A DNA stretch of 64,000 nt from an uncultured delta proteobacterium (GTDB lineage: Bacteria; Myxococcota_A; Polyangia; Polyangiales; Polyangiaceae): positions 288,001-352,000 of the forward strand of contig CAWAIF010000002.1 in the NCBI GenBank assembly GCA_963782055.1. Direction: 5' to 3'. Made by a program: the position numbers and the translations under genes. Numbering within the stretch: position 1 is the first letter of the stretch; every line of letters begins with the position of its first letter. Under the pieces are notes generated by a model that did not search any database, was not told where the DNA came from, and saw only the letters and a program-made list of their open reading frames with translations. Shown in pieces: positions 1 to 64,000 of the stretch.

Positions 1-189
1 GGCCTGAGCCTTGGCACGCTCCGCCTTCAGCGCGGCGCCCTTGGCGGTGGCCTGCTTGACCCGGACGCCGATGAGCACGGCGAGGCCCAGCAGCAGCGCG
101 GCGCCCACGGCAGCGGCGATGCGCATGCTGGTCTTCCCGGCGGCGGGCGGCCGGGTCTCTTGCTCCAGTCCGGGAAGCGTCATGGTCAT
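1..189 (-). CDS. Partial CDS (N-terminus, runs off window): single-TM protein, plausibly an efflux membrane-fusion subunit
   Basis: Manual translation MTMTLPGLEQETRPPAAGKTSMRIAAAVGAALLLGLAVLIGVRVKQATAKG...; ATG overlaps the TetR stop (ATGA); one hydrophobic segment. Product inferred from the TetR context only. Confidence 0.5.
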   Translation of the reverse strand, partial: MTMTLPGLEQETRPPAAGKTSMRIAAAVGAALLLGLAVLIGVRVKQATAKGAALKAERAKAQA

Positions 190-911
190 CCTCTCGAGTG
201 GGAAGTGCGCGCGCGTTTGCGCGCGGAAGGACGTGAGGCAGGGGCGACTCCGGACACGCGGCGCGCCGGCCGCGGCTCCCGGGCGGGAGCTGGCCGGCGC
301 AGGGCGTCGACGAGCGCGTCGGCGCCCAGGCCCGAGATGAACAGGCGCTGGGCGTCGTCCACCACGCGCGCGATGGGCGGCGCCTTCTCCTCGCTCACCA
401 TGCGCCGCACCAGCTCGCGGTACCCGCCGCAGATCATCGTCGCGGCCACGCCGGCGTCGACGTCGTCGCGGAAGAGCCCGCGCGCGCGCAGCGCGCTGAT
501 CCAGCTCTCGGCGTTGCGCTTGGTGCCCTCCAGGAACGCGTCCAGCACGTAGCGGTGCGCGCCGGTGCAGTCGTCGACGATGCGCAGGAGCGCGCGGTTT
601 TGCCAGAAGAACTCGAAGGTGAGCCGGTCCTGCTCGCGCATGAACTCCAGCACCGCGTGGGGGTCGTCGGGCAGGTTCTCGGCGTCGCCGGGCGCGGGGA
701 TGAGGGCGCTGCACCGCGCCAGGAAGGACTCCACCACCTGGCGGAACGCCTCCTCCTTGCTCTCGAAGTGAAGGTAGAAGGCGCCCTTCGACAGGCCCGC
801 GCGGCGGGTGATCTCCTCCACCTTCGCGTCGGCCAGGCCGCGCTCGGCGAAGACCTCCTCCGCCTTGCGGAGCAGGGTGACCTTGGCCATGACGTCGGCC
901 GTGCGGGACAT
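186..911 (-). CDS. TetR/AcrR family transcriptional regulator
   Basis: HTH motif AEEVFAERGLADAKVEEITRRAGLSKGAFYLHFESKEEAF; start chosen at ATG 911, preceded by purine-rich GAGGGAGAAAG. Confidence 0.93.
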   Translation of the reverse strand: MSRTADVMAKVTLLRKAEEVFAERGLADAKVEEITRRAGLSKGAFYLHFESKEEAFRQVVESFLARCSALIPAPGDAENLPDDPHAVLEFMREQDRLTFEFFWQNRALLRIVDDCTGAHRYVLDAFLEGTKRNAESWISALRARGLFRDDVDAGVAATMICGGYRELVRRMVSEEKAPPIARVVDDAQRLFISGLGADALVDALRRPAPAREPRPARRVSGVAPASRPSARKRARTSHSRG

Positions 912-973
912 CGCGCTTTCTCCCTCTCGGTGGGCGCCCGGTGCGGCTGGCCTGCGCGGCCGCCGCGGGGCGT

Positions 974-1018
974 TAGTTGACTCGCCGGTCACTATAGAGG
1001 CCGGCTGGCCCGCGGCAA
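974..1018 (-). promoter_or_regulatory. Putative sigma70 promoter (TTGCCG-N16-TATAGT) with adjacent TGAC-N6-GTCA palindrome, candidate TetR operator
   Basis: Minus-strand -35-like 1018-1013 and -10-like 996-991; palindrome TGAC(978-981)/GTCA(988-991). Confidence 0.45.
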
Positions 1019-1067
1019 GGGACGCGCCCGCGAAGAAGTGCAAAGCAGGCGTGGTATGGGTGAACGG

Positions 1068-1460
1068 ATGTCCCGCTTCGCGGTCGGCCTCGTCGGTGCG
1101 CTCGCAACAGCCACCTGGCTCGCCGGCTGCCCCGCCCCCCCTCCCGGTCTGGAGATCGTGCCTGTGCCCGCCTCGGCCTACCTGCCCTGGGATGGTGGTC
1201 ACCTCGAGGCGGGCGCGGGCGACGCCGCGCGGGAGGCGGCGGTCCCGGTCGTCGTGTGCGTCGCCACCCCGGACGAGGCGCCGCCGGAGGCTGAGGCGGC
1301 GGACGACTACGAGGAGTGCGCGGCGGTGTATCAGGGCCACGGCTTCGACCCCGAGGCGACCGAGCACCACCGTGGCCACGGCGAGGCGGTCTGCTGCTAC
1401 CACCGCGGGCACACGCACCGGTCCAACAAGCGGGTGATCCGCCTCGCGCCCATGGACTGA
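1068..1460 (+). CDS. Hypothetical lipoprotein with Cys/His-rich C-terminus
   Basis: MSRFAVGLVGALATATWLAGC lipobox-like leader; C-terminal CCYHRGHTH. Confidence 0.65.
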   Translation: MSRFAVGLVGALATATWLAGCPAPPPGLEIVPVPASAYLPWDGGHLEAGAGDAAREAAVPVVVCVATPDEAPPEAEAADDYEECAAVYQGHGFDPEATEHHRGHGEAVCCYHRGHTHRSNKRVIRLAPMD

Positions 1461-1516
1461 ACGTGGAGTGAACGGCGGGCCAAAACTTGGCCCACGCTTG
1501 CCCGCCGTGCGAACCG

Positions 1517-3952
1517 ATGGCCATGACGGCACGAAGCGAGCCCGAGCTCGTCGCGCTGCGCAAGCTGGCCGAGCAACTCTCGGCCCGGCGCAAGGAGAAG
1601 ACCACCACGTGCCACATGCTCGCCGCGATCGCGTCGGGCCCCAGCCACGCCTCGGAGCTGCTCCGTGAGCGAAGGCTGGACGTGGACGTCCTGCTGCGCG
1701 CCGCTCGGGTGCTGACCGACGACGCGCCCGACGCCATCCCCCGCGCTGTGCAGCGGGCGCGCGAGTTCGCCTCCCGATCCGGCGCCCGCAACCCGGCCGC
1801 CATCCACATGCTCTATGCGCTCTGCCAGGACAAGGCGAGCGCCGCGATGCGCACGCTCGTCCAGTGCGGCACCGACGTGGCGCGGCTGCGGACGTCCGCC
1901 ATGCAGCTCGCGGTCGGCATCGCGCCGGCGCGCCGCCCGGTGCCTCCCTCCGCGCCCCCCAGCGTGGCAGCCTTCGACCAGGCGCTCCGGCAGCGGGAGA
2001 CCATCGCCCCGCCGCGCCCCGCGGCGCCGCGCAAGGAGCCGCGCATCCCGCCCCCGCCGCCCCTCCCGACCTTCGCGCCCCCGCGTCCGGTCGCCGCCCC
2101 GCCGAAGAAGAAGCGGGCTCACGCCCCGGCGGACGCCAAGCGCTTCCTGCTGGAGCCCAAGCGCTTCCCCACCCTCGCCCAGGTCGGCAAGAACCTCACC
2201 TTCGCCGCCGCGTGCGGCGAGCTCGACCCGGTCGTGGGGCGCGGGGACGTCATCGAGCGCACGCTCGACGTGCTCGCCAAGCGCCACGCGAGCTGCCCGT
2301 GCCTCGTCGGCGCGGCGGGCGTCGGCAAGACCAGCGTGGTGCGCGGCCTGGCGCTGCGCATCGCCGCCGGCGAGGGCGTCGCCTCCCTGGACGACCGGAT
2401 CGTGGTGGAGGTGCCCCCCGCCGCGCTCTTCGCCGGCACCGGCGTGCGCGGGTCGCTCGCCGAGCGCATCGGTCAGATCAAGAACGAGGTGAAGGCGGCC
2501 GGGGGCCGGGTGGTGCTCTTCTTCGACGAGATCCACGCGCTCTTCGGGCAGGACGGCGGCGAGGAGGCCACGAGCGAGCTGAAGATGGCGCTCGCCAAGG
2601 GCGAGCTGCCCTGCATCGGCGCCACCACCTTCGAGGAGTACAAGCGCGTCATCGACGCCGACCCCGCGCTGGCTCGGCGCTTCTCCGTGGTGGAGGTGGA
2701 CGAGCCCTCCCCCGAGGAGGCGTTCATGGCGCTGGAGGGCATCCTCCCCGCCTTCGAGAAGCACCACGACACGCGCTACGCGAAGGAGGCGCTCGCCGCG
2801 TCGGTCAACTGGAGCGTTCGCTACGTCCCCTCCCGCGCGCTGCCCGACAAGGCGGTGAGCATCCTGGACCTCGCGGGGGCGCGCGCGCGCCGCCGCAGCA
2901 TCGAGGAGGTGACCGACGAGCTGGTCGCCGAGGTGGTCAGCGAGATGGCGCACGTGCCCGTCGAGCGCCTGCTGGAGACCGACGGCGAGCGCATGCTGCG
3001 CATGGAGTCCATGCTCGCGGAGCGCGTCGTCGGGCACACCGACGCCCTGGCCCGCATCGCCGCGGTGCTCCGGCGCAACGCCTCTGGCTTCCGCGCGCGC
3101 CGCCCCATCGGCTCCTTTCTGCTGCTCGGACCGACGGGCGTCGGCAAGACGGAGACGGCCAAGGCGATCGCCGAGTGTCTCTTCTTCTCCCCCGACGCGA
3201 TGACCCGCCTGGACATGTCGGAGTACGCCGAGCCGCACGCCATCGCGCGGCTGGTGGGCGCGCCGCCGGGCTACGTCGGGCACGAGTCGGGCGGGCAGCT
3301 CACCGAGGCGCTGCGCCGCCGGCCGTACCAGGTGGTGCTGCTCGACGAGATCGAGAAGGCGCATCGCGACGTGCTGGAGGCCTTCCTGCAGGTCTTCGAC
3401 GAGGGACGGCTGACCGACGGCCGCGGGCGGACCGTCGACTTCACCAACGCGGTCATCCTGCTCACCTCCAACATCGGAGCCAGCATCGCGATGCCGGGCC
3501 ACGGGACGCGCGGGCGCGTCGGCTTCCACGCCGCCCGGAGCGTGGAGCGTGAGCGGGCGAGCTACCAGGACTCGGTGGTCCTCGCCGCGCGCGAGGCGCT
3601 CCCACCGGAGCTGTACAACCGCCTCGACGAGGTGCTGGCCTTCGCCCCGCTCACCCGCGAGGACGTCAAGGAGGTCGCGCGCCGTATGATCGCGGTGCTG
3701 CGCTCCGAGCTCCGGCTGCGGCGCGGCGTCGACCTGGACGTGAGTGATCCGGCGCTGGACGCGCTGCTCGCCGGCGGCGGCTTCGACCCCTCGCTCGGGG
3801 CGCGGCCGATGCGCCGGGCGATCGGCCGCCTGATCGAGGCGCCGCTCTCCGAGATGCTGCTGCGCGCCGAGGTCACTCGCGGGGACGTCATCACCGTCGA
3901 CGTGGAGGACGGCCGGATCGTGGTGGACGCCATCACCCCGCGCGTCGCCTGA
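1517..3952 (+). CDS. ATP-dependent Clp protease ATP-binding subunit (ClpA/ClpC-like, two NBDs)
   Basis: NBD1 GAAGVGKT / LFFDEIH / CIGATT / RALPDKA; NBD2 GPTGVGKTE / RLDMSEY / GAPPGYVG / LLDEIEKAH / GARPMRR; RVGF ClpP-loop-like motif. Start 1517 or 1523. Confidence 0.93.
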   Translation: MAMTARSEPELVALRKLAEQLSARRKEKTTTCHMLAAIASGPSHASELLRERRLDVDVLLRAARVLTDDAPDAIPRAVQRAREFASRSGARNPAAIHMLYALCQDKASAAMRTLVQCGTDVARLRTSAMQLAVGIAPARRPVPPSAPPSVAAFDQALRQRETIAPPRPAAPRKEPRIPPPPPLPTFAPPRPVAAPPKKKRAHAPADAKRFLLEPKRFPTLAQVGKNLTFAAACGELDPVVGRGDVIERTLDVLAKRHASCPCLVGAAGVGKTSVVRGLALRIAAGEGVASLDDRIVVEVPPAALFAGTGVRGSLAERIGQIKNEVKAAGGRVVLFFDEIHALFGQDGGEEATSELKMALAKGELPCIGATTFEEYKRVIDADPALARRFSVVEVDEPSPEEAFMALEGILPAFEKHHDTRYAKEALAASVNWSVRYVPSRALPDKAVSILDLAGARARRRSIEEVTDELVAEVVSEMAHVPVERLLETDGERMLRMESMLAERVVGHTDALARIAAVLRRNASGFRARRPIGSFLLLGPTGVGKTETAKAIAECLFFSPDAMTRLDMSEYAEPHAIARLVGAPPGYVGHESGGQLTEALRRRPYQVVLLDEIEKAHRDVLEAFLQVFDEGRLTDGRGRTVDFTNAVILLTSNIGASIAMPGHGTRGRVGFHAARSVERERASYQDSVVLAAREALPPELYNRLDEVLAFAPLTREDVKEVARRMIAVLRSELRLRRGVDLDVSDPALDALLAGGGFDPSLGARPMRRAIGRLIEAPLSEMLLRAEVTRGDVITVDVEDGRIVVDAITPRVA

Positions 3953-4097
3953 GACCCCACGACGGCGGACTGCAAGCATGCTGACGATTGGGCGGGGGGA
4001 CCCACCAGTCTGTCGCACCACCCCGGTCGAGAGTCGAGTAGTCTGGGCATGGACTCTGCTAGTGGGGGCCCACACGTCCATTGGGAGGATGACTTCG

Positions 4098-5090
4098 ATG
4101 CGAAAGCGCGGCTTTTTGTTGGCTCCTTTGACCGGGGTGATAACCGGCGTTTACGTCTTCACCGTGACTGGGTCGGCCTTCGCGCAGGTGGTGGTGGCGC
4201 CGCCGCCGCCCGTGCCCATCACCGGCACCGTCCACGTCAACGTGCAGGCGGGCGGTGGGGCTCCCGCCGCGCCCCCGGCCACCAGTGGCGACGACACCGT
4301 CTACCTCCGCGACGGCGGCATGATCCGCGGCACCATCATGGAGGTCATCCCGGGCAACCACGTGACCGTGCAGCTCGCCAACGGGCAGATCGCGACAATC
4401 CGCTGGGATGTCATCGACCGCATCGACCGCCACAGCCAGGCCGCGCCCCCCACGGTCGTGAACAACCCCACGCCGGTGACCACCGTCCCCGCCATCACCG
4501 GCAACGCCACGGTGCACATGGAGGGCAACGAGGACGTCGTCCTGGAGCAGCTCTCCGGCGGCGGCAACTGGCGGCAGGTGTGCGGTCCGCCCTGCGATCG
4601 CCCGCTCCCGCTCGATCCGCTCTACCGTATCACCGGCCCGGGCACGCGCCCGTCCAAGCCCTTCCAGCTCCAGGCGGACAACGGGCAGCGCGTCGTGCTG
4701 GACGTGCACCGCGCCTCCAGCGGCGGCTTCGCCGGCGGCATCGTCCTCATCTCGCTCGGCAGCGCCGCCACCTTCGTCGGCCTCATCGTGATGCTCGTCG
4801 GCGCCGCGGAGCAGGATCTCGGCGCCGGCGGCGGCACTCTGGCCACCGGGTTCATCATCACGGGCGTCGGCGTGGCCAGCCTCGTCGTGGGCATCGTGCT
4901 CACCGTCGCCAACAAGCACTCCAGCGTTGCGCAGTCCATCGCGGCGAACGCCGATCTCACCGGGCCGAAGGTGGCCCGGCTGCTCGGCACGCCGGAGAGG
5001 CGCGCGCCCGCGTGGTTCGACGGCGTCAACCACACCGCCGACAGCACGCCGGCCTCGCCCGTCGTGCCCATCTTCAGCCACGCCTTCTGA
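4098..5090 (+). CDS. Hypothetical exported protein with Gly-rich hydrophobic hairpin and C-terminal Phe
   Basis: GGAGG RBS at 4084-4088; signal peptide ending ...SAFAQ; two Gly-rich hydrophobic helices near the C-terminus; ends PIFSHAF. Confidence 0.7.
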   Translation: MRKRGFLLAPLTGVITGVYVFTVTGSAFAQVVVAPPPPVPITGTVHVNVQAGGGAPAAPPATSGDDTVYLRDGGMIRGTIMEVIPGNHVTVQLANGQIATIRWDVIDRIDRHSQAAPPTVVNNPTPVTTVPAITGNATVHMEGNEDVVLEQLSGGGNWRQVCGPPCDRPLPLDPLYRITGPGTRPSKPFQLQADNGQRVVLDVHRASSGGFAGGIVLISLGSAATFVGLIVMLVGAAEQDLGAGGGTLATGFIITGVGVASLVVGIVLTVANKHSSVAQSIAANADLTGPKVARLLGTPERRAPAWFDGVNHTADSTPASPVVPIFSHAF

Positions 5091-5103
5091 CGCGAGGCTC
5101 GCC

Positions 5104-7434
5104 TCAGGCCCGCTCGGGCATCTGCTCGATGGCGCGGCGATAGCGATCGCGCCGCGCGCCGTCGCCCAAGATCTCGTAGGCCTCCTCGAGGACGGCGATG
5201 ATCTTTCGCACGTCGTCGGCGAGGTCGGCGAGGTGCGGGGTGAGCAGTCGCGAAGGCTCGAAGGCGCGTCGCAGGTCCACGTAGGCGCGCCGCACCTCGT
5301 AGCCCGTGGCGTTGCGCGGCACGCCCAGCACGGCGAAGTAGTCACCCTCCTCCACCAGCTCCAGCCGCGCCCGGATGCGATCGCGCACCGCGTCCTCGTC
5401 CAGCGCGTCGGGCGCGCGCTCCGGCCGGCCCCCCGGGCGGCGCTCCAGGACCGAGCGGACGATGTCCACCACGCCCAGCAGGAACAGTCCGTAAAGCACC
5501 GAGGCGATGTCGGTCTCCGGGTAGGCCGCCACCACCGCGTCGACGCGCTGCCCGCGCGAGCGCTCGATGGCGTCCAGCTCGGCGGGGCCCAGGCCGCACT
5601 CGCTGAGCAGCGCCTCGCGCGCGCCGGGCGCGACCTGCGACGCGCGCCCGCCGACGCCCGCGAGCGCGTACTCGGTGCCGATGGTGCGACGCACCACCTC
5701 CACGAAGACCTCCGCCCCGGCCGACCCGCCGAAGACGCTGGGCTCGCTCTTGAGGCGGCCGGGCGGCTCCGGGTCCAGCATGCTGGTGCCACGGTCGATG
5801 CCGATCACGTGACCCATCAACCATTCCGCGTGGGCGCGGAGCACCGGCCAGAGCTGGTCCTGCCCCAGCACGCCCTGCGCGACCAGCGCCGCGCCGGCGT
5901 GGCGCCCGTAGGGTGGCATGCGGCCGGCGAGCTGCTCCACGCGCTCGCGCGGGAGGTCGCCCCGCGCGCCGAGGAAGGTGAGCAGCGACTCGCCATCCAC
6001 GCCCGACGCGGCGGTCACCACGTCGCCCTCCCGCAGCACGATGCGGCGGACGCCCTGCATCGTCTCGAAGGTGAGCGCGCCGCTCTGCCGCGTGGCCACC
6101 GCCTGCGCGAGCACCCGCGCGGCGTCTCCGGCGCCGAGCACCTGCGGGGCGATGACGGGCACCGGCACGCTCTCTGCGCGCAGCGACGCCTCCGGCATCG
6201 ACGGCGGCGACTCGGCGGGGGGCGGCTGCTGCGGCGGCTGCGGCGGCGACGCGACCGGCGGCTGCGGTAGACCCTGCAGGCTCTGCGGGGGAAGGAGCAT
6301 CCCGCCGGCCTGCACCAGCAGCTCGCTGCCGAGCGTGGACGAGAGGATGCTGGGCGGCACACCCGCGTAGATGGGCGGGGGCACCGAGCTGGGCGGCCGC
6401 CGCGGGGGCGTCGTCGGCGAGGTGGAGGTGGACACACCGAAGGCCGGCGGCGATCCTGGTGCGAACGACGGGTCCGGGCGGGATCCCGCAGACATGTCGC
6501 CGCGGGTGGCCACACCCGTCGCCGCCGCGCTGGTCGTGGGCGAGGCGGGCTCGCCCTGCGTCTTGGGGTGGGCGATGCCGTCGCTGGTCAGCGCTTCGGC
6601 GGGCGGGGGTGGGAGCTGACTCCGCCGCCCGGTGGTGGCGCTTCCGCCCGAGGTCGTACCCGGCGCGCTCCCCTCGAGCTCCTCGTCGTCGTCGTCGTCC
6701 TCGATGGGCTCGTCCAGCGCGGAGAGCACCTCCTCCGGCAGCACCGCGTCGAGCTCCTCCTCCGGCGAGGGCGCCGTGGGCGCGTCGCTCGGGAGCTTCT
6801 GCGCGGAGACGCGCGCCTCCGCCTGCGCGAGGAGCTCGGAGAGCTCGGGAGAGAGTGGTCCCTGCACCGCCATGGAGGCCGGCTCCTGCGACACCGGCGG
6901 CGGGACCGACGGCGGCCTGACCGAGACGGGCGCGGGTGGGGGATCCGACCGGCGCGTGCTCGTCGGCTCGGAGGTGGCCGGGGCCTCCTCCGCGCGCGCC
7001 TCGGGCGGCGCCTCCCACCCCGCCTCCTCCTCCGGGGCGTCGCCGGTGAGGAGCGTCTGGATCTTCTTCACCAGCGACGGCACCTGCACCGGCCGCGGGA
7101 AGAAGCCGCTGCCCTCGTGCGCCAGGGCGTCCTCGGCGGTGGAGAGCGCCGCCCCGGCGCGCCCGCAGAAGATGACGTCGATGGACTCGCTGTTGGGCAA
7201 CTCGCGCATGCGCGCCACCGCGTCCAGCGCGCCCTCGGCGTCGGCGTCCAGGATGACCACCCGCGGGCGCTGCACCGCCACGCGCGCCACGAGCATGGAC
7301 AGGGGGACGTCGACGACGCGCAGACCCGCCTCGCGCAGCGCCTGCGAGACGCGCTCGGCCTCCACCGAAGGGTCGCTCACGAAGACCGTCGGCGCGTCGG
7401 CGGGCTTCGCGGCCTGGTCCTCGCCCTCGCTCAT
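5104..7434 (-). CDS. Receiver-like domain, Pro/acidic linker, DUF4388-like domain and degenerate J domain
   Basis: N-terminal VFVSD...QRPRVVILD...IFCG receiver-like pattern; TRQSGALTF...RRIVLREGDVVTAAS typical of DUF4388; C-terminal DYFAVLGVPRNATGYEVRRAY..LRRAFEPSR. Confidence 0.8.
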   Translation of the reverse strand: MSEGEDQAAKPADAPTVFVSDPSVEAERVSQALREAGLRVVDVPLSMLVARVAVQRPRVVILDADAEGALDAVARMRELPNSESIDVIFCGRAGAALSTAEDALAHEGSGFFPRPVQVPSLVKKIQTLLTGDAPEEEAGWEAPPEARAEEAPATSEPTSTRRSDPPPAPVSVRPPSVPPPVSQEPASMAVQGPLSPELSELLAQAEARVSAQKLPSDAPTAPSPEEELDAVLPEEVLSALDEPIEDDDDDEELEGSAPGTTSGGSATTGRRSQLPPPPAEALTSDGIAHPKTQGEPASPTTSAAATGVATRGDMSAGSRPDPSFAPGSPPAFGVSTSTSPTTPPRRPPSSVPPPIYAGVPPSILSSTLGSELLVQAGGMLLPPQSLQGLPQPPVASPPQPPQQPPPAESPPSMPEASLRAESVPVPVIAPQVLGAGDAARVLAQAVATRQSGALTFETMQGVRRIVLREGDVVTAASGVDGESLLTFLGARGDLPRERVEQLAGRMPPYGRHAGAALVAQGVLGQDQLWPVLRAHAEWLMGHVIGIDRGTSMLDPEPPGRLKSEPSVFGGSAGAEVFVEVVRRTIGTEYALAGVGGRASQVAPGAREALLSECGLGPAELDAIERSRGQRVDAVVAAYPETDIASVLYGLFLLGVVDIVRSVLERRPGGRPERAPDALDEDAVRDRIRARLELVEEGDYFAVLGVPRNATGYEVRRAYVDLRRAFEPSRLLTPHLADLADDVRKIIAVLEEAYEILGDGARRDRYRRAIEQMPERA

Positions 7435-7577
7435 GCGCCCCGCGGCCCTCCGGGCCCCGGACGCGAGCCCCGGCTCCGGCCGAGCCGGTCGGCCCAGCGA
7501 GGCACCAGCAACGCGCCGTAGCTCAGCGCGAAGATGAAGGCGACGAGCGCGATCTCTCCACGGGTCATGCCGAACAT
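7431..7577 (-). CDS. Small TatA/E-like single-pass membrane protein (48 aa; absent from ORF track)
   Basis: MFGMTRGEIALVAFIFALSYGALLVPRWADRLGRSRGSRPGPGGPRGA resembles the TatA pattern MFG...E....(F/Y)G...P....LG; stop overlaps the next ATG (ATGA). Confidence 0.6.
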   Translation of the reverse strand: MFGMTRGEIALVAFIFALSYGALLVPRWADRLGRSRGSRPGPGGPRGA

Positions 7578-7617
7578 TGCCGCCAATGTACCAAAGGTTG
7601 GCGCCGGCCGCGCCCGG

Positions 7618-9888
7618 TCACTTCTTGCTGGTGGGCGCCGCCGGGCGGCGTCGCGGGCGGATGCGCGCCTTGACCGCGGAGGGCGGCCGCGCCAGCTGGA
7701 AGCGCCCGGTGGTGCGCCCCGCGGCCTCCGCCACCTTCACCTTGTCCCGCGCGATCTCGATGAAGCGCGCCTGCGAGCGGAGCGGGACCTCACCCTCCTC
7801 CGGCTGGATGCGCTCGTAGCCGCCGCCGGCGAGCAGGCGCCACGACTTCGCGGTGTCGGCCATCTGGATCTCCAGGATGCGCCGCAGCCGCGCGCGGATG
7901 TCGGCATCCTCGATGGGGACCATCACCTCCACGCGGCGGTGGAAGTTGCGGGGCATCCAGTCGGCGCTGGAGATGAAGAGCTCCTCCTCGCCGCCGTTCT
8001 CGAAGCAGAAGACGCGCCCGTGCTCGAGGAAGCGGTCCACGACCGCGTGCACCTCGATCGAGTCGCTGACGCCGGGGACGCCTGGCCGCAGGCAGCAGAT
8101 GCCGCGGACCATGAGCTGGACCTGCACCCCCGCTTGCGACGCGTGGTAGAGCGCCTCGATGACGTCCTCGTCCACGAGCGAGTTCATCTTGGCGACGATG
8201 CGCGCCGGCCTGCCGGCCGCGGCGTGGTCCGCCTCCCGCGCGATGAGCCCGAGCACCGCCTCGTGCAGGCCGAGCGGCGCCACGATGAGGTGGTTCCACC
8301 GGGGCGGCGCGCTGTACCCGGTCAGCAGGTTGAAGAGCGAGGAGGCGTCCTCCCCGATGGAGGGCCGGCAGGTGAGCAGGGAGTAGTCGGTGTAGGTGCG
8401 CGCCGTGGAGGAGTTGTAGTTGCCGGTCGAGAGGTGCACGTACCGGCGGAGCTTGCCCCTCTCCCGGCGGATGACGAGCAGGCACTTGGCGTGCGTCTTC
8501 AGACCCAGCAGCCCGTAGACGACGTTCACGCCCGACTGCTCCAGCATGCGCGCCCAGACGATGTTGGACTCCTCGTCGAAGCGGGCCTTCAGCTCGACGA
8601 TGGCGGTGACCTGCTTGCCCGCCTCCGCCGCGCGCGCCAGCGCCTTCACGATCGCCGAGTCCCCGCCGGCGCGGTAGAGCGTCTGCTTGATGGCCAGCAC
8701 GTCGGGGTCGTCCGCGGCGCGGGCGATGAAGTCGACGATGTGCTCGAAGGTCTCGTACGGGTGGTGGATCAGGATGTCGCGCTCGCGGATCACCGTGAAG
8801 ATGTCGTCGGCGTCACGCAGGACCGGCACCGCCTGCGGGGTGAAGGGCTCGTCGCGCAGCTCGCGGCGCTCTTCCCGCGCGACAATCTGCATGAGGTCCG
8901 CCAGGTTGAGCATGCCCTCCGAGTGGTAGACGTCGCGCTCGGGGTCGAGGCGGAGGGCCTTGACCAGCTTGGCGAGCGACGAGGGGGTGGGCACGCCGCT
9001 GACCTCCAGGCGCACCGCGTTGCCGCGCTCGCGCCGGCGAAGCTCCTGCTGGATGGTCTGCAGCAGGTCCTCCGCCTCCTCCTCGTCAATCTCCAGGTCG
9101 AAGTTGCGCGTGACACGGAAGCCGTACACGCCCTTGAGCCGGACGCCGGGGAAGATGGTGCTCGCGTGCCGCGCGATGACGTCCTCCAGAAGGACGAAGG
9201 CGTGGCGGGGCTTCTCCCGCTCGGTCTTCAGCTTCACCTCGATGAGGCGGGGCAGCATCATCGGCACCTGCACGACGCCGAAGCCGACCTCCTTCGAGCC
9301 CTCGCGCTCGAACATGACGCCAAGGTTGAGGCTCTTGTTGCGCAGGTGCGGGAAGGGGTGGCCGGGGTCGATGGCGAGCGGCGTGAGGATGGGGAAGATC
9401 TCGGCGAGGAAGCGCTCGTCGGTGGCGCGCAGGGACTCCGGGTCCAGCTCCTCCGGCTTGACCAGCCGTACGCCCCGCTCCGCCAGCGCGGGCAGCACCT
9501 TGTCCACCAGGCAGCGCGACTGCGCGGCGACCAGCTCGTGCACGCGCTCCGAGATGGCGGCGAGCTGCTCGCTGGGGGTCATGCCGTCCGGGCCCAGCTC
9601 GCTCACGTCGCCGCTCAGCTGCTGCTTGAGCCCGGCGACCCGGACCATGAAGAACTCGTCCAGGTTGGACGAGACGATGGCGAGGAACTTGAGCCGCTCC
9701 AGCAGCGGGACCGCCTCGTTCTGCCCCTCCGCCAGCACACGGACGTTGAACTCCAGCCAGGATAGCTCGCGGTTGAGGTAGAGCGCGGGCGAGCGCAGGT
9801 CGGGCTCGTTCGACGAGGCCGGAGCGATCAGGGAGGCGGAGACCGGCGCCTGCGTGGCCGCCTGCCCGCTGGCATGGGGTTCTTCCAT
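7618..9888 (-). CDS. ppk1: Polyphosphate kinase 1
   Basis: YLNRELSWLEFN, SNLDEFFMVRV, HPFPHL, IKQTLYR, ELKARFDEE, KTHAK, STGNYN, SADWMPRN. Confidence 0.98.
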   Translation of the reverse strand: MEEPHASGQAATQAPVSASLIAPASSNEPDLRSPALYLNRELSWLEFNVRVLAEGQNEAVPLLERLKFLAIVSSNLDEFFMVRVAGLKQQLSGDVSELGPDGMTPSEQLAAISERVHELVAAQSRCLVDKVLPALAERGVRLVKPEELDPESLRATDERFLAEIFPILTPLAIDPGHPFPHLRNKSLNLGVMFEREGSKEVGFGVVQVPMMLPRLIEVKLKTEREKPRHAFVLLEDVIARHASTIFPGVRLKGVYGFRVTRNFDLEIDEEEAEDLLQTIQQELRRRERGNAVRLEVSGVPTPSSLAKLVKALRLDPERDVYHSEGMLNLADLMQIVAREERRELRDEPFTPQAVPVLRDADDIFTVIRERDILIHHPYETFEHIVDFIARAADDPDVLAIKQTLYRAGGDSAIVKALARAAEAGKQVTAIVELKARFDEESNIVWARMLEQSGVNVVYGLLGLKTHAKCLLVIRRERGKLRRYVHLSTGNYNSSTARTYTDYSLLTCRPSIGEDASSLFNLLTGYSAPPRWNHLIVAPLGLHEAVLGLIAREADHAAAGRPARIVAKMNSLVDEDVIEALYHASQAGVQVQLMVRGICCLRPGVPGVSDSIEVHAVVDRFLEHGRVFCFENGGEEELFISSADWMPRNFHRRVEVMVPIEDADIRARLRRILEIQMADTAKSWRLLAGGGYERIQPEEGEVPLRSQARFIEIARDKVKVAEAAGRTTGRFQLARPPSAVKARIRPRRRPAAPTSKK

Positions 9889-9941
9889 GAAGGGGGACGT
9901 TCCTTATAGCGCAATTCCGCCGCGACCGCGCTCTCGGCCCC

Positions 9942-11717
9942 TCAGGGGTCCGCGCGGGACACGTCGGCGGCGAGGTCGTCGCGCAGGAAGACGTGGTCCT
10001 CGCCGAAGCTGGCGGTCTCCCGGTAGTGCGCCTTCACCCACGCGGAGGTGTCCGGGTCGTGGACCTTGAAGTCGTAGATCGAGTCCGCCCACGTGGTGAG
10101 TGGGGCCTTGTCCATGAAGACGAACGCCGCCGGCGGGCTCTTCTTCAGGCGCGCGAGCATGTCCTTCTCGTGCGCGGCGCGCAGCGCCCGGATGTGCGCG
10201 GCCTGCGCCTTCGTCGGGTGGATTCCCGCGCGCATCCACGAGCCGGCGAGCGCGCCGTCGGCGTTCAGGTCGTAGGCGTAGATGTACGGCGTGGCGCTCT
10301 TGCGCTCGGCGAGAAAGAGCATGTACGGGTCCATGCCGTACATCTGCACCTTGTCGCTCGGCCGGGTGTGCTCGCGCAGGTAGGCGGCTGTCTGCCGCAT
10401 CTCCCACGGGAAGTAGTCGCTGCCGCGGAAGTACACGAGGTAGTCGTGGCCCACGCGCTGCTCCGCGGTGGCGCCCTTGCTCAGGATCCACACGTCGTTG
10501 ATGTGCGGCGAGAGCGGCATGAGCGCGGCGATGCGCCCGGCGAGCACCGCCGCCCCCGCGTACGGCAAGAGGCGCGTGACGATGCCGGTGCGCGCCCGGC
10601 CGAAGCGCTCGGAGAGCCACACCACCAGCGCCACCCACTGCAGGTTGAGCCCCGCCGTCACCGGGTGAAAGTGGTACGGGAAGCCCTTCGACTGGGCGAG
10701 CACGCTGGCCAGCCCGCAGAGGGGCATCAGCGCGATCCCCAGCGCGCGCCGCGGGAGCTGCCCGTCCAGGATGAGCGCGACCATCACCGCGCTGGTCACC
10801 GCGGAGAGCGCCGCCGCCGTGCCGCCCCACTGCAGGCTGAGGATTTCCGACGCCGTGCGCGGCATCATGAAGCGGTACATCGTCGGCACGTCGAAGAGGG
10901 TGATCCGCAAAAATGCGCGGATGTCGCCGTACCGCCAGAGGAAGGCGAGCTGCGTGGAGGCTCCCAGCAGGCACCCGCCGAGGAAGAGGGTCAGCTTGCG
11001 GCGGGTGCGCATCGGACCGCCGCGGTCCACCGCCAGCGTCAGCAGCTGCGCCATGGTGAAGAAGGCGAACGTCGGCTTGCCGAAGCACGGGATGGCGCTG
11101 AGCACGCCCGCCAGCACGAGCAGCGCCGCCGGCCCGCGTGTCCCGCGACCGCGCTCCGCCAGCCGCGCCTGCGCCAGGAGCTGTAGCCCGAAGCTCGGGA
11201 GCATGAACCAGTCGCAGAAGGTCTCCCGCTGCGCGAGATCCCAGTACAGGTACATCAGGAGCTGGCCGCTCAGCACCACCCACGTCGCGCCGGCCCACGC
11301 CAGACGCGTCAGCCACTCCTCCGCGGCGCTCGCCCAGCGGGTCCCCTTGCGGCCGAGGCCGGGGAGGCACGCGCCGACGATCGCGAAGGAGATCCCGGTC
11401 ACCGTGAGGTCGATCACGTGGAAGCGGTGCTCGTCCCTCCCACCGAGCAGGAGCATGCCCATGTGGATCATGTGGGTGAGCGGGCCGTTGACGTCGCGCA
11501 CGTCGCGGTAGTCCACGTCGCCGTGCATCAGCGCCCACGCGACGTACTGGAAGATCCCCTGATCGCGGCCGAGCGTCGTGAGCGTCGCGCGGTAGGTCGC
11601 CTCGCGCACCCACGCCAGCGGCGGTAGCGCCACGATGAGCGCCGGCACCACGCCGCGGAGCCAACCGGCCACGCGCCGCGCTGCCTCGGCCATTCGATAG
11701 GGCGCGCCAAGGTCCAT
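9942..11717 (-). CDS. Polytopic membrane protein, probable GT-C fold (ArnT/PMT-like) glycosyltransferase
   Basis: Many hydrophobic helices; first loop GRDQGIFQY...YRDVRDVNGP; later KGFPYHF and a soluble C-terminal domain. Confidence 0.6.
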   Translation of the reverse strand: MDLGAPYRMAEAARRVAGWLRGVVPALIVALPPLAWVREATYRATLTTLGRDQGIFQYVAWALMHGDVDYRDVRDVNGPLTHMIHMGMLLLGGRDEHRFHVIDLTVTGISFAIVGACLPGLGRKGTRWASAAEEWLTRLAWAGATWVVLSGQLLMYLYWDLAQRETFCDWFMLPSFGLQLLAQARLAERGRGTRGPAALLVLAGVLSAIPCFGKPTFAFFTMAQLLTLAVDRGGPMRTRRKLTLFLGGCLLGASTQLAFLWRYGDIRAFLRITLFDVPTMYRFMMPRTASEILSLQWGGTAAALSAVTSAVMVALILDGQLPRRALGIALMPLCGLASVLAQSKGFPYHFHPVTAGLNLQWVALVVWLSERFGRARTGIVTRLLPYAGAAVLAGRIAALMPLSPHINDVWILSKGATAEQRVGHDYLVYFRGSDYFPWEMRQTAAYLREHTRPSDKVQMYGMDPYMLFLAERKSATPYIYAYDLNADGALAGSWMRAGIHPTKAQAAHIRALRAAHEKDMLARLKKSPPAAFVFMDKAPLTTWADSIYDFKVHDPDTSAWVKAHYRETASFGEDHVFLRDDLAADVSRADP

Positions 11718-11836
11718 GCCGCGCGGAAATTAGCATTCCTTCCGGGCGTCTTGCCCACCGTCTCGCCTCCGTCCCCTGGAGAGACGGCCCATGGACTCGA
11801 CCTGTGGCCCACGAAGGGTCCACAATACGCGGCACG

Positions 11837-12955
11837 ATGACGGAACCCGTACGTCGACTCGTAGTCCCGCAGACCCCCCCGGCCGACAGGGCTCAGGCGT
11901 TCGCCGAGGTCCTGGCGCAGGCCAAGGGCAAACGCATCCTGGTGCCCCTGCGCGGGCATCCGGACCCCGACGGCATCGCCAGCGCGCTCGCGCTCGCGCA
12001 CCTCGCCGCCCGCATGGGCGTGGCGAGCACCACCATCGCCTACGTCCACGAGCTGAGCCACCGCGAGAACCGCGCGCTGGTGAAGCTGCTCGGCCTGGAG
12101 CTGCGGAAGATCAAGACCGTGAAGGACGTCGAGCCGGTCGACTACCTGGCCTTCGTCGACGCGCACGACCTGGACCCCGACCTCGCCGACGCCGAGGACA
12201 TCGAGGTGCTCGCCATCATCGACCACCACCGCGCCTCCACGCCGCCGAAGGCGCACTTCGTCGACATGCGCCACGACGTGGGCGCCACCGCCACCATCTT
12301 CGTCGAGTATCTGAGCACGCTGGCCCCCCTCGACGCCGAGGTGGACGAGGACCGCCGCCTGGCGACCGCGCTGATGCACGGCCTCTCGACCGACACCGAC
12401 GACTTCACCCTGGCCCGGGCGACCGACTTCCGCGCCGCCTCGCAGATCGCCGAGGTGTGCGACCGCGACATGCTCCAGGACCTGAGCCGCCACCTCATCG
12501 CCTCCAGCGCGATGGACGTCATCGCGCGGGCGCTCGCCGCGCTCCTCGTCCGCCGCAACTTCGCCATGGCGGGCGTCGGCTTCGTGCCGGAGAGCGAGCG
12601 CGACACCATCGCGCAGGCGGCCGACTTCCTCATCCGCCGCGAGGACATCGACACCGTCGTCGTCTACGGCGTCGTGGGCGACCGCTTCATCGAGGGCTCG
12701 CTGCGCACGCACTCGCCGAGCGTCGACCCCGCCGCATGGCTGGAGCAGGCCTTCGGCTTCGACGACCGCGGGCGCGCTTACGGAGGCGGCCGTCGCGACA
12801 AGGGCGGCTTCCGCATCCCCATCGGCTTCCTGGGCCGCAGCACCAATCGCGCGCAGCTCTGGGGCCTGGTGGAGCACGCCGCGCGCACCGCGCTGCTCCG
12901 GCAAATCGGCGAGGAGGCCCCCACAGGCGTCATCGTCGCGCCGCCGGCGACCTGA
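11837..12955 (+). CDS. DHH family phosphoesterase (NrnA-like)
   Basis: GHPDPDGIAS, FVD, IIDHH, GLSTDT, GSLRT, YGGGR. Confidence 0.9.
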   Translation: MTEPVRRLVVPQTPPADRAQAFAEVLAQAKGKRILVPLRGHPDPDGIASALALAHLAARMGVASTTIAYVHELSHRENRALVKLLGLELRKIKTVKDVEPVDYLAFVDAHDLDPDLADAEDIEVLAIIDHHRASTPPKAHFVDMRHDVGATATIFVEYLSTLAPLDAEVDEDRRLATALMHGLSTDTDDFTLARATDFRAASQIAEVCDRDMLQDLSRHLIASSAMDVIARALAALLVRRNFAMAGVGFVPESERDTIAQAADFLIRREDIDTVVVYGVVGDRFIEGSLRTHSPSVDPAAWLEQAFGFDDRGRAYGGGRRDKGGFRIPIGFLGRSTNRAQLWGLVEHAARTALLRQIGEEAPTGVIVAPPAT

Positions 12956-12966
12956 TCCGCGCCGAG

Positions 12967-13869
12967 GTGCGCGTCGCCTTCTTCGGGCTGCCGCTCGCGG
13001 CGCTGCTGCTCGCACGCGACGGCCACGAGGTCGTCTACGCCGGGATCTGCCGCGACGCCGCCCCGGGGCTTCGCCGCGCGCGCCGCACCCTGGGCGACGT
13101 GGTGTCGGTGCGGCCGGACGTGACCTCCGCGGCGGTCGCCGAGCGCGTGCGCGCGTCGGCGCCGGACCTCGTGGTGAGCTGGTTCTGGACCACGCGCCTG
13201 CCCCGCGCCGTCCTGCAGACCGCGTCGCGCGGGGCCCTCGGCGTGCACCCGTCCCTCTTGCCGCGTCACCGCGGGCCGGACCCCTATTTCTGGGCCATCG
13301 ACGCGGGCGACGTCGAGACCGGCGTCACCGCGCACGTGCTGGACGACGAGTACGACACCGGGGCCGTCCTCGCGCGGCGCTCCTTGCGCATCGACCCGGC
13401 GTGGAACGCGTGGACGCTGGCGCGGAAGCTGGACCGCCCCTCCCTCGGCCTGCTGCGGGAGGTGGTGCGCGCGTACGCGGCAGGCACTCCGCCCGCCCCT
13501 GTGCCGCAGGACGAGGCGGCGGTGACGCGGGCGCCGGCCCCGTCGGACGACGAGCTGGAGATCCGGTGGTCGTGGCCCGCGGCGCGGATCGCGCGGAGGG
13601 TGCGCGCGGCCGCGCCTTGGCCGGGGGCGTACACCGCCGTCGGCGGGCGGACGGTGGCGCTGGTGGAGGCGGCCGTCACGGACGACTTCCCGCGCGCCCT
13701 CGCCCCCGGGGAGGCGTGGGTGCGAGCGGACGGCGTGGCGGTGGTGCGCGCCGCCGATGCCGCTCTGGAGCTCCGGCGCGGCCGCGACGAGGAAGACGAG
13801 CGCGAGCTGGGCGTGGCGGAGCTGGCCAATCGCGTCCGGGCGGCCGCCGGGGGCCCCGAGAAGGCGTAG
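12967..13869 (+). CDS. Formyltransferase family protein (Fmt-like)
   Basis: GVHPSLLPRHRGPDP, ETGVTAH, YDTGAV, RAAAPWPGAYT; GTG start 12 nt after the upstream stop. Confidence 0.88.
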   Translation: MRVAFFGLPLAALLLARDGHEVVYAGICRDAAPGLRRARRTLGDVVSVRPDVTSAAVAERVRASAPDLVVSWFWTTRLPRAVLQTASRGALGVHPSLLPRHRGPDPYFWAIDAGDVETGVTAHVLDDEYDTGAVLARRSLRIDPAWNAWTLARKLDRPSLGLLREVVRAYAAGTPPAPVPQDEAAVTRAPAPSDDELEIRWSWPAARIARRVRAAAPWPGAYTAVGGRTVALVEAAVTDDFPRALAPGEAWVRADGVAVVRAADAALELRRGRDEEDERELGVAELANRVRAAAGGPEKA

Positions 13870-13963
13870 TCGGTGCCCTCGCGAGGCCGCTTGGCCAAAG
13901 GCGAGGCGTCGCATAGCATCGTGGGAACCGCGCCCGACGACCGCGCGCCTAGGAGACCACGAC

Positions 13964-15016
13964 GTGTCCGACATCCCCACGACCGCCCGCACGGCGCGCG
14001 AGTCCCTCGCGCGCGGGTTGAGCGCCCTCCAGTCCGACCCCAACATCCCGCCGCAGCTCGTGGACCTCGCCGCGCCCATCGCCCAGGCCATGAGCGCCCT
14101 GCACCAGATCGAGCGCAACAACGGGTCGCAGCTCTCGCCCTTCGCCGACACGGCGCTCCAGAACGTGCGCACCGCGCTCTCGTCGCTGCAGGCGCAGCCC
14201 AACCAGCACCCCGCCGTCGCGCAGGCGATGGAGGCGGTCGCCGGGTCGCTGGGCCTGGTGCACGCGCTGAGCAAGCTCGCCTCGCCGGGCGCCGCCGCGG
14301 CGCAGCCGGCACCAGCGCAGCCGGCACCGGCGCAGCCCGCCTTCCCGCAGCCCGCCCAGCCGTACGCGCCGCCGCCCGCGCAGCAGCCGGCGTACGCGCA
14401 GCCCGCGCAGCAGCCGTACGCGCCGCCGCCCGCGCAGCAGCCGGCGTACGCGCAGCCCGCGCAGCAGCCGTACGCGCCGCCCGCGCAGCAGGCGTACGCG
14501 CCGCCCCCCGCGCAGAACAACCCGTACGCCGCCCAGGCGGCGCCGCCCGCGTTCGGTCAGGCCGCGCCCGACCCCTTCGGTGGTGGCCGCTCACCCATGG
14601 CGGCGACCGCGCTCGCCCCGCCGGGCGCCGGCCCGGTCCCGCCCGGCATGCCCGTGTCCGGCCGTCCGCCTTCGCCCCCTGCGGTCGGCGACGCGCCCAC
14701 GATCAACGCCGACCTCGGGGCCAACAGCCCGTCCAACTTCTACAAGGGCCTCTCCGGCAACGACATCATCGATCACGGCGGCCTCTTCGTGTCCACGTAC
14801 ATGATCCCCAAGATCGGCACGCCCGTCCGGCTCCGCGTCTCGATGCCCGGCGGCTACGAATTCGAGGCGAACGGCGTCGTGCGCTGGTCGCGCGAGGCCA
14901 CCGGCGACGCCGCACCGGGCTTCGGCGCGCAGCTCACGCAGATCACGCCGGAGGCGCGTCAGCTCGTGTACCGCTACGTGCGCAATCGCGAGCCGCTCTT
15001 CCACGACGACCTGTGA
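13964..15016 (+). CDS. Helical N-domain, Gln/Pro/Tyr repeat linker and myxobacterial PilZ-like C-terminal domain
   Basis: AGGAG RBS then GTG; SNFYKG...GGLFVSTY...GVVRWSR...PGFGAQL...REPLFHD resembles TIGR02266-type PilZ-like domains. Confidence 0.75.
   Translation: MSDIPTTARTARESLARGLSALQSDPNIPPQLVDLAAPIAQAMSALHQIERNNGSQLSPFADTALQNVRTALSSLQAQPNQHPAVAQAMEAVAGSLGLVHALSKLASPGAAAAQPAPAQPAPAQPAFPQPAQPYAPPPAQQPAYAQPAQQPYAPPPAQQPAYAQPAQQPYAPPAQQAYAPPPAQNNPYAAQAAPPAFGQAAPDPFGGGRSPMAATALAPPGAGPVPPGMPVSGRPPSPPAVGDAPTINADLGANSPSNFYKGLSGNDIIDHGGLFVSTYMIPKIGTPVRLRVSMPGGYEFEANGVVRWSREATGDAAPGFGAQLTQITPEARQLVYRYVRNREPLFHDDL
14357..14490 (+). repeat. 54-bp coding tandem repeat (QPYAPPPAQQPAYAQPAQ), about 2.5 copies
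   Basis: Unit cagccgtacgcgccgccgcccgcgcagcagccggcgtacgcgcagcccgcgcag starts at 14357 and 14411, with a partial copy at 14465. Confidence 0.9.
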
Positions 15017-15972
15017 GGCGGGGCCGCCTCTACGACCGCGTCTTTCCGCGGTGGCGACCGCCCGAGTCCTTCCGGGCGACGGGGGCCGCGGCGCGCGGCG
15101 GCGTGCGCATTGCCTGGCTCGGCACCGCCGGCCACGTCGTGCGCACCGAGACGACGACGCTCCTCATCGACCCGTACGTCTCGCGGGCCGGCCTGCTGCG
15201 CCTCGCGTCCTCGCGCCTGCGACCGGACGACGCCGCCATCGACCGCTGGATCCCCGAGCACGTCGACGCGGTGCTCTGCGGTCACAGCCACTTCGATCAT
15301 CTCCTCGACGCGCCGCGCATCGCGCACCTTCGCGGGGCGAAGCTCGTCGGCTCGGCGACGACGTGCGCCTTCGCGCGGGCCGAGGGAGTGCCCGACTCGC
15401 AGCTCGTGGAGGTCCCTCCCACCGGCCTGTCCACCCGGGTGGGCGATGTGGACGTTCGCTATGTGCCGAGCCTCCACGGGCGCATCGCCCTCGGCCGCGT
15501 TCCTTTTCCCGGCGAGGTGCGCACGCCGCCGCATCTGCCGCGCCGCATGTGGAACTACAAGATGGGGGGCGCCTTCGGCATCCTGCTGCGCGCGGCGGGG
15601 GTGAGCGTTTACCACAACGGCAGCGCCAATCTCGTCGACGCCAAGCTGCGCGGGGCGCACGCCGACGTGCTGCTCGTCGGCCTCGCGGGCCGCTCCTCGA
15701 CGCGCGACTACCTCGCCCGCCTCACGGGTGTGCTCGGGCCGGACCTGCTGGTGCCGACCCACCACGACGCCTTCTTCGCGCCGCTGGAGGAGGGGCTCCG
15801 CCTGCTGCCGCGCATCGACCTGGATGGCTTCGCCGCCGAGGCACGCCGCCTCGCGCCGCGTGCGCGCGTCCTCTTCCCCGATTACGGCGAGGTGGTGCAG
15901 GTCCACGCGCAGCAGGCCCGGGGCGCGACGCTGGTGCGCGACGCGCACGCCATGGACGAGCTGCACACCTGA
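15013..15972 (+). CDS. MBL-fold metallo-hydrolase
   Basis: IAWLGTAG, LLIDPY, CGHSHFDHLLD, SLHG, VPTHHD; GTGA overlap with the upstream stop. Confidence 0.9.
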   Translation: MRRGRLYDRVFPRWRPPESFRATGAAARGGVRIAWLGTAGHVVRTETTTLLIDPYVSRAGLLRLASSRLRPDDAAIDRWIPEHVDAVLCGHSHFDHLLDAPRIAHLRGAKLVGSATTCAFARAEGVPDSQLVEVPPTGLSTRVGDVDVRYVPSLHGRIALGRVPFPGEVRTPPHLPRRMWNYKMGGAFGILLRAAGVSVYHNGSANLVDAKLRGAHADVLLVGLAGRSSTRDYLARLTGVLGPDLLVPTHHDAFFAPLEEGLRLLPRIDLDGFAAEARRLAPRARVLFPDYGEVVQVHAQQARGATLVRDAHAMDELHT

Positions 15973-16079
15973 GGATGTGGGAGGGAACGCTTCACACACT
16001 CTGGGCGTATGTGCGTGCTCGGCGGGAGGAGTCGAGCGCGTCGACCACCACGCATTCTGCTAAGATGTGAGGTTGCGGG

Positions 16080-17525
16080 ATGAGCGGTCCCAGGAACATC
16101 CAGGAGCGGTCGCGCCAGCGTGTCGGCTCGCTCGTGAAGGAAAAGTGGCGGCTGGATGCCCTGCTGGGCGTCGGCGGTACGGCCGCGGTGTTCGCGGCGA
16201 CCCACCGCAACGGCAAGCGCGCCGCCATCAAGATGCTCCACGCGCAGCTCTCCACCAACGAGGAGCTCGTCGCCCGCTTCCTGCGCGAGGGCTACGCGGC
16301 GAACAAGCTGGACCACCCCGGCGTGGTGTCGGTGCTGGACGACGATCGCACCGAGGACGGCGCCGTCTTCCTGGTGATGGAGCTGCTCGATGGCTATTCG
16401 CTGGAGCGGCACGCGCGTCCCGGCACCGAGCTCTTGCCGATCGATCAGGTGCTGCGGCTCGGCGACGAGCTGCTCGACGTGCTCGCCGTCGCGCACTCCA
16501 AGGGCGTCATCCACCGCGACATCAAGCCGGCGAACCTCTTCCTCACGCGCGAGGGCCGGCTGAAGGTGCTCGACTTCGGCATCGCGCGCCTCGCCGAGCG
16601 GCTGGACGATCAGACCGCCACGCAGACCGGCGCGACGATCGGCACGCCGGCCTTCATGCCGCCGGAGCAGGCGCGTGGTCGCTGGAGCATCGTCGACGCG
16701 CGTACCGACATCTGGTCGGTGGGCGCGACCCTCTTCGCGATGCTCGCCGGCACGCGCCCGCGCCGCGCCGAGACGGTGAACGAGGAGCTCCTGCTCGCGA
16801 TGACGCAGCCGGTGCCGTCGCTCGCATCGCTCGCCCCCCAGCTCCCCCCGCAGCTCGTCGCCCTGGTCGATCGCGCCCTCGCGTTCGAGATGGACCAGCG
16901 CTGGGCGGACGCACGGACGATGCAGGTGGCGCTGCGCCAGGTGCGCGACGAGCTCGCGCGGGAGGGGACGCCGCCGACGCTCCTGGCGCTGGAGGTGGAC
17001 ACGGCGCCCGTGGTCGCCACGCCCGCGCCGGTGCCGTCCGATCCGGACCCGACCGGTCCCATGACCGGGCCCGAGCTCGACCCGCGCCTCACCACCTCTC
17101 GGCCGCTGGTCACCTCCGGCGAGGCGCCCGCGCCGAGGAAGGGCTCCGCCATCGGGCTCGCCATCGGCGTCGCCGGGCTGCTCTCGCTGGCGGCGGCCGC
17201 GGGCTTCGCCGCGGTGAAGCTCGCCACCCACCCCACCGCCGCGCCGGCCGCCGCCGCGCACGCGGTGTCTCCGCACAAGGCTGCCACCGCGACCGCGGCG
17301 ACCCCCATGACGACGGCGAAGGCGACGGCGCCGTCGTCCGCGTCCGCGTCGCCGCCGCCGACATCCTCGGCGACCGAGGAGGCGACCTCGGCGAAGGTCG
17401 CGGAGAAGCCGCCTGCCGCGCCCGCCACCGCGAAGACGAAGCACATGCCCGCGACCGCGAAGACGACCAAGACCACGGCTCATCCCGCGCCGAGCGGCAA
17501 CAGCATGCTGGACCTGCGCTTCTGA
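16080..17525 (+). CDS. Membrane-anchored Hanks-type Ser/Thr protein kinase
   Basis: LGVGGTAAV, AIKML, HRDIKPAN, DFGIA, GTPAFMPPEQ, DIWSVG; one TM helix; Ala/Thr/Pro-rich tail. Confidence 0.96.
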   Translation: MSGPRNIQERSRQRVGSLVKEKWRLDALLGVGGTAAVFAATHRNGKRAAIKMLHAQLSTNEELVARFLREGYAANKLDHPGVVSVLDDDRTEDGAVFLVMELLDGYSLERHARPGTELLPIDQVLRLGDELLDVLAVAHSKGVIHRDIKPANLFLTREGRLKVLDFGIARLAERLDDQTATQTGATIGTPAFMPPEQARGRWSIVDARTDIWSVGATLFAMLAGTRPRRAETVNEELLLAMTQPVPSLASLAPQLPPQLVALVDRALAFEMDQRWADARTMQVALRQVRDELAREGTPPTLLALEVDTAPVVATPAPVPSDPDPTGPMTGPELDPRLTTSRPLVTSGEAPAPRKGSAIGLAIGVAGLLSLAAAAGFAAVKLATHPTAAPAAAAHAVSPHKAATATAATPMTTAKATAPSSASASPPPTSSATEEATSAKVAEKPPAAPATAKTKHMPATAKTTKTTAHPAPSGNSMLDLRF

Positions 17526-17527
17526 CG

Positions 17528-18541
17528 ATGCGCGGACGACGTCCAGCACGCGGGCCGAACACGCTCGCCGGGGCCGCCATCGCCGCCGCCCTGGTGCTGC
17601 TGCCCGGCGTCGCGCTCGCGCAGAGCGCCAGCAAGGAGGCCGATCGCCTCTTTCGCGAGGGCCGCAAGCTCGCCGAGTCCCACGACTACGCCTCCGCCTG
17701 TCCCAAGTTCGCGCAGAGCGAGAAGCTCGACCCGGCGCCGGGCACCCTCCTCAACCTCGCCGACTGCGAGGAGCGCACCGGTCACTTCGTGTCGGCGGCC
17801 GAGCACTACCGGCTCGCCGGGTCCGGCTTCGGGAAGAAGGACAAACGCCGCAACTTTGCCGCGCGCAAGGCCGCGGCGCTGGACAAGCGCATCGCGCACC
17901 TCACGCTGCGCCTGGCCGCCGGTGCGCCGGACGGGACCGTCGTCCGCCTCGGTGACGAGATCGTGGAGGGCGCGAAGCTCGGCGTCGCCGCCCCCGCCGA
18001 CCCCGGCGACGTGGTCGTCGTGGTGACCGCGCCGGGCCACCAGGAGAAGCGCTACCCGGTGAAGCTCGAGGATGGCGGCAAGGTGGACCTGACGGTGCAG
18101 CCGGGCGACGTCGTCGTCGCGCCGGTGGCGTCCTCGTCGCCGCCTGCGTCGCCCGGCGGACCGCCCTGGACCGCGGAGAAGCCCCCCGCGCACGGGTCCT
18201 CCTCGCTTCGCACGGCCGGCTTCGTCGTCGGCGGCGTCGGCGTGGCCGGGCTCGCGCTGGGCGCGGTCACCGGCATCCTCTCCGTCGACAAGGCGTCCAC
18301 GGTGCGTGCGCACTGCAACACCACCACCTACGACTGCGATCCGGAGGGCCTGGACGCCGCGCAGGCCGGGCAGGTGCTCTCGCCGCTCTCCACGGTGGGC
18401 TTCATCGCCGGCGGAGTGCTCGCCGCCACCGGCGTGGTGCTGGTGATCCTGGGCGGCAAGGGGCACAAGTCCACCTCGGCGTCGTGGGTGCCGCTGGTCG
18501 GCCCCACTTTCGCGGGCGCCGGTCTCGTGGGAAGATTCTGA
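17528..18541 (+). CDS. Exported TPR + PEGA-like protein with Gly-rich hairpin and C-terminal Phe
   Basis: Signal peptide ...ALAQ; ADRLFREGRKL...ACPKFAQSEKLDPAPGTLLNLADCEE TPR pattern; DPGDVVVVVTAPG PEGA-like; ends AGLVGRF. Confidence 0.85.
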   Translation: MRGRRPARGPNTLAGAAIAAALVLLPGVALAQSASKEADRLFREGRKLAESHDYASACPKFAQSEKLDPAPGTLLNLADCEERTGHFVSAAEHYRLAGSGFGKKDKRRNFAARKAAALDKRIAHLTLRLAAGAPDGTVVRLGDEIVEGAKLGVAAPADPGDVVVVVTAPGHQEKRYPVKLEDGGKVDLTVQPGDVVVAPVASSSPPASPGGPPWTAEKPPAHGSSSLRTAGFVVGGVGVAGLALGAVTGILSVDKASTVRAHCNTTTYDCDPEGLDAAQAGQVLSPLSTVGFIAGGVLAATGVVLVILGGKGHKSTSASWVPLVGPTFAGAGLVGRF

Positions 18542-18557
18542 GCTGGAGGAGGAGCCC

Positions 18558-20039
18558 ATGACGCCGAAGACAACGCGTACACCCCTTGCCGTCTTCGGGG
18601 CGCTCGTGGCCCTGCTCGTCGTGGGTTGCGGGACCCTTCTGGACGTCGATTTCGGCGCGGCGCACGGCGCCGATGGCGGCGTCGTGGTGCAGGGGCCGGA
18701 GGGCGGGGCCTGCGTTCCGAAGTCGTGCGCCGACCAGAAGCTGGAGTGCGGCGTGCAGAACGACGGGTGCGGCAACACCCTGGACTGCGGCACCTGCAAG
18801 ACGGGCGTCTGCAAGGAAGGCGTGTGCGCGTGCGTCGGCAAGACCTGCCCCGACCTGCAGGCCGAGTGCGGCACGGTGGACGATGGCTGCGGCGGCGCGC
18901 TCGACTGCGGCACCACGTGTCCCAAGGCGGGCGAGCAGTGCGTGGGCAACAAGTGCCAGTGCGTCCCCAAGACGTGCGTCGACCTCGGCTCGCCGGAGTG
19001 CGGGACCTACCCGACTGGCTGCGGAGACACCATCGTCTGCGGCGCCAACAACGGCGTCTGTCCGAACGGCAAGTACTGCGACAACGGCAAGTGCACGAAC
19101 AACCCGTGCACCCCCAAGACGTGCGCGGCCCTCGGCAACCCGTGCAACAAGGTGAGCGACGGGTGCGGCGGCCTCGTCGGCCCCTGCGTGACGTGCACCA
19201 ATCCGCAGACGTGCGGCGGCGGCGGCGTCGCCGGGCAGTGCGGCTGCACCAAGAAGACGTGCCAGCAGGCGGGCGCCACGTGCGGCGCTCCGGCCGACGG
19301 GTGCGGCGGCGCGCTGAGCTGCGGCTCCTGCACCAAGCCGGACACCTGTGGCGGTGGCGGTACCCAGTACAAGTGCGGCTGTACGCCGACGGGGAAGTGC
19401 CCGCAGGGCGCCGACTGCGGGACGGTGCCCGACGGGTGCGGCGGCAACGTCTCGTGCGGCCCCAACTGCAAGACGCCGCAGACGTGCGGCGGGGGCGGCG
19501 CCGCGAACGTCTGTGGCTGCACGTCCAACGGGAGCTGCTCCAACTGCTGCGGGTCCGGCACCGACAACTGCGGCAAGTCGTGTTTTGGCGACCTGTGTTG
19601 CGGCGGCGGCTGTTTCCCCGCCGGCTCGCAGGTGCTGATGGCCGACGGCGCCGAGCGCGCCATCGAGACGCTCCACGCCGGGGACATGGTCATGACCTAC
19701 GTCCCCGAGACCGGCTCCCTGGTCCCGCAGGCAGTGAAGGCCCTCGTCACCCACGACCCGAGCTTCTCGCAGCATGGCATCGTGGTGATTGACGGCACCA
19801 TCCGCGCGACGCCCAACCACCCGATGTTCACCACGCGCGGCACCGTCCCGGCCGGGCAGATCCAGGTGGGCGACGAGATCGTCGTCGCGCGGCCCGGCGC
19901 GCAGGGGGCCGTCACGGCGGTCGGCAAGCAGGTAGGCAGCGTCTACATCGCGCCCGGCGGCATGGTGACCTACGACCTGAAGGTCGGCGGCACGGGCGAC
20001 ATGTTCATCCAGAACGGCGTGTTTCTTCAGAAGCAGTGA
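18558..20039 (+). CDS. Cys-rich repeat lipoprotein with C-terminal Hint domain
   Basis: GGAGGAG RBS; lipobox LVVGC; repeated C.PKTC.....CG...DGCGG...CG.C units; Hint from codon 19611 (GG|CFPAGSQVLMADG, ATPNHP, TYDLKV, FIQNGVFL). Confidence 0.9.
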   Translation: MTPKTTRTPLAVFGALVALLVVGCGTLLDVDFGAAHGADGGVVVQGPEGGACVPKSCADQKLECGVQNDGCGNTLDCGTCKTGVCKEGVCACVGKTCPDLQAECGTVDDGCGGALDCGTTCPKAGEQCVGNKCQCVPKTCVDLGSPECGTYPTGCGDTIVCGANNGVCPNGKYCDNGKCTNNPCTPKTCAALGNPCNKVSDGCGGLVGPCVTCTNPQTCGGGGVAGQCGCTKKTCQQAGATCGAPADGCGGALSCGSCTKPDTCGGGGTQYKCGCTPTGKCPQGADCGTVPDGCGGNVSCGPNCKTPQTCGGGGAANVCGCTSNGSCSNCCGSGTDNCGKSCFGDLCCGGGCFPAGSQVLMADGAERAIETLHAGDMVMTYVPETGSLVPQAVKALVTHDPSFSQHGIVVIDGTIRATPNHPMFTTRGTVPAGQIQVGDEIVVARPGAQGAVTAVGKQVGSVYIAPGGMVTYDLKVGGTGDMFIQNGVFLQKQ

Positions 20040-20811
20040 ACGCCTGACGGAAGGTGCGCGGCGCGCGACGCGTGCGGGTGCAGCGCGTCGCGGCGCTCAT
20101 GTAGCAGACGGTGAAGGCGCGCCGCGGGCGGGTCGTGACGTTCCTCCCGGAGCGGTGCCAGAGGTAGTTGTGGATCAGCACCACGTCGCCCGCGCGTGCG
20201 GGCACGGCCAGGGCGCGATCCTCCGCGCTCGCGCTCTGCGCCGCCGCCTTCGGCACCACGCCGCCCGCCGGCGTCACCAGCCCCGCGAGGTGCGTGCCGG
20301 GCACGACCTGGATGCAGCCCGCGTCGGCCGACGCGTCGTCCAGCGCGGTCCACACCTGGAGCGGCGGGTCGCGGTCCAGCCCCCAGAAGAGGCCGGCGTC
20401 CTGGTGCCACGGCAGGTCGGACCCGCCGCGCGCCGACTTGTTGAAGACCGCGGCGCGGTAGGTCGTCACCGCGCCGTCGATGACGCCGGCCGCGAGCCGC
20501 TCGAAGAGCGGGTTGTCCACCCACGCGGCGAAGAGCGGGTCCTTCTCCAGCTTCTCCACCTTGCGATACCCCAGCGACGGCCCCTGCCAGCCCTTGCCGT
20601 ACTCCAGGTCGTCGTAGCGCCCGGTCGCGGCGTCGTGCTGGAAGAAGAGGCCCTCACGGACGACCTCCCCGAGCATGATGGCGTCGATGCGCTCGCGCAG
20701 GGCGCGCAGCGTCACCTCGCTCGCGACGCGGGGGAGCAGGGCCCAGCCGTGCTCGCGGTAGCTCGAGAGCGCGGCGGTCACGTCATAGTCGGCGAGCGGC
20801 CGGGCGAGCAT
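20005..20811 (-). CDS. Phytanoyl-CoA dioxygenase (PhyH) family Fe(II)/2OG oxygenase
   Basis: PWHQD, VWTALDD, GCIQVVPGTH, AGDVVLIHNYLWHRSGRN..RPRRA. Confidence 0.92.
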   Translation of the reverse strand: MLARPLADYDVTAALSSYREHGWALLPRVASEVTLRALRERIDAIMLGEVVREGLFFQHDAATGRYDDLEYGKGWQGPSLGYRKVEKLEKDPLFAAWVDNPLFERLAAGVIDGAVTTYRAAVFNKSARGGSDLPWHQDAGLFWGLDRDPPLQVWTALDDASADAGCIQVVPGTHLAGLVTPAGGVVPKAAAQSASAEDRALAVPARAGDVVLIHNYLWHRSGRNVTTRPRRAFTVCYMSAATRCTRTRRAPRTFRQAFTASEETRRSG

Positions 20812-20813
20812 GG

Positions 20814-21791
20814 TCAGCGCGCGTAGGTGGCGTCGGTGCCGGCGAGCGCGCGGTGGATGGCGTCCACCTTGCGTGACGCCTCCTCCGGCACCGGCTTCTG
20901 CACGGCGGCGATGGCGTCCTCCAGGTGCGCCACGCTGCCCGGCCCGACGAGCACCGAGTCCACGCCCGGACGCCTCGCCTCCCACGCGTAGGCGAGCTCG
21001 AGCAGTCGCATCCCGGCGTCCGCCGCCACCGCGGCGAGCTGCTCGGTCGCGTCGAAGAAGGCGTCGGAGAGGTAGCGCCGCGCGTAGAGCGCGTTGTGGT
21101 CGAAGCGGGAGCCCGCCAGCGTGGAGCGGTCGCGCTCGTGCTTGCCCGCGAGCAGCCCGCCGGCGAGCGGGTTGTAGACCGTCGTGTGGATGGGGTAGCG
21201 CCGGGAGAACTTGAAGTACTCCACGTCCAGCTGGCGGATGAGCAGGTTGTACATCTGCTGCGAGACCACCGGCCGCGGCATGCCCGCGCGGTCGGCGAGC
21301 TGCATGATCTCCAGGATCTGCCAGGAGGCGTAGTTGGAGACACCCCAGCGGCGCACCTTGCCCGCGCGGAGCAGCTCGTGCATGGCGCCGAGCGACTCCT
21401 CGATGGGCGTCGTGGGGTCGGGGACGTGGAGGTAGTACAGGTCGATGGCGCCGACGCCCAGCCGGCCCAGGCTCTCGTCGCAGGCGGCGGCGATGCGCGC
21501 GGCGGAGAGGCCCTCCGGCGCGCCGGACGTCCGCCCGAAGCCGACCTTCGTCGCGACCAGCACCTGGTCGTGCTTGCCGCGCACCGCCTCGCCGACGAGG
21601 CGCTCCGACTCCCCACCGTTGTAGGCGTTGGCGGTGTCGAAGAGGGCGATGCCGGCGTCCAGCGCGCGTGCCATGATGCGCAGCGACTCCTCCCGGGAGG
21701 TACGCTTGCCGAAGTTCATGCAGCCCAGCACGAGCGGCGCAGGCGCGTCGCCCTGCCTGGGCTGAAAGTAACGGTCGGATCCCCGATGCAT
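20814..21791 (-). CDS. Aldo/keto reductase
   Basis: LGCMNFG, FDTANAY, ATKVG, IDLYYLH, GVSNY, YNPLAGGLL; exact start uncertain. Confidence 0.93.
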   Translation of the reverse strand: MHRGSDRYFQPRQGDAPAPLVLGCMNFGKRTSREESLRIMARALDAGIALFDTANAYNGGESERLVGEAVRGKHDQVLVATKVGFGRTSGAPEGLSAARIAAACDESLGRLGVGAIDLYYLHVPDPTTPIEESLGAMHELLRAGKVRRWGVSNYASWQILEIMQLADRAGMPRPVVSQQMYNLLIRQLDVEYFKFSRRYPIHTTVYNPLAGGLLAGKHERDRSTLAGSRFDHNALYARRYLSDAFFDATEQLAAVAADAGMRLLELAYAWEARRPGVDSVLVGPGSVAHLEDAIAAVQKPVPEEASRKVDAIHRALAGTDATYAR

Positions 21792-22391
21792 CGCCGCCCT
21801 TTCTACCACCTCGCGCTGGCGCTCGCCCTCCTGGCGACGCCGGCCTCGGCCCATTTCCGCGGCATCTCCTCCAGCGACTACACCCTGGGCGAGGACGGGC
21901 GCGTCGGCGCGAAGATGACGATCGCCCTGGCCGACCTGGCCTCCATCGACCCCGACGCGAAGGATCCCGCCTCCGAGGCCGTGGCGCGCAGGGTCTGGGA
22001 CCGGGGCGTGGAGGTGAAGGGGGACGGCAAGGCGTGCGCGCCCGCCGACGAGCACGCCGAGAAATCCGGCGGCGACGGCCTGGACCTCACCGCGACCTTC
22101 GCCTGCCCCGCCGGGACCAGAAAGCTGCAGATTACACTCTTCTTCCTCGACGACGTCTTCGCCTCCCACCGCCACGTGGCCCGCATCACCGCCGGCCGCG
22201 AGACGGTGCAGAAGGTCCTCTCCCCCGCCGACAGGGTCGTCACGTGGGAGTCCCGCGAGCCCGCGCGCCCCGCGCACGGCCTCCGCGCGGGCCGTGGCCT
22301 CACCCTCGCGGCCGCCGTCGCCGGGGCCGCGCTCTTCTTGTGGCTCGGCCGTCGCCGCGCGCGCCGTGCTTCCACTACACTCGGCTCGTGA
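21786..22391 (+). CDS. Hypothetical exported protein with C-terminal TM anchor (HupE/UreJ-associated N-domain-like)
   Basis: Signal peptide ...PASAH; two Cys; HRHVA; C-terminal TM followed by RRRARR; GTGA overlap with the next gene. Confidence 0.65.
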   Translation: MHRRPFYHLALALALLATPASAHFRGISSSDYTLGEDGRVGAKMTIALADLASIDPDAKDPASEAVARRVWDRGVEVKGDGKACAPADEHAEKSGGDGLDLTATFACPAGTRKLQITLFFLDDVFASHRHVARITAGRETVQKVLSPADRVVTWESREPARPAHGLRAGRGLTLAAAVAGAALFLWLGRRRARRASTTLGS

Positions 22392-23686
22392 ACGACAAGC
22401 TCGCCATCCTCGTCGCCGGCGGTCCCGCGCCGGGCATCAACAGCGTCATCGGCGCCGCCACCATCCGCGCGTGCCTCTCCGGCGTGCCCGTGCTCGGCAT
22501 CCAGGAGGGCTTCCGGTGGATCATGGAGGGGGACACCTCCCGCGTCGTCCCGCTCTCCATCGTCGAGACCAGCCGCATCCACTTCCGTGGCGGCTCCTTC
22601 CTCGGCATCTCGCGCGCCAACCCCACCAAGAAGCCGGAGCTGCTCTCCCGCGCGCTGGAGTCGCTGGACCGCCTGGGCGTCGGCATGCTCATCACCATCG
22701 GCGGCGACGACACCGCCTACAGCGCGTACCGCCTCGCGCAGGCCTCCCGCGGGGCGCTGCGCGTCGTGCACGTGCCCAAGACCATCGACAACGACCTGGA
22801 CCTCCCGGAGGGCACGCCGACGTTCGGCTACATCACCGCGCGGAGCATCGGCGTGGGCGTCGTGCAAAATCTGATGGTGGACGCCAAGACCACCGGGCGC
22901 TGGTACCTGGTGGTGGCGATGGGGCGGAAGGCGGGGCACCTGGCGCTGGGGATCGGCAAGGCGGCGGGCGCGACGATCACCCTCATCCCGGAGGAGTTCA
23001 CCGGGCACAACGCGCGCCTGTCCATGATCGTCGATACGCTGGCCGGGTCGGTGATCAAGCGCCTCGCGTCGGGACGCACCGACGGCGTCGCCGTCCTCGC
23101 GGAGGGCCTGGTGGAGACGCTCCCGGAGGAGGAGCTGGCCGGGCTCGCGACGGCCGAGCGCGACGAGCACGGCCACATCCGCCTCGCCGAGATCGACTTC
23201 GGCGAGATCATCAAGACCGCCCTGCGCAAGCGGCTCGCCGCGCTCGGGCTGCACCCCACCCTCGTCGCCAAGAACATCGGCTACGAGCTGCGCTGCGCCG
23301 ACCCGGTCCCCACCGACATGGAGTACACGCGCGACCTCGGCTACTGCGCCGCGCGCTACGTCATCGAGGGCGGCTCCAACGTGCTCATCTCCATGCTGGC
23401 GGGGAGCTTCAAGCCCATCCCCTTCGCCTCCATCATGGACCCGGCGACGGGTCGCATGCGCGTGCGCATGGTGAAGCTGGACTCCGACCGCTACCGCATC
23501 GCGCGCACGTACATGCTCCGCCTCCGCAGGAGCGACCTGGACGACCGCCCGGAGATGCAGCGCCTCGGCGCCACCGTGGGCATGAAGCCGTCGGCGTTCC
23601 GGCAGGAGTTCCAGCACGTGTTCGACGCCGACCTGGAACCCATCCGGAACCTGAGCGACATCCCGCCGCCCGTCGCGCCCAGGTAG
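22388..23686 (+). CDS. pfp: Phosphofructokinase, probably pyrophosphate-dependent
   Basis: GGPAPGINSVI, IGGDDT, PKTIDNDL, MGRKAG, GYELRC; GGDD plus PKTIDND is the PPi-type signature. Confidence 0.88.
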   Translation: MNDKLAILVAGGPAPGINSVIGAATIRACLSGVPVLGIQEGFRWIMEGDTSRVVPLSIVETSRIHFRGGSFLGISRANPTKKPELLSRALESLDRLGVGMLITIGGDDTAYSAYRLAQASRGALRVVHVPKTIDNDLDLPEGTPTFGYITARSIGVGVVQNLMVDAKTTGRWYLVVAMGRKAGHLALGIGKAAGATITLIPEEFTGHNARLSMIVDTLAGSVIKRLASGRTDGVAVLAEGLVETLPEEELAGLATAERDEHGHIRLAEIDFGEIIKTALRKRLAALGLHPTLVAKNIGYELRCADPVPTDMEYTRDLGYCAARYVIEGGSNVLISMLAGSFKPIPFASIMDPATGRMRVRMVKLDSDRYRIARTYMLRLRRSDLDDRPEMQRLGATVGMKPSAFRQEFQHVFDADLEPIRNLSDIPPPVAPR

Positions 23687-23760
23687 CGGCTGGATTATTC
23701 CAGGGTCCGCGCATTCCCCCACCCTCGGGAACCCGTCGTGAAGGAGCCTGTCCCATAGCC

Positions 23761-26700
23761 ATGCGCCGCCGCCTCCTCTCCATCGCCGGCCTCCTCGTCG
23801 CGGCCTCCCTCGGGGTGCTCGCCCCGCACGCCGCGGGCGCGCAGCCGGATCCCGCGGCGCGTGGACTGGACACCTTCATCGAGTCCAGTCAGGCCGCCAT
23901 CTCCGGCGGCACGCTCCCGGTGCAGCTGGAGACCTTCGGCTTCCCGGTCGCCAACGCGATGAAGCCGCTCGCCGGCGTGCAGGTCGACGCCGCGTGGGAC
24001 CCGGAGTCGCTCGGTCCCAACGTGGCGGCGGCGCCGCCCGCGGTCTCCGCCAAGAGCGACGCCCAGGGCCACCTCACGCTCGTGGTGCCGGTGCCTCGCG
24101 GCGACGCGCGCCCGCTCAAGCTCCTCGTCGGCCTCCGCTACGGCGCGCACGCGCGCACGCGGACGGTCACCGTCAAGCGCACCCTCGCGGATCGCGTGGA
24201 GCTTCACGTCGCAGACGCGCGCGTGGTGCCCGGCAGCACGCTCACCGCGTGGGTCACCGTGCGCAGCGCGACGGACGCATCGCCGGAGGGGCAGGTCCCG
24301 GTGGAGGTCGCCCTGCGCGAGGGGGCCTACGCGCGCACGACGCTGCGCGCGGTGACCGACGCCTCCGGCACCGCCGTCGTCCGCGTCCCCATCCCCACCA
24401 CCGACGACCCGAGCTGGACCTGGAACCTGGTCGCCTCGGTGAGCCGCGGGGACGTGGAGAGCACCTCCAGCGCGACCCTCACGCCGCGTGACGAGACGCC
24501 GGGCCTGCCGCAGGTCCGGGCGCACTTCGACGCGCCCAACGTGGACGTCGGCAAGCAGGTGGGCTTCACCATCGTCCTGCGCGATGGCAGCGGCGAGCCC
24601 ATCGCCGGCTTGCCGCTGCGCTACTGGCTCGGACCCACCGGCACGCACGCGCCCACCGAGGAGAAGGCGTGGCTCGCGGCCTCGAAGCCCGCGAAGACCA
24701 GCACCGTCGGGGAGGTCCACGGCACCGCCGACGCGCCGAAGGTCCTCGCCCCCGGCGCGGCGGTGGACGTGCAGCTGGTGGTGCGCACCACCTTCGAGGG
24801 CCGCGCGCTCACCACGGCGACCTCGGTGCCGGTGAGCTCCTCCGCCGCCTACGCGATGCTCTCCCCGGAGGCTCGCCGCATCGTGCCCGGCCTGGAGCAG
24901 CGCATGCTCCTCATCGTGCGCGACGGGGACGACCACCCCATCGTCGGGCGCTTCCGTGTCGAGGGCGACGGCCTCGCCCAGGAGGTGAGCACCGACGCCG
25001 CCGGGGAGGCGGAGATCACGTGGAAGCCGCCCGCCGACCTGGGCGCGCGCCGTGACGTCGGGCCTTGCGCCGGAGGTGTCGCCGCGACGGTGCGGGTGCG
25101 CCCTCTCGGCACCATCCTGGCGCTCGCGTCGCACCCGGAGCCCTTCGACCTGTGCGTGCAGGTGGACCGCGACCAGGACGCGATGGTCCACCTGGACCAC
25201 ACCATCGCGCGGCTCGGCGGGGAGGTCCACGCGCGTGCCTTCGCGCGGACCGGCGGCGCCGGCCCGTGGAGCGTGACGGTGCGCGATTCCGCACGGCACC
25301 ATCGCCGGGACGCGCTGGATGAACGACGGCGCCGCGGGCGTCGACATCCCGCTGCGCGGCGGCGAGCCGGGCGTGTGGACCATCGAGGCCTCCGAGCCGC
25401 AGGCCGCCCGGGCCGCGCGCGTCGCGTCCACCGCGCTCATGGTCCTGCCGGCGACCCTCCCGCGCATCTCGGCGAAGATCACCGGCGGCCGCGCGGTGCC
25501 CAACGGTAGGGTGGAGGTGGACGCCCGCGTCTACGACGACGCGGGCAAGCCGCTGGTCGGCACCGTCGCCGCGGTGCTGGTGGACCTGGAGGGCGGCGGC
25601 TCCCTCGCCGGGCTGGAGGCCTTCGACACCCGCGCGCACCTCTGCAGGGCGCTCGGCGCCAACCGCGACCGCTGCGCCGCGGCGCTCTCCACCGGTCCGG
25701 AGCTCGACGCCTTCCGCCGCGGCCATCTGGGCGACAGGCTGGGCCTCCCGCCCTCGCCGCTCCACGACCCGGGCGAGACCCTGAAGTCCGACCTGGACGA
25801 CGCCTTCGCCGAGGTGCTCCGGTCCCTGGAGGGCGCGGTGTACGAGGCGACCTCCTCGCCCGACCGGCTGAAGGACGTGCGTCGCAAGGAGGGCGGCCGC
25901 TTCGTCTTCAACCCCGAGCTTCTGACCCTCACCACCGCGGCGATGGACCACCCGCCGCGCACGCCGGGCGGCGAGCCCATCGTGCTGGGAGACCTGCTCG
26001 ACGTCGACAGGCAGGTCACCTTCGACAACGTCGCCCGGCGCGTCACGCGGCTGAAGCTCTTCCGCGTGCTCGCGGCGGTGCGCGGCTACAAGCTGGACGA
26101 GCGCCTCACCGACGACGAGCCCGTCTTCCGCGACCCCGACGCGCTGCTGCGGCGGCTGGCGCGCGACGGCACCCTCACGCAGGACCAGCTCCTCGACCCG
26201 TGGGGCGGCACCATGCAGTTCGTCAAGAACGGCACGCCCGCCTTCCCCTTCCTGAGCGTCGTGCGCGGGTGGGAGCTTCGCTCGCCCGGGCCGGACGGGC
26301 GGCTGGGGACGGCTGACGACGTCCGCGATCCCTTCGGCCGCGTGGTGACCAGCAAGTCGCCGTACGCGCGCGCGGTGGACGAGGACCGCATCGTCGACGC
26401 CAAGTACGACGTGCGCGTCGCCGACTCCACCGTCTCCGCGTGGCAGTCGCTGCTGGAGGCGAACACCGGGACGCAGCTCGGCGGATTGGGCCTCTCCGGG
26501 ATCGGCACGGGAGGCGGCGGCTCGGGGGAGGGCACCGGCTACGGCTACGGCCGCGGGGGCCTGGGTCACGGCGCCGCCGTGCGCCCGCGGACCGCGCTCG
26601 CCACCGGAGACGCCTTCTTCGCGGCGCCGGTGCGCACCGACGCCGACGGGCACGTGCACTTCTCGGTGCCGCTCGGCTCGGCGGAGACGACCTGGGGCCT

Positions 26701-28486
26701 GGGCCTGGTGGCGCTGCCGGACCACGCGCCCCCCGCCACGGCGAAGCTGGAGATCCCCGCGGCGCTCCCCGTCTCGGCGAGCGCTTACGCCGGCGACGTC
26801 TGGACCGAGGGCGACGAGGTCTCGGTGCGCGTCGCGGTGCGCAACCGCACGGCCGCGCCCCTCCGCGCCACGCTCGACCTGGCCGCCGGCGGCGTCGCGG
26901 CGATCGTCGACCGCGCCGGCCCGCGGCGGACCCTCGACGTCCCGGCGGCCGGCGTCGCCTACCTCCCGGTGCGCGTGCGCGCGGCGCGGACCGGCGAGGC
27001 CAGCCTGCAGGTCCACGTCTCGGCGCCCGGGCACCCGGACGACACGTCTCGCCTCACCTGGCGGGTGAAGCCCTACGCCGAGCCGATCACCACCACGCAG
27101 GCCCGCTGGGTGGAGGGCTCGGCGGACGTGGAGGTCGTCCCCGTCGCGGGTCAACGCTTGACGGGTCAAGCACGCCTGGTGCTGAGCCGCGGCTTCGGCG
27201 ACGCCATCGACGGCGCGCTGCAGGCGCTCGACGCCGACCGGCTCACCGCGCCCACGAGCCTGGCCGACGCCGCCGAGGCGGCGTCGCGCATCGACCGCTT
27301 CGCCGTCAACCACTACGGCGAGGGCTCGGCCCTCCACGCCCGCGCCACCGCCCTGCTGCGCCGCGCGTCGGGGCGGCTGGGCCTGCAGGTCGGCAAGGCC
27401 TCCTCGCGGCCCGACGCGTGGGTGTCCACGCAGCGGCTCATGGCGTACGCCCCGGAGGACCTCCGGCCGAAGCGCAAGAAGGCCGACGCCGAAACATGCC
27501 CCCCCACCAAGCTGGAGCTGCCGGAGCGGGTGGCCGCCCTGGACATCGCGCCCGCGTCGGGCTCGCTGCCGTGCTGGGAGACCTTCATCTCCGAGACGGC
27601 GAGCTCGGTCCACGACACCGACGACCTCGCCCTGCTGGCGCGCGCCATCATCGCCCTGACCCAGCGCGGGGACCGCGCCATGCTCGCCGGAAGCCTCGCC
27701 GAGCGGCTGCGCACGGCCGTCGCGTTGCAGCCCAGCGGAGCGATCCGCTTCGCCGGCAGCCGCGCCGAGCGCGCCACCATCTACGCCGCGCTGCTCGCGT
27801 CCAACCAGCTGGGCAAGACCGCCGTCGCGACCGACCGTCTCTCCGCGTGGATCACCGTCGACCGCGACGCCTCCGGCTCCTTCGGCTCGACGTCCGCCAC
27901 CCTCGCGGTGGTGCGCGCGCTGCTGGGTACGGGCCTGTCCAGCGCGCCGCCCACGCGCGTCACCATCACGGCGGACGGCGGCCCCGCGCGCACCGTCACC
28001 GTCCCCGCCTCCGGATCCATCGTGATGGCGCTGGGCGCCCGCACCACCAAGGTCACCGTCGAGACGCAGGGGCCGGGCATCGTGGCGCGTCTGGAGCGGC
28101 CGCTCCTGCGCTCCTTCGACATGACCCCCGACGTCTCCAGCAGCCCGCTGCGCGTGGAGGTCACCTGGCCGGCCGACGCGCGCGCGGGCAAGCTGGGCAC
28201 CGTCCACCTCGCCATCCGCAACAGCACGGGCGCGGAGGAGGAGCTGCTCACCCGCATCCCGCTGCCGCCGGGCGTGGGCCTCGCCGAGCCGGAGAAGGGC
28301 GTCAAGCAGCTCCAGGGCTCGCTGGTGGTGCGCCGCCGGGTCTCCTCCTACGGCGACGTGGTGGTGGACGTCCCGCTCCGCTTCACCCTCGCCGGGCGCC
28401 TGCGCGTGCCGGAGGGGCGCGTCTACGCGCCGCTGTCGCCCATCCCGCGCGGCATCGCGCCGGCGCGCCCCCTCGTCGTCCGCTGA
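23761..28486 (+). CDS. Large exported alpha-2-macroglobulin-like protein; apparent +1 frameshift at 25285-25289
   Basis: Signal peptide; repeated MG-like TD..G.A motifs; RTDADGHVHFSVPL...TTW, GDEVSVRVAVRN, GSFGSTSAT, IPLPPG. Two ORFs join if one T is removed from GATTC. Confidence 0.72.
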
Positions 28487-28611
28487 GCGCGCGGATTCTC
28501 GCGCGAGCGGCGCGATGGAGGCGCAGAGCCCGCGCCCACGTCGCGATCGGAGCGGAAGACCATGGACTCGCGGGCCGTCAGGGGATAGCTACATGCCCCC
28601 AAGGAGCACCG

Positions 28612-29271
28612 ATGGCTTCTCCCATGACCTTCTGGAGAACGCTCGCCGGCAAGAAGGCCGTCATGGCCGTCACGGGCGTCATCCTCGTTCTGTTCATCAT
28701 CGAGCACATGGCCGGCGATCTGCTTGTCTTCGGCGGCCCGGAGAAGCTCAACGCCTACTCCCACTTCCTCAAGCACACCATCATCGAGGTGACGTGGGTG
28801 CTGCGTGCGGGACTCTTCGTCTCGCTCGTCCTGCACGTCGTCGCGGCCATCCAGGTCGCCGTCGCCTCGCGGGCGGCGCGGCCGGTGGGCTACGCCGTGA
28901 AGAAGGACATCGCGACGAGCTACGCGGCGCGCACCATGCGGTGGACCGGCCCGCTGCTGCTCGTCTACGTCGTCTACCACCTGATGATGTTCACCTTCCT
29001 GACGACGGGCCCGGGCTACAGCTCCACCGACGTCTACCGCAACGTGGTCCTCGCCTTCTCCGTCCCGTGGATCGCCGGCGTCTACGTCGCGGCGATGCTC
29101 ATGCTGGGCCTGCACCTGTACCACGGCACCTGGAGCATGCTTCAGACGCTCGGCGCCGGCCGGGCGAAGCAGCCCGCGCTCCGCCGCACGGTCGCGCCGG
29201 CCTTCGCGATCCTCGTCACGGCCGGGTACGTCTCCATTCCGCTCGCGGTGCTCGCGGGCCTGGTGAAATGA
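28612..29271 (+). CDS. sdhC: Succinate dehydrogenase/fumarate reductase cytochrome b subunit
   Basis: [12 protein letters not shown]...HM.G, LHLYHG.WS..QTLG; His-bearing TM helices; upstream of sdhA. Confidence 0.93.
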
Positions 29272-29284
29272 GGGAGCGCGCGCG

Positions 29285-31197
<1,913 letters not shown>

Positions 31198-31201
<4 letters not shown>

Positions 31202-31965
31202 AGCTCACGTTGAAGATCTGGCGGCAGAGCGGCCCGGAGGACCAGGGCGGCCTGGTCGACTACGAGGTGAAGGACGTCGAGCCGGACATGTCCTTCCTCG
31301 AGATGCTGGACATGCTCAACCAGCGCCTCGTGTTGAAGGGCGAGCGCCCGGTGGCCTTCGACTCCGACTGCCGCGAGGGCATCTGCGGCACGTGCGGCTT
31401 CATGATCGGCGGCGTGGCCCATGGCCCGCTGAAGCTCACGACCACGTGCCAGCTCTTCATGCGCAACTACCGCGACGGCGACACCATCGTCTGCGAGCCC
31501 TTCCGCTCCGCGGCCTTCCCCGTGGTGAAGGACCTGGTGGTGGACAAGAGCTCCTTCGACCGCATCATCCAGGCGGGCGGCTTCATCTCCGCGCGCACCG
31601 GCGCCGCGCCGGAGGCCAACGGCATCCCCATCGCGAAGGCCATCGCCGACCTGGCGATGGACGCGGCCGCGTGCATCGGCTGCGGCGCCTGCGTGGCCGC
31701 CTGCCCGAACGCCTCGGCCACGCTCTTCACCGCCGCCAAGATCTCCCACCTGGCGCTGCTGCCGCAGGGCAAGCCGGAGGCCGCGCAGCGCGCCCTGCGC
31801 ATGGTGGCGCGCATGGACGAGGAGGGCTTCGGCGCCTGCTCCAACCACGGCGAGTGCGAGGCCGTCTGCCCGAAGGGCATCTCCCTGGCCTTCATCGCCA
31901 AGGCGAACCGCGAGTACCTGAAGGCCGTCGCGACCGAGGAGCCCGAGCCCCTCATGCGCGTGTGA
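31198..31965 (+). CDS. sdhB: Succinate dehydrogenase/fumarate reductase iron-sulfur subunit
   Basis: [39 protein letters not shown] overlap with sdhA. Confidence 0.97.
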
Positions 31966-31971
31966 GCGACC

Positions 31972-33840
31972 TCACTTTCCGAAGAGCTTCTTGAACAGGC
32001 TCGGCTTCTCCGCGGACCTCTTCTCGCCCTTCGCGGGCTTGAGTGAGCCGCCGCGCATCTCGAAGAGGCGCACCTCCCGCTGCGCGTCGATGTTCTTCGG
32101 GTCCAGCTTGATGACGCTCTTGAAGTCCTCGAACGCGCGGGCGTCCTTGCCGATACGCTTGTGGAGCATGCCGCGGTAGAAGTGGGCGCGCGCGCACCGC
32201 GGGTTGAGGGCGATGGCGCGGTTGAGCATGTCGATCTTCTTGTCGGTCGCCTCCGGCGCCTGCGCCTCCGGCCGCATGGACTCCAGCCAGGCGAGCAGGG
32301 CCAGGTAGTCGGCCTGCTGCGGGTCGAGCTGGTGCGCCCGGCGAGCCAGCGCCTCCGCCTGCGCGGTGTCGTTCTTCTTGAGGCAGATGTCCGCCTTCTG
32401 GAACTCCACCGTCGCCGTCAGCACGGCGTTGATCTCCTCCTGCTGCTCCGGCGTCTCGCCGCCCTCCTTCATCAGGGTGAGGTAGTCCGCGCGCCGCTCT
32501 GCGTCCGCGAGCGTCTGGTGCGCCTCGCTCATGCGCGCGAAGACGCGCGCGCACGAGTCCTTCACGTCGGCCAGCGCGGAGGGGAGGCGATCGGGGTGCC
32601 AGGTCTTCGCCAGGGCGAAGTACGCGTTCTTCACCTGGTCGGCGGTGGCGTTCTGCGTCACGCCGAGCATCTCGAAGTAGTTCTCGCGGTCGATCACCCT
32701 GGCGCGCTCGGTGATCTCGATGCGACGCGCCTCGTAGTCCGGCGGCGGCGCGGCGGGGGCCGGCTTGGGAGGTGGCGGGGCCGGCTTGGCGGCGGGGGCG
32801 GGCGGCGGCGCGGGCTGGGCGGGCGCCGTCTGCGGGGAGGAGACCTGGGGCACGCCGTGCGGCGGCGAGGCGCGGTGGTCCTTCGACCGGTTCGCGACGA
32901 GCTCCTCCACCGCCGAGTAGCTGCGCGAGAGCGCCTTCGACTTCAGCGCCACACGCCCCACCGCGTTGCGCGGGCTGGACGGCGCGGCGCTCATCGCGGG
33001 CTGCGACGGCTCGGGACGCACGGCGCCGCGCAGCTCCGGCGGCACCATCAGGCGGCTGGACGAGGGCTCCGGCTCGATCTCCACGCCGTCGGTGGCGACG
33101 ATCTCGATCTGCTTGGCGATCGCCAGGCAGTAGATCAAGAGCCGGGTCGTGCGCTCGCCCACGCCCTCCGCCTGCATGATCAGGTCGTCGAGCGACATGG
33201 GCCGCACCCGCAGCAGGTCGAGCAGGCGGCGCTCGTCGGGCAGCAGGCCGAAGCGCTCGAGCTGCGCGGTGCGCGCGAGGCGGATGTGACCCTCCCGGAC
33301 GCGCGCGAGCGCCGCGGCGGCGTGCGCCTCGCTGGCGTGCTCGCGGATGCCCGACCACACAGTGGGCATGGGGTCGATGGGGAGCGGGTCGCCGCCCCAA
33401 TTCACCAGGCCGTCGTAGTGGCTGTAGAAGGCGAAGGTCGTCTCGGCGTCCCACAGGAAGAGCTCACCCAGCTTGCGCATGAGCTGGGCGCGCAGCCCCT
33501 GGGCGACGCCCACGATGTCGATCGCCCCGCTCCCGAGCAGGATCTCGCCGTGTAGCTTCCGGGTGCTGGACATCTCGCGCAGCGACGCGTCGAGCTGCGC
33601 GGCGGAGATGAGCCCGATCTCCAGCAGCACCTGTCCGAGGTAGATCGGCGGCGCGCTCAGCCGGGCCTTGGAGGGCCGACCGCCCTGCACCAGCAGCGTC
33701 GCGTTCGCCCCGCTCGGCGAGACGAAGTCGAAGGTGCCGGTGAGCTGGCGGTCGTGGGCATACACCACCAGGTGCGCGAACGGCGTGCGCGCGAGCTGCC
33801 CCGTGGACGTGGGCGGTGTAGGGCGATCCTCGGACGACAT
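31972..33840 (-). CDS. DUF4388-like + J domain (HPD) + TPR protein
   Basis: GQLARTPFAHL...LTGTF...LGQVLLE; NYFEMLGV...VKNAYFALAKTWHPDR; C-terminal TPRs. Confidence 0.87.
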   Translation of the reverse strand: MSSEDRPTPPTSTGQLARTPFAHLVVYAHDRQLTGTFDFVSPSGANATLLVQGGRPSKARLSAPPIYLGQVLLEIGLISAAQLDASLREMSSTRKLHGEILLGSGAIDIVGVAQGLRAQLMRKLGELFLWDAETTFAFYSHYDGLVNWGGDPLPIDPMPTVWSGIREHASEAHAAAALARVREGHIRLARTAQLERFGLLPDERRLLDLLRVRPMSLDDLIMQAEGVGERTTRLLIYCLAIAKQIEIVATDGVEIEPEPSSSRLMVPPELRGAVRPEPSQPAMSAAPSSPRNAVGRVALKSKALSRSYSAVEELVANRSKDHRASPPHGVPQVSSPQTAPAQPAPPPAPAAKPAPPPPKPAPAAPPPDYEARRIEITERARVIDRENYFEMLGVTQNATADQVKNAYFALAKTWHPDRLPSALADVKDSCARVFARMSEAHQTLADAERRADYLTLMKEGGETPEQQEEINAVLTATVEFQKADICLKKNDTAQAEALARRAHQLDPQQADYLALLAWLESMRPEAQAPEATDKKIDMLNRAIALNPRCARAHFYRGMLHKRIGKDARAFEDFKSVIKLDPKNIDAQREVRLFEMRGGSLKPAKGEKRSAEKPSLFKKLFGK

Positions 33841-33995
33841 CACCTGGCCTGCGCCCCTCGCCGCCGATGCAGCGGACGGACGGACGCATCAGGCAGCATA
33901 CACGCCGCTGCTCCCCGGGCGAAGCCTCGATGGCCCGAGGCTCATGCGGCGCCCGAGTCCCCCAACGGGCCCGGTGTGTGGCATTCTACCCGTCC

Positions 33996-38466
<4,471 letters not shown>

Positions 38467-38509
38467 GCCCGGGCCGGCGGCCGGCCAACGGAGCGAAGGG
38501 TATGACGAG

Positions 38510-39790
38510 ATGACCCAAGGACAGACCTCGCCGCGCCGTGTGGCGATGATCCTCTCCGGGGGCGGAGCGCGCGGGGCCTACGAGGTAGGTGTCCTCTCGT
38601 ACCTCTACGACGATCTGACGCGCCTGCTCGGCGGGCCGCCCAAGCTCGACATCATCTCCGGCACGAGCGTGGGCGCCATCAACGGCTGCTTCCTCGCCGC
38701 GCACCTCGCCGACCCTGTCCTGGGCATGCGCCGCCTCGTCGGCCTCTGGACCGAGCTGGAGCTCACCCGCGTCCTCGGGTTCGGCGTGCGGCAGCTCGTC
38801 GGCCTCCCGCGGCTCGCCCTCGGCGGCGGCGGGGAGGGCAACGGCCTCTTCGACGTGCGGCCCATGGCGGAGCTGGTCTCGCGCGAGATCAGCTGGCGCG
38901 CCGTCACCCGCAGCCTGCGCAAGCGGCAGCTCCGCGCCCTGAGCGTCTCCACCACCGAGGTCTCGACCGGCCGCACCGTGGTCTTCATGCAGACCTCGCC
39001 GGATCTCACCATCCCGGCGCACGCCCCGCCGCGCACCCTCTTCCGGCACGACCACATCGGCCCGCACCACGCGCTGGCGAGCGCCGCCATCCCGCTGCTC
39101 TTCCCGCCCGTCCGCATCGACGACGAGCTGTACCTGGACGGCGGCCTTCGCCAGAACACCCCCATCGCCCCCGCGCTGCGTCTCGGCGCCACCCACATCT
39201 TCGCCATCGGCGGCTCGCGCGAGGTGCGCGGCCTGGTCAAGAGCGAGGAGGGTCCCCACATGAGCCGCTCGCCCGGCGCGGCCTTCTTGCTGGGCAAGGT
39301 GCTCAACGCCTTCCTCCTCGATCACATCGACGTGGACATCGAGCTCTTGACGCGCGTCAACAACGTCATCGCCGACGGCACCCGCGCCTACGGCGAGGGA
39401 TTCACCGAGGGCCTCACCGCGCAGGCGCAGCGCCGCGGCGCGCCGCCGTACCGCTACGTCAACTGCTTCGCCCTCCGGCCGAGCGAGGACATCGGCCGCA
39501 TGGCGTCGCTCCACGTGCGCCGCGGCCGCTTCAAGGGCGACCCCTTCGTCACCAAGAAGATCCTCTCCCTGCTCGACCTGGGCGTCGGCACCGAGGCGGA
39601 CCTCTCCTCCTACCTCATGTTCGACGGCCAGTTCTGCCGCCAGCTCATCGAGCTCGGCCGCGCCGACGCGCGCGCCCGCCGCCACGAGATGATCGCCTTC
39701 TTCGAGGGCGGGGATGAGCCCGGCCCGCCCATCGACCCGGAGGAGAGCGGCGCCTGGACGATGCCCTCGACCTTCCCTCTCGGCACCTGA
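38510..39790 (+). CDS. Patatin-like phospholipase
   Basis: LSGGGARGAY, GTSVG (GxSxG), ASAAIP, YLDGG. Confidence 0.94.
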   Translation: MTQGQTSPRRVAMILSGGGARGAYEVGVLSYLYDDLTRLLGGPPKLDIISGTSVGAINGCFLAAHLADPVLGMRRLVGLWTELELTRVLGFGVRQLVGLPRLALGGGGEGNGLFDVRPMAELVSREISWRAVTRSLRKRQLRALSVSTTEVSTGRTVVFMQTSPDLTIPAHAPPRTLFRHDHIGPHHALASAAIPLLFPPVRIDDELYLDGGLRQNTPIAPALRLGATHIFAIGGSREVRGLVKSEEGPHMSRSPGAAFLLGKVLNAFLLDHIDVDIELLTRVNNVIADGTRAYGEGFTEGLTAQAQRRGAPPYRYVNCFALRPSEDIGRMASLHVRRGRFKGDPFVTKKILSLLDLGVGTEADLSSYLMFDGQFCRQLIELGRADARARRHEMIAFFEGGDEPGPPIDPEESGAWTMPSTFPLGT

Positions 39791-39792
39791 CC

Positions 39793-40344
39793 GTGACGCC
39801 GCGTCGACCTCGCCGGGTGCCCTCCGCCGCCACCCTCGCCGCGGCGCTGCTCGCGGCGTCCGCGTGCCACAAGCCGCCGGACCCCGCGCCGGGCGCCGCC
39901 TCCGCACCGGCGTCCGCCGTGGCCTCCGCGCCCGCCTCCGCGCCCGGCGCGCGACCGAAGCGCGAGAAGGTCGACGCCGCGGAGGTGCGCGTCCCGCCGG
40001 GCAAGTCGCAGCTCCACGTCGCCTGGGACCTGCCGGAGGGCACCGGCATCAACGACGAGGCCCCCTTCAGCGTGCGCTGGACGGCCAGCGACGGCCTGCT
40101 GGAGACGCCCACCGACATCAAGGGTCTGGGCAAGGAGGTCGCGCGCGGCTTCGACATCCCCATCGCCCTGATGAAGGACTCCCCCGGCGGCATGCTCTCC
40201 GGCGATCTGGACCTGGTCGTGTGCGACGTCGCCACCCACGCCGTGTGCGTCCCGCTCCACCACCGCCTGGAGCTCACCTTCGCCGTACAGGCCGGCGCCC
40301 CGGCCGGCCAGGTCCACCTCCCGCTCCCCCAGGCGAAGCAGTGA
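39793..40344 (+). CDS. Lipoprotein with possible DsbD N-terminal-like domain
   Basis: Lipobox ASAC; C-terminal VVCDVATHAVCVP Cys pair in a beta-rich domain. Confidence 0.55.
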   Translation: MTPRRPRRVPSAATLAAALLAASACHKPPDPAPGAASAPASAVASAPASAPGARPKREKVDAAEVRVPPGKSQLHVAWDLPEGTGINDEAPFSVRWTASDGLLETPTDIKGLGKEVARGFDIPIALMKDSPGGMLSGDLDLVVCDVATHAVCVPLHHRLELTFAVQAGAPAGQVHLPLPQAKQ

Positions 40345-40403
40345 TCGGAGGCCGCCAGCCGCGCACCGGCGTGGATGGAGGCCCCCCGCGAAGCGAGGTA
40401 TAA

Positions 40404-42428
<2,025 letters not shown>

Positions 42429-42437
42429 GCTCGCGCC

Positions 42438-43568
42438 ATGACGGACGCCTACGCACCGACGGTCGACCCCCACGCGGCCGCCCTCTCGCGCCTCCTCTCC
42501 ATGGTCGCCGAGGAAGCCATCTTCGGTCTCTCCGCCGCCCTGGGCAACGCCAACGACGCCCTCGCGGAGCTCGGCAAGCGCCGCAAGGAGGTGCACGCGG
42601 CGGCCGCCGCCGGCCAGCCCGTCATCCGCATGACCGAGTCCTTCGATCAGTGGATCGTCGAGATGTCCCGCGCGATGGCGTCCATCAGCCCGCCCTCGTG
42701 GATGCCCATGGCGGAGGTGCTCCGCGAGAAGGTCACCCTGGAGATCGGCGCGCGCGGCCTGCGCTCCCTCTTCTCCTCCAAGCCGAGCGACAAGGACGTG
42801 CAGCGCGTCAAGCGCCTGGGCACCCTCGCGGTGCGCGTGCTGCGCGCGGTCTTCGCCTCCGATGGTCCGGTCGACGCCGAGGAGGCGCGCACCCTCGCGT
42901 CGCTCATCGGCTCGCTCGGCCTGCCGGAGGCCGACGCCGCGCCCCTCTACACCGAGGCCCCCGTCGCCATCGAGCAGGTCGAGCTCTACGGCGAGATCGA
43001 GCCCTCCGTCGCGCGCGCCATCCTCCGCGGCGCCTGGCTCGCCGCCGCGTGGGACGCCCTGGACCCGCCCGAGGAGCAGGTCATCCGCGCTCTCTCCACC
43101 AAGCTCAACATCCAGCTCAACGACGTCGAGTACATGCGCAACGAGGCCATCGCCCGCGTGGACGCGCGCCGCATGGTGGGCCTCGCCACCGTCGACGCCG
43201 TCCGCTTCATGCTCTCCGATCGCGTGCCCGGCCAAGGCACCAAGCTCGCGGCCGACGCCGGCGCCCTCATGCTCCCGCGCCGCTACCGGGAGGAGGCGCT
43301 CGCCCAGGTCACGCAGAACACGCCGGTCGCCCTCACGCAGCGCTACAAGGGCATCTCCGGCGACGAGAAGACGAGCGTCCTCGGCATCGCCTGGGCCGCC
43401 GCCCTGGTGGAGGACCCGAGCGTGTCGCGCCAGGCGCTCCTGCGCGCGCGCCTGGATCGCCTCGCGCAGGACCTCGGCGAGAAGGCCGACGGCGCGCGCA
43501 AGATCGTCGACGAGATGGTCTGGGCCTGCCTCGCCGACGCGGCCGCGACGACGGTGCGTGCGTCGTGA
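42438..43568 (+). CDS. Hypothetical protein, possibly with TerB-like helical domains
   Basis: Clean ORF between ligA and proC; ASDGPVDAEE and WDALDPPEE resemble TerB-like motifs (weak). Confidence 0.65.
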   Translation: MTDAYAPTVDPHAAALSRLLSMVAEEAIFGLSAALGNANDALAELGKRRKEVHAAAAAGQPVIRMTESFDQWIVEMSRAMASISPPSWMPMAEVLREKVTLEIGARGLRSLFSSKPSDKDVQRVKRLGTLAVRVLRAVFASDGPVDAEEARTLASLIGSLGLPEADAAPLYTEAPVAIEQVELYGEIEPSVARAILRGAWLAAAWDALDPPEEQVIRALSTKLNIQLNDVEYMRNEAIARVDARRMVGLATVDAVRFMLSDRVPGQGTKLAADAGALMLPRRYREEALAQVTQNTPVALTQRYKGISGDEKTSVLGIAWAAALVEDPSVSRQALLRARLDRLAQDLGEKADGARKIVDEMVWACLADAAATTVRAS

Positions 43569-44398
43569 AGGGCAAGACCATCGGCTTCCTCGGCGCCGGC
43601 AACATGGCGGGCGCCCTCATCAAGGGCCTGCTGCACTCGCAGACCCTCGCGGCCGACGCCATCATCGCGAGCGACGTCAAGCCGGACCGCCTGCGCCAGC
43701 TCCACGAGGAGCACGGCATCCGCACCACGCCGGACAACCACGCCCTGGTCCGCGCCGCGGGCGTCATCGTCCTGTCCGTCAAGCCGCAGGTCATCGACAA
43801 GGTCCTCTCCGCCATCGCGCCGGACGTGCGCGCCGATCAGCTCGTCGTCTCGGTCGCCGCCGGCGTCCCCGTCTCGGTGCTGGAGGCGCGCCTCCCCACC
43901 GGCACCCACGTCGTGCGGGCGATGCCCAACACCCCGGCGATCGTCCTCGCCGGCGCGACGGCCATCGCTCCCGGTACGCACGCGACCGACGAGGACATGG
44001 CGATCGCCCGGGCCCTCTTCGAGGCGGTCGGCAGGGTCGTCGCCCTGGAGGAGACGCTGCTCGACGCGGTCACCGGCCTCTCCGGCAGCGGTCCGGCGTA
44101 CGTCATGCTGATGATCGAGGCCCTCGCCGACGGCGGCGTGAAGGTCGGCCTGCACCGCGACACCGCGCTGCTGCTCGCGGCGCAGACGGTCTACGGCTCG
44201 GCGAAGCTCCTGCTGGAGACAGGCGAGCACCCCGGCCGCCTGAAGGACCAGGTGACGAGCCCCGGCGGCACCGCCATCGCCGGCCTGCACACCCTGGAGT
44301 CCGGCGGCCTGCGCCGCACCCTCATCGACGCCGTGGAGACCGCCACCAAGCGCGCCGCCGAGCTGGGCGAGCAGATGGCGAGCAAGATCCAGAAGTGA
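43565..44398 (+). CDS. proC: Pyrroline-5-carboxylate reductase
   Basis: IGFLGAGNMA, SVKPQ, RAMPNTP, TGLSGSGPAY, VTSPGGTAIAG; GTGA overlap. Confidence 0.97.
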   Translation: MKGKTIGFLGAGNMAGALIKGLLHSQTLAADAIIASDVKPDRLRQLHEEHGIRTTPDNHALVRAAGVIVLSVKPQVIDKVLSAIAPDVRADQLVVSVAAGVPVSVLEARLPTGTHVVRAMPNTPAIVLAGATAIAPGTHATDEDMAIARALFEAVGRVVALEETLLDAVTGLSGSGPAYVMLMIEALADGGVKVGLHRDTALLLAAQTVYGSAKLLLETGEHPGRLKDQVTSPGGTAIAGLHTLESGGLRRTLIDAVETATKRAAELGEQMASKIQK

Positions 44399-44401
44399 TC
44401 G

Positions 44402-44851
44402 CTACTGCGTGGTGCAGCGGTTCTCGTTGACCTGCACGCACACCGCGTACTCGGTCTGCCCGTCCAGGAGCTGCGCCGCCTGCGCGCACGAGGTCGCCAC
44501 GCCGATGGGGCACAGCTCGCCGTAGCACGCGCACTCCAGATCGATGACGCCCGCCTGCGGGCGGAAGCCGCAGTCGGGGTAGATGTCGTGGTCCACGACG
44601 ACGTCGGGGCACGCCGTGATCGCGGTGCAGAGCGTCGCGCCGGTGTACGGGTCCTGTCCGCAGTCGATGCCCTGGGACGTCGTCGCCGCGTCGCCCGCAG
44701 TTCCCGCCGCGCTGTCGCTCGAGGTGCCGCCGTCGCTCGAGGTGCCGCCGTCGCTCGACGTCCCCGCGTCCTTGGGCGAGCCGGTGCCCAGGTTGAAGCC
44801 GATGCAAGAGCACAACCCGAGCGCGGCGAGCGAGGACCAGAGGGCGCGCAT
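44402..44851 (-). CDS. Small Cys-rich lipoprotein
   Basis: MRALWSSLAALGLCSC leader; TSSDGG repeats; Cys-rich C-terminal domain. Confidence 0.75.
   Translation of the reverse strand: MRALWSSLAALGLCSCIGFNLGTGSPKDAGTSSDGGTSSDGGTSSDSAAGTAGDAATTSQGIDCGQDPYTGATLCTAITACPDVVVDHDIYPDCGFRPQAGVIDLECACYGELCPIGVATSCAQAAQLLDGQTEYAVCVQVNENRCTTQ
44714..44758. repeat. 18-bp coding tandem repeat (TSSDGG), 2.5 copies
   Basis: gtcgctcgaggtgccgcc at 44714 and 44732, partial at 44750. Confidence 0.85.
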
Positions 44852-44898
44852 GGTCGACGCATGCACCCCCGCGCCGCCGCGGGCCAAGTTTGTTGCGC

Positions 44899-46062
44899 TC
44901 AGGTGGCCAGCAGCGACGAGGGCGGACGGAAATCGGCGGGCACGCCCGCCAGCCCGCGCTCGAGCATGTCCTCCCAGTAGCGCGTCCCGAGCTGCACGGC
45001 GTAGGCGTCCAGCAAGGACGAGAGCGAGCGGACGCGCTCCACCGCGGCGATCACCCCGCGGAGCGCCGGGAACAGCGGCGTGAGGCGCGAGCGCGGGATG
45101 CCCAGCTTGTCGGCGAGCTCCGCGCCGAGCAGCCGCCGGCTGATCCCCCGCGCCACGGGCGCCATCCTCGCGGCGCGCCGGCGCTCCGCGTCGGTCCGCG
45201 CGCGCCTCCGGCCCACCTCCATCAGCGCGGCCGTCAGCGCTCGCGAGTCGGCGTCGGGCTCGCCCTGCGTGCGCACGATGAGGTCGGCGAGCTTCAGCCC
45301 ATCCTGCTCCGTCGGCGGCAAGAGCTCGGGGTCCACACCCAGCACGCTGCCGACGTAGCGCCAGAGCTGCACGTAGCGCTGCGCCTCCGCCACCGTCACG
45401 CGGAAGCCGAGCTTGCGCAGGCCGGCCAGCACCACCAGAGAGAAGAGCATCGTCGTCGCGACCATGTCGTGCTGGTTGATGGGCGCGCCCCACGCGTCGG
45501 CGTCCCAGCGGCCGGAGTCCTCCAGCAGCCGCCGCACATGCGCGTGCACCAGGCGCACGCGCACCGCGATGCAGAAGCCGTCGGCGCCGCGGCGCATCCC
45601 GCCGGGCAGACACACCGCGTGCACGAAGCGCCCCGTCTCGGTCAGCCGCCGGGGTGCCTGCTCCATCAAGCGTCCGCTCATGGCGAGCGGCTTGTTGCCC
45701 CCGGGCGACGCGTAGCCGTACGGCAGCGACTGCAACCCCAGGATGAGCCCGCCGAAGTACCCGGCGCGCAGCAGCACCTCGCCGCCGCGGTCGAGCGTCC
45801 CCCAGTCCACCCACGGCGGCACGCGCTCCACCGCCTCGAAGAGCGCGCGCACCGCGGGGTGCGCGTCGGGCACGCTCGCGACGCCGCGCGCCAGGGCCGC
45901 CTCCACCTGTCGCCAGCCGGCGCCGGGGGGCATCTCGTCGAAGGCGGAGACCACCGCGTCGGCGAGCGGGTCGGTGCGCAGGAGGTACGGCGCGAGCCTG
46001 TCGACGCGGTCTCCGTGCGCCGCGCGCGCGGCCGTCGTGGCGAGGAAGCGGGTCGGGATCAC
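44899..46062 (-). CDS. MpaB/Lcp-like oxygenase family protein (DUF2236)
   Basis: DPLAD, PPWVDW, RRLTET, VRVRLVHAHVRR, WGAPINQHDM, LWRYVG. Confidence 0.85.
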   Translation of the reverse strand: MIPTRFLATTAARAAHGDRVDRLAPYLLRTDPLADAVVSAFDEMPPGAGWRQVEAALARGVASVPDAHPAVRALFEAVERVPPWVDWGTLDRGGEVLLRAGYFGGLILGLQSLPYGYASPGGNKPLAMSGRLMEQAPRRLTETGRFVHAVCLPGGMRRGADGFCIAVRVRLVHAHVRRLLEDSGRWDADAWGAPINQHDMVATTMLFSLVVLAGLRKLGFRVTVAEAQRYVQLWRYVGSVLGVDPELLPPTEQDGLKLADLIVRTQGEPDADSRALTAALMEVGRRRARTDAERRRAARMAPVARGISRRLLGAELADKLGIPRSRLTPLFPALRGVIAAVERVRSLSSLLDAYAVQLGTRYWEDMLERGLAGVPADFRPPSSLLAT

Positions 46063-46120
46063 CAACGCTTCTTCTATACGACGGTTCGCGCGCCCGTTCG
46101 AGCGCCTCGACCGCGGCGCG

Positions 46121-47575
46121 TCACTGCGCGGCGCTCTCGACCTGGTAGACGTCCTTCGCGACGCCGTCAGCGCCCCCGTTGTCGCTGGCGCCGCCGAAGC
46201 CACCCTTGCCCGCCGCGCCCACCTGCACGTCGGCGGTCACCTCCGGCGCGTGCACGTCGTACATGACGCCCACCGAGACGCCGCCGGCGCCGCCGGCGCC
46301 GGTGCCGCCGTGGCCGCCGTGGCCACCGCCGCCGCTCGCGCAGATCCCGCCGGCGGCCTGCCCGCCCACCTGCCCCGACTGAGCATTCGAGCCCAAGCCG
46401 CCGTGGCCGCCTGCGTGCGTGACGATCTCACCGCCGCTCACCACCAGCGTCGTCTCGCCCGCGGCGAGCACGCCGATGCTCCCGCCGCCGCCCTGCCCGC
46501 CGCCGCCGCCCGCGCCGCCACACCCGCCGCACGATCCGCCGGGACCTCCGTAGCCGTAGTTGCCGGAGGCGCCGCCGCCGCCCTGGCCCACGCCGCCGCT
46601 CTGGCCGGCCGAACCGTCCTGCGGGGCCCATTTCCCCTGCGCGTCCAGCCCACCCACGATCGGGGCCGCCACGCCCTCCTTACCCACCGCCCCGGCCGCG
46701 CCGGTGTGCCCGGCACCGCACTGCGCGTTGCCCAGGTTGAAGAGGCCGCCGGCGCCGTCGACGCCCGCCTGCACCACGGTGTCGGCCGGGCTGCCCTTGG
46801 CGCCGTCGGTGCCCTTCGCGCCGCCCGCGCCGCCGAGGGAGTACGTCCCGTCCTTGCAGGAGCACTTCTTGGATGTGCCGCCGCTCACGCCGGACGCCGC
46901 GCTGCCCACGACGCTCGGGTCGTTGCTGGCGACGGGGTCGTAGTTGCTGCCGGGCACGCCGCCCGCGCCATCCTGTCCGCGCCCGGCCTCGATGTGCGCC
47001 CCCACGAAGGAGACCTTGCCCGCGTCGTGCAGCGCCACGGCCGTGCTCGTCTGGCCGGGCTGCCCGGCGTCGCGCGCGACGATGGACACGTCCTCGAAGA
47101 CGTGCGCGCCGCCTGTGCCGGTCATCGTCAGCGGGTTCGGGCCGGCCCCGAGGGTCGACGCGTCGCCGGTGTAGCTCCAGTCGGCGCAGGAGAAGCCGCC
47201 GTAGAGGTTGGCGGCGTGGGAGGCGTCCATCGTGACGTCCTCCGGGTACGCGCCGGCGCACAGGAAGATGGTGCCGCGTCCGTCGAGCATCTTCAGGGCG
47301 GCGCCCACCGTGCGCAGCGGCGCGGTACGTGAGCCCGCCCCGGTCTGATCGTCACCGTTGGGCGAGACGAAGACGCCTGCGGTCTCGGTCACGCACGCCG
47401 GATCGTCCTTCGGCTCCTGTCCGGACGCGCATGTGGGCGTGGTGCCGCCGTCAGCGCTGGTGCCGCCGGTGCTGTCGCCTGGCAGCTCGCCGCCCGGAGC
47501 GAAGGTGTCCGCCGTGCACCCGACGACGAGCGCGAGCACCGAGAGACCGAGAAGACCGAAGACCCGACCGACCAT
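46121..47575 (-). CDS. Gly-rich (PGRS-like) lipoprotein with DUF1565-like N-domain; divergent paralog
   Basis: Lipobox VVGC; GVFVSPNGDDQTGAGSRTAPLRTVGAAL, GAYPE, YGGFSCADW; GGGGSIG and GGAGGVSVG motifs. Confidence 0.85.
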   Translation of the reverse strand: MVGRVFGLLGLSVLALVVGCTADTFAPGGELPGDSTGGTSADGGTTPTCASGQEPKDDPACVTETAGVFVSPNGDDQTGAGSRTAPLRTVGAALKMLDGRGTIFLCAGAYPEDVTMDASHAANLYGGFSCADWSYTGDASTLGAGPNPLTMTGTGGAHVFEDVSIVARDAGQPGQTSTAVALHDAGKVSFVGAHIEAGRGQDGAGGVPGSNYDPVASNDPSVVGSAASGVSGGTSKKCSCKDGTYSLGGAGGAKGTDGAKGSPADTVVQAGVDGAGGLFNLGNAQCGAGHTGAAGAVGKEGVAAPIVGGLDAQGKWAPQDGSAGQSGGVGQGGGGASGNYGYGGPGGSCGGCGGAGGGGGQGGGGSIGVLAAGETTLVVSGGEIVTHAGGHGGLGSNAQSGQVGGQAAGGICASGGGGHGGHGGTGAGGAGGVSVGVMYDVHAPEVTADVQVGAAGKGGFGGASDNGGADGVAKDVYQVESAAQ

Positions 47576-47620
47576 GGACCACCTCCGCGGTGCCCATCGG
47601 CCGGGGGCGTCGGGAGGTTG

Positions 47621-49030
47621 CTACGGGATGGTGACCTGCGCCTGCGCCAGCCCGGGGATGCCATCGTCGTTGGCGCCGGCACCGGAGCCCGCCGCGCCGG
47701 CGTTTCCCACCTTGGTCTTCGTGGCGCTGTCCACGTCGGGAAGGGGCAGGCCCTTGATGAGCAGCGCGGCGGACACGCCGCCCGCGCCGCCGCCGCCGCT
47801 GCCGCCGTTGCCACCGGGCCCGCCGCCGCCGCCGGAGCATCCGTCGAGGTAGCCGTTGCCCCTGGCGCCCCCCTGCGGCATCCCCTGGATCCCGGTGACG
47901 CCTCTGCCGCCGTCGCCGGCGTCGTTGGCGAAGAGCTGAGACGCGAAGACGTGCACCTTGCTCGTGTCGACGGCGAGCGCCGCGCTCGCTCCCCCGCCGC
48001 CGCCTCCCTTGCCGCCCGGTCCGCCGCAACCGCCCGCGCCGCCGCCGCCGCCGCCGCCGGTGTTGCCGCCATTGTAGTTGCCGCCGCCGCCACCGCCCCC
48101 CTGGCCCACTCCGCCGTTGGCGCCGTCGCCCCCGGCCGTCGGCATCCAGGTTCCGTCCGGCGCGAAGTCCCCGAGCGTCGCCGCTCCCACCCCGTCGCCG
48201 CCCGATTTGCCCGCGCTTCCGCCGCCGCCGCCCTGGCAGCTCACATTGCCGCCCCCTCCACCGGCGCCGCCGCCGAGCGCCGGCATGCCGTCGTCCCCCT
48301 TCGAGCCGCTGTCCCCCCCCTGACCGCCGGTGGTGGTCTCGCCGGTAGGGCACTTGGAGTAGGTCATGGCGGCGCCGCCGCTGTTGCCGGTGGAGTCGTG
48401 GCCCTTGAGGTCGATCACCGGAGGCATCGCGGCGGAGGGTGGTACCGCGGAGGCGCCGCCCGATCCCCTGCCGGCGGTGAGCACGACGCGCACGAACGTG
48501 ACGTCCTTGGACTTGGACACCAACGCCGCGATGCTCGACTCACCCGGGTTGCTCCCGCTCCCCGCCGCGACGCTGACGTCGGAGATCAAGATCCCCCGGT
48601 CGGGCACGGTGATGCGCAGCGGGAGGTTGCTCGCGCCGATCGTCGGCACGCTCGACGCGTTGTACGCCCAGTCCCCGCACTCCAGCCCGCCGATGAGGCT
48701 CGCCGCTTTCTTCGCCTGGAGCGACACGTCCTCGAGGTAGTGACCCTGGCACACGTACACGCGGGGCTTGCCCCCTAGGTTGTCCAGCGCGTGCCCGATC
48801 GTCTTGAACGGGTGCTCCTTCGTCCCGTCCCCGGTCTGGTCGTTGCCGCCGGTGCCGTCCACGAAGACGCCCACTTCGTCCGTGACGCACGCGGCGGAGT
48901 CCATCGGCGTCTTCGCGAGATCGCAGCCGCTCGGGACGCCTGCGTCCGCGCCGGCGTCGTCGTTGTTGAAGGAATCCCCCCCGCACGCCACGAAAATCAG
49001 GCCCGCGAGCCCGAGGGCAAGGTGTCGCAT
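47621..49030 (-). CDS. Gly-rich (PGRS-like) lipoprotein with DUF1565-like N-domain; divergent paralog
   Basis: Lipobox FVAC; GVFVDGTGGNDQTGDGTKEHPFKTIGHAL, VYVCQGHY.E; GGAGGCGG..GGGGGAS. Confidence 0.87.
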   Translation of the reverse strand: MRHLALGLAGLIFVACGGDSFNNDDAGADAGVPSGCDLAKTPMDSAACVTDEVGVFVDGTGGNDQTGDGTKEHPFKTIGHALDNLGGKPRVYVCQGHYLEDVSLQAKKAASLIGGLECGDWAYNASSVPTIGASNLPLRITVPDRGILISDVSVAAGSGSNPGESSIAALVSKSKDVTFVRVVLTAGRGSGGASAVPPSAAMPPVIDLKGHDSTGNSGGAAMTYSKCPTGETTTGGQGGDSGSKGDDGMPALGGGAGGGGGNVSCQGGGGGSAGKSGGDGVGAATLGDFAPDGTWMPTAGGDGANGGVGQGGGGGGGNYNGGNTGGGGGGGAGGCGGPGGKGGGGGGASAALAVDTSKVHVFASQLFANDAGDGGRGVTGIQGMPQGGARGNGYLDGCSGGGGGPGGNGGSGGGGAGGVSAALLIKGLPLPDVDSATKTKVGNAGAAGSGAGANDDGIPGLAQAQVTIP

Positions 49031-49102
49031 CGATCAGTCCTCCTCGCTTCGAAGAAAAGAAAAGTCCGGCGCACAAAGCGTAGCGCACCGCGCCGCCGGG
49101 GA

Positions 49103-49134
49103 AAGAAAGCTGCACCGCCGTCGCTTTCTTGACA
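49103..49134. promoter_or_regulatory. 8-bp inverted repeat (AAGAAAGC-N12-GCTTTCTT) overlapping a TTGACA hexamer in a divergent intergenic region
   Basis: Arms 49103-49110 and 49123-49130; TTGACA 49129-49134; no convincing -10 at canonical spacing. Confidence 0.4.
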
Positions 49135-49252
49135 ACCGCGCGGACCCCCGGGTCGAGGGGCGGGGGACATGCGCGGACTTGGGCATCGGCCGCAAAGGAG
49201 GGTACGCTCGGCGCGTCATGTGCAGGCGTGCGTACCACCGCGGGAGTTTCGC

Positions 49253-49912
49253 GTGAGCAAGGTCGACACCGATCAGGGCCTCGGTCCGCCGAGCAGCGAG
49301 TCACGGGTCAAGTCGGCGGACGCGGCGGAGGGGCAGGCGCCCCCGCAGGCCTCGCGCAAGGCGGACACGCTGGACGAGCTGCTGGACGACTTCGGCCCGC
49401 AGCGACCGGACCAGCCGCGCATCCGCCCCAAGGCGGAGACGACGCCGCCGCCCGCGCCGGTGAAGAAGGAGCTGACGCCGACGGAGCCGGGCATGCGGCA
49501 GAAACGCAACCGCGTCCTGGTCGCCACCACGCTCGCGATCGTGGTGACCCTGGTGCTGGGGCTCGGGGTGCTCAAGCTGGTGCGCTCCTCGCCGGAGACG
49601 CCGCCCGCGCCGAGCGCGACGCAGACCGCGCGACAGCCGCCGCCGGAGACGCTCACCGCGACGGTGGGGACCACCGCGGAGACGGCGCCCGCGCCCGCGG
49701 CGAGCGCCACCGCGGTGGAGACCGCAGCGACCACCACCGTCCCCGCCGCGCACACCGCGCAGCCTCACCACACGTCGGAGGCGCCCCGTGCGAGCGCCAC
49801 CGCGCACGCCACCACCACCGCCACGGCCACCGCGACGCCGCACCCGACCGCGCACCCCGCGGGCAGCGCGCCTCCCGGGATGAACCTGCTCCCCGACGAT
49901 CCCCACCGATGA
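49253..49912 (+). CDS. Single-TM protein with Thr/Ala/Pro-rich tail, resembling the post-kinase part of a membrane kinase
   Basis: GGGAG before GTG 49253; RNR + VLVATTLAIVVTLVLGLGVL TM; low-complexity tail; ATGA overlap with the next gene. Confidence 0.7.
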   Translation: MSKVDTDQGLGPPSSESRVKSADAAEGQAPPQASRKADTLDELLDDFGPQRPDQPRIRPKAETTPPPAPVKKELTPTEPGMRQKRNRVLVATTLAIVVTLVLGLGVLKLVRSSPETPPAPSATQTARQPPPETLTATVGTTAETAPAPAASATAVETAATTTVPAAHTAQPHHTSEAPRASATAHATTTATATATPHPTAHPAGSAPPGMNLLPDDPHR

Positions 49913-50943
49913 GAACGTACTTCCTCTTGCCGCTCGCCCTCGCCGGCGGGCTGCTCTCCGCGTCCGCCTTCGCCCAGGACCAGACCTCCCCCGAGTACCA
50001 GGAGGCCAAGCAGCGCCTCCAGGAGGGCAAGGCCCTCTACGGGCAGGGCAACATCGACGGCGCGCGCCTCAAGTTCGAGCAGGCGTGCTCGGTGCTCAAG
50101 ACGCCGGCGTGCCTGCGCGCGCTGGGCCTGTCGGACTTCTACACGAAGCGCTACCTGGAGGCGCTCGGCAACCTGCAGAAGGCGCTGGAGGACAAGGAGC
50201 TGACCACCACGCAGCGCAAGCAGGTGACCGACCTGATGCAGCAGGCGTACGCGCAGACGGGGCACCTGGAGATCACCGCGCCGGCGGGCGGTCGCGTGCG
50301 CATCGACGACACCGTCGACGAGGGCAACGCGCCGCTGAGCGACGAGGTGCACGTCACGGCGGGGCAGCACATCGTCAGCGTGACGGTCGACACGCACGCC
50401 GAGCGCATGACGGTGGACTGCGCGCAGGGGAAGCTGGTGAAGGTGGACTTCACGAGCAAGTTCCCCGCGGCGAGCGGCGCGACGGGTGGCGCGGGCGCGC
50501 AGGGGAACGGCGGGGTCGGCCAGCCTGGCGGCCCTGGCGAGGGCGGGGAGCAACACCACGCGGGGGGGGGCGTGACCCGCTGGATCGTCGGCGGCGCGGT
50601 GGCGGCTGTCGGCCTGGTGGGCGTGGGCCTGGGCGTGGGCTTCCTGGTGGACTCCGGCTCGGCCAGCGACGACGCGGCGAACCTCCGCACGCAGCTCGGC
50701 GCGAGCGCGTCGTGCCCGGGGGCGGACGCCGCGCAGTGCGCGACGCTGAGCGGGCTGAAGGATCGCTACGACAACGGACAGACGCTCGGTCCGGTGTTTC
50801 TGGGCGTGGGCGTGGGCCTGGTGGTCGCGGGCGCGGCCACCGCGCTGCTCTGGCCCGGACCGAAGAAGGAGCAGTCGACCGGCCTGCGGGTCGTGCCCTT
50901 CGTGGGGCGCGAGTCGGGCGTCGCCGTGCTCGGTGCTTTCTAG
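49909..50943 (+). CDS. Exported TPR + PEGA-like protein with Gly-rich hairpin and C-terminal Phe
   Basis: Signal peptide ...AFAQ; AKQRLQEGKALYGQG...ARLKFEQA TPR; GHLEITAPAGGRVRID...VTAGQHIV PEGA-like; ends VAVLGAF. Confidence 0.85.
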   Translation: MRTYFLLPLALAGGLLSASAFAQDQTSPEYQEAKQRLQEGKALYGQGNIDGARLKFEQACSVLKTPACLRALGLSDFYTKRYLEALGNLQKALEDKELTTTQRKQVTDLMQQAYAQTGHLEITAPAGGRVRIDDTVDEGNAPLSDEVHVTAGQHIVSVTVDTHAERMTVDCAQGKLVKVDFTSKFPAASGATGGAGAQGNGGVGQPGGPGEGGEQHHAGGGVTRWIVGGAVAAVGLVGVGLGVGFLVDSGSASDDAANLRTQLGASASCPGADAAQCATLSGLKDRYDNGQTLGPVFLGVGVGLVVAGAATALLWPGPKKEQSTGLRVVPFVGRESGVAVLGAF

Positions 50944-50959
50944 AAACAGGGAGAGGAAG

Positions 50960-52484
50960 ATGCGTCACCTTGCATGCTTGACCGGCTGCGTCCTCGTCGC
51001 CGGTGCCGTGGTCTTCGTCGCGCCGGGCTGCGGCTCGGCGGATTGCTCCTTCGAATCTCACCTGCGCGAACGCCGACGGCGGGACGGACGGCGGGGGAGA
51101 CGTGACGGTGGACGCGGGGCCGGACGGCTCCGGTTGTGACGTGGTCGCCGACCCGTCGTGCATCGACGAGTCGAGCGGAGTGTTCGTCTCTCCGACCGGG
51201 GACGACTCGCACGACGGGAGCAAGGCCAACCCGCTGGCCACCATCGGCGCGGCGCTGAAGAAGAACAAGGCGCGCGTCTACATCTGCCAGGGGACGTACG
51301 CGGAGAACGTGGACATCAAGGCCAACGTGGACCTGCTCGGCGGGTATGCGTGCGGGGACTGGTCGTACGCGGCCTCCAACGCCGCCACGATCCAGCCGGG
51401 GAGCGGGCTTGCGCTGCACGTGGACTCGGCGACGAGCGTGGTCCGGGATCTGAAGTTCGTGGGGGCGGACGCGTCGAAGGCGGGGGACTCGTCCATCGGC
51501 GCGCTCGCGGCGAGCTCGACGGTGACGTTGGTGCGCGACGACATCGAGGCGGGGAAGGGGATGAGCGCGACGCCGCCGTCGGCCCAGGCGGACTTCACGC
51601 CGGCGCAGGCGAGCAGCGGCAACACTGGAACGCTCAACAATGGCGGTGGACAGCAACCGGTGACGTGTCCCAATGGGAGCGGGAGTACGACGGGGGGAGC
51701 GGGCGGACCGCCCGGCGGAGCAAATGGCGTGAAGGGACAACCATTTGCCACCTACACGGTCAACCCCCCCAATGCTGATGGGACCGGTGGCGTGACGGGG
51801 AGTGATTGCATTGCGGGCCTCGGTCGAAACGGCTCCTACGGTCCCGGCGGCGCCGCGGGTGCGGGCGCGGCCAAGGCGGGCACGCTCGACGCGACGGGCT
51901 GGGCGCCCTCCGCCGGTGGTGCGGGCGGCACCGGCAAGGTCGGCGAGGGCGGCGGAGGCGGGGCGAGCCTGGACTCTGCCGGTGGCGGTGGCGGCGGCGG
52001 AGCTGGCGGCTGCGGTGGCACGGGCGGAGCGGCCGGCCCGGGTGGCGGAGCGAGCATCGCGCTCACGCTGGTGCAGTCCACCGCGACGCTCACGCAGACG
52101 AAGCTCGTCGCGAAGGACGCCGGCGACGGCGCGAAGGGGGGCACAGGGCAGAAGGCGCAGGGGGGTGGGAACGCCGGCTCGTTCTTCGCGACGTCGTGCA
52201 ATGGCGGCGCCGGCGGCCACGGTGGCTCCGGCGGCGGTGGCGGCGGCGGCGCGGGAGGCCTCTCCGTGGGCATCCTGTGGACCGGCACCGCGCCGACCAT
52301 CGACGGTTCCTCCACGTCGTCGGCGGACACCCTCGCGACGGTGACGACGGGCAAGGCCGGCGCGGCGGGCGCAGGCGGCGCCGGGGGTACCGCCGTGAAG
52401 ACCAGCAACCCCGCGAGCAACGCCGGCGCGGCCGGCAATCCGGGTTTGGCGGGGGTCGCCAAGGCCGTGATGCAGGCACCATGA
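50960..52484 (+). CDS. Gly-rich lipoprotein, array copy A1; apparent +1 frameshift at about 51053-51057
   Basis: GGAGAGG RBS; MRHLACLTGCVLVAGAVVFVAPGC leader in one frame and body in the next; removing one A from GAATC gives ...CSFDLTCANADGG in frame. Confidence 0.83.
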
Positions 52485-52522
52485 ATCGCCCTCTCTCGTC
52501 TCGCCACGAGGTCGGGTAGACC

Positions 52523-54022
52523 ATGCGCTGGTCCATCGGCCTCTCGTCTGCGCTCGCCATCGGCATCACCTGCGTCGCCGGTTGCGGGGATAGCTCCAGC
52601 GCGAACGCCGACGGCGGGACGGACGGCGGGGGAGACGTGACGGTGGACGCGGGGCCGGACGCGCCGCCCGGGTGCGATCTCACCAAGGACCCGAAGGACT
52701 CCCCCGCGTGCGTGGACGACGCGGTGGGCATCTTCGTGGACGGCACGAACGGCGACGACGGCAACGCGGGGACGAAGCTCGAGCCGGTGAAGACGATCGG
52801 CGCGGCGCTGAAGCTCACGAGCGCGCAGCAGGCGCGCGTGTACGTGTGCAAGGGGGTGTACGCGGAGGACGTGGTGGTGGACGCGAGCCACGACGGCGTG
52901 TCCATCTACGGCGGGTGGCGGTGCGCGGACTGGAGCTACAGCGGGACCAAGCCCATCGTGGGCGCGGGGACGATGGCGCTGAAGCTCGACGGCCTGACGA
53001 AGGCGGTGACCATCGAGGACATGGACTGGAAGTCGGCGGACGCGACGGCGGACGGCGGGTCGAGCATCGCGGCGTTCGTGAACGGCTGCGCGAACGTGAC
53101 GCTGGTGAGGGACACGCTGGAAGCGGGGAAGGGTAAGGCCGGCGCAGCGGGGAAGGCGGGGAGCAACTACACGGCGGTGGCGCAAGGCGACACCTCGATC
53201 AAGGGCAAGGATGGCAACGGGATCGTTGGCGGCGGGCCGCACGCCTGCACCTTGTGTACCGATGGTAAGAACTCAACCGGAGGGTTTGGCGGAAACGGGG
53301 GAACGTCGCCGGGTGATGGTCAGGACGGAACGCCCAATCTGGGTGGCATCAACCCGTTGGACGGAAAGGGTGGTGCCAAGGACATCGGCAGTGGATGCAC
53401 GTCAGGACACAAGGGTCCAACGGGCGACGCGGGGATAGCTGCCGTGGCTATTGCCGCTTCGGGCGTGCTGGATCCCACCGGATGGAAGCCGGCGATGGGC
53501 GGGGCTGGGTCCAATGGTGGGCCCGGTCAAGGTGGCGGCGGGGGTGGCGGAGGTCTGGACGGCAACAACACCGCAGGAGGCGCTGGTGGCGGCGGTTGTG
53601 GTGGCTGCGGCGGCGCCTCGGGATCTGGCGGTGGAGGCGGGGGCGCCAGCATCGCGCTAGCCGTCCTGTCCTCGACGGTTCAGGTCGCCTCGAGCAGCAT
53701 GGCGAGCACCGTCGCCGGCAACGGCGGAGCGGGTGCAGCAGGGCAGGCAGGGCAGGCCGGCGGATTCAGCGGCCAGAACATCAACCCCGGTTGCTCCGGC
53801 GGTACCGGCGGCACCGGCGGAGCCGGTGGCGCAGGAGGCGGCGGGGCAGGCGGCATCTCCGTCGGCGTGCTCTGGAAGGGCACCGCGGCGCCGACGCTTG
53901 ACTCGTCAACGACCAGCAACATCGTCTTCGCGCAGCAGGGCGGCGCCAAGGGCACCGGCGGCGCGCCCGGCCAGAACGACGGCATCGACGGCGTCGCGCA
54001 GGCCGTGCTCGAGGTGAAGTAG
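52523..54022 (+). CDS. Gly-rich lipoprotein, array copy B1
   Basis: Lipobox VAGC; GIFVDGTNGDDGNAGTKLEPVKTIGAAL; Gly-rich C-terminal half. Confidence 0.9.
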   Translation: MRWSIGLSSALAIGITCVAGCGDSSSANADGGTDGGGDVTVDAGPDAPPGCDLTKDPKDSPACVDDAVGIFVDGTNGDDGNAGTKLEPVKTIGAALKLTSAQQARVYVCKGVYAEDVVVDASHDGVSIYGGWRCADWSYSGTKPIVGAGTMALKLDGLTKAVTIEDMDWKSADATADGGSSIAAFVNGCANVTLVRDTLEAGKGKAGAAGKAGSNYTAVAQGDTSIKGKDGNGIVGGGPHACTLCTDGKNSTGGFGGNGGTSPGDGQDGTPNLGGINPLDGKGGAKDIGSGCTSGHKGPTGDAGIAAVAIAASGVLDPTGWKPAMGGAGSNGGPGQGGGGGGGGLDGNNTAGGAGGGGCGGCGGASGSGGGGGGASIALAVLSSTVQVASSSMASTVAGNGGAGAAGQAGQAGGFSGQNINPGCSGGTGGTGGAGGAGGGGAGGISVGVLWKGTAAPTLDSSTTSNIVFAQQGGAKGTGGAPGQNDGIDGVAQAVLEVK

Positions 54023-54025
54023 GTC

Positions 54026-55471
54026 ATGCGCCGCCTCGGGGGGATCGCTTGCGTGCTCGTCGCGGCCTGCCTCGCCGGTTGCGGGGACAGCTCCAGCACG
54101 AACGCCGACGGCGGGACGGACGGCGGGGGAGACGTGACGGTGGACGCGGGGCCGGACGCGCCGCCCGGGTGCGAACTCACCAAGGACCCGAAAGACTCGG
54201 CGGCGTGCGTGGACGACGCGGTGGGCATCTTCGTGGACGGCACGAACGGCGACGACGGCAACGCGGGGACGAAGCTCGAGCCGGTGAAGACGATCGGCGC
54301 CGCGCTGAAGCTGACGAGCGCGCAGCAGGCGCGCGTGTACGTGTGCGAGGGGACGTACGCGGAGGACGTGGTGGTGGACGCGAGCCACGACGGGGTGTCC
54401 ATCTACGGCGGGTGGCGGTGCGCGGACTGGAGCTACAGCGGGACCAAGCCCATCGTGGGCGCGGGGACGATGGCGCTGAAGCTCGACGGCCTGACGAAGG
54501 CGGTGACCATCGAGGACATGGACTGGAAGTCGGCGGACGCGACGGCGGACGGCGGGTCGAGCATCGCGGCGTTCGTGAACGGGTGCGCGAACGTGACGCT
54601 GGTGAGGGACACGCTGGAAGCGGGCAAGGGCAAGGCCGGCGCGGCGGGGACGCTGACGAACTTCAACTACCCGGACCAGGCGACGCTGAACGGGAAGGAC
54701 GCGTCGGGTATGACGGGTGGGCCGGCCAACGCGGTGAAGTGTCCGGCCGGCGACACGACGACGGGAGGCAAAGGCGGAGACAACGGCAGCACCGGCGACC
54801 CAGGTCTTCCAAGCCTAGGCGCAGGACAGGGGGGGACCCTGGCAGCTTGCGGTAGTGGCGGCTCAGGGAGTGACGGCGCTCCTGCATCGAAGGGACCGGA
54901 TGGCTCGGCGCCGTCGGGGCTAGGTAGCCTTTCCAGTCAAGGATGGGCAAGCATGGCTGGCGGGGCGGCCAAAGCGGGTGGCCCCGGGCAAGGGGGTGGA
55001 GGTGGGCTTGGCTTCGGAGGCGGCGGTGGCGGCGGGGGCGGCGCGGGTGGGTGCGGCGGTGCCGGCGGACCCGGTGGCGGTGGCGGGGGCGCCAGCGTCG
55101 CACTGGTGGTGCTGTCCTCCACCGTGACCGTGACGGCGAGCGCGCTGCAGGCGGCCACCGCGGGTGCCGGGGGAACTGGCGCGGCGGGACAGCCGGGAGA
55201 GACTACTTTCGGCTTTCACGGCAACGGGACCGGCGCTGGCTGCCAGGGCGGCAACGGCGGCACCGGCGGAAATGGTGGCGCAGGAGGCGGCGGGGCGGGT
55301 GGCATCTCCGTCGGCGTGCTCTGGAAGGGCACCGCGGCGCCGACGCTTGACTCATCAACGAACACCAACATCGTCTTCGCGCAGCAGGGCGGCGCCAAGG
55401 GCACCGGCGGCGCGCCCGGCACCAACGACGGCATCGACGGCGTCGCCCAGGCCGTGCTCGAGGTGAAGTAG
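54026..55471 (+). CDS. Gly-rich lipoprotein, array copy B2
   Basis: Lipobox LAGC; N-domain nearly identical to B1, different central cassette. Confidence 0.9.
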   Translation: MRRLGGIACVLVAACLAGCGDSSSTNADGGTDGGGDVTVDAGPDAPPGCELTKDPKDSAACVDDAVGIFVDGTNGDDGNAGTKLEPVKTIGAALKLTSAQQARVYVCEGTYAEDVVVDASHDGVSIYGGWRCADWSYSGTKPIVGAGTMALKLDGLTKAVTIEDMDWKSADATADGGSSIAAFVNGCANVTLVRDTLEAGKGKAGAAGTLTNFNYPDQATLNGKDASGMTGGPANAVKCPAGDTTTGGKGGDNGSTGDPGLPSLGAGQGGTLAACGSGGSGSDGAPASKGPDGSAPSGLGSLSSQGWASMAGGAAKAGGPGQGGGGGLGFGGGGGGGGGAGGCGGAGGPGGGGGGASVALVVLSSTVTVTASALQAATAGAGGTGAAGQPGETTFGFHGNGTGAGCQGGNGGTGGNGGAGGGGAGGISVGVLWKGTAAPTLDSSTNTNIVFAQQGGAKGTGGAPGTNDGIDGVAQAVLEVK

Positions 55472-55474
55472 GTC

Positions 55475-56979
55475 ATGCGCCGCCTCGGGGGATCGCTTGC
55501 GTGCTCGTCGCGGCCTGCGTCGCCGGTTGCGGGGACAGCTCCAGCACGAACGCCGACGGCGGGACGGATGGGGGCGGGGGAGACGTGACGGTGGACGCGG
55601 GGCCGGACGGCTCCGGTTGTGACGTGGTCGCCGACCCGTCGTGCATCGACGAGTCGAGCGGCGTGTTCGTCTCTCCGACCGGGGACGACTCGCACGACGG
55701 GAGCAAGGCCAACCCGCTGGCCACCATCGGCGCGGCGCTGAAGAAGAACAAGGCGCGCGTCTACATCTGCCAGGGGACGTACGCGGAGAACGTGGACATC
55801 AAGGCCAACGTGGACCTGCTCGGCGGGTATGCGTGCGGGGACTGGTCGTACGCGGCCTCCAACGCCGCCACGATCCAGCCGGGGAGCGGGCTTGCGCTGC
55901 ACGTGGACTCGGCGACGAGCGTGGTCCGGGATCTGAAGTTCGTGGGGGCGGACGCGTCGAAGGCGGGGGACTCGTCCATCGGCGCGCTCGCGGCGAGCTC
56001 GACGGTGACGTTGGTGCGCGACGACATCGAGGCGGGGAAGGGGATGAGCGCGACGCCGCCGTCGGCCCAGGCGGACTTCACGCCGGCGCAGGCGAGCAGC
56101 GGCGATGGCGGGAAGGTGAACAACGGCGGCGCGCAGACGCCGAACAACTGCCCGAATGGGAGCGGCAACAGCATCGGCGGTGCAGGGGGCCCGCCTGGCG
56201 CAAACAATGGCTCGAAGGGGCAGCCGTTCGCTTCCTATCCCGTGAATCCAGCAATGGCGGATGGGACAGGCGGGACGACGGGAAGCAATTGTATCGCTGG
56301 GCTCGGCCGTGACGGCTCCTACGGTCCCGGCGGCGCCGCGGGTGCGGGCGCGGCCAAGGCGGGCACGCTCGACGCGACGGGCTGGGCGCCCTCCGCCGGT
56401 GGTGCGGGCGGCACCGGCAAGGTCGGCGAGGGCGGCGGAGGCGGGGCGAGCCTGGACTCTGCAGGAGGCGGTGGCGGCGGCGGAGCTGGCGGCTGCGGTG
56501 GCACGGGCGGAGCGGCTGGCCCGGGTGGCGGAGCGAGCATCGCGCTCGCGCTGGTGCAGTCCACCGCGACGCTCACGCAGACGAAGCTCGTCGCGAAGGA
56601 CGCCGGCGACGGCGCGAAGGGGGGCACAGGGCAGAAGGCGCAGGGGGGTGGAGGCTCGGGTGGCGCGGGTGGAACTCCCGGCGTCGATGCGTGCGGTGGC
56701 GGCGCAGGCGGTCATGGCGGCTCCGGCGGCGGTGGCGGCGGCGGCGCGGGAGGCCTCTCCGTGGGCATCCTGTGGACCGGCACCGCGCCGACCATCGACG
56801 GTTCCTCCACGTCGTCGGCGGACACCCTCGCGACGGTGACGACGGGCAAGGCCGGCGCGGCGGGCGCAGGCGGCGCCGGGGGTACCGCCGTGAAGACCAG
56901 CAACCCCGCGAGCAACGCCGGCGCGGCCGGCAATCCGGGCCCGGCGGGGGTCGCCAGGGCCGTGATGCAGGCACCATGA
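55475..56979 (+). CDS. Gly-rich lipoprotein, array copy A2; apparent -1 frameshift in G-run 55487-55491
   Basis: Leader matches B2 (atgcgccgcctc-Gn-atcgcttgc) but has 5 G instead of 6; body nearly identical to A1 outside the variable blocks. Confidence 0.87.
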
Positions 56980-57017
56980 ATCGCCCTCTCTCGTCTCGCC
57001 ACGAGGTCGGGTAGACC

Positions 57018-58469
57018 ATGCGCTGGTCCATCGGCCTCTCGTCTGCGCTCGCCATCGGCATCACCTGCATCGCCGGTTGCGGTGACAGCTCCAGCGCGAA
57101 CGCCGACGGCGGGACGGACGGCGGGGGAGACGTGACGGTGGACGCGGGGCCTGACGCGCCGCCCGGGTGCGATCTCACCAAGGACCCGAAGGACTCCCCC
57201 GCGTGCGTGGACGACTCGGTGGGGATCTTCGTGGACGGGACGGCCGGGGACGACGGCAACGCGGGGACGAAGGAGAAGCCGGTGAAGACGATCGGCGCCG
57301 CGCTGAAGCTGACGAGCGCGCAGCAGGCGCGCGTGTACGTGTGCGAGGGGACGTACGCGGAGGACGTGGTGGTGGACGCGAGCCACGACGGGGTGTCCAT
57401 CTACGGCGGGTGGCGGTGCGCGGACTGGAGCTACAGCGGGACGAAGCCCATCGTGGGGGTGGGGACGATGGCGCTGAGGCTGGACGGGCTGACGAAGGCT
57501 GTGACCATCGAGGACATGGACTGGAAGTCGGCGGACGCGACGGCGGACGGCGGGTCGAGCATCGCGGCGTTCGTGAACGGCTGCGCGAACGTGACGCTGG
57601 TGAGGGACACGCTGGAAGCGGGCAAGGGCAAGGCCGGCGCGGCGGGGACGCTGACGAACTTCAACTACCCGGACCAGGCGACGCTGAACGGGAAGGACGC
57701 GTCGGGTATGACGGGTGGGCCGGCCAACGCGGTGAAGTGTCCGGCCGGCGACACGACGACGGGAGGCAAAGGCGGAGACAACGGCAGCACCGGCGACCCA
57801 GGTCTTCCAAGCCTAGGCGCAGGACAGGGGGGGACCCTGGCAGCTTGCGGTAGTGGCGGCTCAGGGAGTGACGGCGCTCCTGCATCGAAGGGACCGGATG
57901 GCTCGGCGCCGTCGGGGCTAGGTAGCCTTTCCAGTCAAGGATGGGCAAGCATGGCTGGCGGGGCGGCCAAAGCGGGTGGCCCCGGGCAAGGGGGTGGAGG
58001 TGGGCTTGGCTTCGGAGGCGGCGGTGGCGGCGGGGGCGGCGCGGGTGGGTGCGGCGGTGCCGGCGGTACCGGCGGCGGAGGCGGTGGAGCGAGCATCGCG
58101 CTGGTCGTGCTGTCGTCCACCGTCAGCATGACAACGAGCACGCTGCAGGCGGGCACGGCTGGCGCCGGAGGAGCAGGTGCCGCCGGGCAACCCGGGCAGG
58201 GCATCTACGGCTTTGGTGGAAACAAAACGGCTGGTGGCTGCCAGGGTGGCAACGGCGGCACCGGCGGAAACGGTGGTGCCGGAGGCGGCGGGGCGGGTGG
58301 CATCTCCGTCGGCGTGCTCTGGAAGGGCACCGCGGCGCCAACGCTTGACCCGTCAACGAACACCAACATCGTCTTCGCACAGCAGGGCGGCGCGAAGGGC
58401 ACCGGGGGCGCGCCCGGCACCAACGACGGCATCGACGGCGTCGCTCAGGCCGTGCTGGAAGTGAAGTAG
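57018..58469 (+). CDS. Gly-rich lipoprotein, array copy B3
   Basis: B1-type leader MRWSIGLSS..., B2-type central cassette, own distal variable block. Confidence 0.9.
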   Translation: MRWSIGLSSALAIGITCIAGCGDSSSANADGGTDGGGDVTVDAGPDAPPGCDLTKDPKDSPACVDDSVGIFVDGTAGDDGNAGTKEKPVKTIGAALKLTSAQQARVYVCEGTYAEDVVVDASHDGVSIYGGWRCADWSYSGTKPIVGVGTMALRLDGLTKAVTIEDMDWKSADATADGGSSIAAFVNGCANVTLVRDTLEAGKGKAGAAGTLTNFNYPDQATLNGKDASGMTGGPANAVKCPAGDTTTGGKGGDNGSTGDPGLPSLGAGQGGTLAACGSGGSGSDGAPASKGPDGSAPSGLGSLSSQGWASMAGGAAKAGGPGQGGGGGLGFGGGGGGGGGAGGCGGAGGTGGGGGGASIALVVLSSTVSMTTSTLQAGTAGAGGAGAAGQPGQGIYGFGGNKTAGGCQGGNGGTGGNGGAGGGGAGGISVGVLWKGTAAPTLDPSTNTNIVFAQQGGAKGTGGAPGTNDGIDGVAQAVLEVK

Positions 58470-58472
58470 CGC

Positions 58473-58991
58473 TCAGGGGCAGTCGGCCAGCCGCGCGTCG
58501 ACCTCGAGCATGCGCGGGTGGCGCTCGCCCTTGCCCTCGGCGACGAGGGTCGCGCGGTCGCGTCGCAGCGCGGCGCACTCCTCCGCGCTCGGAGGGGGCA
58601 TGGGCTTCGAGTCCCCGCAGAGCGCCAGCTTGGCGGCGGCGACCACCATCTCCGGATGGGCAGGCCCGTATCCGCGCGCCACCATCGCCTCGCGATCGCG
58701 CAGCACGCGCGCGCACGCCTCCGCCGAGGGCGTGCGGTCCTGACACTTCGCGAGGGCCGCCTCCACCTCCAGCACCTCCGGGTGCCGCTCGCCCTTGCCA
58801 CGCGCGCGCAGCTCGGCGCGGTCGAGCGCGAGATCGCCGCAGCTCTCGCCCTGGTGGCTGGGCGCGATCACGATGGGCGCCGGGCCCGCCGGGCGGGGCG
58901 GGGGCAGGACCGCGACGACGACGGTACGCTGCGGGGGCGCGTGGGCGCACGCGACCATGCACAGCGCAACGATCGAGACGGCGAGCCTCAC
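58473..58991 (-). CDS. Small lipoprotein with three G(K/Y)G..HP helical repeats
   Basis: GTG start overlapping the upstream stop; lipobox MVAC; repeats GKGERHPEV, GYGPAHPEM, GKGERHPRM, each flanked by Cys. Confidence 0.72.
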   Translation of the reverse strand: MRLAVSIVALCMVACAHAPPQRTVVVAVLPPPRPAGPAPIVIAPSHQGESCGDLALDRAELRARGKGERHPEVLEVEAALAKCQDRTPSAEACARVLRDREAMVARGYGPAHPEMVVAAAKLALCGDSKPMPPPSAEECAALRRDRATLVAEGKGERHPRMLEVDARLADCP

Positions 58992-59524
58992 TGCAGCAAC
59001 AGCCCTTCGCCCGCCCCGCAGCGAGCGACCAGCGCCGCGAGCGCGCTCATGAGCGCCGTCACGCCGGCCACCTCCCACGCGCCGCGCGTCTTCTCCAGCG
59101 CCTCCCCCAGCGCGGCGATCTCGCCCGGCGCGACGAGGCTCGGTCCCTGGTCGGCGAGCCAGGCAGGGAGCCCGTGGTCGGGGGCGAACACCTCGCGGAT
59201 CACCGCGGCGGCGCTCGCGTCCTCCGCCGAGCCTGCGAGCGCCCCCAGCAGCTTCGCGGGCGCGTCCTCCACGTCCAGGTTCTCCAGCCTGTCGCGCTCC
59301 AGGGCGAGGGCGAGGGCCTCCGCACCGCCGGCGATGAAGCGCTCGCCCTTGCCGAACCAGAGCAGCTTTTTCTTGCGCTCGACCTTGAGGCCCTCGATCT
59401 GTCGCTCGCGCAGCAGGCCCTCGAGCGGCGTCATCGCCTCGTACTCGCGCGCCTTCTCGAACGCGGCGAGCAAGCGCTCCGCGTGCGTCCAGGGAATGCG
59501 ATCGACCGAACCGACCAGCGCCAT
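58988..59524 (-). CDS. Hypothetical protein
   Basis: 178-aa ORF just downstream of trxA with host-like codon usage; no motif recognised. Confidence 0.6.
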   Translation of the reverse strand: MALVGSVDRIPWTHAERLLAAFEKAREYEAMTPLEGLLRERQIEGLKVERKKKLLWFGKGERFIAGGAEALALALERDRLENLDVEDAPAKLLGALAGSAEDASAAAVIREVFAPDHGLPAWLADQGPSLVAPGEIAALGEALEKTRGAWEVAGVTALMSALAALVARCGAGEGLLLQ

Positions 59525-59540
59525 GCGCCGCGAGCGTACG

Positions 59541-59861
59541 TCAGGCGGGGAGCATCTTCAGCAGCGTGGCGGCGTTGGTCACGCCCACGTGCTGGCCAAC
59601 CTTCTCCCCCGCGGCGAACGCCAGGACCGTCGGCACGCCGCGGATGCCATAACGCTGCGCGAGGGTGGGCGCCTGGTCGATGTCGACCTTCACCACCTTG
59701 TACTTGCCCTCCGCCTTGTCGGCGAGCTGGTCGATGACGGGAGCGAGCGCCTTGCAGGGGCCGCACCAGGTGGCGGTGAAATCGACGAGCACCGGCTGCT
59801 CGGCCTCGAGGACCTCGCTCTGGAAGGCCTTGTCGTCGACGTAGGGGACTTTGCCGCTCAT
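59541..59861 (-). CDS. trxA: Thioredoxin
   Basis: VLVDFTATWCGPCK, IRGVPT; AAGGAG RBS. Confidence 0.96.
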   Translation of the reverse strand: MSGKVPYVDDKAFQSEVLEAEQPVLVDFTATWCGPCKALAPVIDQLADKAEGKYKVVKVDIDQAPTLAQRYGIRGVPTVLAFAAGEKVGQHVGVTNAATLLKMLPA

Positions 59862-60167
59862 GGGATGACTACTCCTTGTCGGGGATCAGATGCTCCATAG
59901 CACCGTCTTGTGGTGAGTGTCGCGGTCTGCCGGGCTGCTGGCAGAAGGGGCAAGGTGAGCACGCCAACCATCGGTGTCGAGGGCTCGCGGCGCCCGGCGG
60001 CCTCGCGCTCCCGGTGCCTTCATCGGATGGGCTCCCGCCGGAAGGTTGGCAGGCGAACGATCCGCCACGCGCCCCCCCGCCGGACCCCCCCGCCGGAGGA
60101 GGGAACGGCCGTTCAGCCTCCCCGCGGACTTGCGCGGCGAGGGCCGGCCGGCTAGGTTTCGCCGCCC

Positions 60168-60410
60168 ATGGCCCGAGTCACCGTTGAAGACTGCCTCGAG
60201 CGCGAAGAGAACCGCTTCGCCCTCGTCATCCTTGCCGCCCACCGCACGCGCCAGCTCATGAAGGGCGCCGTCCCGCTGGTGCACTCCAAGAACAAGGCCG
60301 CCGTCACGGCCCTGCGGGAGATCGCCGCGGGTCGGGTCCACTACGACCGGACGACCAACGAGGCGGTGCAAGACTGGATCGACGCCCAGCGGCGCGCCGG
60401 CGTGATCTGA
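60168..60410 (+). CDS. rpoZ: RNA polymerase omega subunit
   Basis: [28 protein letters not shown]...[14 protein letters not shown]. Confidence 0.97.
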
Positions 60411-60444
60411 GAGGGCGCCCGGCCCCGCGCATCCGGCGGGAGCG

Positions 60445-61257
60445 GTGAGCCGGGGCACGTCGGTGGACTGCGAGCTCGTCGCGGGGTCGACCGCGCACTA
60501 CGAGGACCCTGCCTACTACACCGCGACGTACCGCGCGCGGATGGCGGACGTCGCCCATTATGTGCAGCTTGCACGGAAGTGGGGAGGGCCGGTGCTGGAG
60601 TACGGCGTCGGCAACGGGCGCGTGGCCGTCCCCATCGCGCGGCACGGCGTGCGCGTGGTGGGCGTGGATCACTCCGCGCCGATGCTCGCCGACCTGCGGC
60701 GTCGTCTCCGGAAGGAGCCGCCGGAGGTCGCGCGCCGCGTGACCCTGCGCCGCGGGGACATGCGCCGGGTGCGGCTCGGCCGGCGCTTCCGGCTCGTCCT
60801 CGCGCCCTTCAACACACTGCTGCACCTGTACACGCGCGCCGACGTGGAGGCGTTCCTCGCGCGCGCGCGCGAGCACCTGGCGCCCGGCGGCCGCTTCGCG
60901 ATGGACCTGTCGATGCCGATGCCGGAGGACCTCGCGCGGGATCCCGCGCGGGCCCATCACGCCCCGCGCTTCAGGCATCCCACGGCGGGCGTGGTCCGGT
61001 ACCGCGAGTACTTCGACTACGATCGGCTGCGGCAGGTGCTCTTCGTGTCCATGGAGTTCGAGCCCATCAAGGACCCGGGCGCCGCCTTCGCCACGCCCCT
61101 CACCCACCGGCAGTTCTTCCCGCAGGAGTGGGAGGCGCTGCTTCACTACAACGGCTTCGCGATCGAGAGCGCGAGCGGCGACTTCGGCGGCGGTCCGCTG
61201 GACCGCGCGAGCGAGGTGATGGTGCTCGTCGCCCGGCGCCGGAGGGGCTTCCGGTGA
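60445..61257 (+). CDS. Class I SAM-dependent methyltransferase
   Basis: VLEYGVGNGRV, VGVDHSAPML, GDMR, HLAPGGRF. Confidence 0.9.
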   Translation: MSRGTSVDCELVAGSTAHYEDPAYYTATYRARMADVAHYVQLARKWGGPVLEYGVGNGRVAVPIARHGVRVVGVDHSAPMLADLRRRLRKEPPEVARRVTLRRGDMRRVRLGRRFRLVLAPFNTLLHLYTRADVEAFLARAREHLAPGGRFAMDLSMPMPEDLARDPARAHHAPRFRHPTAGVVRYREYFDYDRLRQVLFVSMEFEPIKDPGAAFATPLTHRQFFPQEWEALLHYNGFAIESASGDFGGGPLDRASEVMVLVARRRRGFR

Positions 61258-61955
61258 CGGGGTCGGTCGCGGAAACACTCGCCGGCGTGCGCGCGCGCAT
61301 CGACGCGGCGGCTCGCGCGGCCGGCCGGGATCCGGCGAGCGTGCGGCTGGTCGCGGTCACCAAGACCCACCCACCCGACACGATCCGCGAGGCGTACGCG
61401 GCGGGGCAGCGCCTCTTCGGGGAGAGCTACGCGCAGGAGCTGGAGGCGAAGGCGAAGGCGCTCGCCGACCTCCCCGACCTCGAGTGGCACTTCATCGGCC
61501 ACCTGCAGACGAACAAGGCGAAGGTGGTGGCGCGCGCCGCGCACTGGACGCACGCGGTGGACAGCCCCGCGCTGGCGCGGGAGCTGGGCAAGCGCGTCGC
61601 GTCCGCCGGCCGCCCGGTGATGCCGGTGCTGGTGGAGGTGAAGCTGAGCCGCGAGCCGCACAAGCACGGCGCGCTGCCGGAGGAGCTGGAGGAGACGCTC
61701 GGCGCGGTGGAGGCGGAGCCCTCGCTCTCGCTGCGAGGGCTCATGACCATCCCGGAGCTCGGCCCCGTCGAGGTCGCGCGGGGAGCGTTCGAGACGCTCG
61801 CCTCGCTGCGCAACCTCCACGGGGGAGCGGCCCGGCTGCCCGAGCTCTCGATGGGCATGACGCACGACTTCGAGGTCGCCATCGCGTCCGGAGCGACCCT
61901 GGTGCGGGTGGGGACGGCGATCTTCGGGGAGCGGGAGTACCCCCCATCTGCCTGA
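61254..61955 (+). CDS. yggS: YggS family PLP-binding protein
   Basis: LVAVTKTH, FGESYAQE, WHFIGHLQTNK, GLMTIP, LSMGMTHDFE, VRVGTAIFG; GTGA overlap. Confidence 0.95.
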   Translation: MTGSVAETLAGVRARIDAAARAAGRDPASVRLVAVTKTHPPDTIREAYAAGQRLFGESYAQELEAKAKALADLPDLEWHFIGHLQTNKAKVVARAAHWTHAVDSPALARELGKRVASAGRPVMPVLVEVKLSREPHKHGALPEELEETLGAVEAEPSLSLRGLMTIPELGPVEVARGAFETLASLRNLHGGAARLPELSMGMTHDFEVAIASGATLVRVGTAIFGEREYPPSA

Positions 61956-62002
61956 TTCCGGCCACCTGGGGCAGACCGTTAGCGTGAGCATGGTCCCCGC
62001 GT

Positions 62003-63913
62003 TCAGCGGCGCAGGAGCCGCGCGAGCCACCCGCGCGCCCCGGCCGCCGGAGGGTCCGGCCGTCGCATGCGCTCGCGCAGCGCGACGTTCTCCGCGTCGT
62101 CCGGGGCGGCCGCCAGCGCCCGCTCGAGCAGACGCTCCGCCTCGCCCTGCTCCCCGCCCCTGAAGAGCGCCCCGGCGAGCCGGCCCAGCGCGCGGGGCGT
62201 GTCGCCTTCCAGCGCGCGCGCCCGCCGGCCGTGCACGACCGCCGCGTCGTGCTCGCCGATCGTGGAGAGCACCGCGCACAGCTCCAGGTGCGCCGACCCC
62301 GCGCCCGGCGCCAGGCGCGTCGCCCGCTCCAGGTGCTCGCGCGCGCGCTCGGGCTGCTCGGCGCGCGCCGCCGCCACGCCCGCCGCCAGCCACGCGGGCC
62401 AGGAACCGTGCTCCTCGGCCAGGCGCCGCGCGCGCGCCTCGATGGCCTCCAGCGCCGCGGCGGCCACCGGCGCCTCCCGCGCGGCGCGCAGCGCCGTCTG
62501 CACCGCGAGGGCGGCCGCCGGGTCGCGGATGGTCAGCCGCATGCGCTGGGCCTCCGCCGCCGCGGGCGTGTGCGACATGGAGAGCTCGACCTGACGCAGC
62601 CGGTCCTCCGCGGCCGCGGTCTCGCCCAGCTCCGCGAGGGCGCGGGCGCAGGTGAGGGCGGCCACCGCGTCCTCCGGAACGCGCTCCAGGATCGTCCGGC
62701 AGAGGGCGACGACGCGCGAGGCGCGGGCGATGCCCGGCGGCTCGACGGAGAGGGCGAGCTCGATGGCGCGCCGGAGCGTCTCGGGGGGCGCGGGCGTGAG
62801 GGCGAGGGCGTGGTCGACCAGGACCTGCGCGGCGGCGACGTCCTCGTGGTCCATGGCGACGGTGGCCAGGTTGGCGAACGCGGCGGAGTGGGCCGGCACG
62901 ATCGCCAGCACGCGCTCCCACTGATCGCGCGCGGAGAGGCGGTCACCGCGGGTCGCCAGCACGATGCCGTGCTCGTTGAGCAGCATGGCGTCCGGCTCCG
63001 TCTGACGGTCGATGCCGCAGGCGCACGCGTCGAGCGCGCCGTCGAGGTCCTGCTGCAGGCGTCGCGCCTCCGAGAGCAGCGCGTAGGGGCGACCGCGGGC
63101 GGGCGCGAGCTCGATCGCGCGGCTCGCCCACCCTTCGGCGACGGGGGCATCGTCCGCGCGCAGGGCGAGGGCGGCGGTGGCCTCCAGCAGCTCGACGCGG
63201 CCGGGGGCGTCGTCGCACGCACGGGCCAGGGCGCGACGCGCGGCCTCCGCGATGCCGTCGTGTGGGGTGGGCGCGGAGGCGAGCTCCATCGCGACCGCGG
63301 CGAGGCGGACGGCGGGGAAGGACGCCTCCGGCGCGTCACCGACGGCCCGCCCGAGGTGCAGCAGCGCGGAGAGGCAGTCCTGATGGGAGGCGCGATGCGA
63401 GCCGCGGGCGATGCAGCGCTCCGCCTGCAGCACGCTCTCCAGCGCGTCCCAGCCGAGCTCCTCGATCTGTCGAAGGGCGCCGAGGTCGCCGCCGACGTCG
63501 TGGCAGACGCGGTCGAGGGCGGCGACCAGCGAGCGGCCGGCCATGGGGCCGTCGAGCAGCGCCTCGCTCTTGCTGCGCGCCGAGCCGTCGTGGGGGTCGA
63601 AGGCGACGAGCTCCAGCATGCCGCGCCCCTCCGTGGGCGGCTCGAAGGCGCCGGTCAGCACGAGGGTGACGCCGCTCGGGGTCTCGGCGGCGCCCGGCAG
63701 CTCCTTCCAGGCGTGGGGCGGCACGAAGGCCTCGACGGCCGTCGCCGTGCCGCGGTCGTCCTGGGGGCGCGCGAAGAGCTGGGCGAGCGCGACGCCGCCC
63801 TCGCCGATGCGCGCAAAGGTGTGGACCAGGGCGGCGAGCCCCACGCCCAGGCCGCGGCCGCTGTCCGGAACGCCGAACGGGATGACCACCGCGCGGGCGT
63901 CCGGCGTCTTCAT
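62003..63913 (-). CDS. Tetratricopeptide repeat protein
   Basis: Repeated A...AI.LAP-type helical hairpins along most of its length; alpha/beta N-terminal domain. Confidence 0.8.
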   Translation of the reverse strand: MKTPDARAVVIPFGVPDSGRGLGVGLAALVHTFARIGEGGVALAQLFARPQDDRGTATAVEAFVPPHAWKELPGAAETPSGVTLVLTGAFEPPTEGRGMLELVAFDPHDGSARSKSEALLDGPMAGRSLVAALDRVCHDVGGDLGALRQIEELGWDALESVLQAERCIARGSHRASHQDCLSALLHLGRAVGDAPEASFPAVRLAAVAMELASAPTPHDGIAEAARRALARACDDAPGRVELLEATAALALRADDAPVAEGWASRAIELAPARGRPYALLSEARRLQQDLDGALDACACGIDRQTEPDAMLLNEHGIVLATRGDRLSARDQWERVLAIVPAHSAAFANLATVAMDHEDVAAAQVLVDHALALTPAPPETLRRAIELALSVEPPGIARASRVVALCRTILERVPEDAVAALTCARALAELGETAAAEDRLRQVELSMSHTPAAAEAQRMRLTIRDPAAALAVQTALRAAREAPVAAAALEAIEARARRLAEEHGSWPAWLAAGVAAARAEQPERAREHLERATRLAPGAGSAHLELCAVLSTIGEHDAAVVHGRRARALEGDTPRALGRLAGALFRGGEQGEAERLLERALAAAPDDAENVALRERMRRPDPPAAGARGWLARLLRR

Positions 63914-64000
63914 CAGTTGTTCCCGCGCGGGTTGAAGGTGATGCGCGCGAGGACCGAGCCGCGACCGCCCACCGGCGGCGGTAGGGAGAGCTTCTGCATG
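63913..64000 (-). CDS. Partial CDS (C-terminus), possibly AgmX/TonB-C-like
   Basis: ...MQKLSLPPPVGGRGSVLARITFNPRGNN*; stop overlaps the next start (TGATG). Confidence 0.45.
   Translation of the reverse strand, partial: MQKLSLPPPVGGRGSVLARITFNPRGNN

What the first reader, a model, noticed from the sequence alone, without database searches (positions are those of the whole stretch)
50960..58469. Five-gene lipoprotein array with constant scaffolds and sharply bounded variable cassettes: candidate surface-diversification system
Seen: order A1-B1-B2-A2-B3. A1 and A2 are almost base-identical except for about 51621-51830 vs 56104-56313 (same length and Cys spacing, many amino-acid and synonymous changes) and about 52167-52223 vs 56650-56718. 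B1 and B2 share their N-domain and last ~190 bp but differ over about 53154-53827 vs 54650-55275. B3 carries B2's first cassette essentially unchanged (54650-55068 = 57648-58066) but a different distal block. The cassettes have many more A/T-ending codons (e.g. ggtcttccaagcctaggc) than the rest of the window. Inference: constant regions are homogenised by gene conversion while old or imported cassette alleles are shuffled, as in antigenic-variation or allorecognition loci. Possible roles are kin or prey recognition, or phage evasion. No recombinase or reverse transcriptase is in the window, so homologous recombination is the simplest mechanism.
Basis: partly seen in the sequence, partly recalled or inferred. 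Interest (0 to 1): 0.85.

Follow-up and report, generated by a model that had tools for sequence, protein, structure and literature searches.

The report
Loop-swapping surface lipoprotein array in myxobacteria
A myxobacterium carries five neighbouring surface-protein genes whose frames are nearly identical but whose outer loops are old, different modules apparently swapped by recombination, a design that recalls the host-recognising tip of some phages and may give the cell a set of different binding specificities.

Summary
Five tandem lipoprotein genes (A1-B1-B2-A2-B3) have near-identical scaffolds and sharply bounded divergent patches. The predicted fold is a short right-handed beta-helix carrying a polyglycine-II bundle. 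The patches lie between glycine runs, as in the T-even phage adhesin gp38; no sequence homology to gp38 was found.

The patches are old alleles, not fresh mutations. Synonymous sites are near saturation, dN is below dS, and changes are not adenine-biased. A1's short patch is 25/26 residues identical to one in another species with only 8 codons shared.

The same constant-frame, variable-patch layout recurs in 6 of 21 multi-gene loci from other genomes. No recombinase or reverse transcriptase was found on this contig.

Best reading: unequal crossing-over and patchy gene conversion maintain a repertoire of binding loops on an adhesin-like lipoprotein. The ligand, surface exposure and ongoing switching are untested, and no reads were listed. 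A1 and A2 each have a 5' frameshift, real or sequencing error. The evolutionary logic is known; I found no description of this protein family.

The parts
49909..50943 (+). TPR-PEGA protein with a C-terminal hydrophobic hairpin around a Cys pair; recurrent upstream partner gene
   Evidence: weak TPR_2 match; TPR/PEGA clusters of Myxococcota; a relative lies in 36 of 43 family loci
50960..52484 (+). A1 lipoprotein gene; 1-bp frameshift near 51050-51062; carries the N-terminal Cys pair typical of the first gene after a TPR-PEGA gene
51064..51126 (+). 63-bp hinge in the linker; copies at 52599-52661, 54096-54158, 55544-55609, 57094-57156; likely crossover site between A and B types
   Evidence: 100, 100, 98, 92 and 98% identity
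51621..51828 (+). A1 patch V1 (loops A-B)
   Evidence: pS 0.80, pN 0.20 against A2; 27/70 A/T-ending codons
52169..52223 (+). A1 patch V2 (loop D); allele shared with another species
   Evidence: 25/26 aa identical to L021 with 8 identical codons
52523..54022 (+). B1 lipoprotein gene, intact; modelled as beta-helix plus polyglycine-II bundle
53154..53830 (+). B1 variable block; its V1 part belongs to an allele class also found on unrelated scaffolds
   Evidence: V1 67-68/91 aa identical to the C3 pair and to L001, whose N-domains are 43-46% identical; AU test p=0.0005
54026..55471 (+). B2 lipoprotein gene, intact
54584..55068 (+). 485 bp identical to 57582-58066 in B3 (recent conversion tract or duplication remnant, covering B2's V1)
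55069..55282 (+). B2 distal patch (rung and loop D); differs from B3 58067-58280
   Evidence: dS 0.87, dN 0.14
55475..56979 (+). A2 lipoprotein gene; B2-type 5' end with a G5 run at 55487-55491 where B2 has G6, which shifts the frame
56104..56311 (+). A2 patch V1
56652..56718 (+). A2 patch V2; allele shared with a third species
   Evidence: 26/30 aa identical to the L016 gene with 8 identical codons
57018..58469 (+). B3 lipoprotein gene, intact; B1-type 5' end, B2-type V1, own distal patch
46121..47575 (-). older paralog of the same family, divergently transcribed
47621..49030 (-). second older paralog; this pair shows no patchy identity

Best explanation
This is a tandem array of exported lipoproteins built like a receptor-binding adhesin: lipid anchor, flexible linker, short right-handed beta-helix, and a polyglycine-II bundle whose turns form up to four variable loops. 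Shown: the mosaic DNA pattern, the great age of the loop alleles, their sharing across species, and recurrence of the layout in other genera. Modelled: the fold. Inferred, step 1: the array grows and rearranges by ordinary homologous recombination. Crossovers in the shared hinge and N-domain move a gene body together with the next gene's 5' end, and short conversion tracts keep the scaffolds alike. Inferred, step 2: the loop patches escape homogenisation because each allele binds its own ligand and is selected to persist, and because its synonymous divergence blocks recombination inside it, so patches move only as whole blocks bounded by glycine-run DNA. Inferred, step 3: the result is a repertoire of binding specificities for other cells or their surface polymers (prey or neighbours), displayed with the help of the TPR-PEGA protein. 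I put about 0.8 on the recombination history and about 0.55 on the binding-repertoire function.
For: Patchiness and tracts. In all 4 junctions of the array the 5' end follows the type of the preceding gene's 3' end, and the C3 pair has the same B-type junction. Age and purifying selection: dS 0.87 to saturated vs dN 0.14-0.53 in patches, dS at most 0.26 in scaffolds. Trans-species alleles: short patches 25/26 and 26/30 aa identical to other species' genes while flanks are 74-80% identical. Tree conflict: B1+B2+B3 form a clade in the N-domain (100/99) and are rejected as one in V1 (p=0.0005). Recurrence: 6 of 21 multi-gene loci from other genomes have a near-identical pair, each with the N-domain at 86% or more identical codons and V1 lower. 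Over 7 such pairs, differing codons are 52% in loop B, 40% in loop D and 24% in loop A vs 6% in the beta-helix (boundaries drawn). Fold: pLDDT 92.6 and 96.8; beta-helix Z 14.9 over 185 residues; snow-flea polyglycine-II bundle Z 7.9, rmsd 1.8 over 78 of 81; gp38 Z 4.0 and 3.8. gp38 uses the same design for receptor choice (PMC3157838, PMC12892980).
Against: No ligand, localisation or expression data. No reads or second strain, so present-day switching is unshown. I could not read the model's coordinates; that the loops gather at one exposed tip is inferred from the order of strands and glycine runs. Family-wide, V1 tracks the N-domain almost as well as the C-end does: best partner within the top 3 for 59-68 of 140 vs 66-67 of 140, and 76 of 140 between N halves. 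Only 12 pairs combine similar V1 with a distant N-domain, 11 of them in one allele class, so swaps between distant scaffolds are occasional. 15 of 21 multi-gene loci had no near-identical pair. The gp38 fold scores are weak and no sequence homology was found. Both A genes are frameshifted in this assembly.
Confidence: 0.6

Rival explanations
1. Ordinary concerted evolution without selection for diversity. Tolerant loops drift fastest, pass a divergence threshold, and then simply stop being converted, while the rest keeps being homogenised.
For: The patches fall in the family's least conserved, gap-rich stretches. The family-wide nearest-neighbour test shows little extra shuffling of V1. Saturated dS shows age, not benefit.
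Against: Short-patch alleles are more conserved across species (25/26, 26/30 aa) than their flanks (74-80%) despite recoded codons. B1's V1 is 74-75% identical on scaffolds 43-46% identical. Drifting loops should not do that.
Confidence: 0.2
2. Escape from enemies. The proteins are phage or predator receptors, and the array (with A1/A2 as switched-off donors or phase-variable copies) varies the exposed loops to avoid recognition.
For: Variable predicted loops on a lipoprotein. Both A genes have a 5' frameshift, one in a G run, while only 54 of 4987 gene-like frames in the genome look frameshifted.
Against: dN is below dS in every patch. Alleles persist across species. No silent partial cassettes elsewhere in the genome. 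The two frameshifts are different lesions, the G run is short, and related assemblies show many such errors.
Confidence: 0.12
3. Assembly or polishing artefact: chimeric or collapsed repeats.
For: No reads could be laid. Two frameshifts in the array and one 485-bp exact match between B2 and B3.
Against: Frames stay open across every patch boundary. Copies have private sites in tracts. Alleles match real proteins elsewhere. The layout recurs in six other genomes. The assembly has 3 contigs.
Confidence: 0.04
4. A different biochemical role: a polysaccharide-acting beta-helix enzyme, or an ice- or surface-binding polyglycine-II protein, with loop variation incidental.
For: The best fold matches are polysaccharide enzymes and springtail antifreeze proteins.
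Against: Only about 185 residues align to the enzymes' longer helices at 11-16% identity. The N-domain that would hold a catalytic groove is the homogenised part. A shared fold shows no function. Catalytic residues were not tested.
Confidence: 0.04

Closest known systems
gp38 adhesin of T2/T6/S16/PP01 phages (PMC3157838, PMC12892980: abstracts and passages read)
   Same: Beta-helix plus polyglycine-II lattice with protruding variable loops; conserved glycine-rich motifs separate a limited palette of variable segments; exchanges fall in or near the conserved motifs. Both gp38 structures appear in the fold search (Z 4.0, 3.8).
   Different: Cellular lipoprotein of about 490 aa in multi-copy chromosomal arrays, not a single phage tail gene. 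No sequence homology found. Ligand unknown.
Staphylococcus aureus lpl tandem lipoprotein cluster (PMC2568036: abstract and outline read)
   Same: A conserved internal segment serves as crossover site, and the 3' end of one gene travels with the 5' end of the next.
   Different: Unrelated protein. Here there are several internal patches per gene. The lpl model rests on many strains; I have one genome per species.
Myxobacterial TraA kin-recognition receptor (PMC6372800: passages read)
   Same: Polymorphic myxobacterial surface protein whose variable part conflicts with the rest of the gene in trees; horizontal transfer and recombination are proposed there.
   Different: TraA has a PA14-like variable domain, Cys-rich repeats, MYXO-CTERM and the partner TraB, and is described as a single locus. 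None of these was matched here.
Mycobacterial PE_PGRS proteins (PMC13243192: passages read)
   Same: Glycine-rich multi-gene surface family with modelled polyglycine/PPII bundles; automatic annotation calls relatives 'PGRS family protein'.
   Different: No PE domain. A lipoprotein signal and a beta-helix instead. The shared name reflects composition only.
DUF1565 (PF07602) / Leptospira LIC10774-type surface proteins
   Same: The first part of the beta-helix matches weakly (30-35 bits vs cut-off 380); 9 of 120 listed homologues carry PF07602.
   Different: The match covers about 60 residues; the window's own proteins have no Pfam hit at E<=0.1.

Membership tests
T-even gp38 adhesin | beta-helix plus polyglycine-II bundle | tested here: met
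   Predicted models only: (snow-flea bundle Z 7.9; gp38 itself only Z 4.0 and 3.8)
T-even gp38 adhesin | variable segments between conserved glycine-rich motifs | tested here: met
T-even gp38 adhesin | sequence homology to gp38 | tested here: not met
   no gp38 among 18 PDB sequences at E<=10; PHROGs gave one unrelated N-domain hit
T-even gp38 adhesin | phage tail-fibre locus | tested here: not met
   neighbours are cellular genes (ligA, thioredoxin, kinases); the genes begin with lipoprotein-type signals
T-even gp38 adhesin | loops determine receptor specificity | not testable with these tools
   needs binding assays
Diversity-generating retroelement | reverse transcriptase near the target gene | tested here: not met
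   13 RVT_1 matches in the genome, all on contig C3; the array is on C2
Diversity-generating retroelement | template repeat and adenine-specific changes | tested here: not met
   A is involved in 17 and 15 of 74 differences (A1/A2 V1) and 7 and 16 of 51 (B2/B3); no template copy
Site-specific inversion system (shufflon type) | linked recombinase and inverted cassettes | tested here: not met
   23 tyrosine- and 5 serine-recombinase matches, none on C2; the five genes are direct repeats
Silent-cassette gene conversion (vlsE/pilE type; features recalled) | archive of silent partial cassettes and one expression site | tested here: inconclusive
   no partial cassettes elsewhere, but A1 and A2 are frameshifted and could be silent full-length donors
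TraA/TraB kin recognition | PA14-like variable domain, Cys-rich repeats, MYXO-CTERM | tested here: not met
   no such Pfam or NCBIfam hit; the fold is a beta-helix
TraA/TraB kin recognition | homotypic, allele-specific cell binding | not testable with these tools
   needs cell-mixing assays
lpl-type tandem paralog cluster | conserved internal crossover segment; 3' end and next 5' end travel together | tested here: met
   hinge in 5 of 5 genes; 4 of 4 junctions; shared linkers in L069, L070, L078, L085
lpl-type tandem paralog cluster | rearrangements between strains of one species | not testable with these tools
   no second strain found
PE_PGRS | N-terminal PE domain | tested here: not met
   no Pfam hit; lipoprotein-type N-terminus
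DUF1565 (PF07602) | match above the family cut-off | tested here: not met
   none for the seven window proteins; 9 of 120 homologues carry it

The most novel reading that the evidence does not exclude
These arrays are an undescribed contact-recognition repertoire of this group of myxobacteria: antibody-like loop sets on a polyglycine-II scaffold, recombined as blocks, kept apart by recoded A/T-rich codons, and presented by a cognate TPR-PEGA membrane protein that docks the Cys-pair N-terminus. They would be candidates for the unknown receptors that tell prey or neighbours from self, a cellular counterpart of phage gp38.
Probability: 0.25. Interest if true: 0.88.

Novelty: new variant of a known kind. 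Interest (0 to 1): 0.63.

Why it matters
How predatory myxobacteria recognise the cells they touch is described as unknown (PMC10433427, passages read). This family is widespread: it matched 130 of 150 other genomes of the family and 53 of 200 of the phylum. It offers natural pairs that differ only in defined loops (A1/A2, B2/B3, the C3 pair, L066, L082), so the role of each loop can be tested directly. It would also extend the phage gp38 design to cells and supply a stable scaffold with exchangeable loops.

Tried and rejected
Sequencing runs: none was listed, so no reads were laid; this is not evidence that none exists.

Close strains: the hinge pattern had 0 exact matches in metagenome contigs; A2 gave 2 distant loci there and 2 in genome contigs.

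Complex prediction of the TPR-PEGA protein with the lipoprotein was not available, so binding is untested.

Foldseek gave no match at E<=0.001 for either model. No sigma-70-type promoter in 45500-59500 and no terminator-like site within the array. TraA N-terminal family: no match in the genome, but the control rang nowhere, so this is uninformative.

The first A/T background was contaminated by shadow frames and was replaced. No DNA donor for the A/T-rich patches was found; four-fold sites are near saturation against all relatives compared. The careful V1 tree did not finish; the AU test was run on 28 of the 42 rows with a quick LG+G4 tree. In those trees B1's V1 class is not a clean clade, as E1, E2 and L018 nest within it.

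Earlier findings: three look-ups returned nothing.

Literature: 0 papers for DUF1565+myxobacteria, PGRS+Sorangium+lipoprotein and myxobacteria+PEGA domain+lipoprotein. Searches listed no title on this family (listings only). The library lacks most subscription papers.

Rejected: diversity-generating retroelement, site-specific inversion, PE_PGRS membership, TraA membership.
Full report
WHAT IS THERE. The window is G000:C2:288001-352000, in a 7.58-Mb, 3-contig genome rated 97% complete. Named relatives are Polyangiaceae or Myxococcales, so the host is inferred to be a myxobacterium of that group. Five genes of about 1.5 kb run head to tail: A1 50960-52484, B1 52523-54022, B2 54026-55471, A2 55475-56979, B3 57018-58469. 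Each begins with a hydrophobic signal ending in Cys, read by eye as a lipoprotein signal. An acidic linker, a domain of about 155 residues and a glycine-rich remainder follow. Two older paralogs lie at 46121-49030 on the other strand. The genome holds 14 family members by an N-domain profile and 15 by a full-length one.

A1 and A2 share 149/149 residues in the N-domain with one synonymous change, yet only 67/88 in V1, where 33 of the 67 shared residues use different codons. B1 and B2 are alike to 53153 and from about 53830. B2 and B3 share 485 exact bases that cover V1 and then differ for about 210 bases. The clustering beat 10,000 of 10,000 shuffles for each of four pairs, while two old paralog pairs were unremarkable. 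A/T-ending codons in the patches are 4 to 8 times what their amino-acid make-up predicts; A1's short patch (2/19) is the exception. The same region in nine family genes outside the array has 8% against 28% in the array.

HOW THE ARRAY WAS BUILT. All five genes share a 63-bp hinge although the A and B scaffolds are only about 46% identical in the N-domain. The 5' end of each gene follows the gene before it: both genes after an A-type end start alike (B1, B3), and both after a B-type end start alike (B2, A2). The second gene of the C3 pair, which follows a B-like end, starts the same way. This is the unit described for the S. aureus lpl cluster (PMC2568036, abstract read) and points to unequal crossing-over in the hinge or N-domain. 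Copy-specific sites in the three B N-domains fall into 8 runs over 34 sites (0 of 100,000 shuffles; 2 of 100,000 after collapsing by codon), the mark of conversion tracts. No dedicated machine is near: 13 reverse-transcriptase, 23 tyrosine-recombinase and 5 serine-recombinase matches all lie on contig C3.

THE PATCHES ARE OLD ALLELES. In the patches dS runs from 0.87 to saturation and dN from 0.14 to 0.53; in the scaffolds dS is at most 0.26. Changes are not adenine-biased, and apart from the B2/B3 match no patch has a near-identical copy in the genome. A1's short patch is 25/26 residues identical to a gene in a congeneric genome (L021) with only 8 identical codons. A2's is 26/30 identical to one in another congener (L016). 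The flanks are 74-80% identical. B1's V1 is 67-68/91 identical to genes whose N-domains are 43-46% identical. B1, B2 and B3 form a clade in the N-domain (100/99; 42 rows) but are rejected as one in V1 (AU p=0.0005; 28 of those rows, quick tree). Against over-reading: across 140 of 170 aligned homologues V1 follows the N-domain nearly as well as the C-end does, and only 12 pairs show similar V1 on distant scaffolds. Long-range swaps are therefore occasional.

THE LAYOUT RECURS. The family matched 130 of 150 other genomes of the family and 53 of 200 of the phylum, there often within longer open frames. I fetched 20 regions, chosen mostly because matches were adjacent, and added three earlier loci. 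Of 21 loci with two or more genes, 6 had a pair with a region at 85% or more identical codons: L003, L066, L068, L073, L076 and L082. In each the N-domain was at 86% or more and V1 lower (14-82%); 15 loci had no such pair. L066 and the genome's own C3 pair repeat the A1/A2 two-patch pattern. Over seven close pairs, differing codons were 6% in the beta-helix, 24% at B1 residues 225-262, 52% at 280-297, 18% at 342-356 and 40% at 406-432, with 10-21% between; these boundaries were drawn after viewing the map. The A/T excess of V1 over the N-domain (Gly excluded) was seen in 51 of 54 genes from multi-gene loci and 13 of 19 single genes, mean 0.118 vs 0.044; these genes are not independent. Import from lower-GC donors, escape from GC-biased conversion, and selection for codons that resist overwriting all fit. 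I could not separate them.

STRUCTURE. AlphaFold2 gave B1 a mean pLDDT of 92.6. About 185 residues align to right-handed beta-helix enzymes (Z up to 14.9); the strands are interrupted after residues 200, 394 and about 465 by glycine-rich inserts. The C-terminal 304 residues folded alone (pLDDT 96.8) match the snow-flea polyglycine-II bundle (Z 7.9, rmsd 1.8, 78 of 81 residues), a springtail bundle (Z 6.2) and, weakly, two phage gp38 adhesins (Z 4.0, 3.8). gp38 is a beta-helix plus polyglycine-II sandwich with receptor loops (PMC12892980, abstract and passages), whose four variable segments come from a limited palette and recombine at glycine-rich motifs (PMC3157838, abstract and passages). I found no sequence homology, so this is an analogy or a very remote link. 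I could not read coordinates; that the loops meet at one distal tip is inferred from the out-and-back order of the glycine runs.

PARTNER GENE. A TPR-PEGA protein with a C-terminal hydrophobic hairpin (49909-50943) precedes A1, and a relative lies in 36 of 43 family loci. Genes directly after such a partner carry an extra Cys pair behind the lipid-bearing Cys in 31 of 37 cases; genes after another family gene do so in 2 of 18 (automatic call with some visible miscalls). In the window only A1 has it. This suggests cognate docking, which is untested.

CAVEATS. A1 and A2 each have a 1-bp frameshift in the signal region, against about 54 of 4987 gene-like frames genome-wide by a rough screen. Error and real silencing cannot be told apart without reads, and no run was listed. 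Function, exposure and present-day switching are unshown.

VERDICT. The feature is real and is best read as a recombining repertoire of old binding-loop alleles on an adhesin-like lipoprotein scaffold. The mechanism class is known (gp38, lpl, TraA). I found no description of this family or its arrays in the searches named under Tried and rejected. New variant of a known kind; interest 0.63.

Noticed in passing
window 49909-50943 and L003, L075, L077, L078: The TPR-PEGA partner gene is co-duplicated with the lipoprotein in several arrays; in L003 its copies differ mainly in the Cys-pair loop of the membrane hairpin. The genome has 36 genes matching this partner profile.
   Followed up: partly
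window 50960-51063 and loci: An N-terminal Cys pair marks genes that directly follow a TPR-PEGA gene (31 of 37) and is mostly missing from later array genes (2 of 18).
   Followed up: partly
G000:C3:2441301-2444267 (L086 7301-10267): A second tandem pair in the same genome, behind a kinase and a TPR-PEGA gene, 93% identical with two short divergent patches. It joins an A-like N-domain to a B1-like V1 and a B-like 3' end, 86% identical in DNA.
   Followed up: yes
window 49169-49912: Pro-rich membrane protein with a weak GltJ-like match, in the slot where related loci often have a Ser/Thr kinase (23 of 43 loci contain one).
   Followed up: no
window 18558-20039: Protein with a C-terminal Hint domain.
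   Followed up: no
window 38510-39790: Patatin-like phospholipase with sub-threshold similarity to CBASS and other anti-phage lipases, near ligA.
   Followed up: no
G000:C3 (1993752, 2003506, 2765038 and five more): Eight equal-scoring reverse-transcriptase copies, probably a mobile intron or element, plus other RTs that lie next to integrase genes.
   Followed up: no
L016 3261-4248 and L003 4662-6221: An inverted 308-bp exact repeat and many frameshifts inside related arrays suggest assembly or read errors in those records.
   Followed up: partly
window 44899-46203: MpaB/rubber-oxygenase-family gene directly downstream of the two minus-strand paralogs.
   Followed up: no
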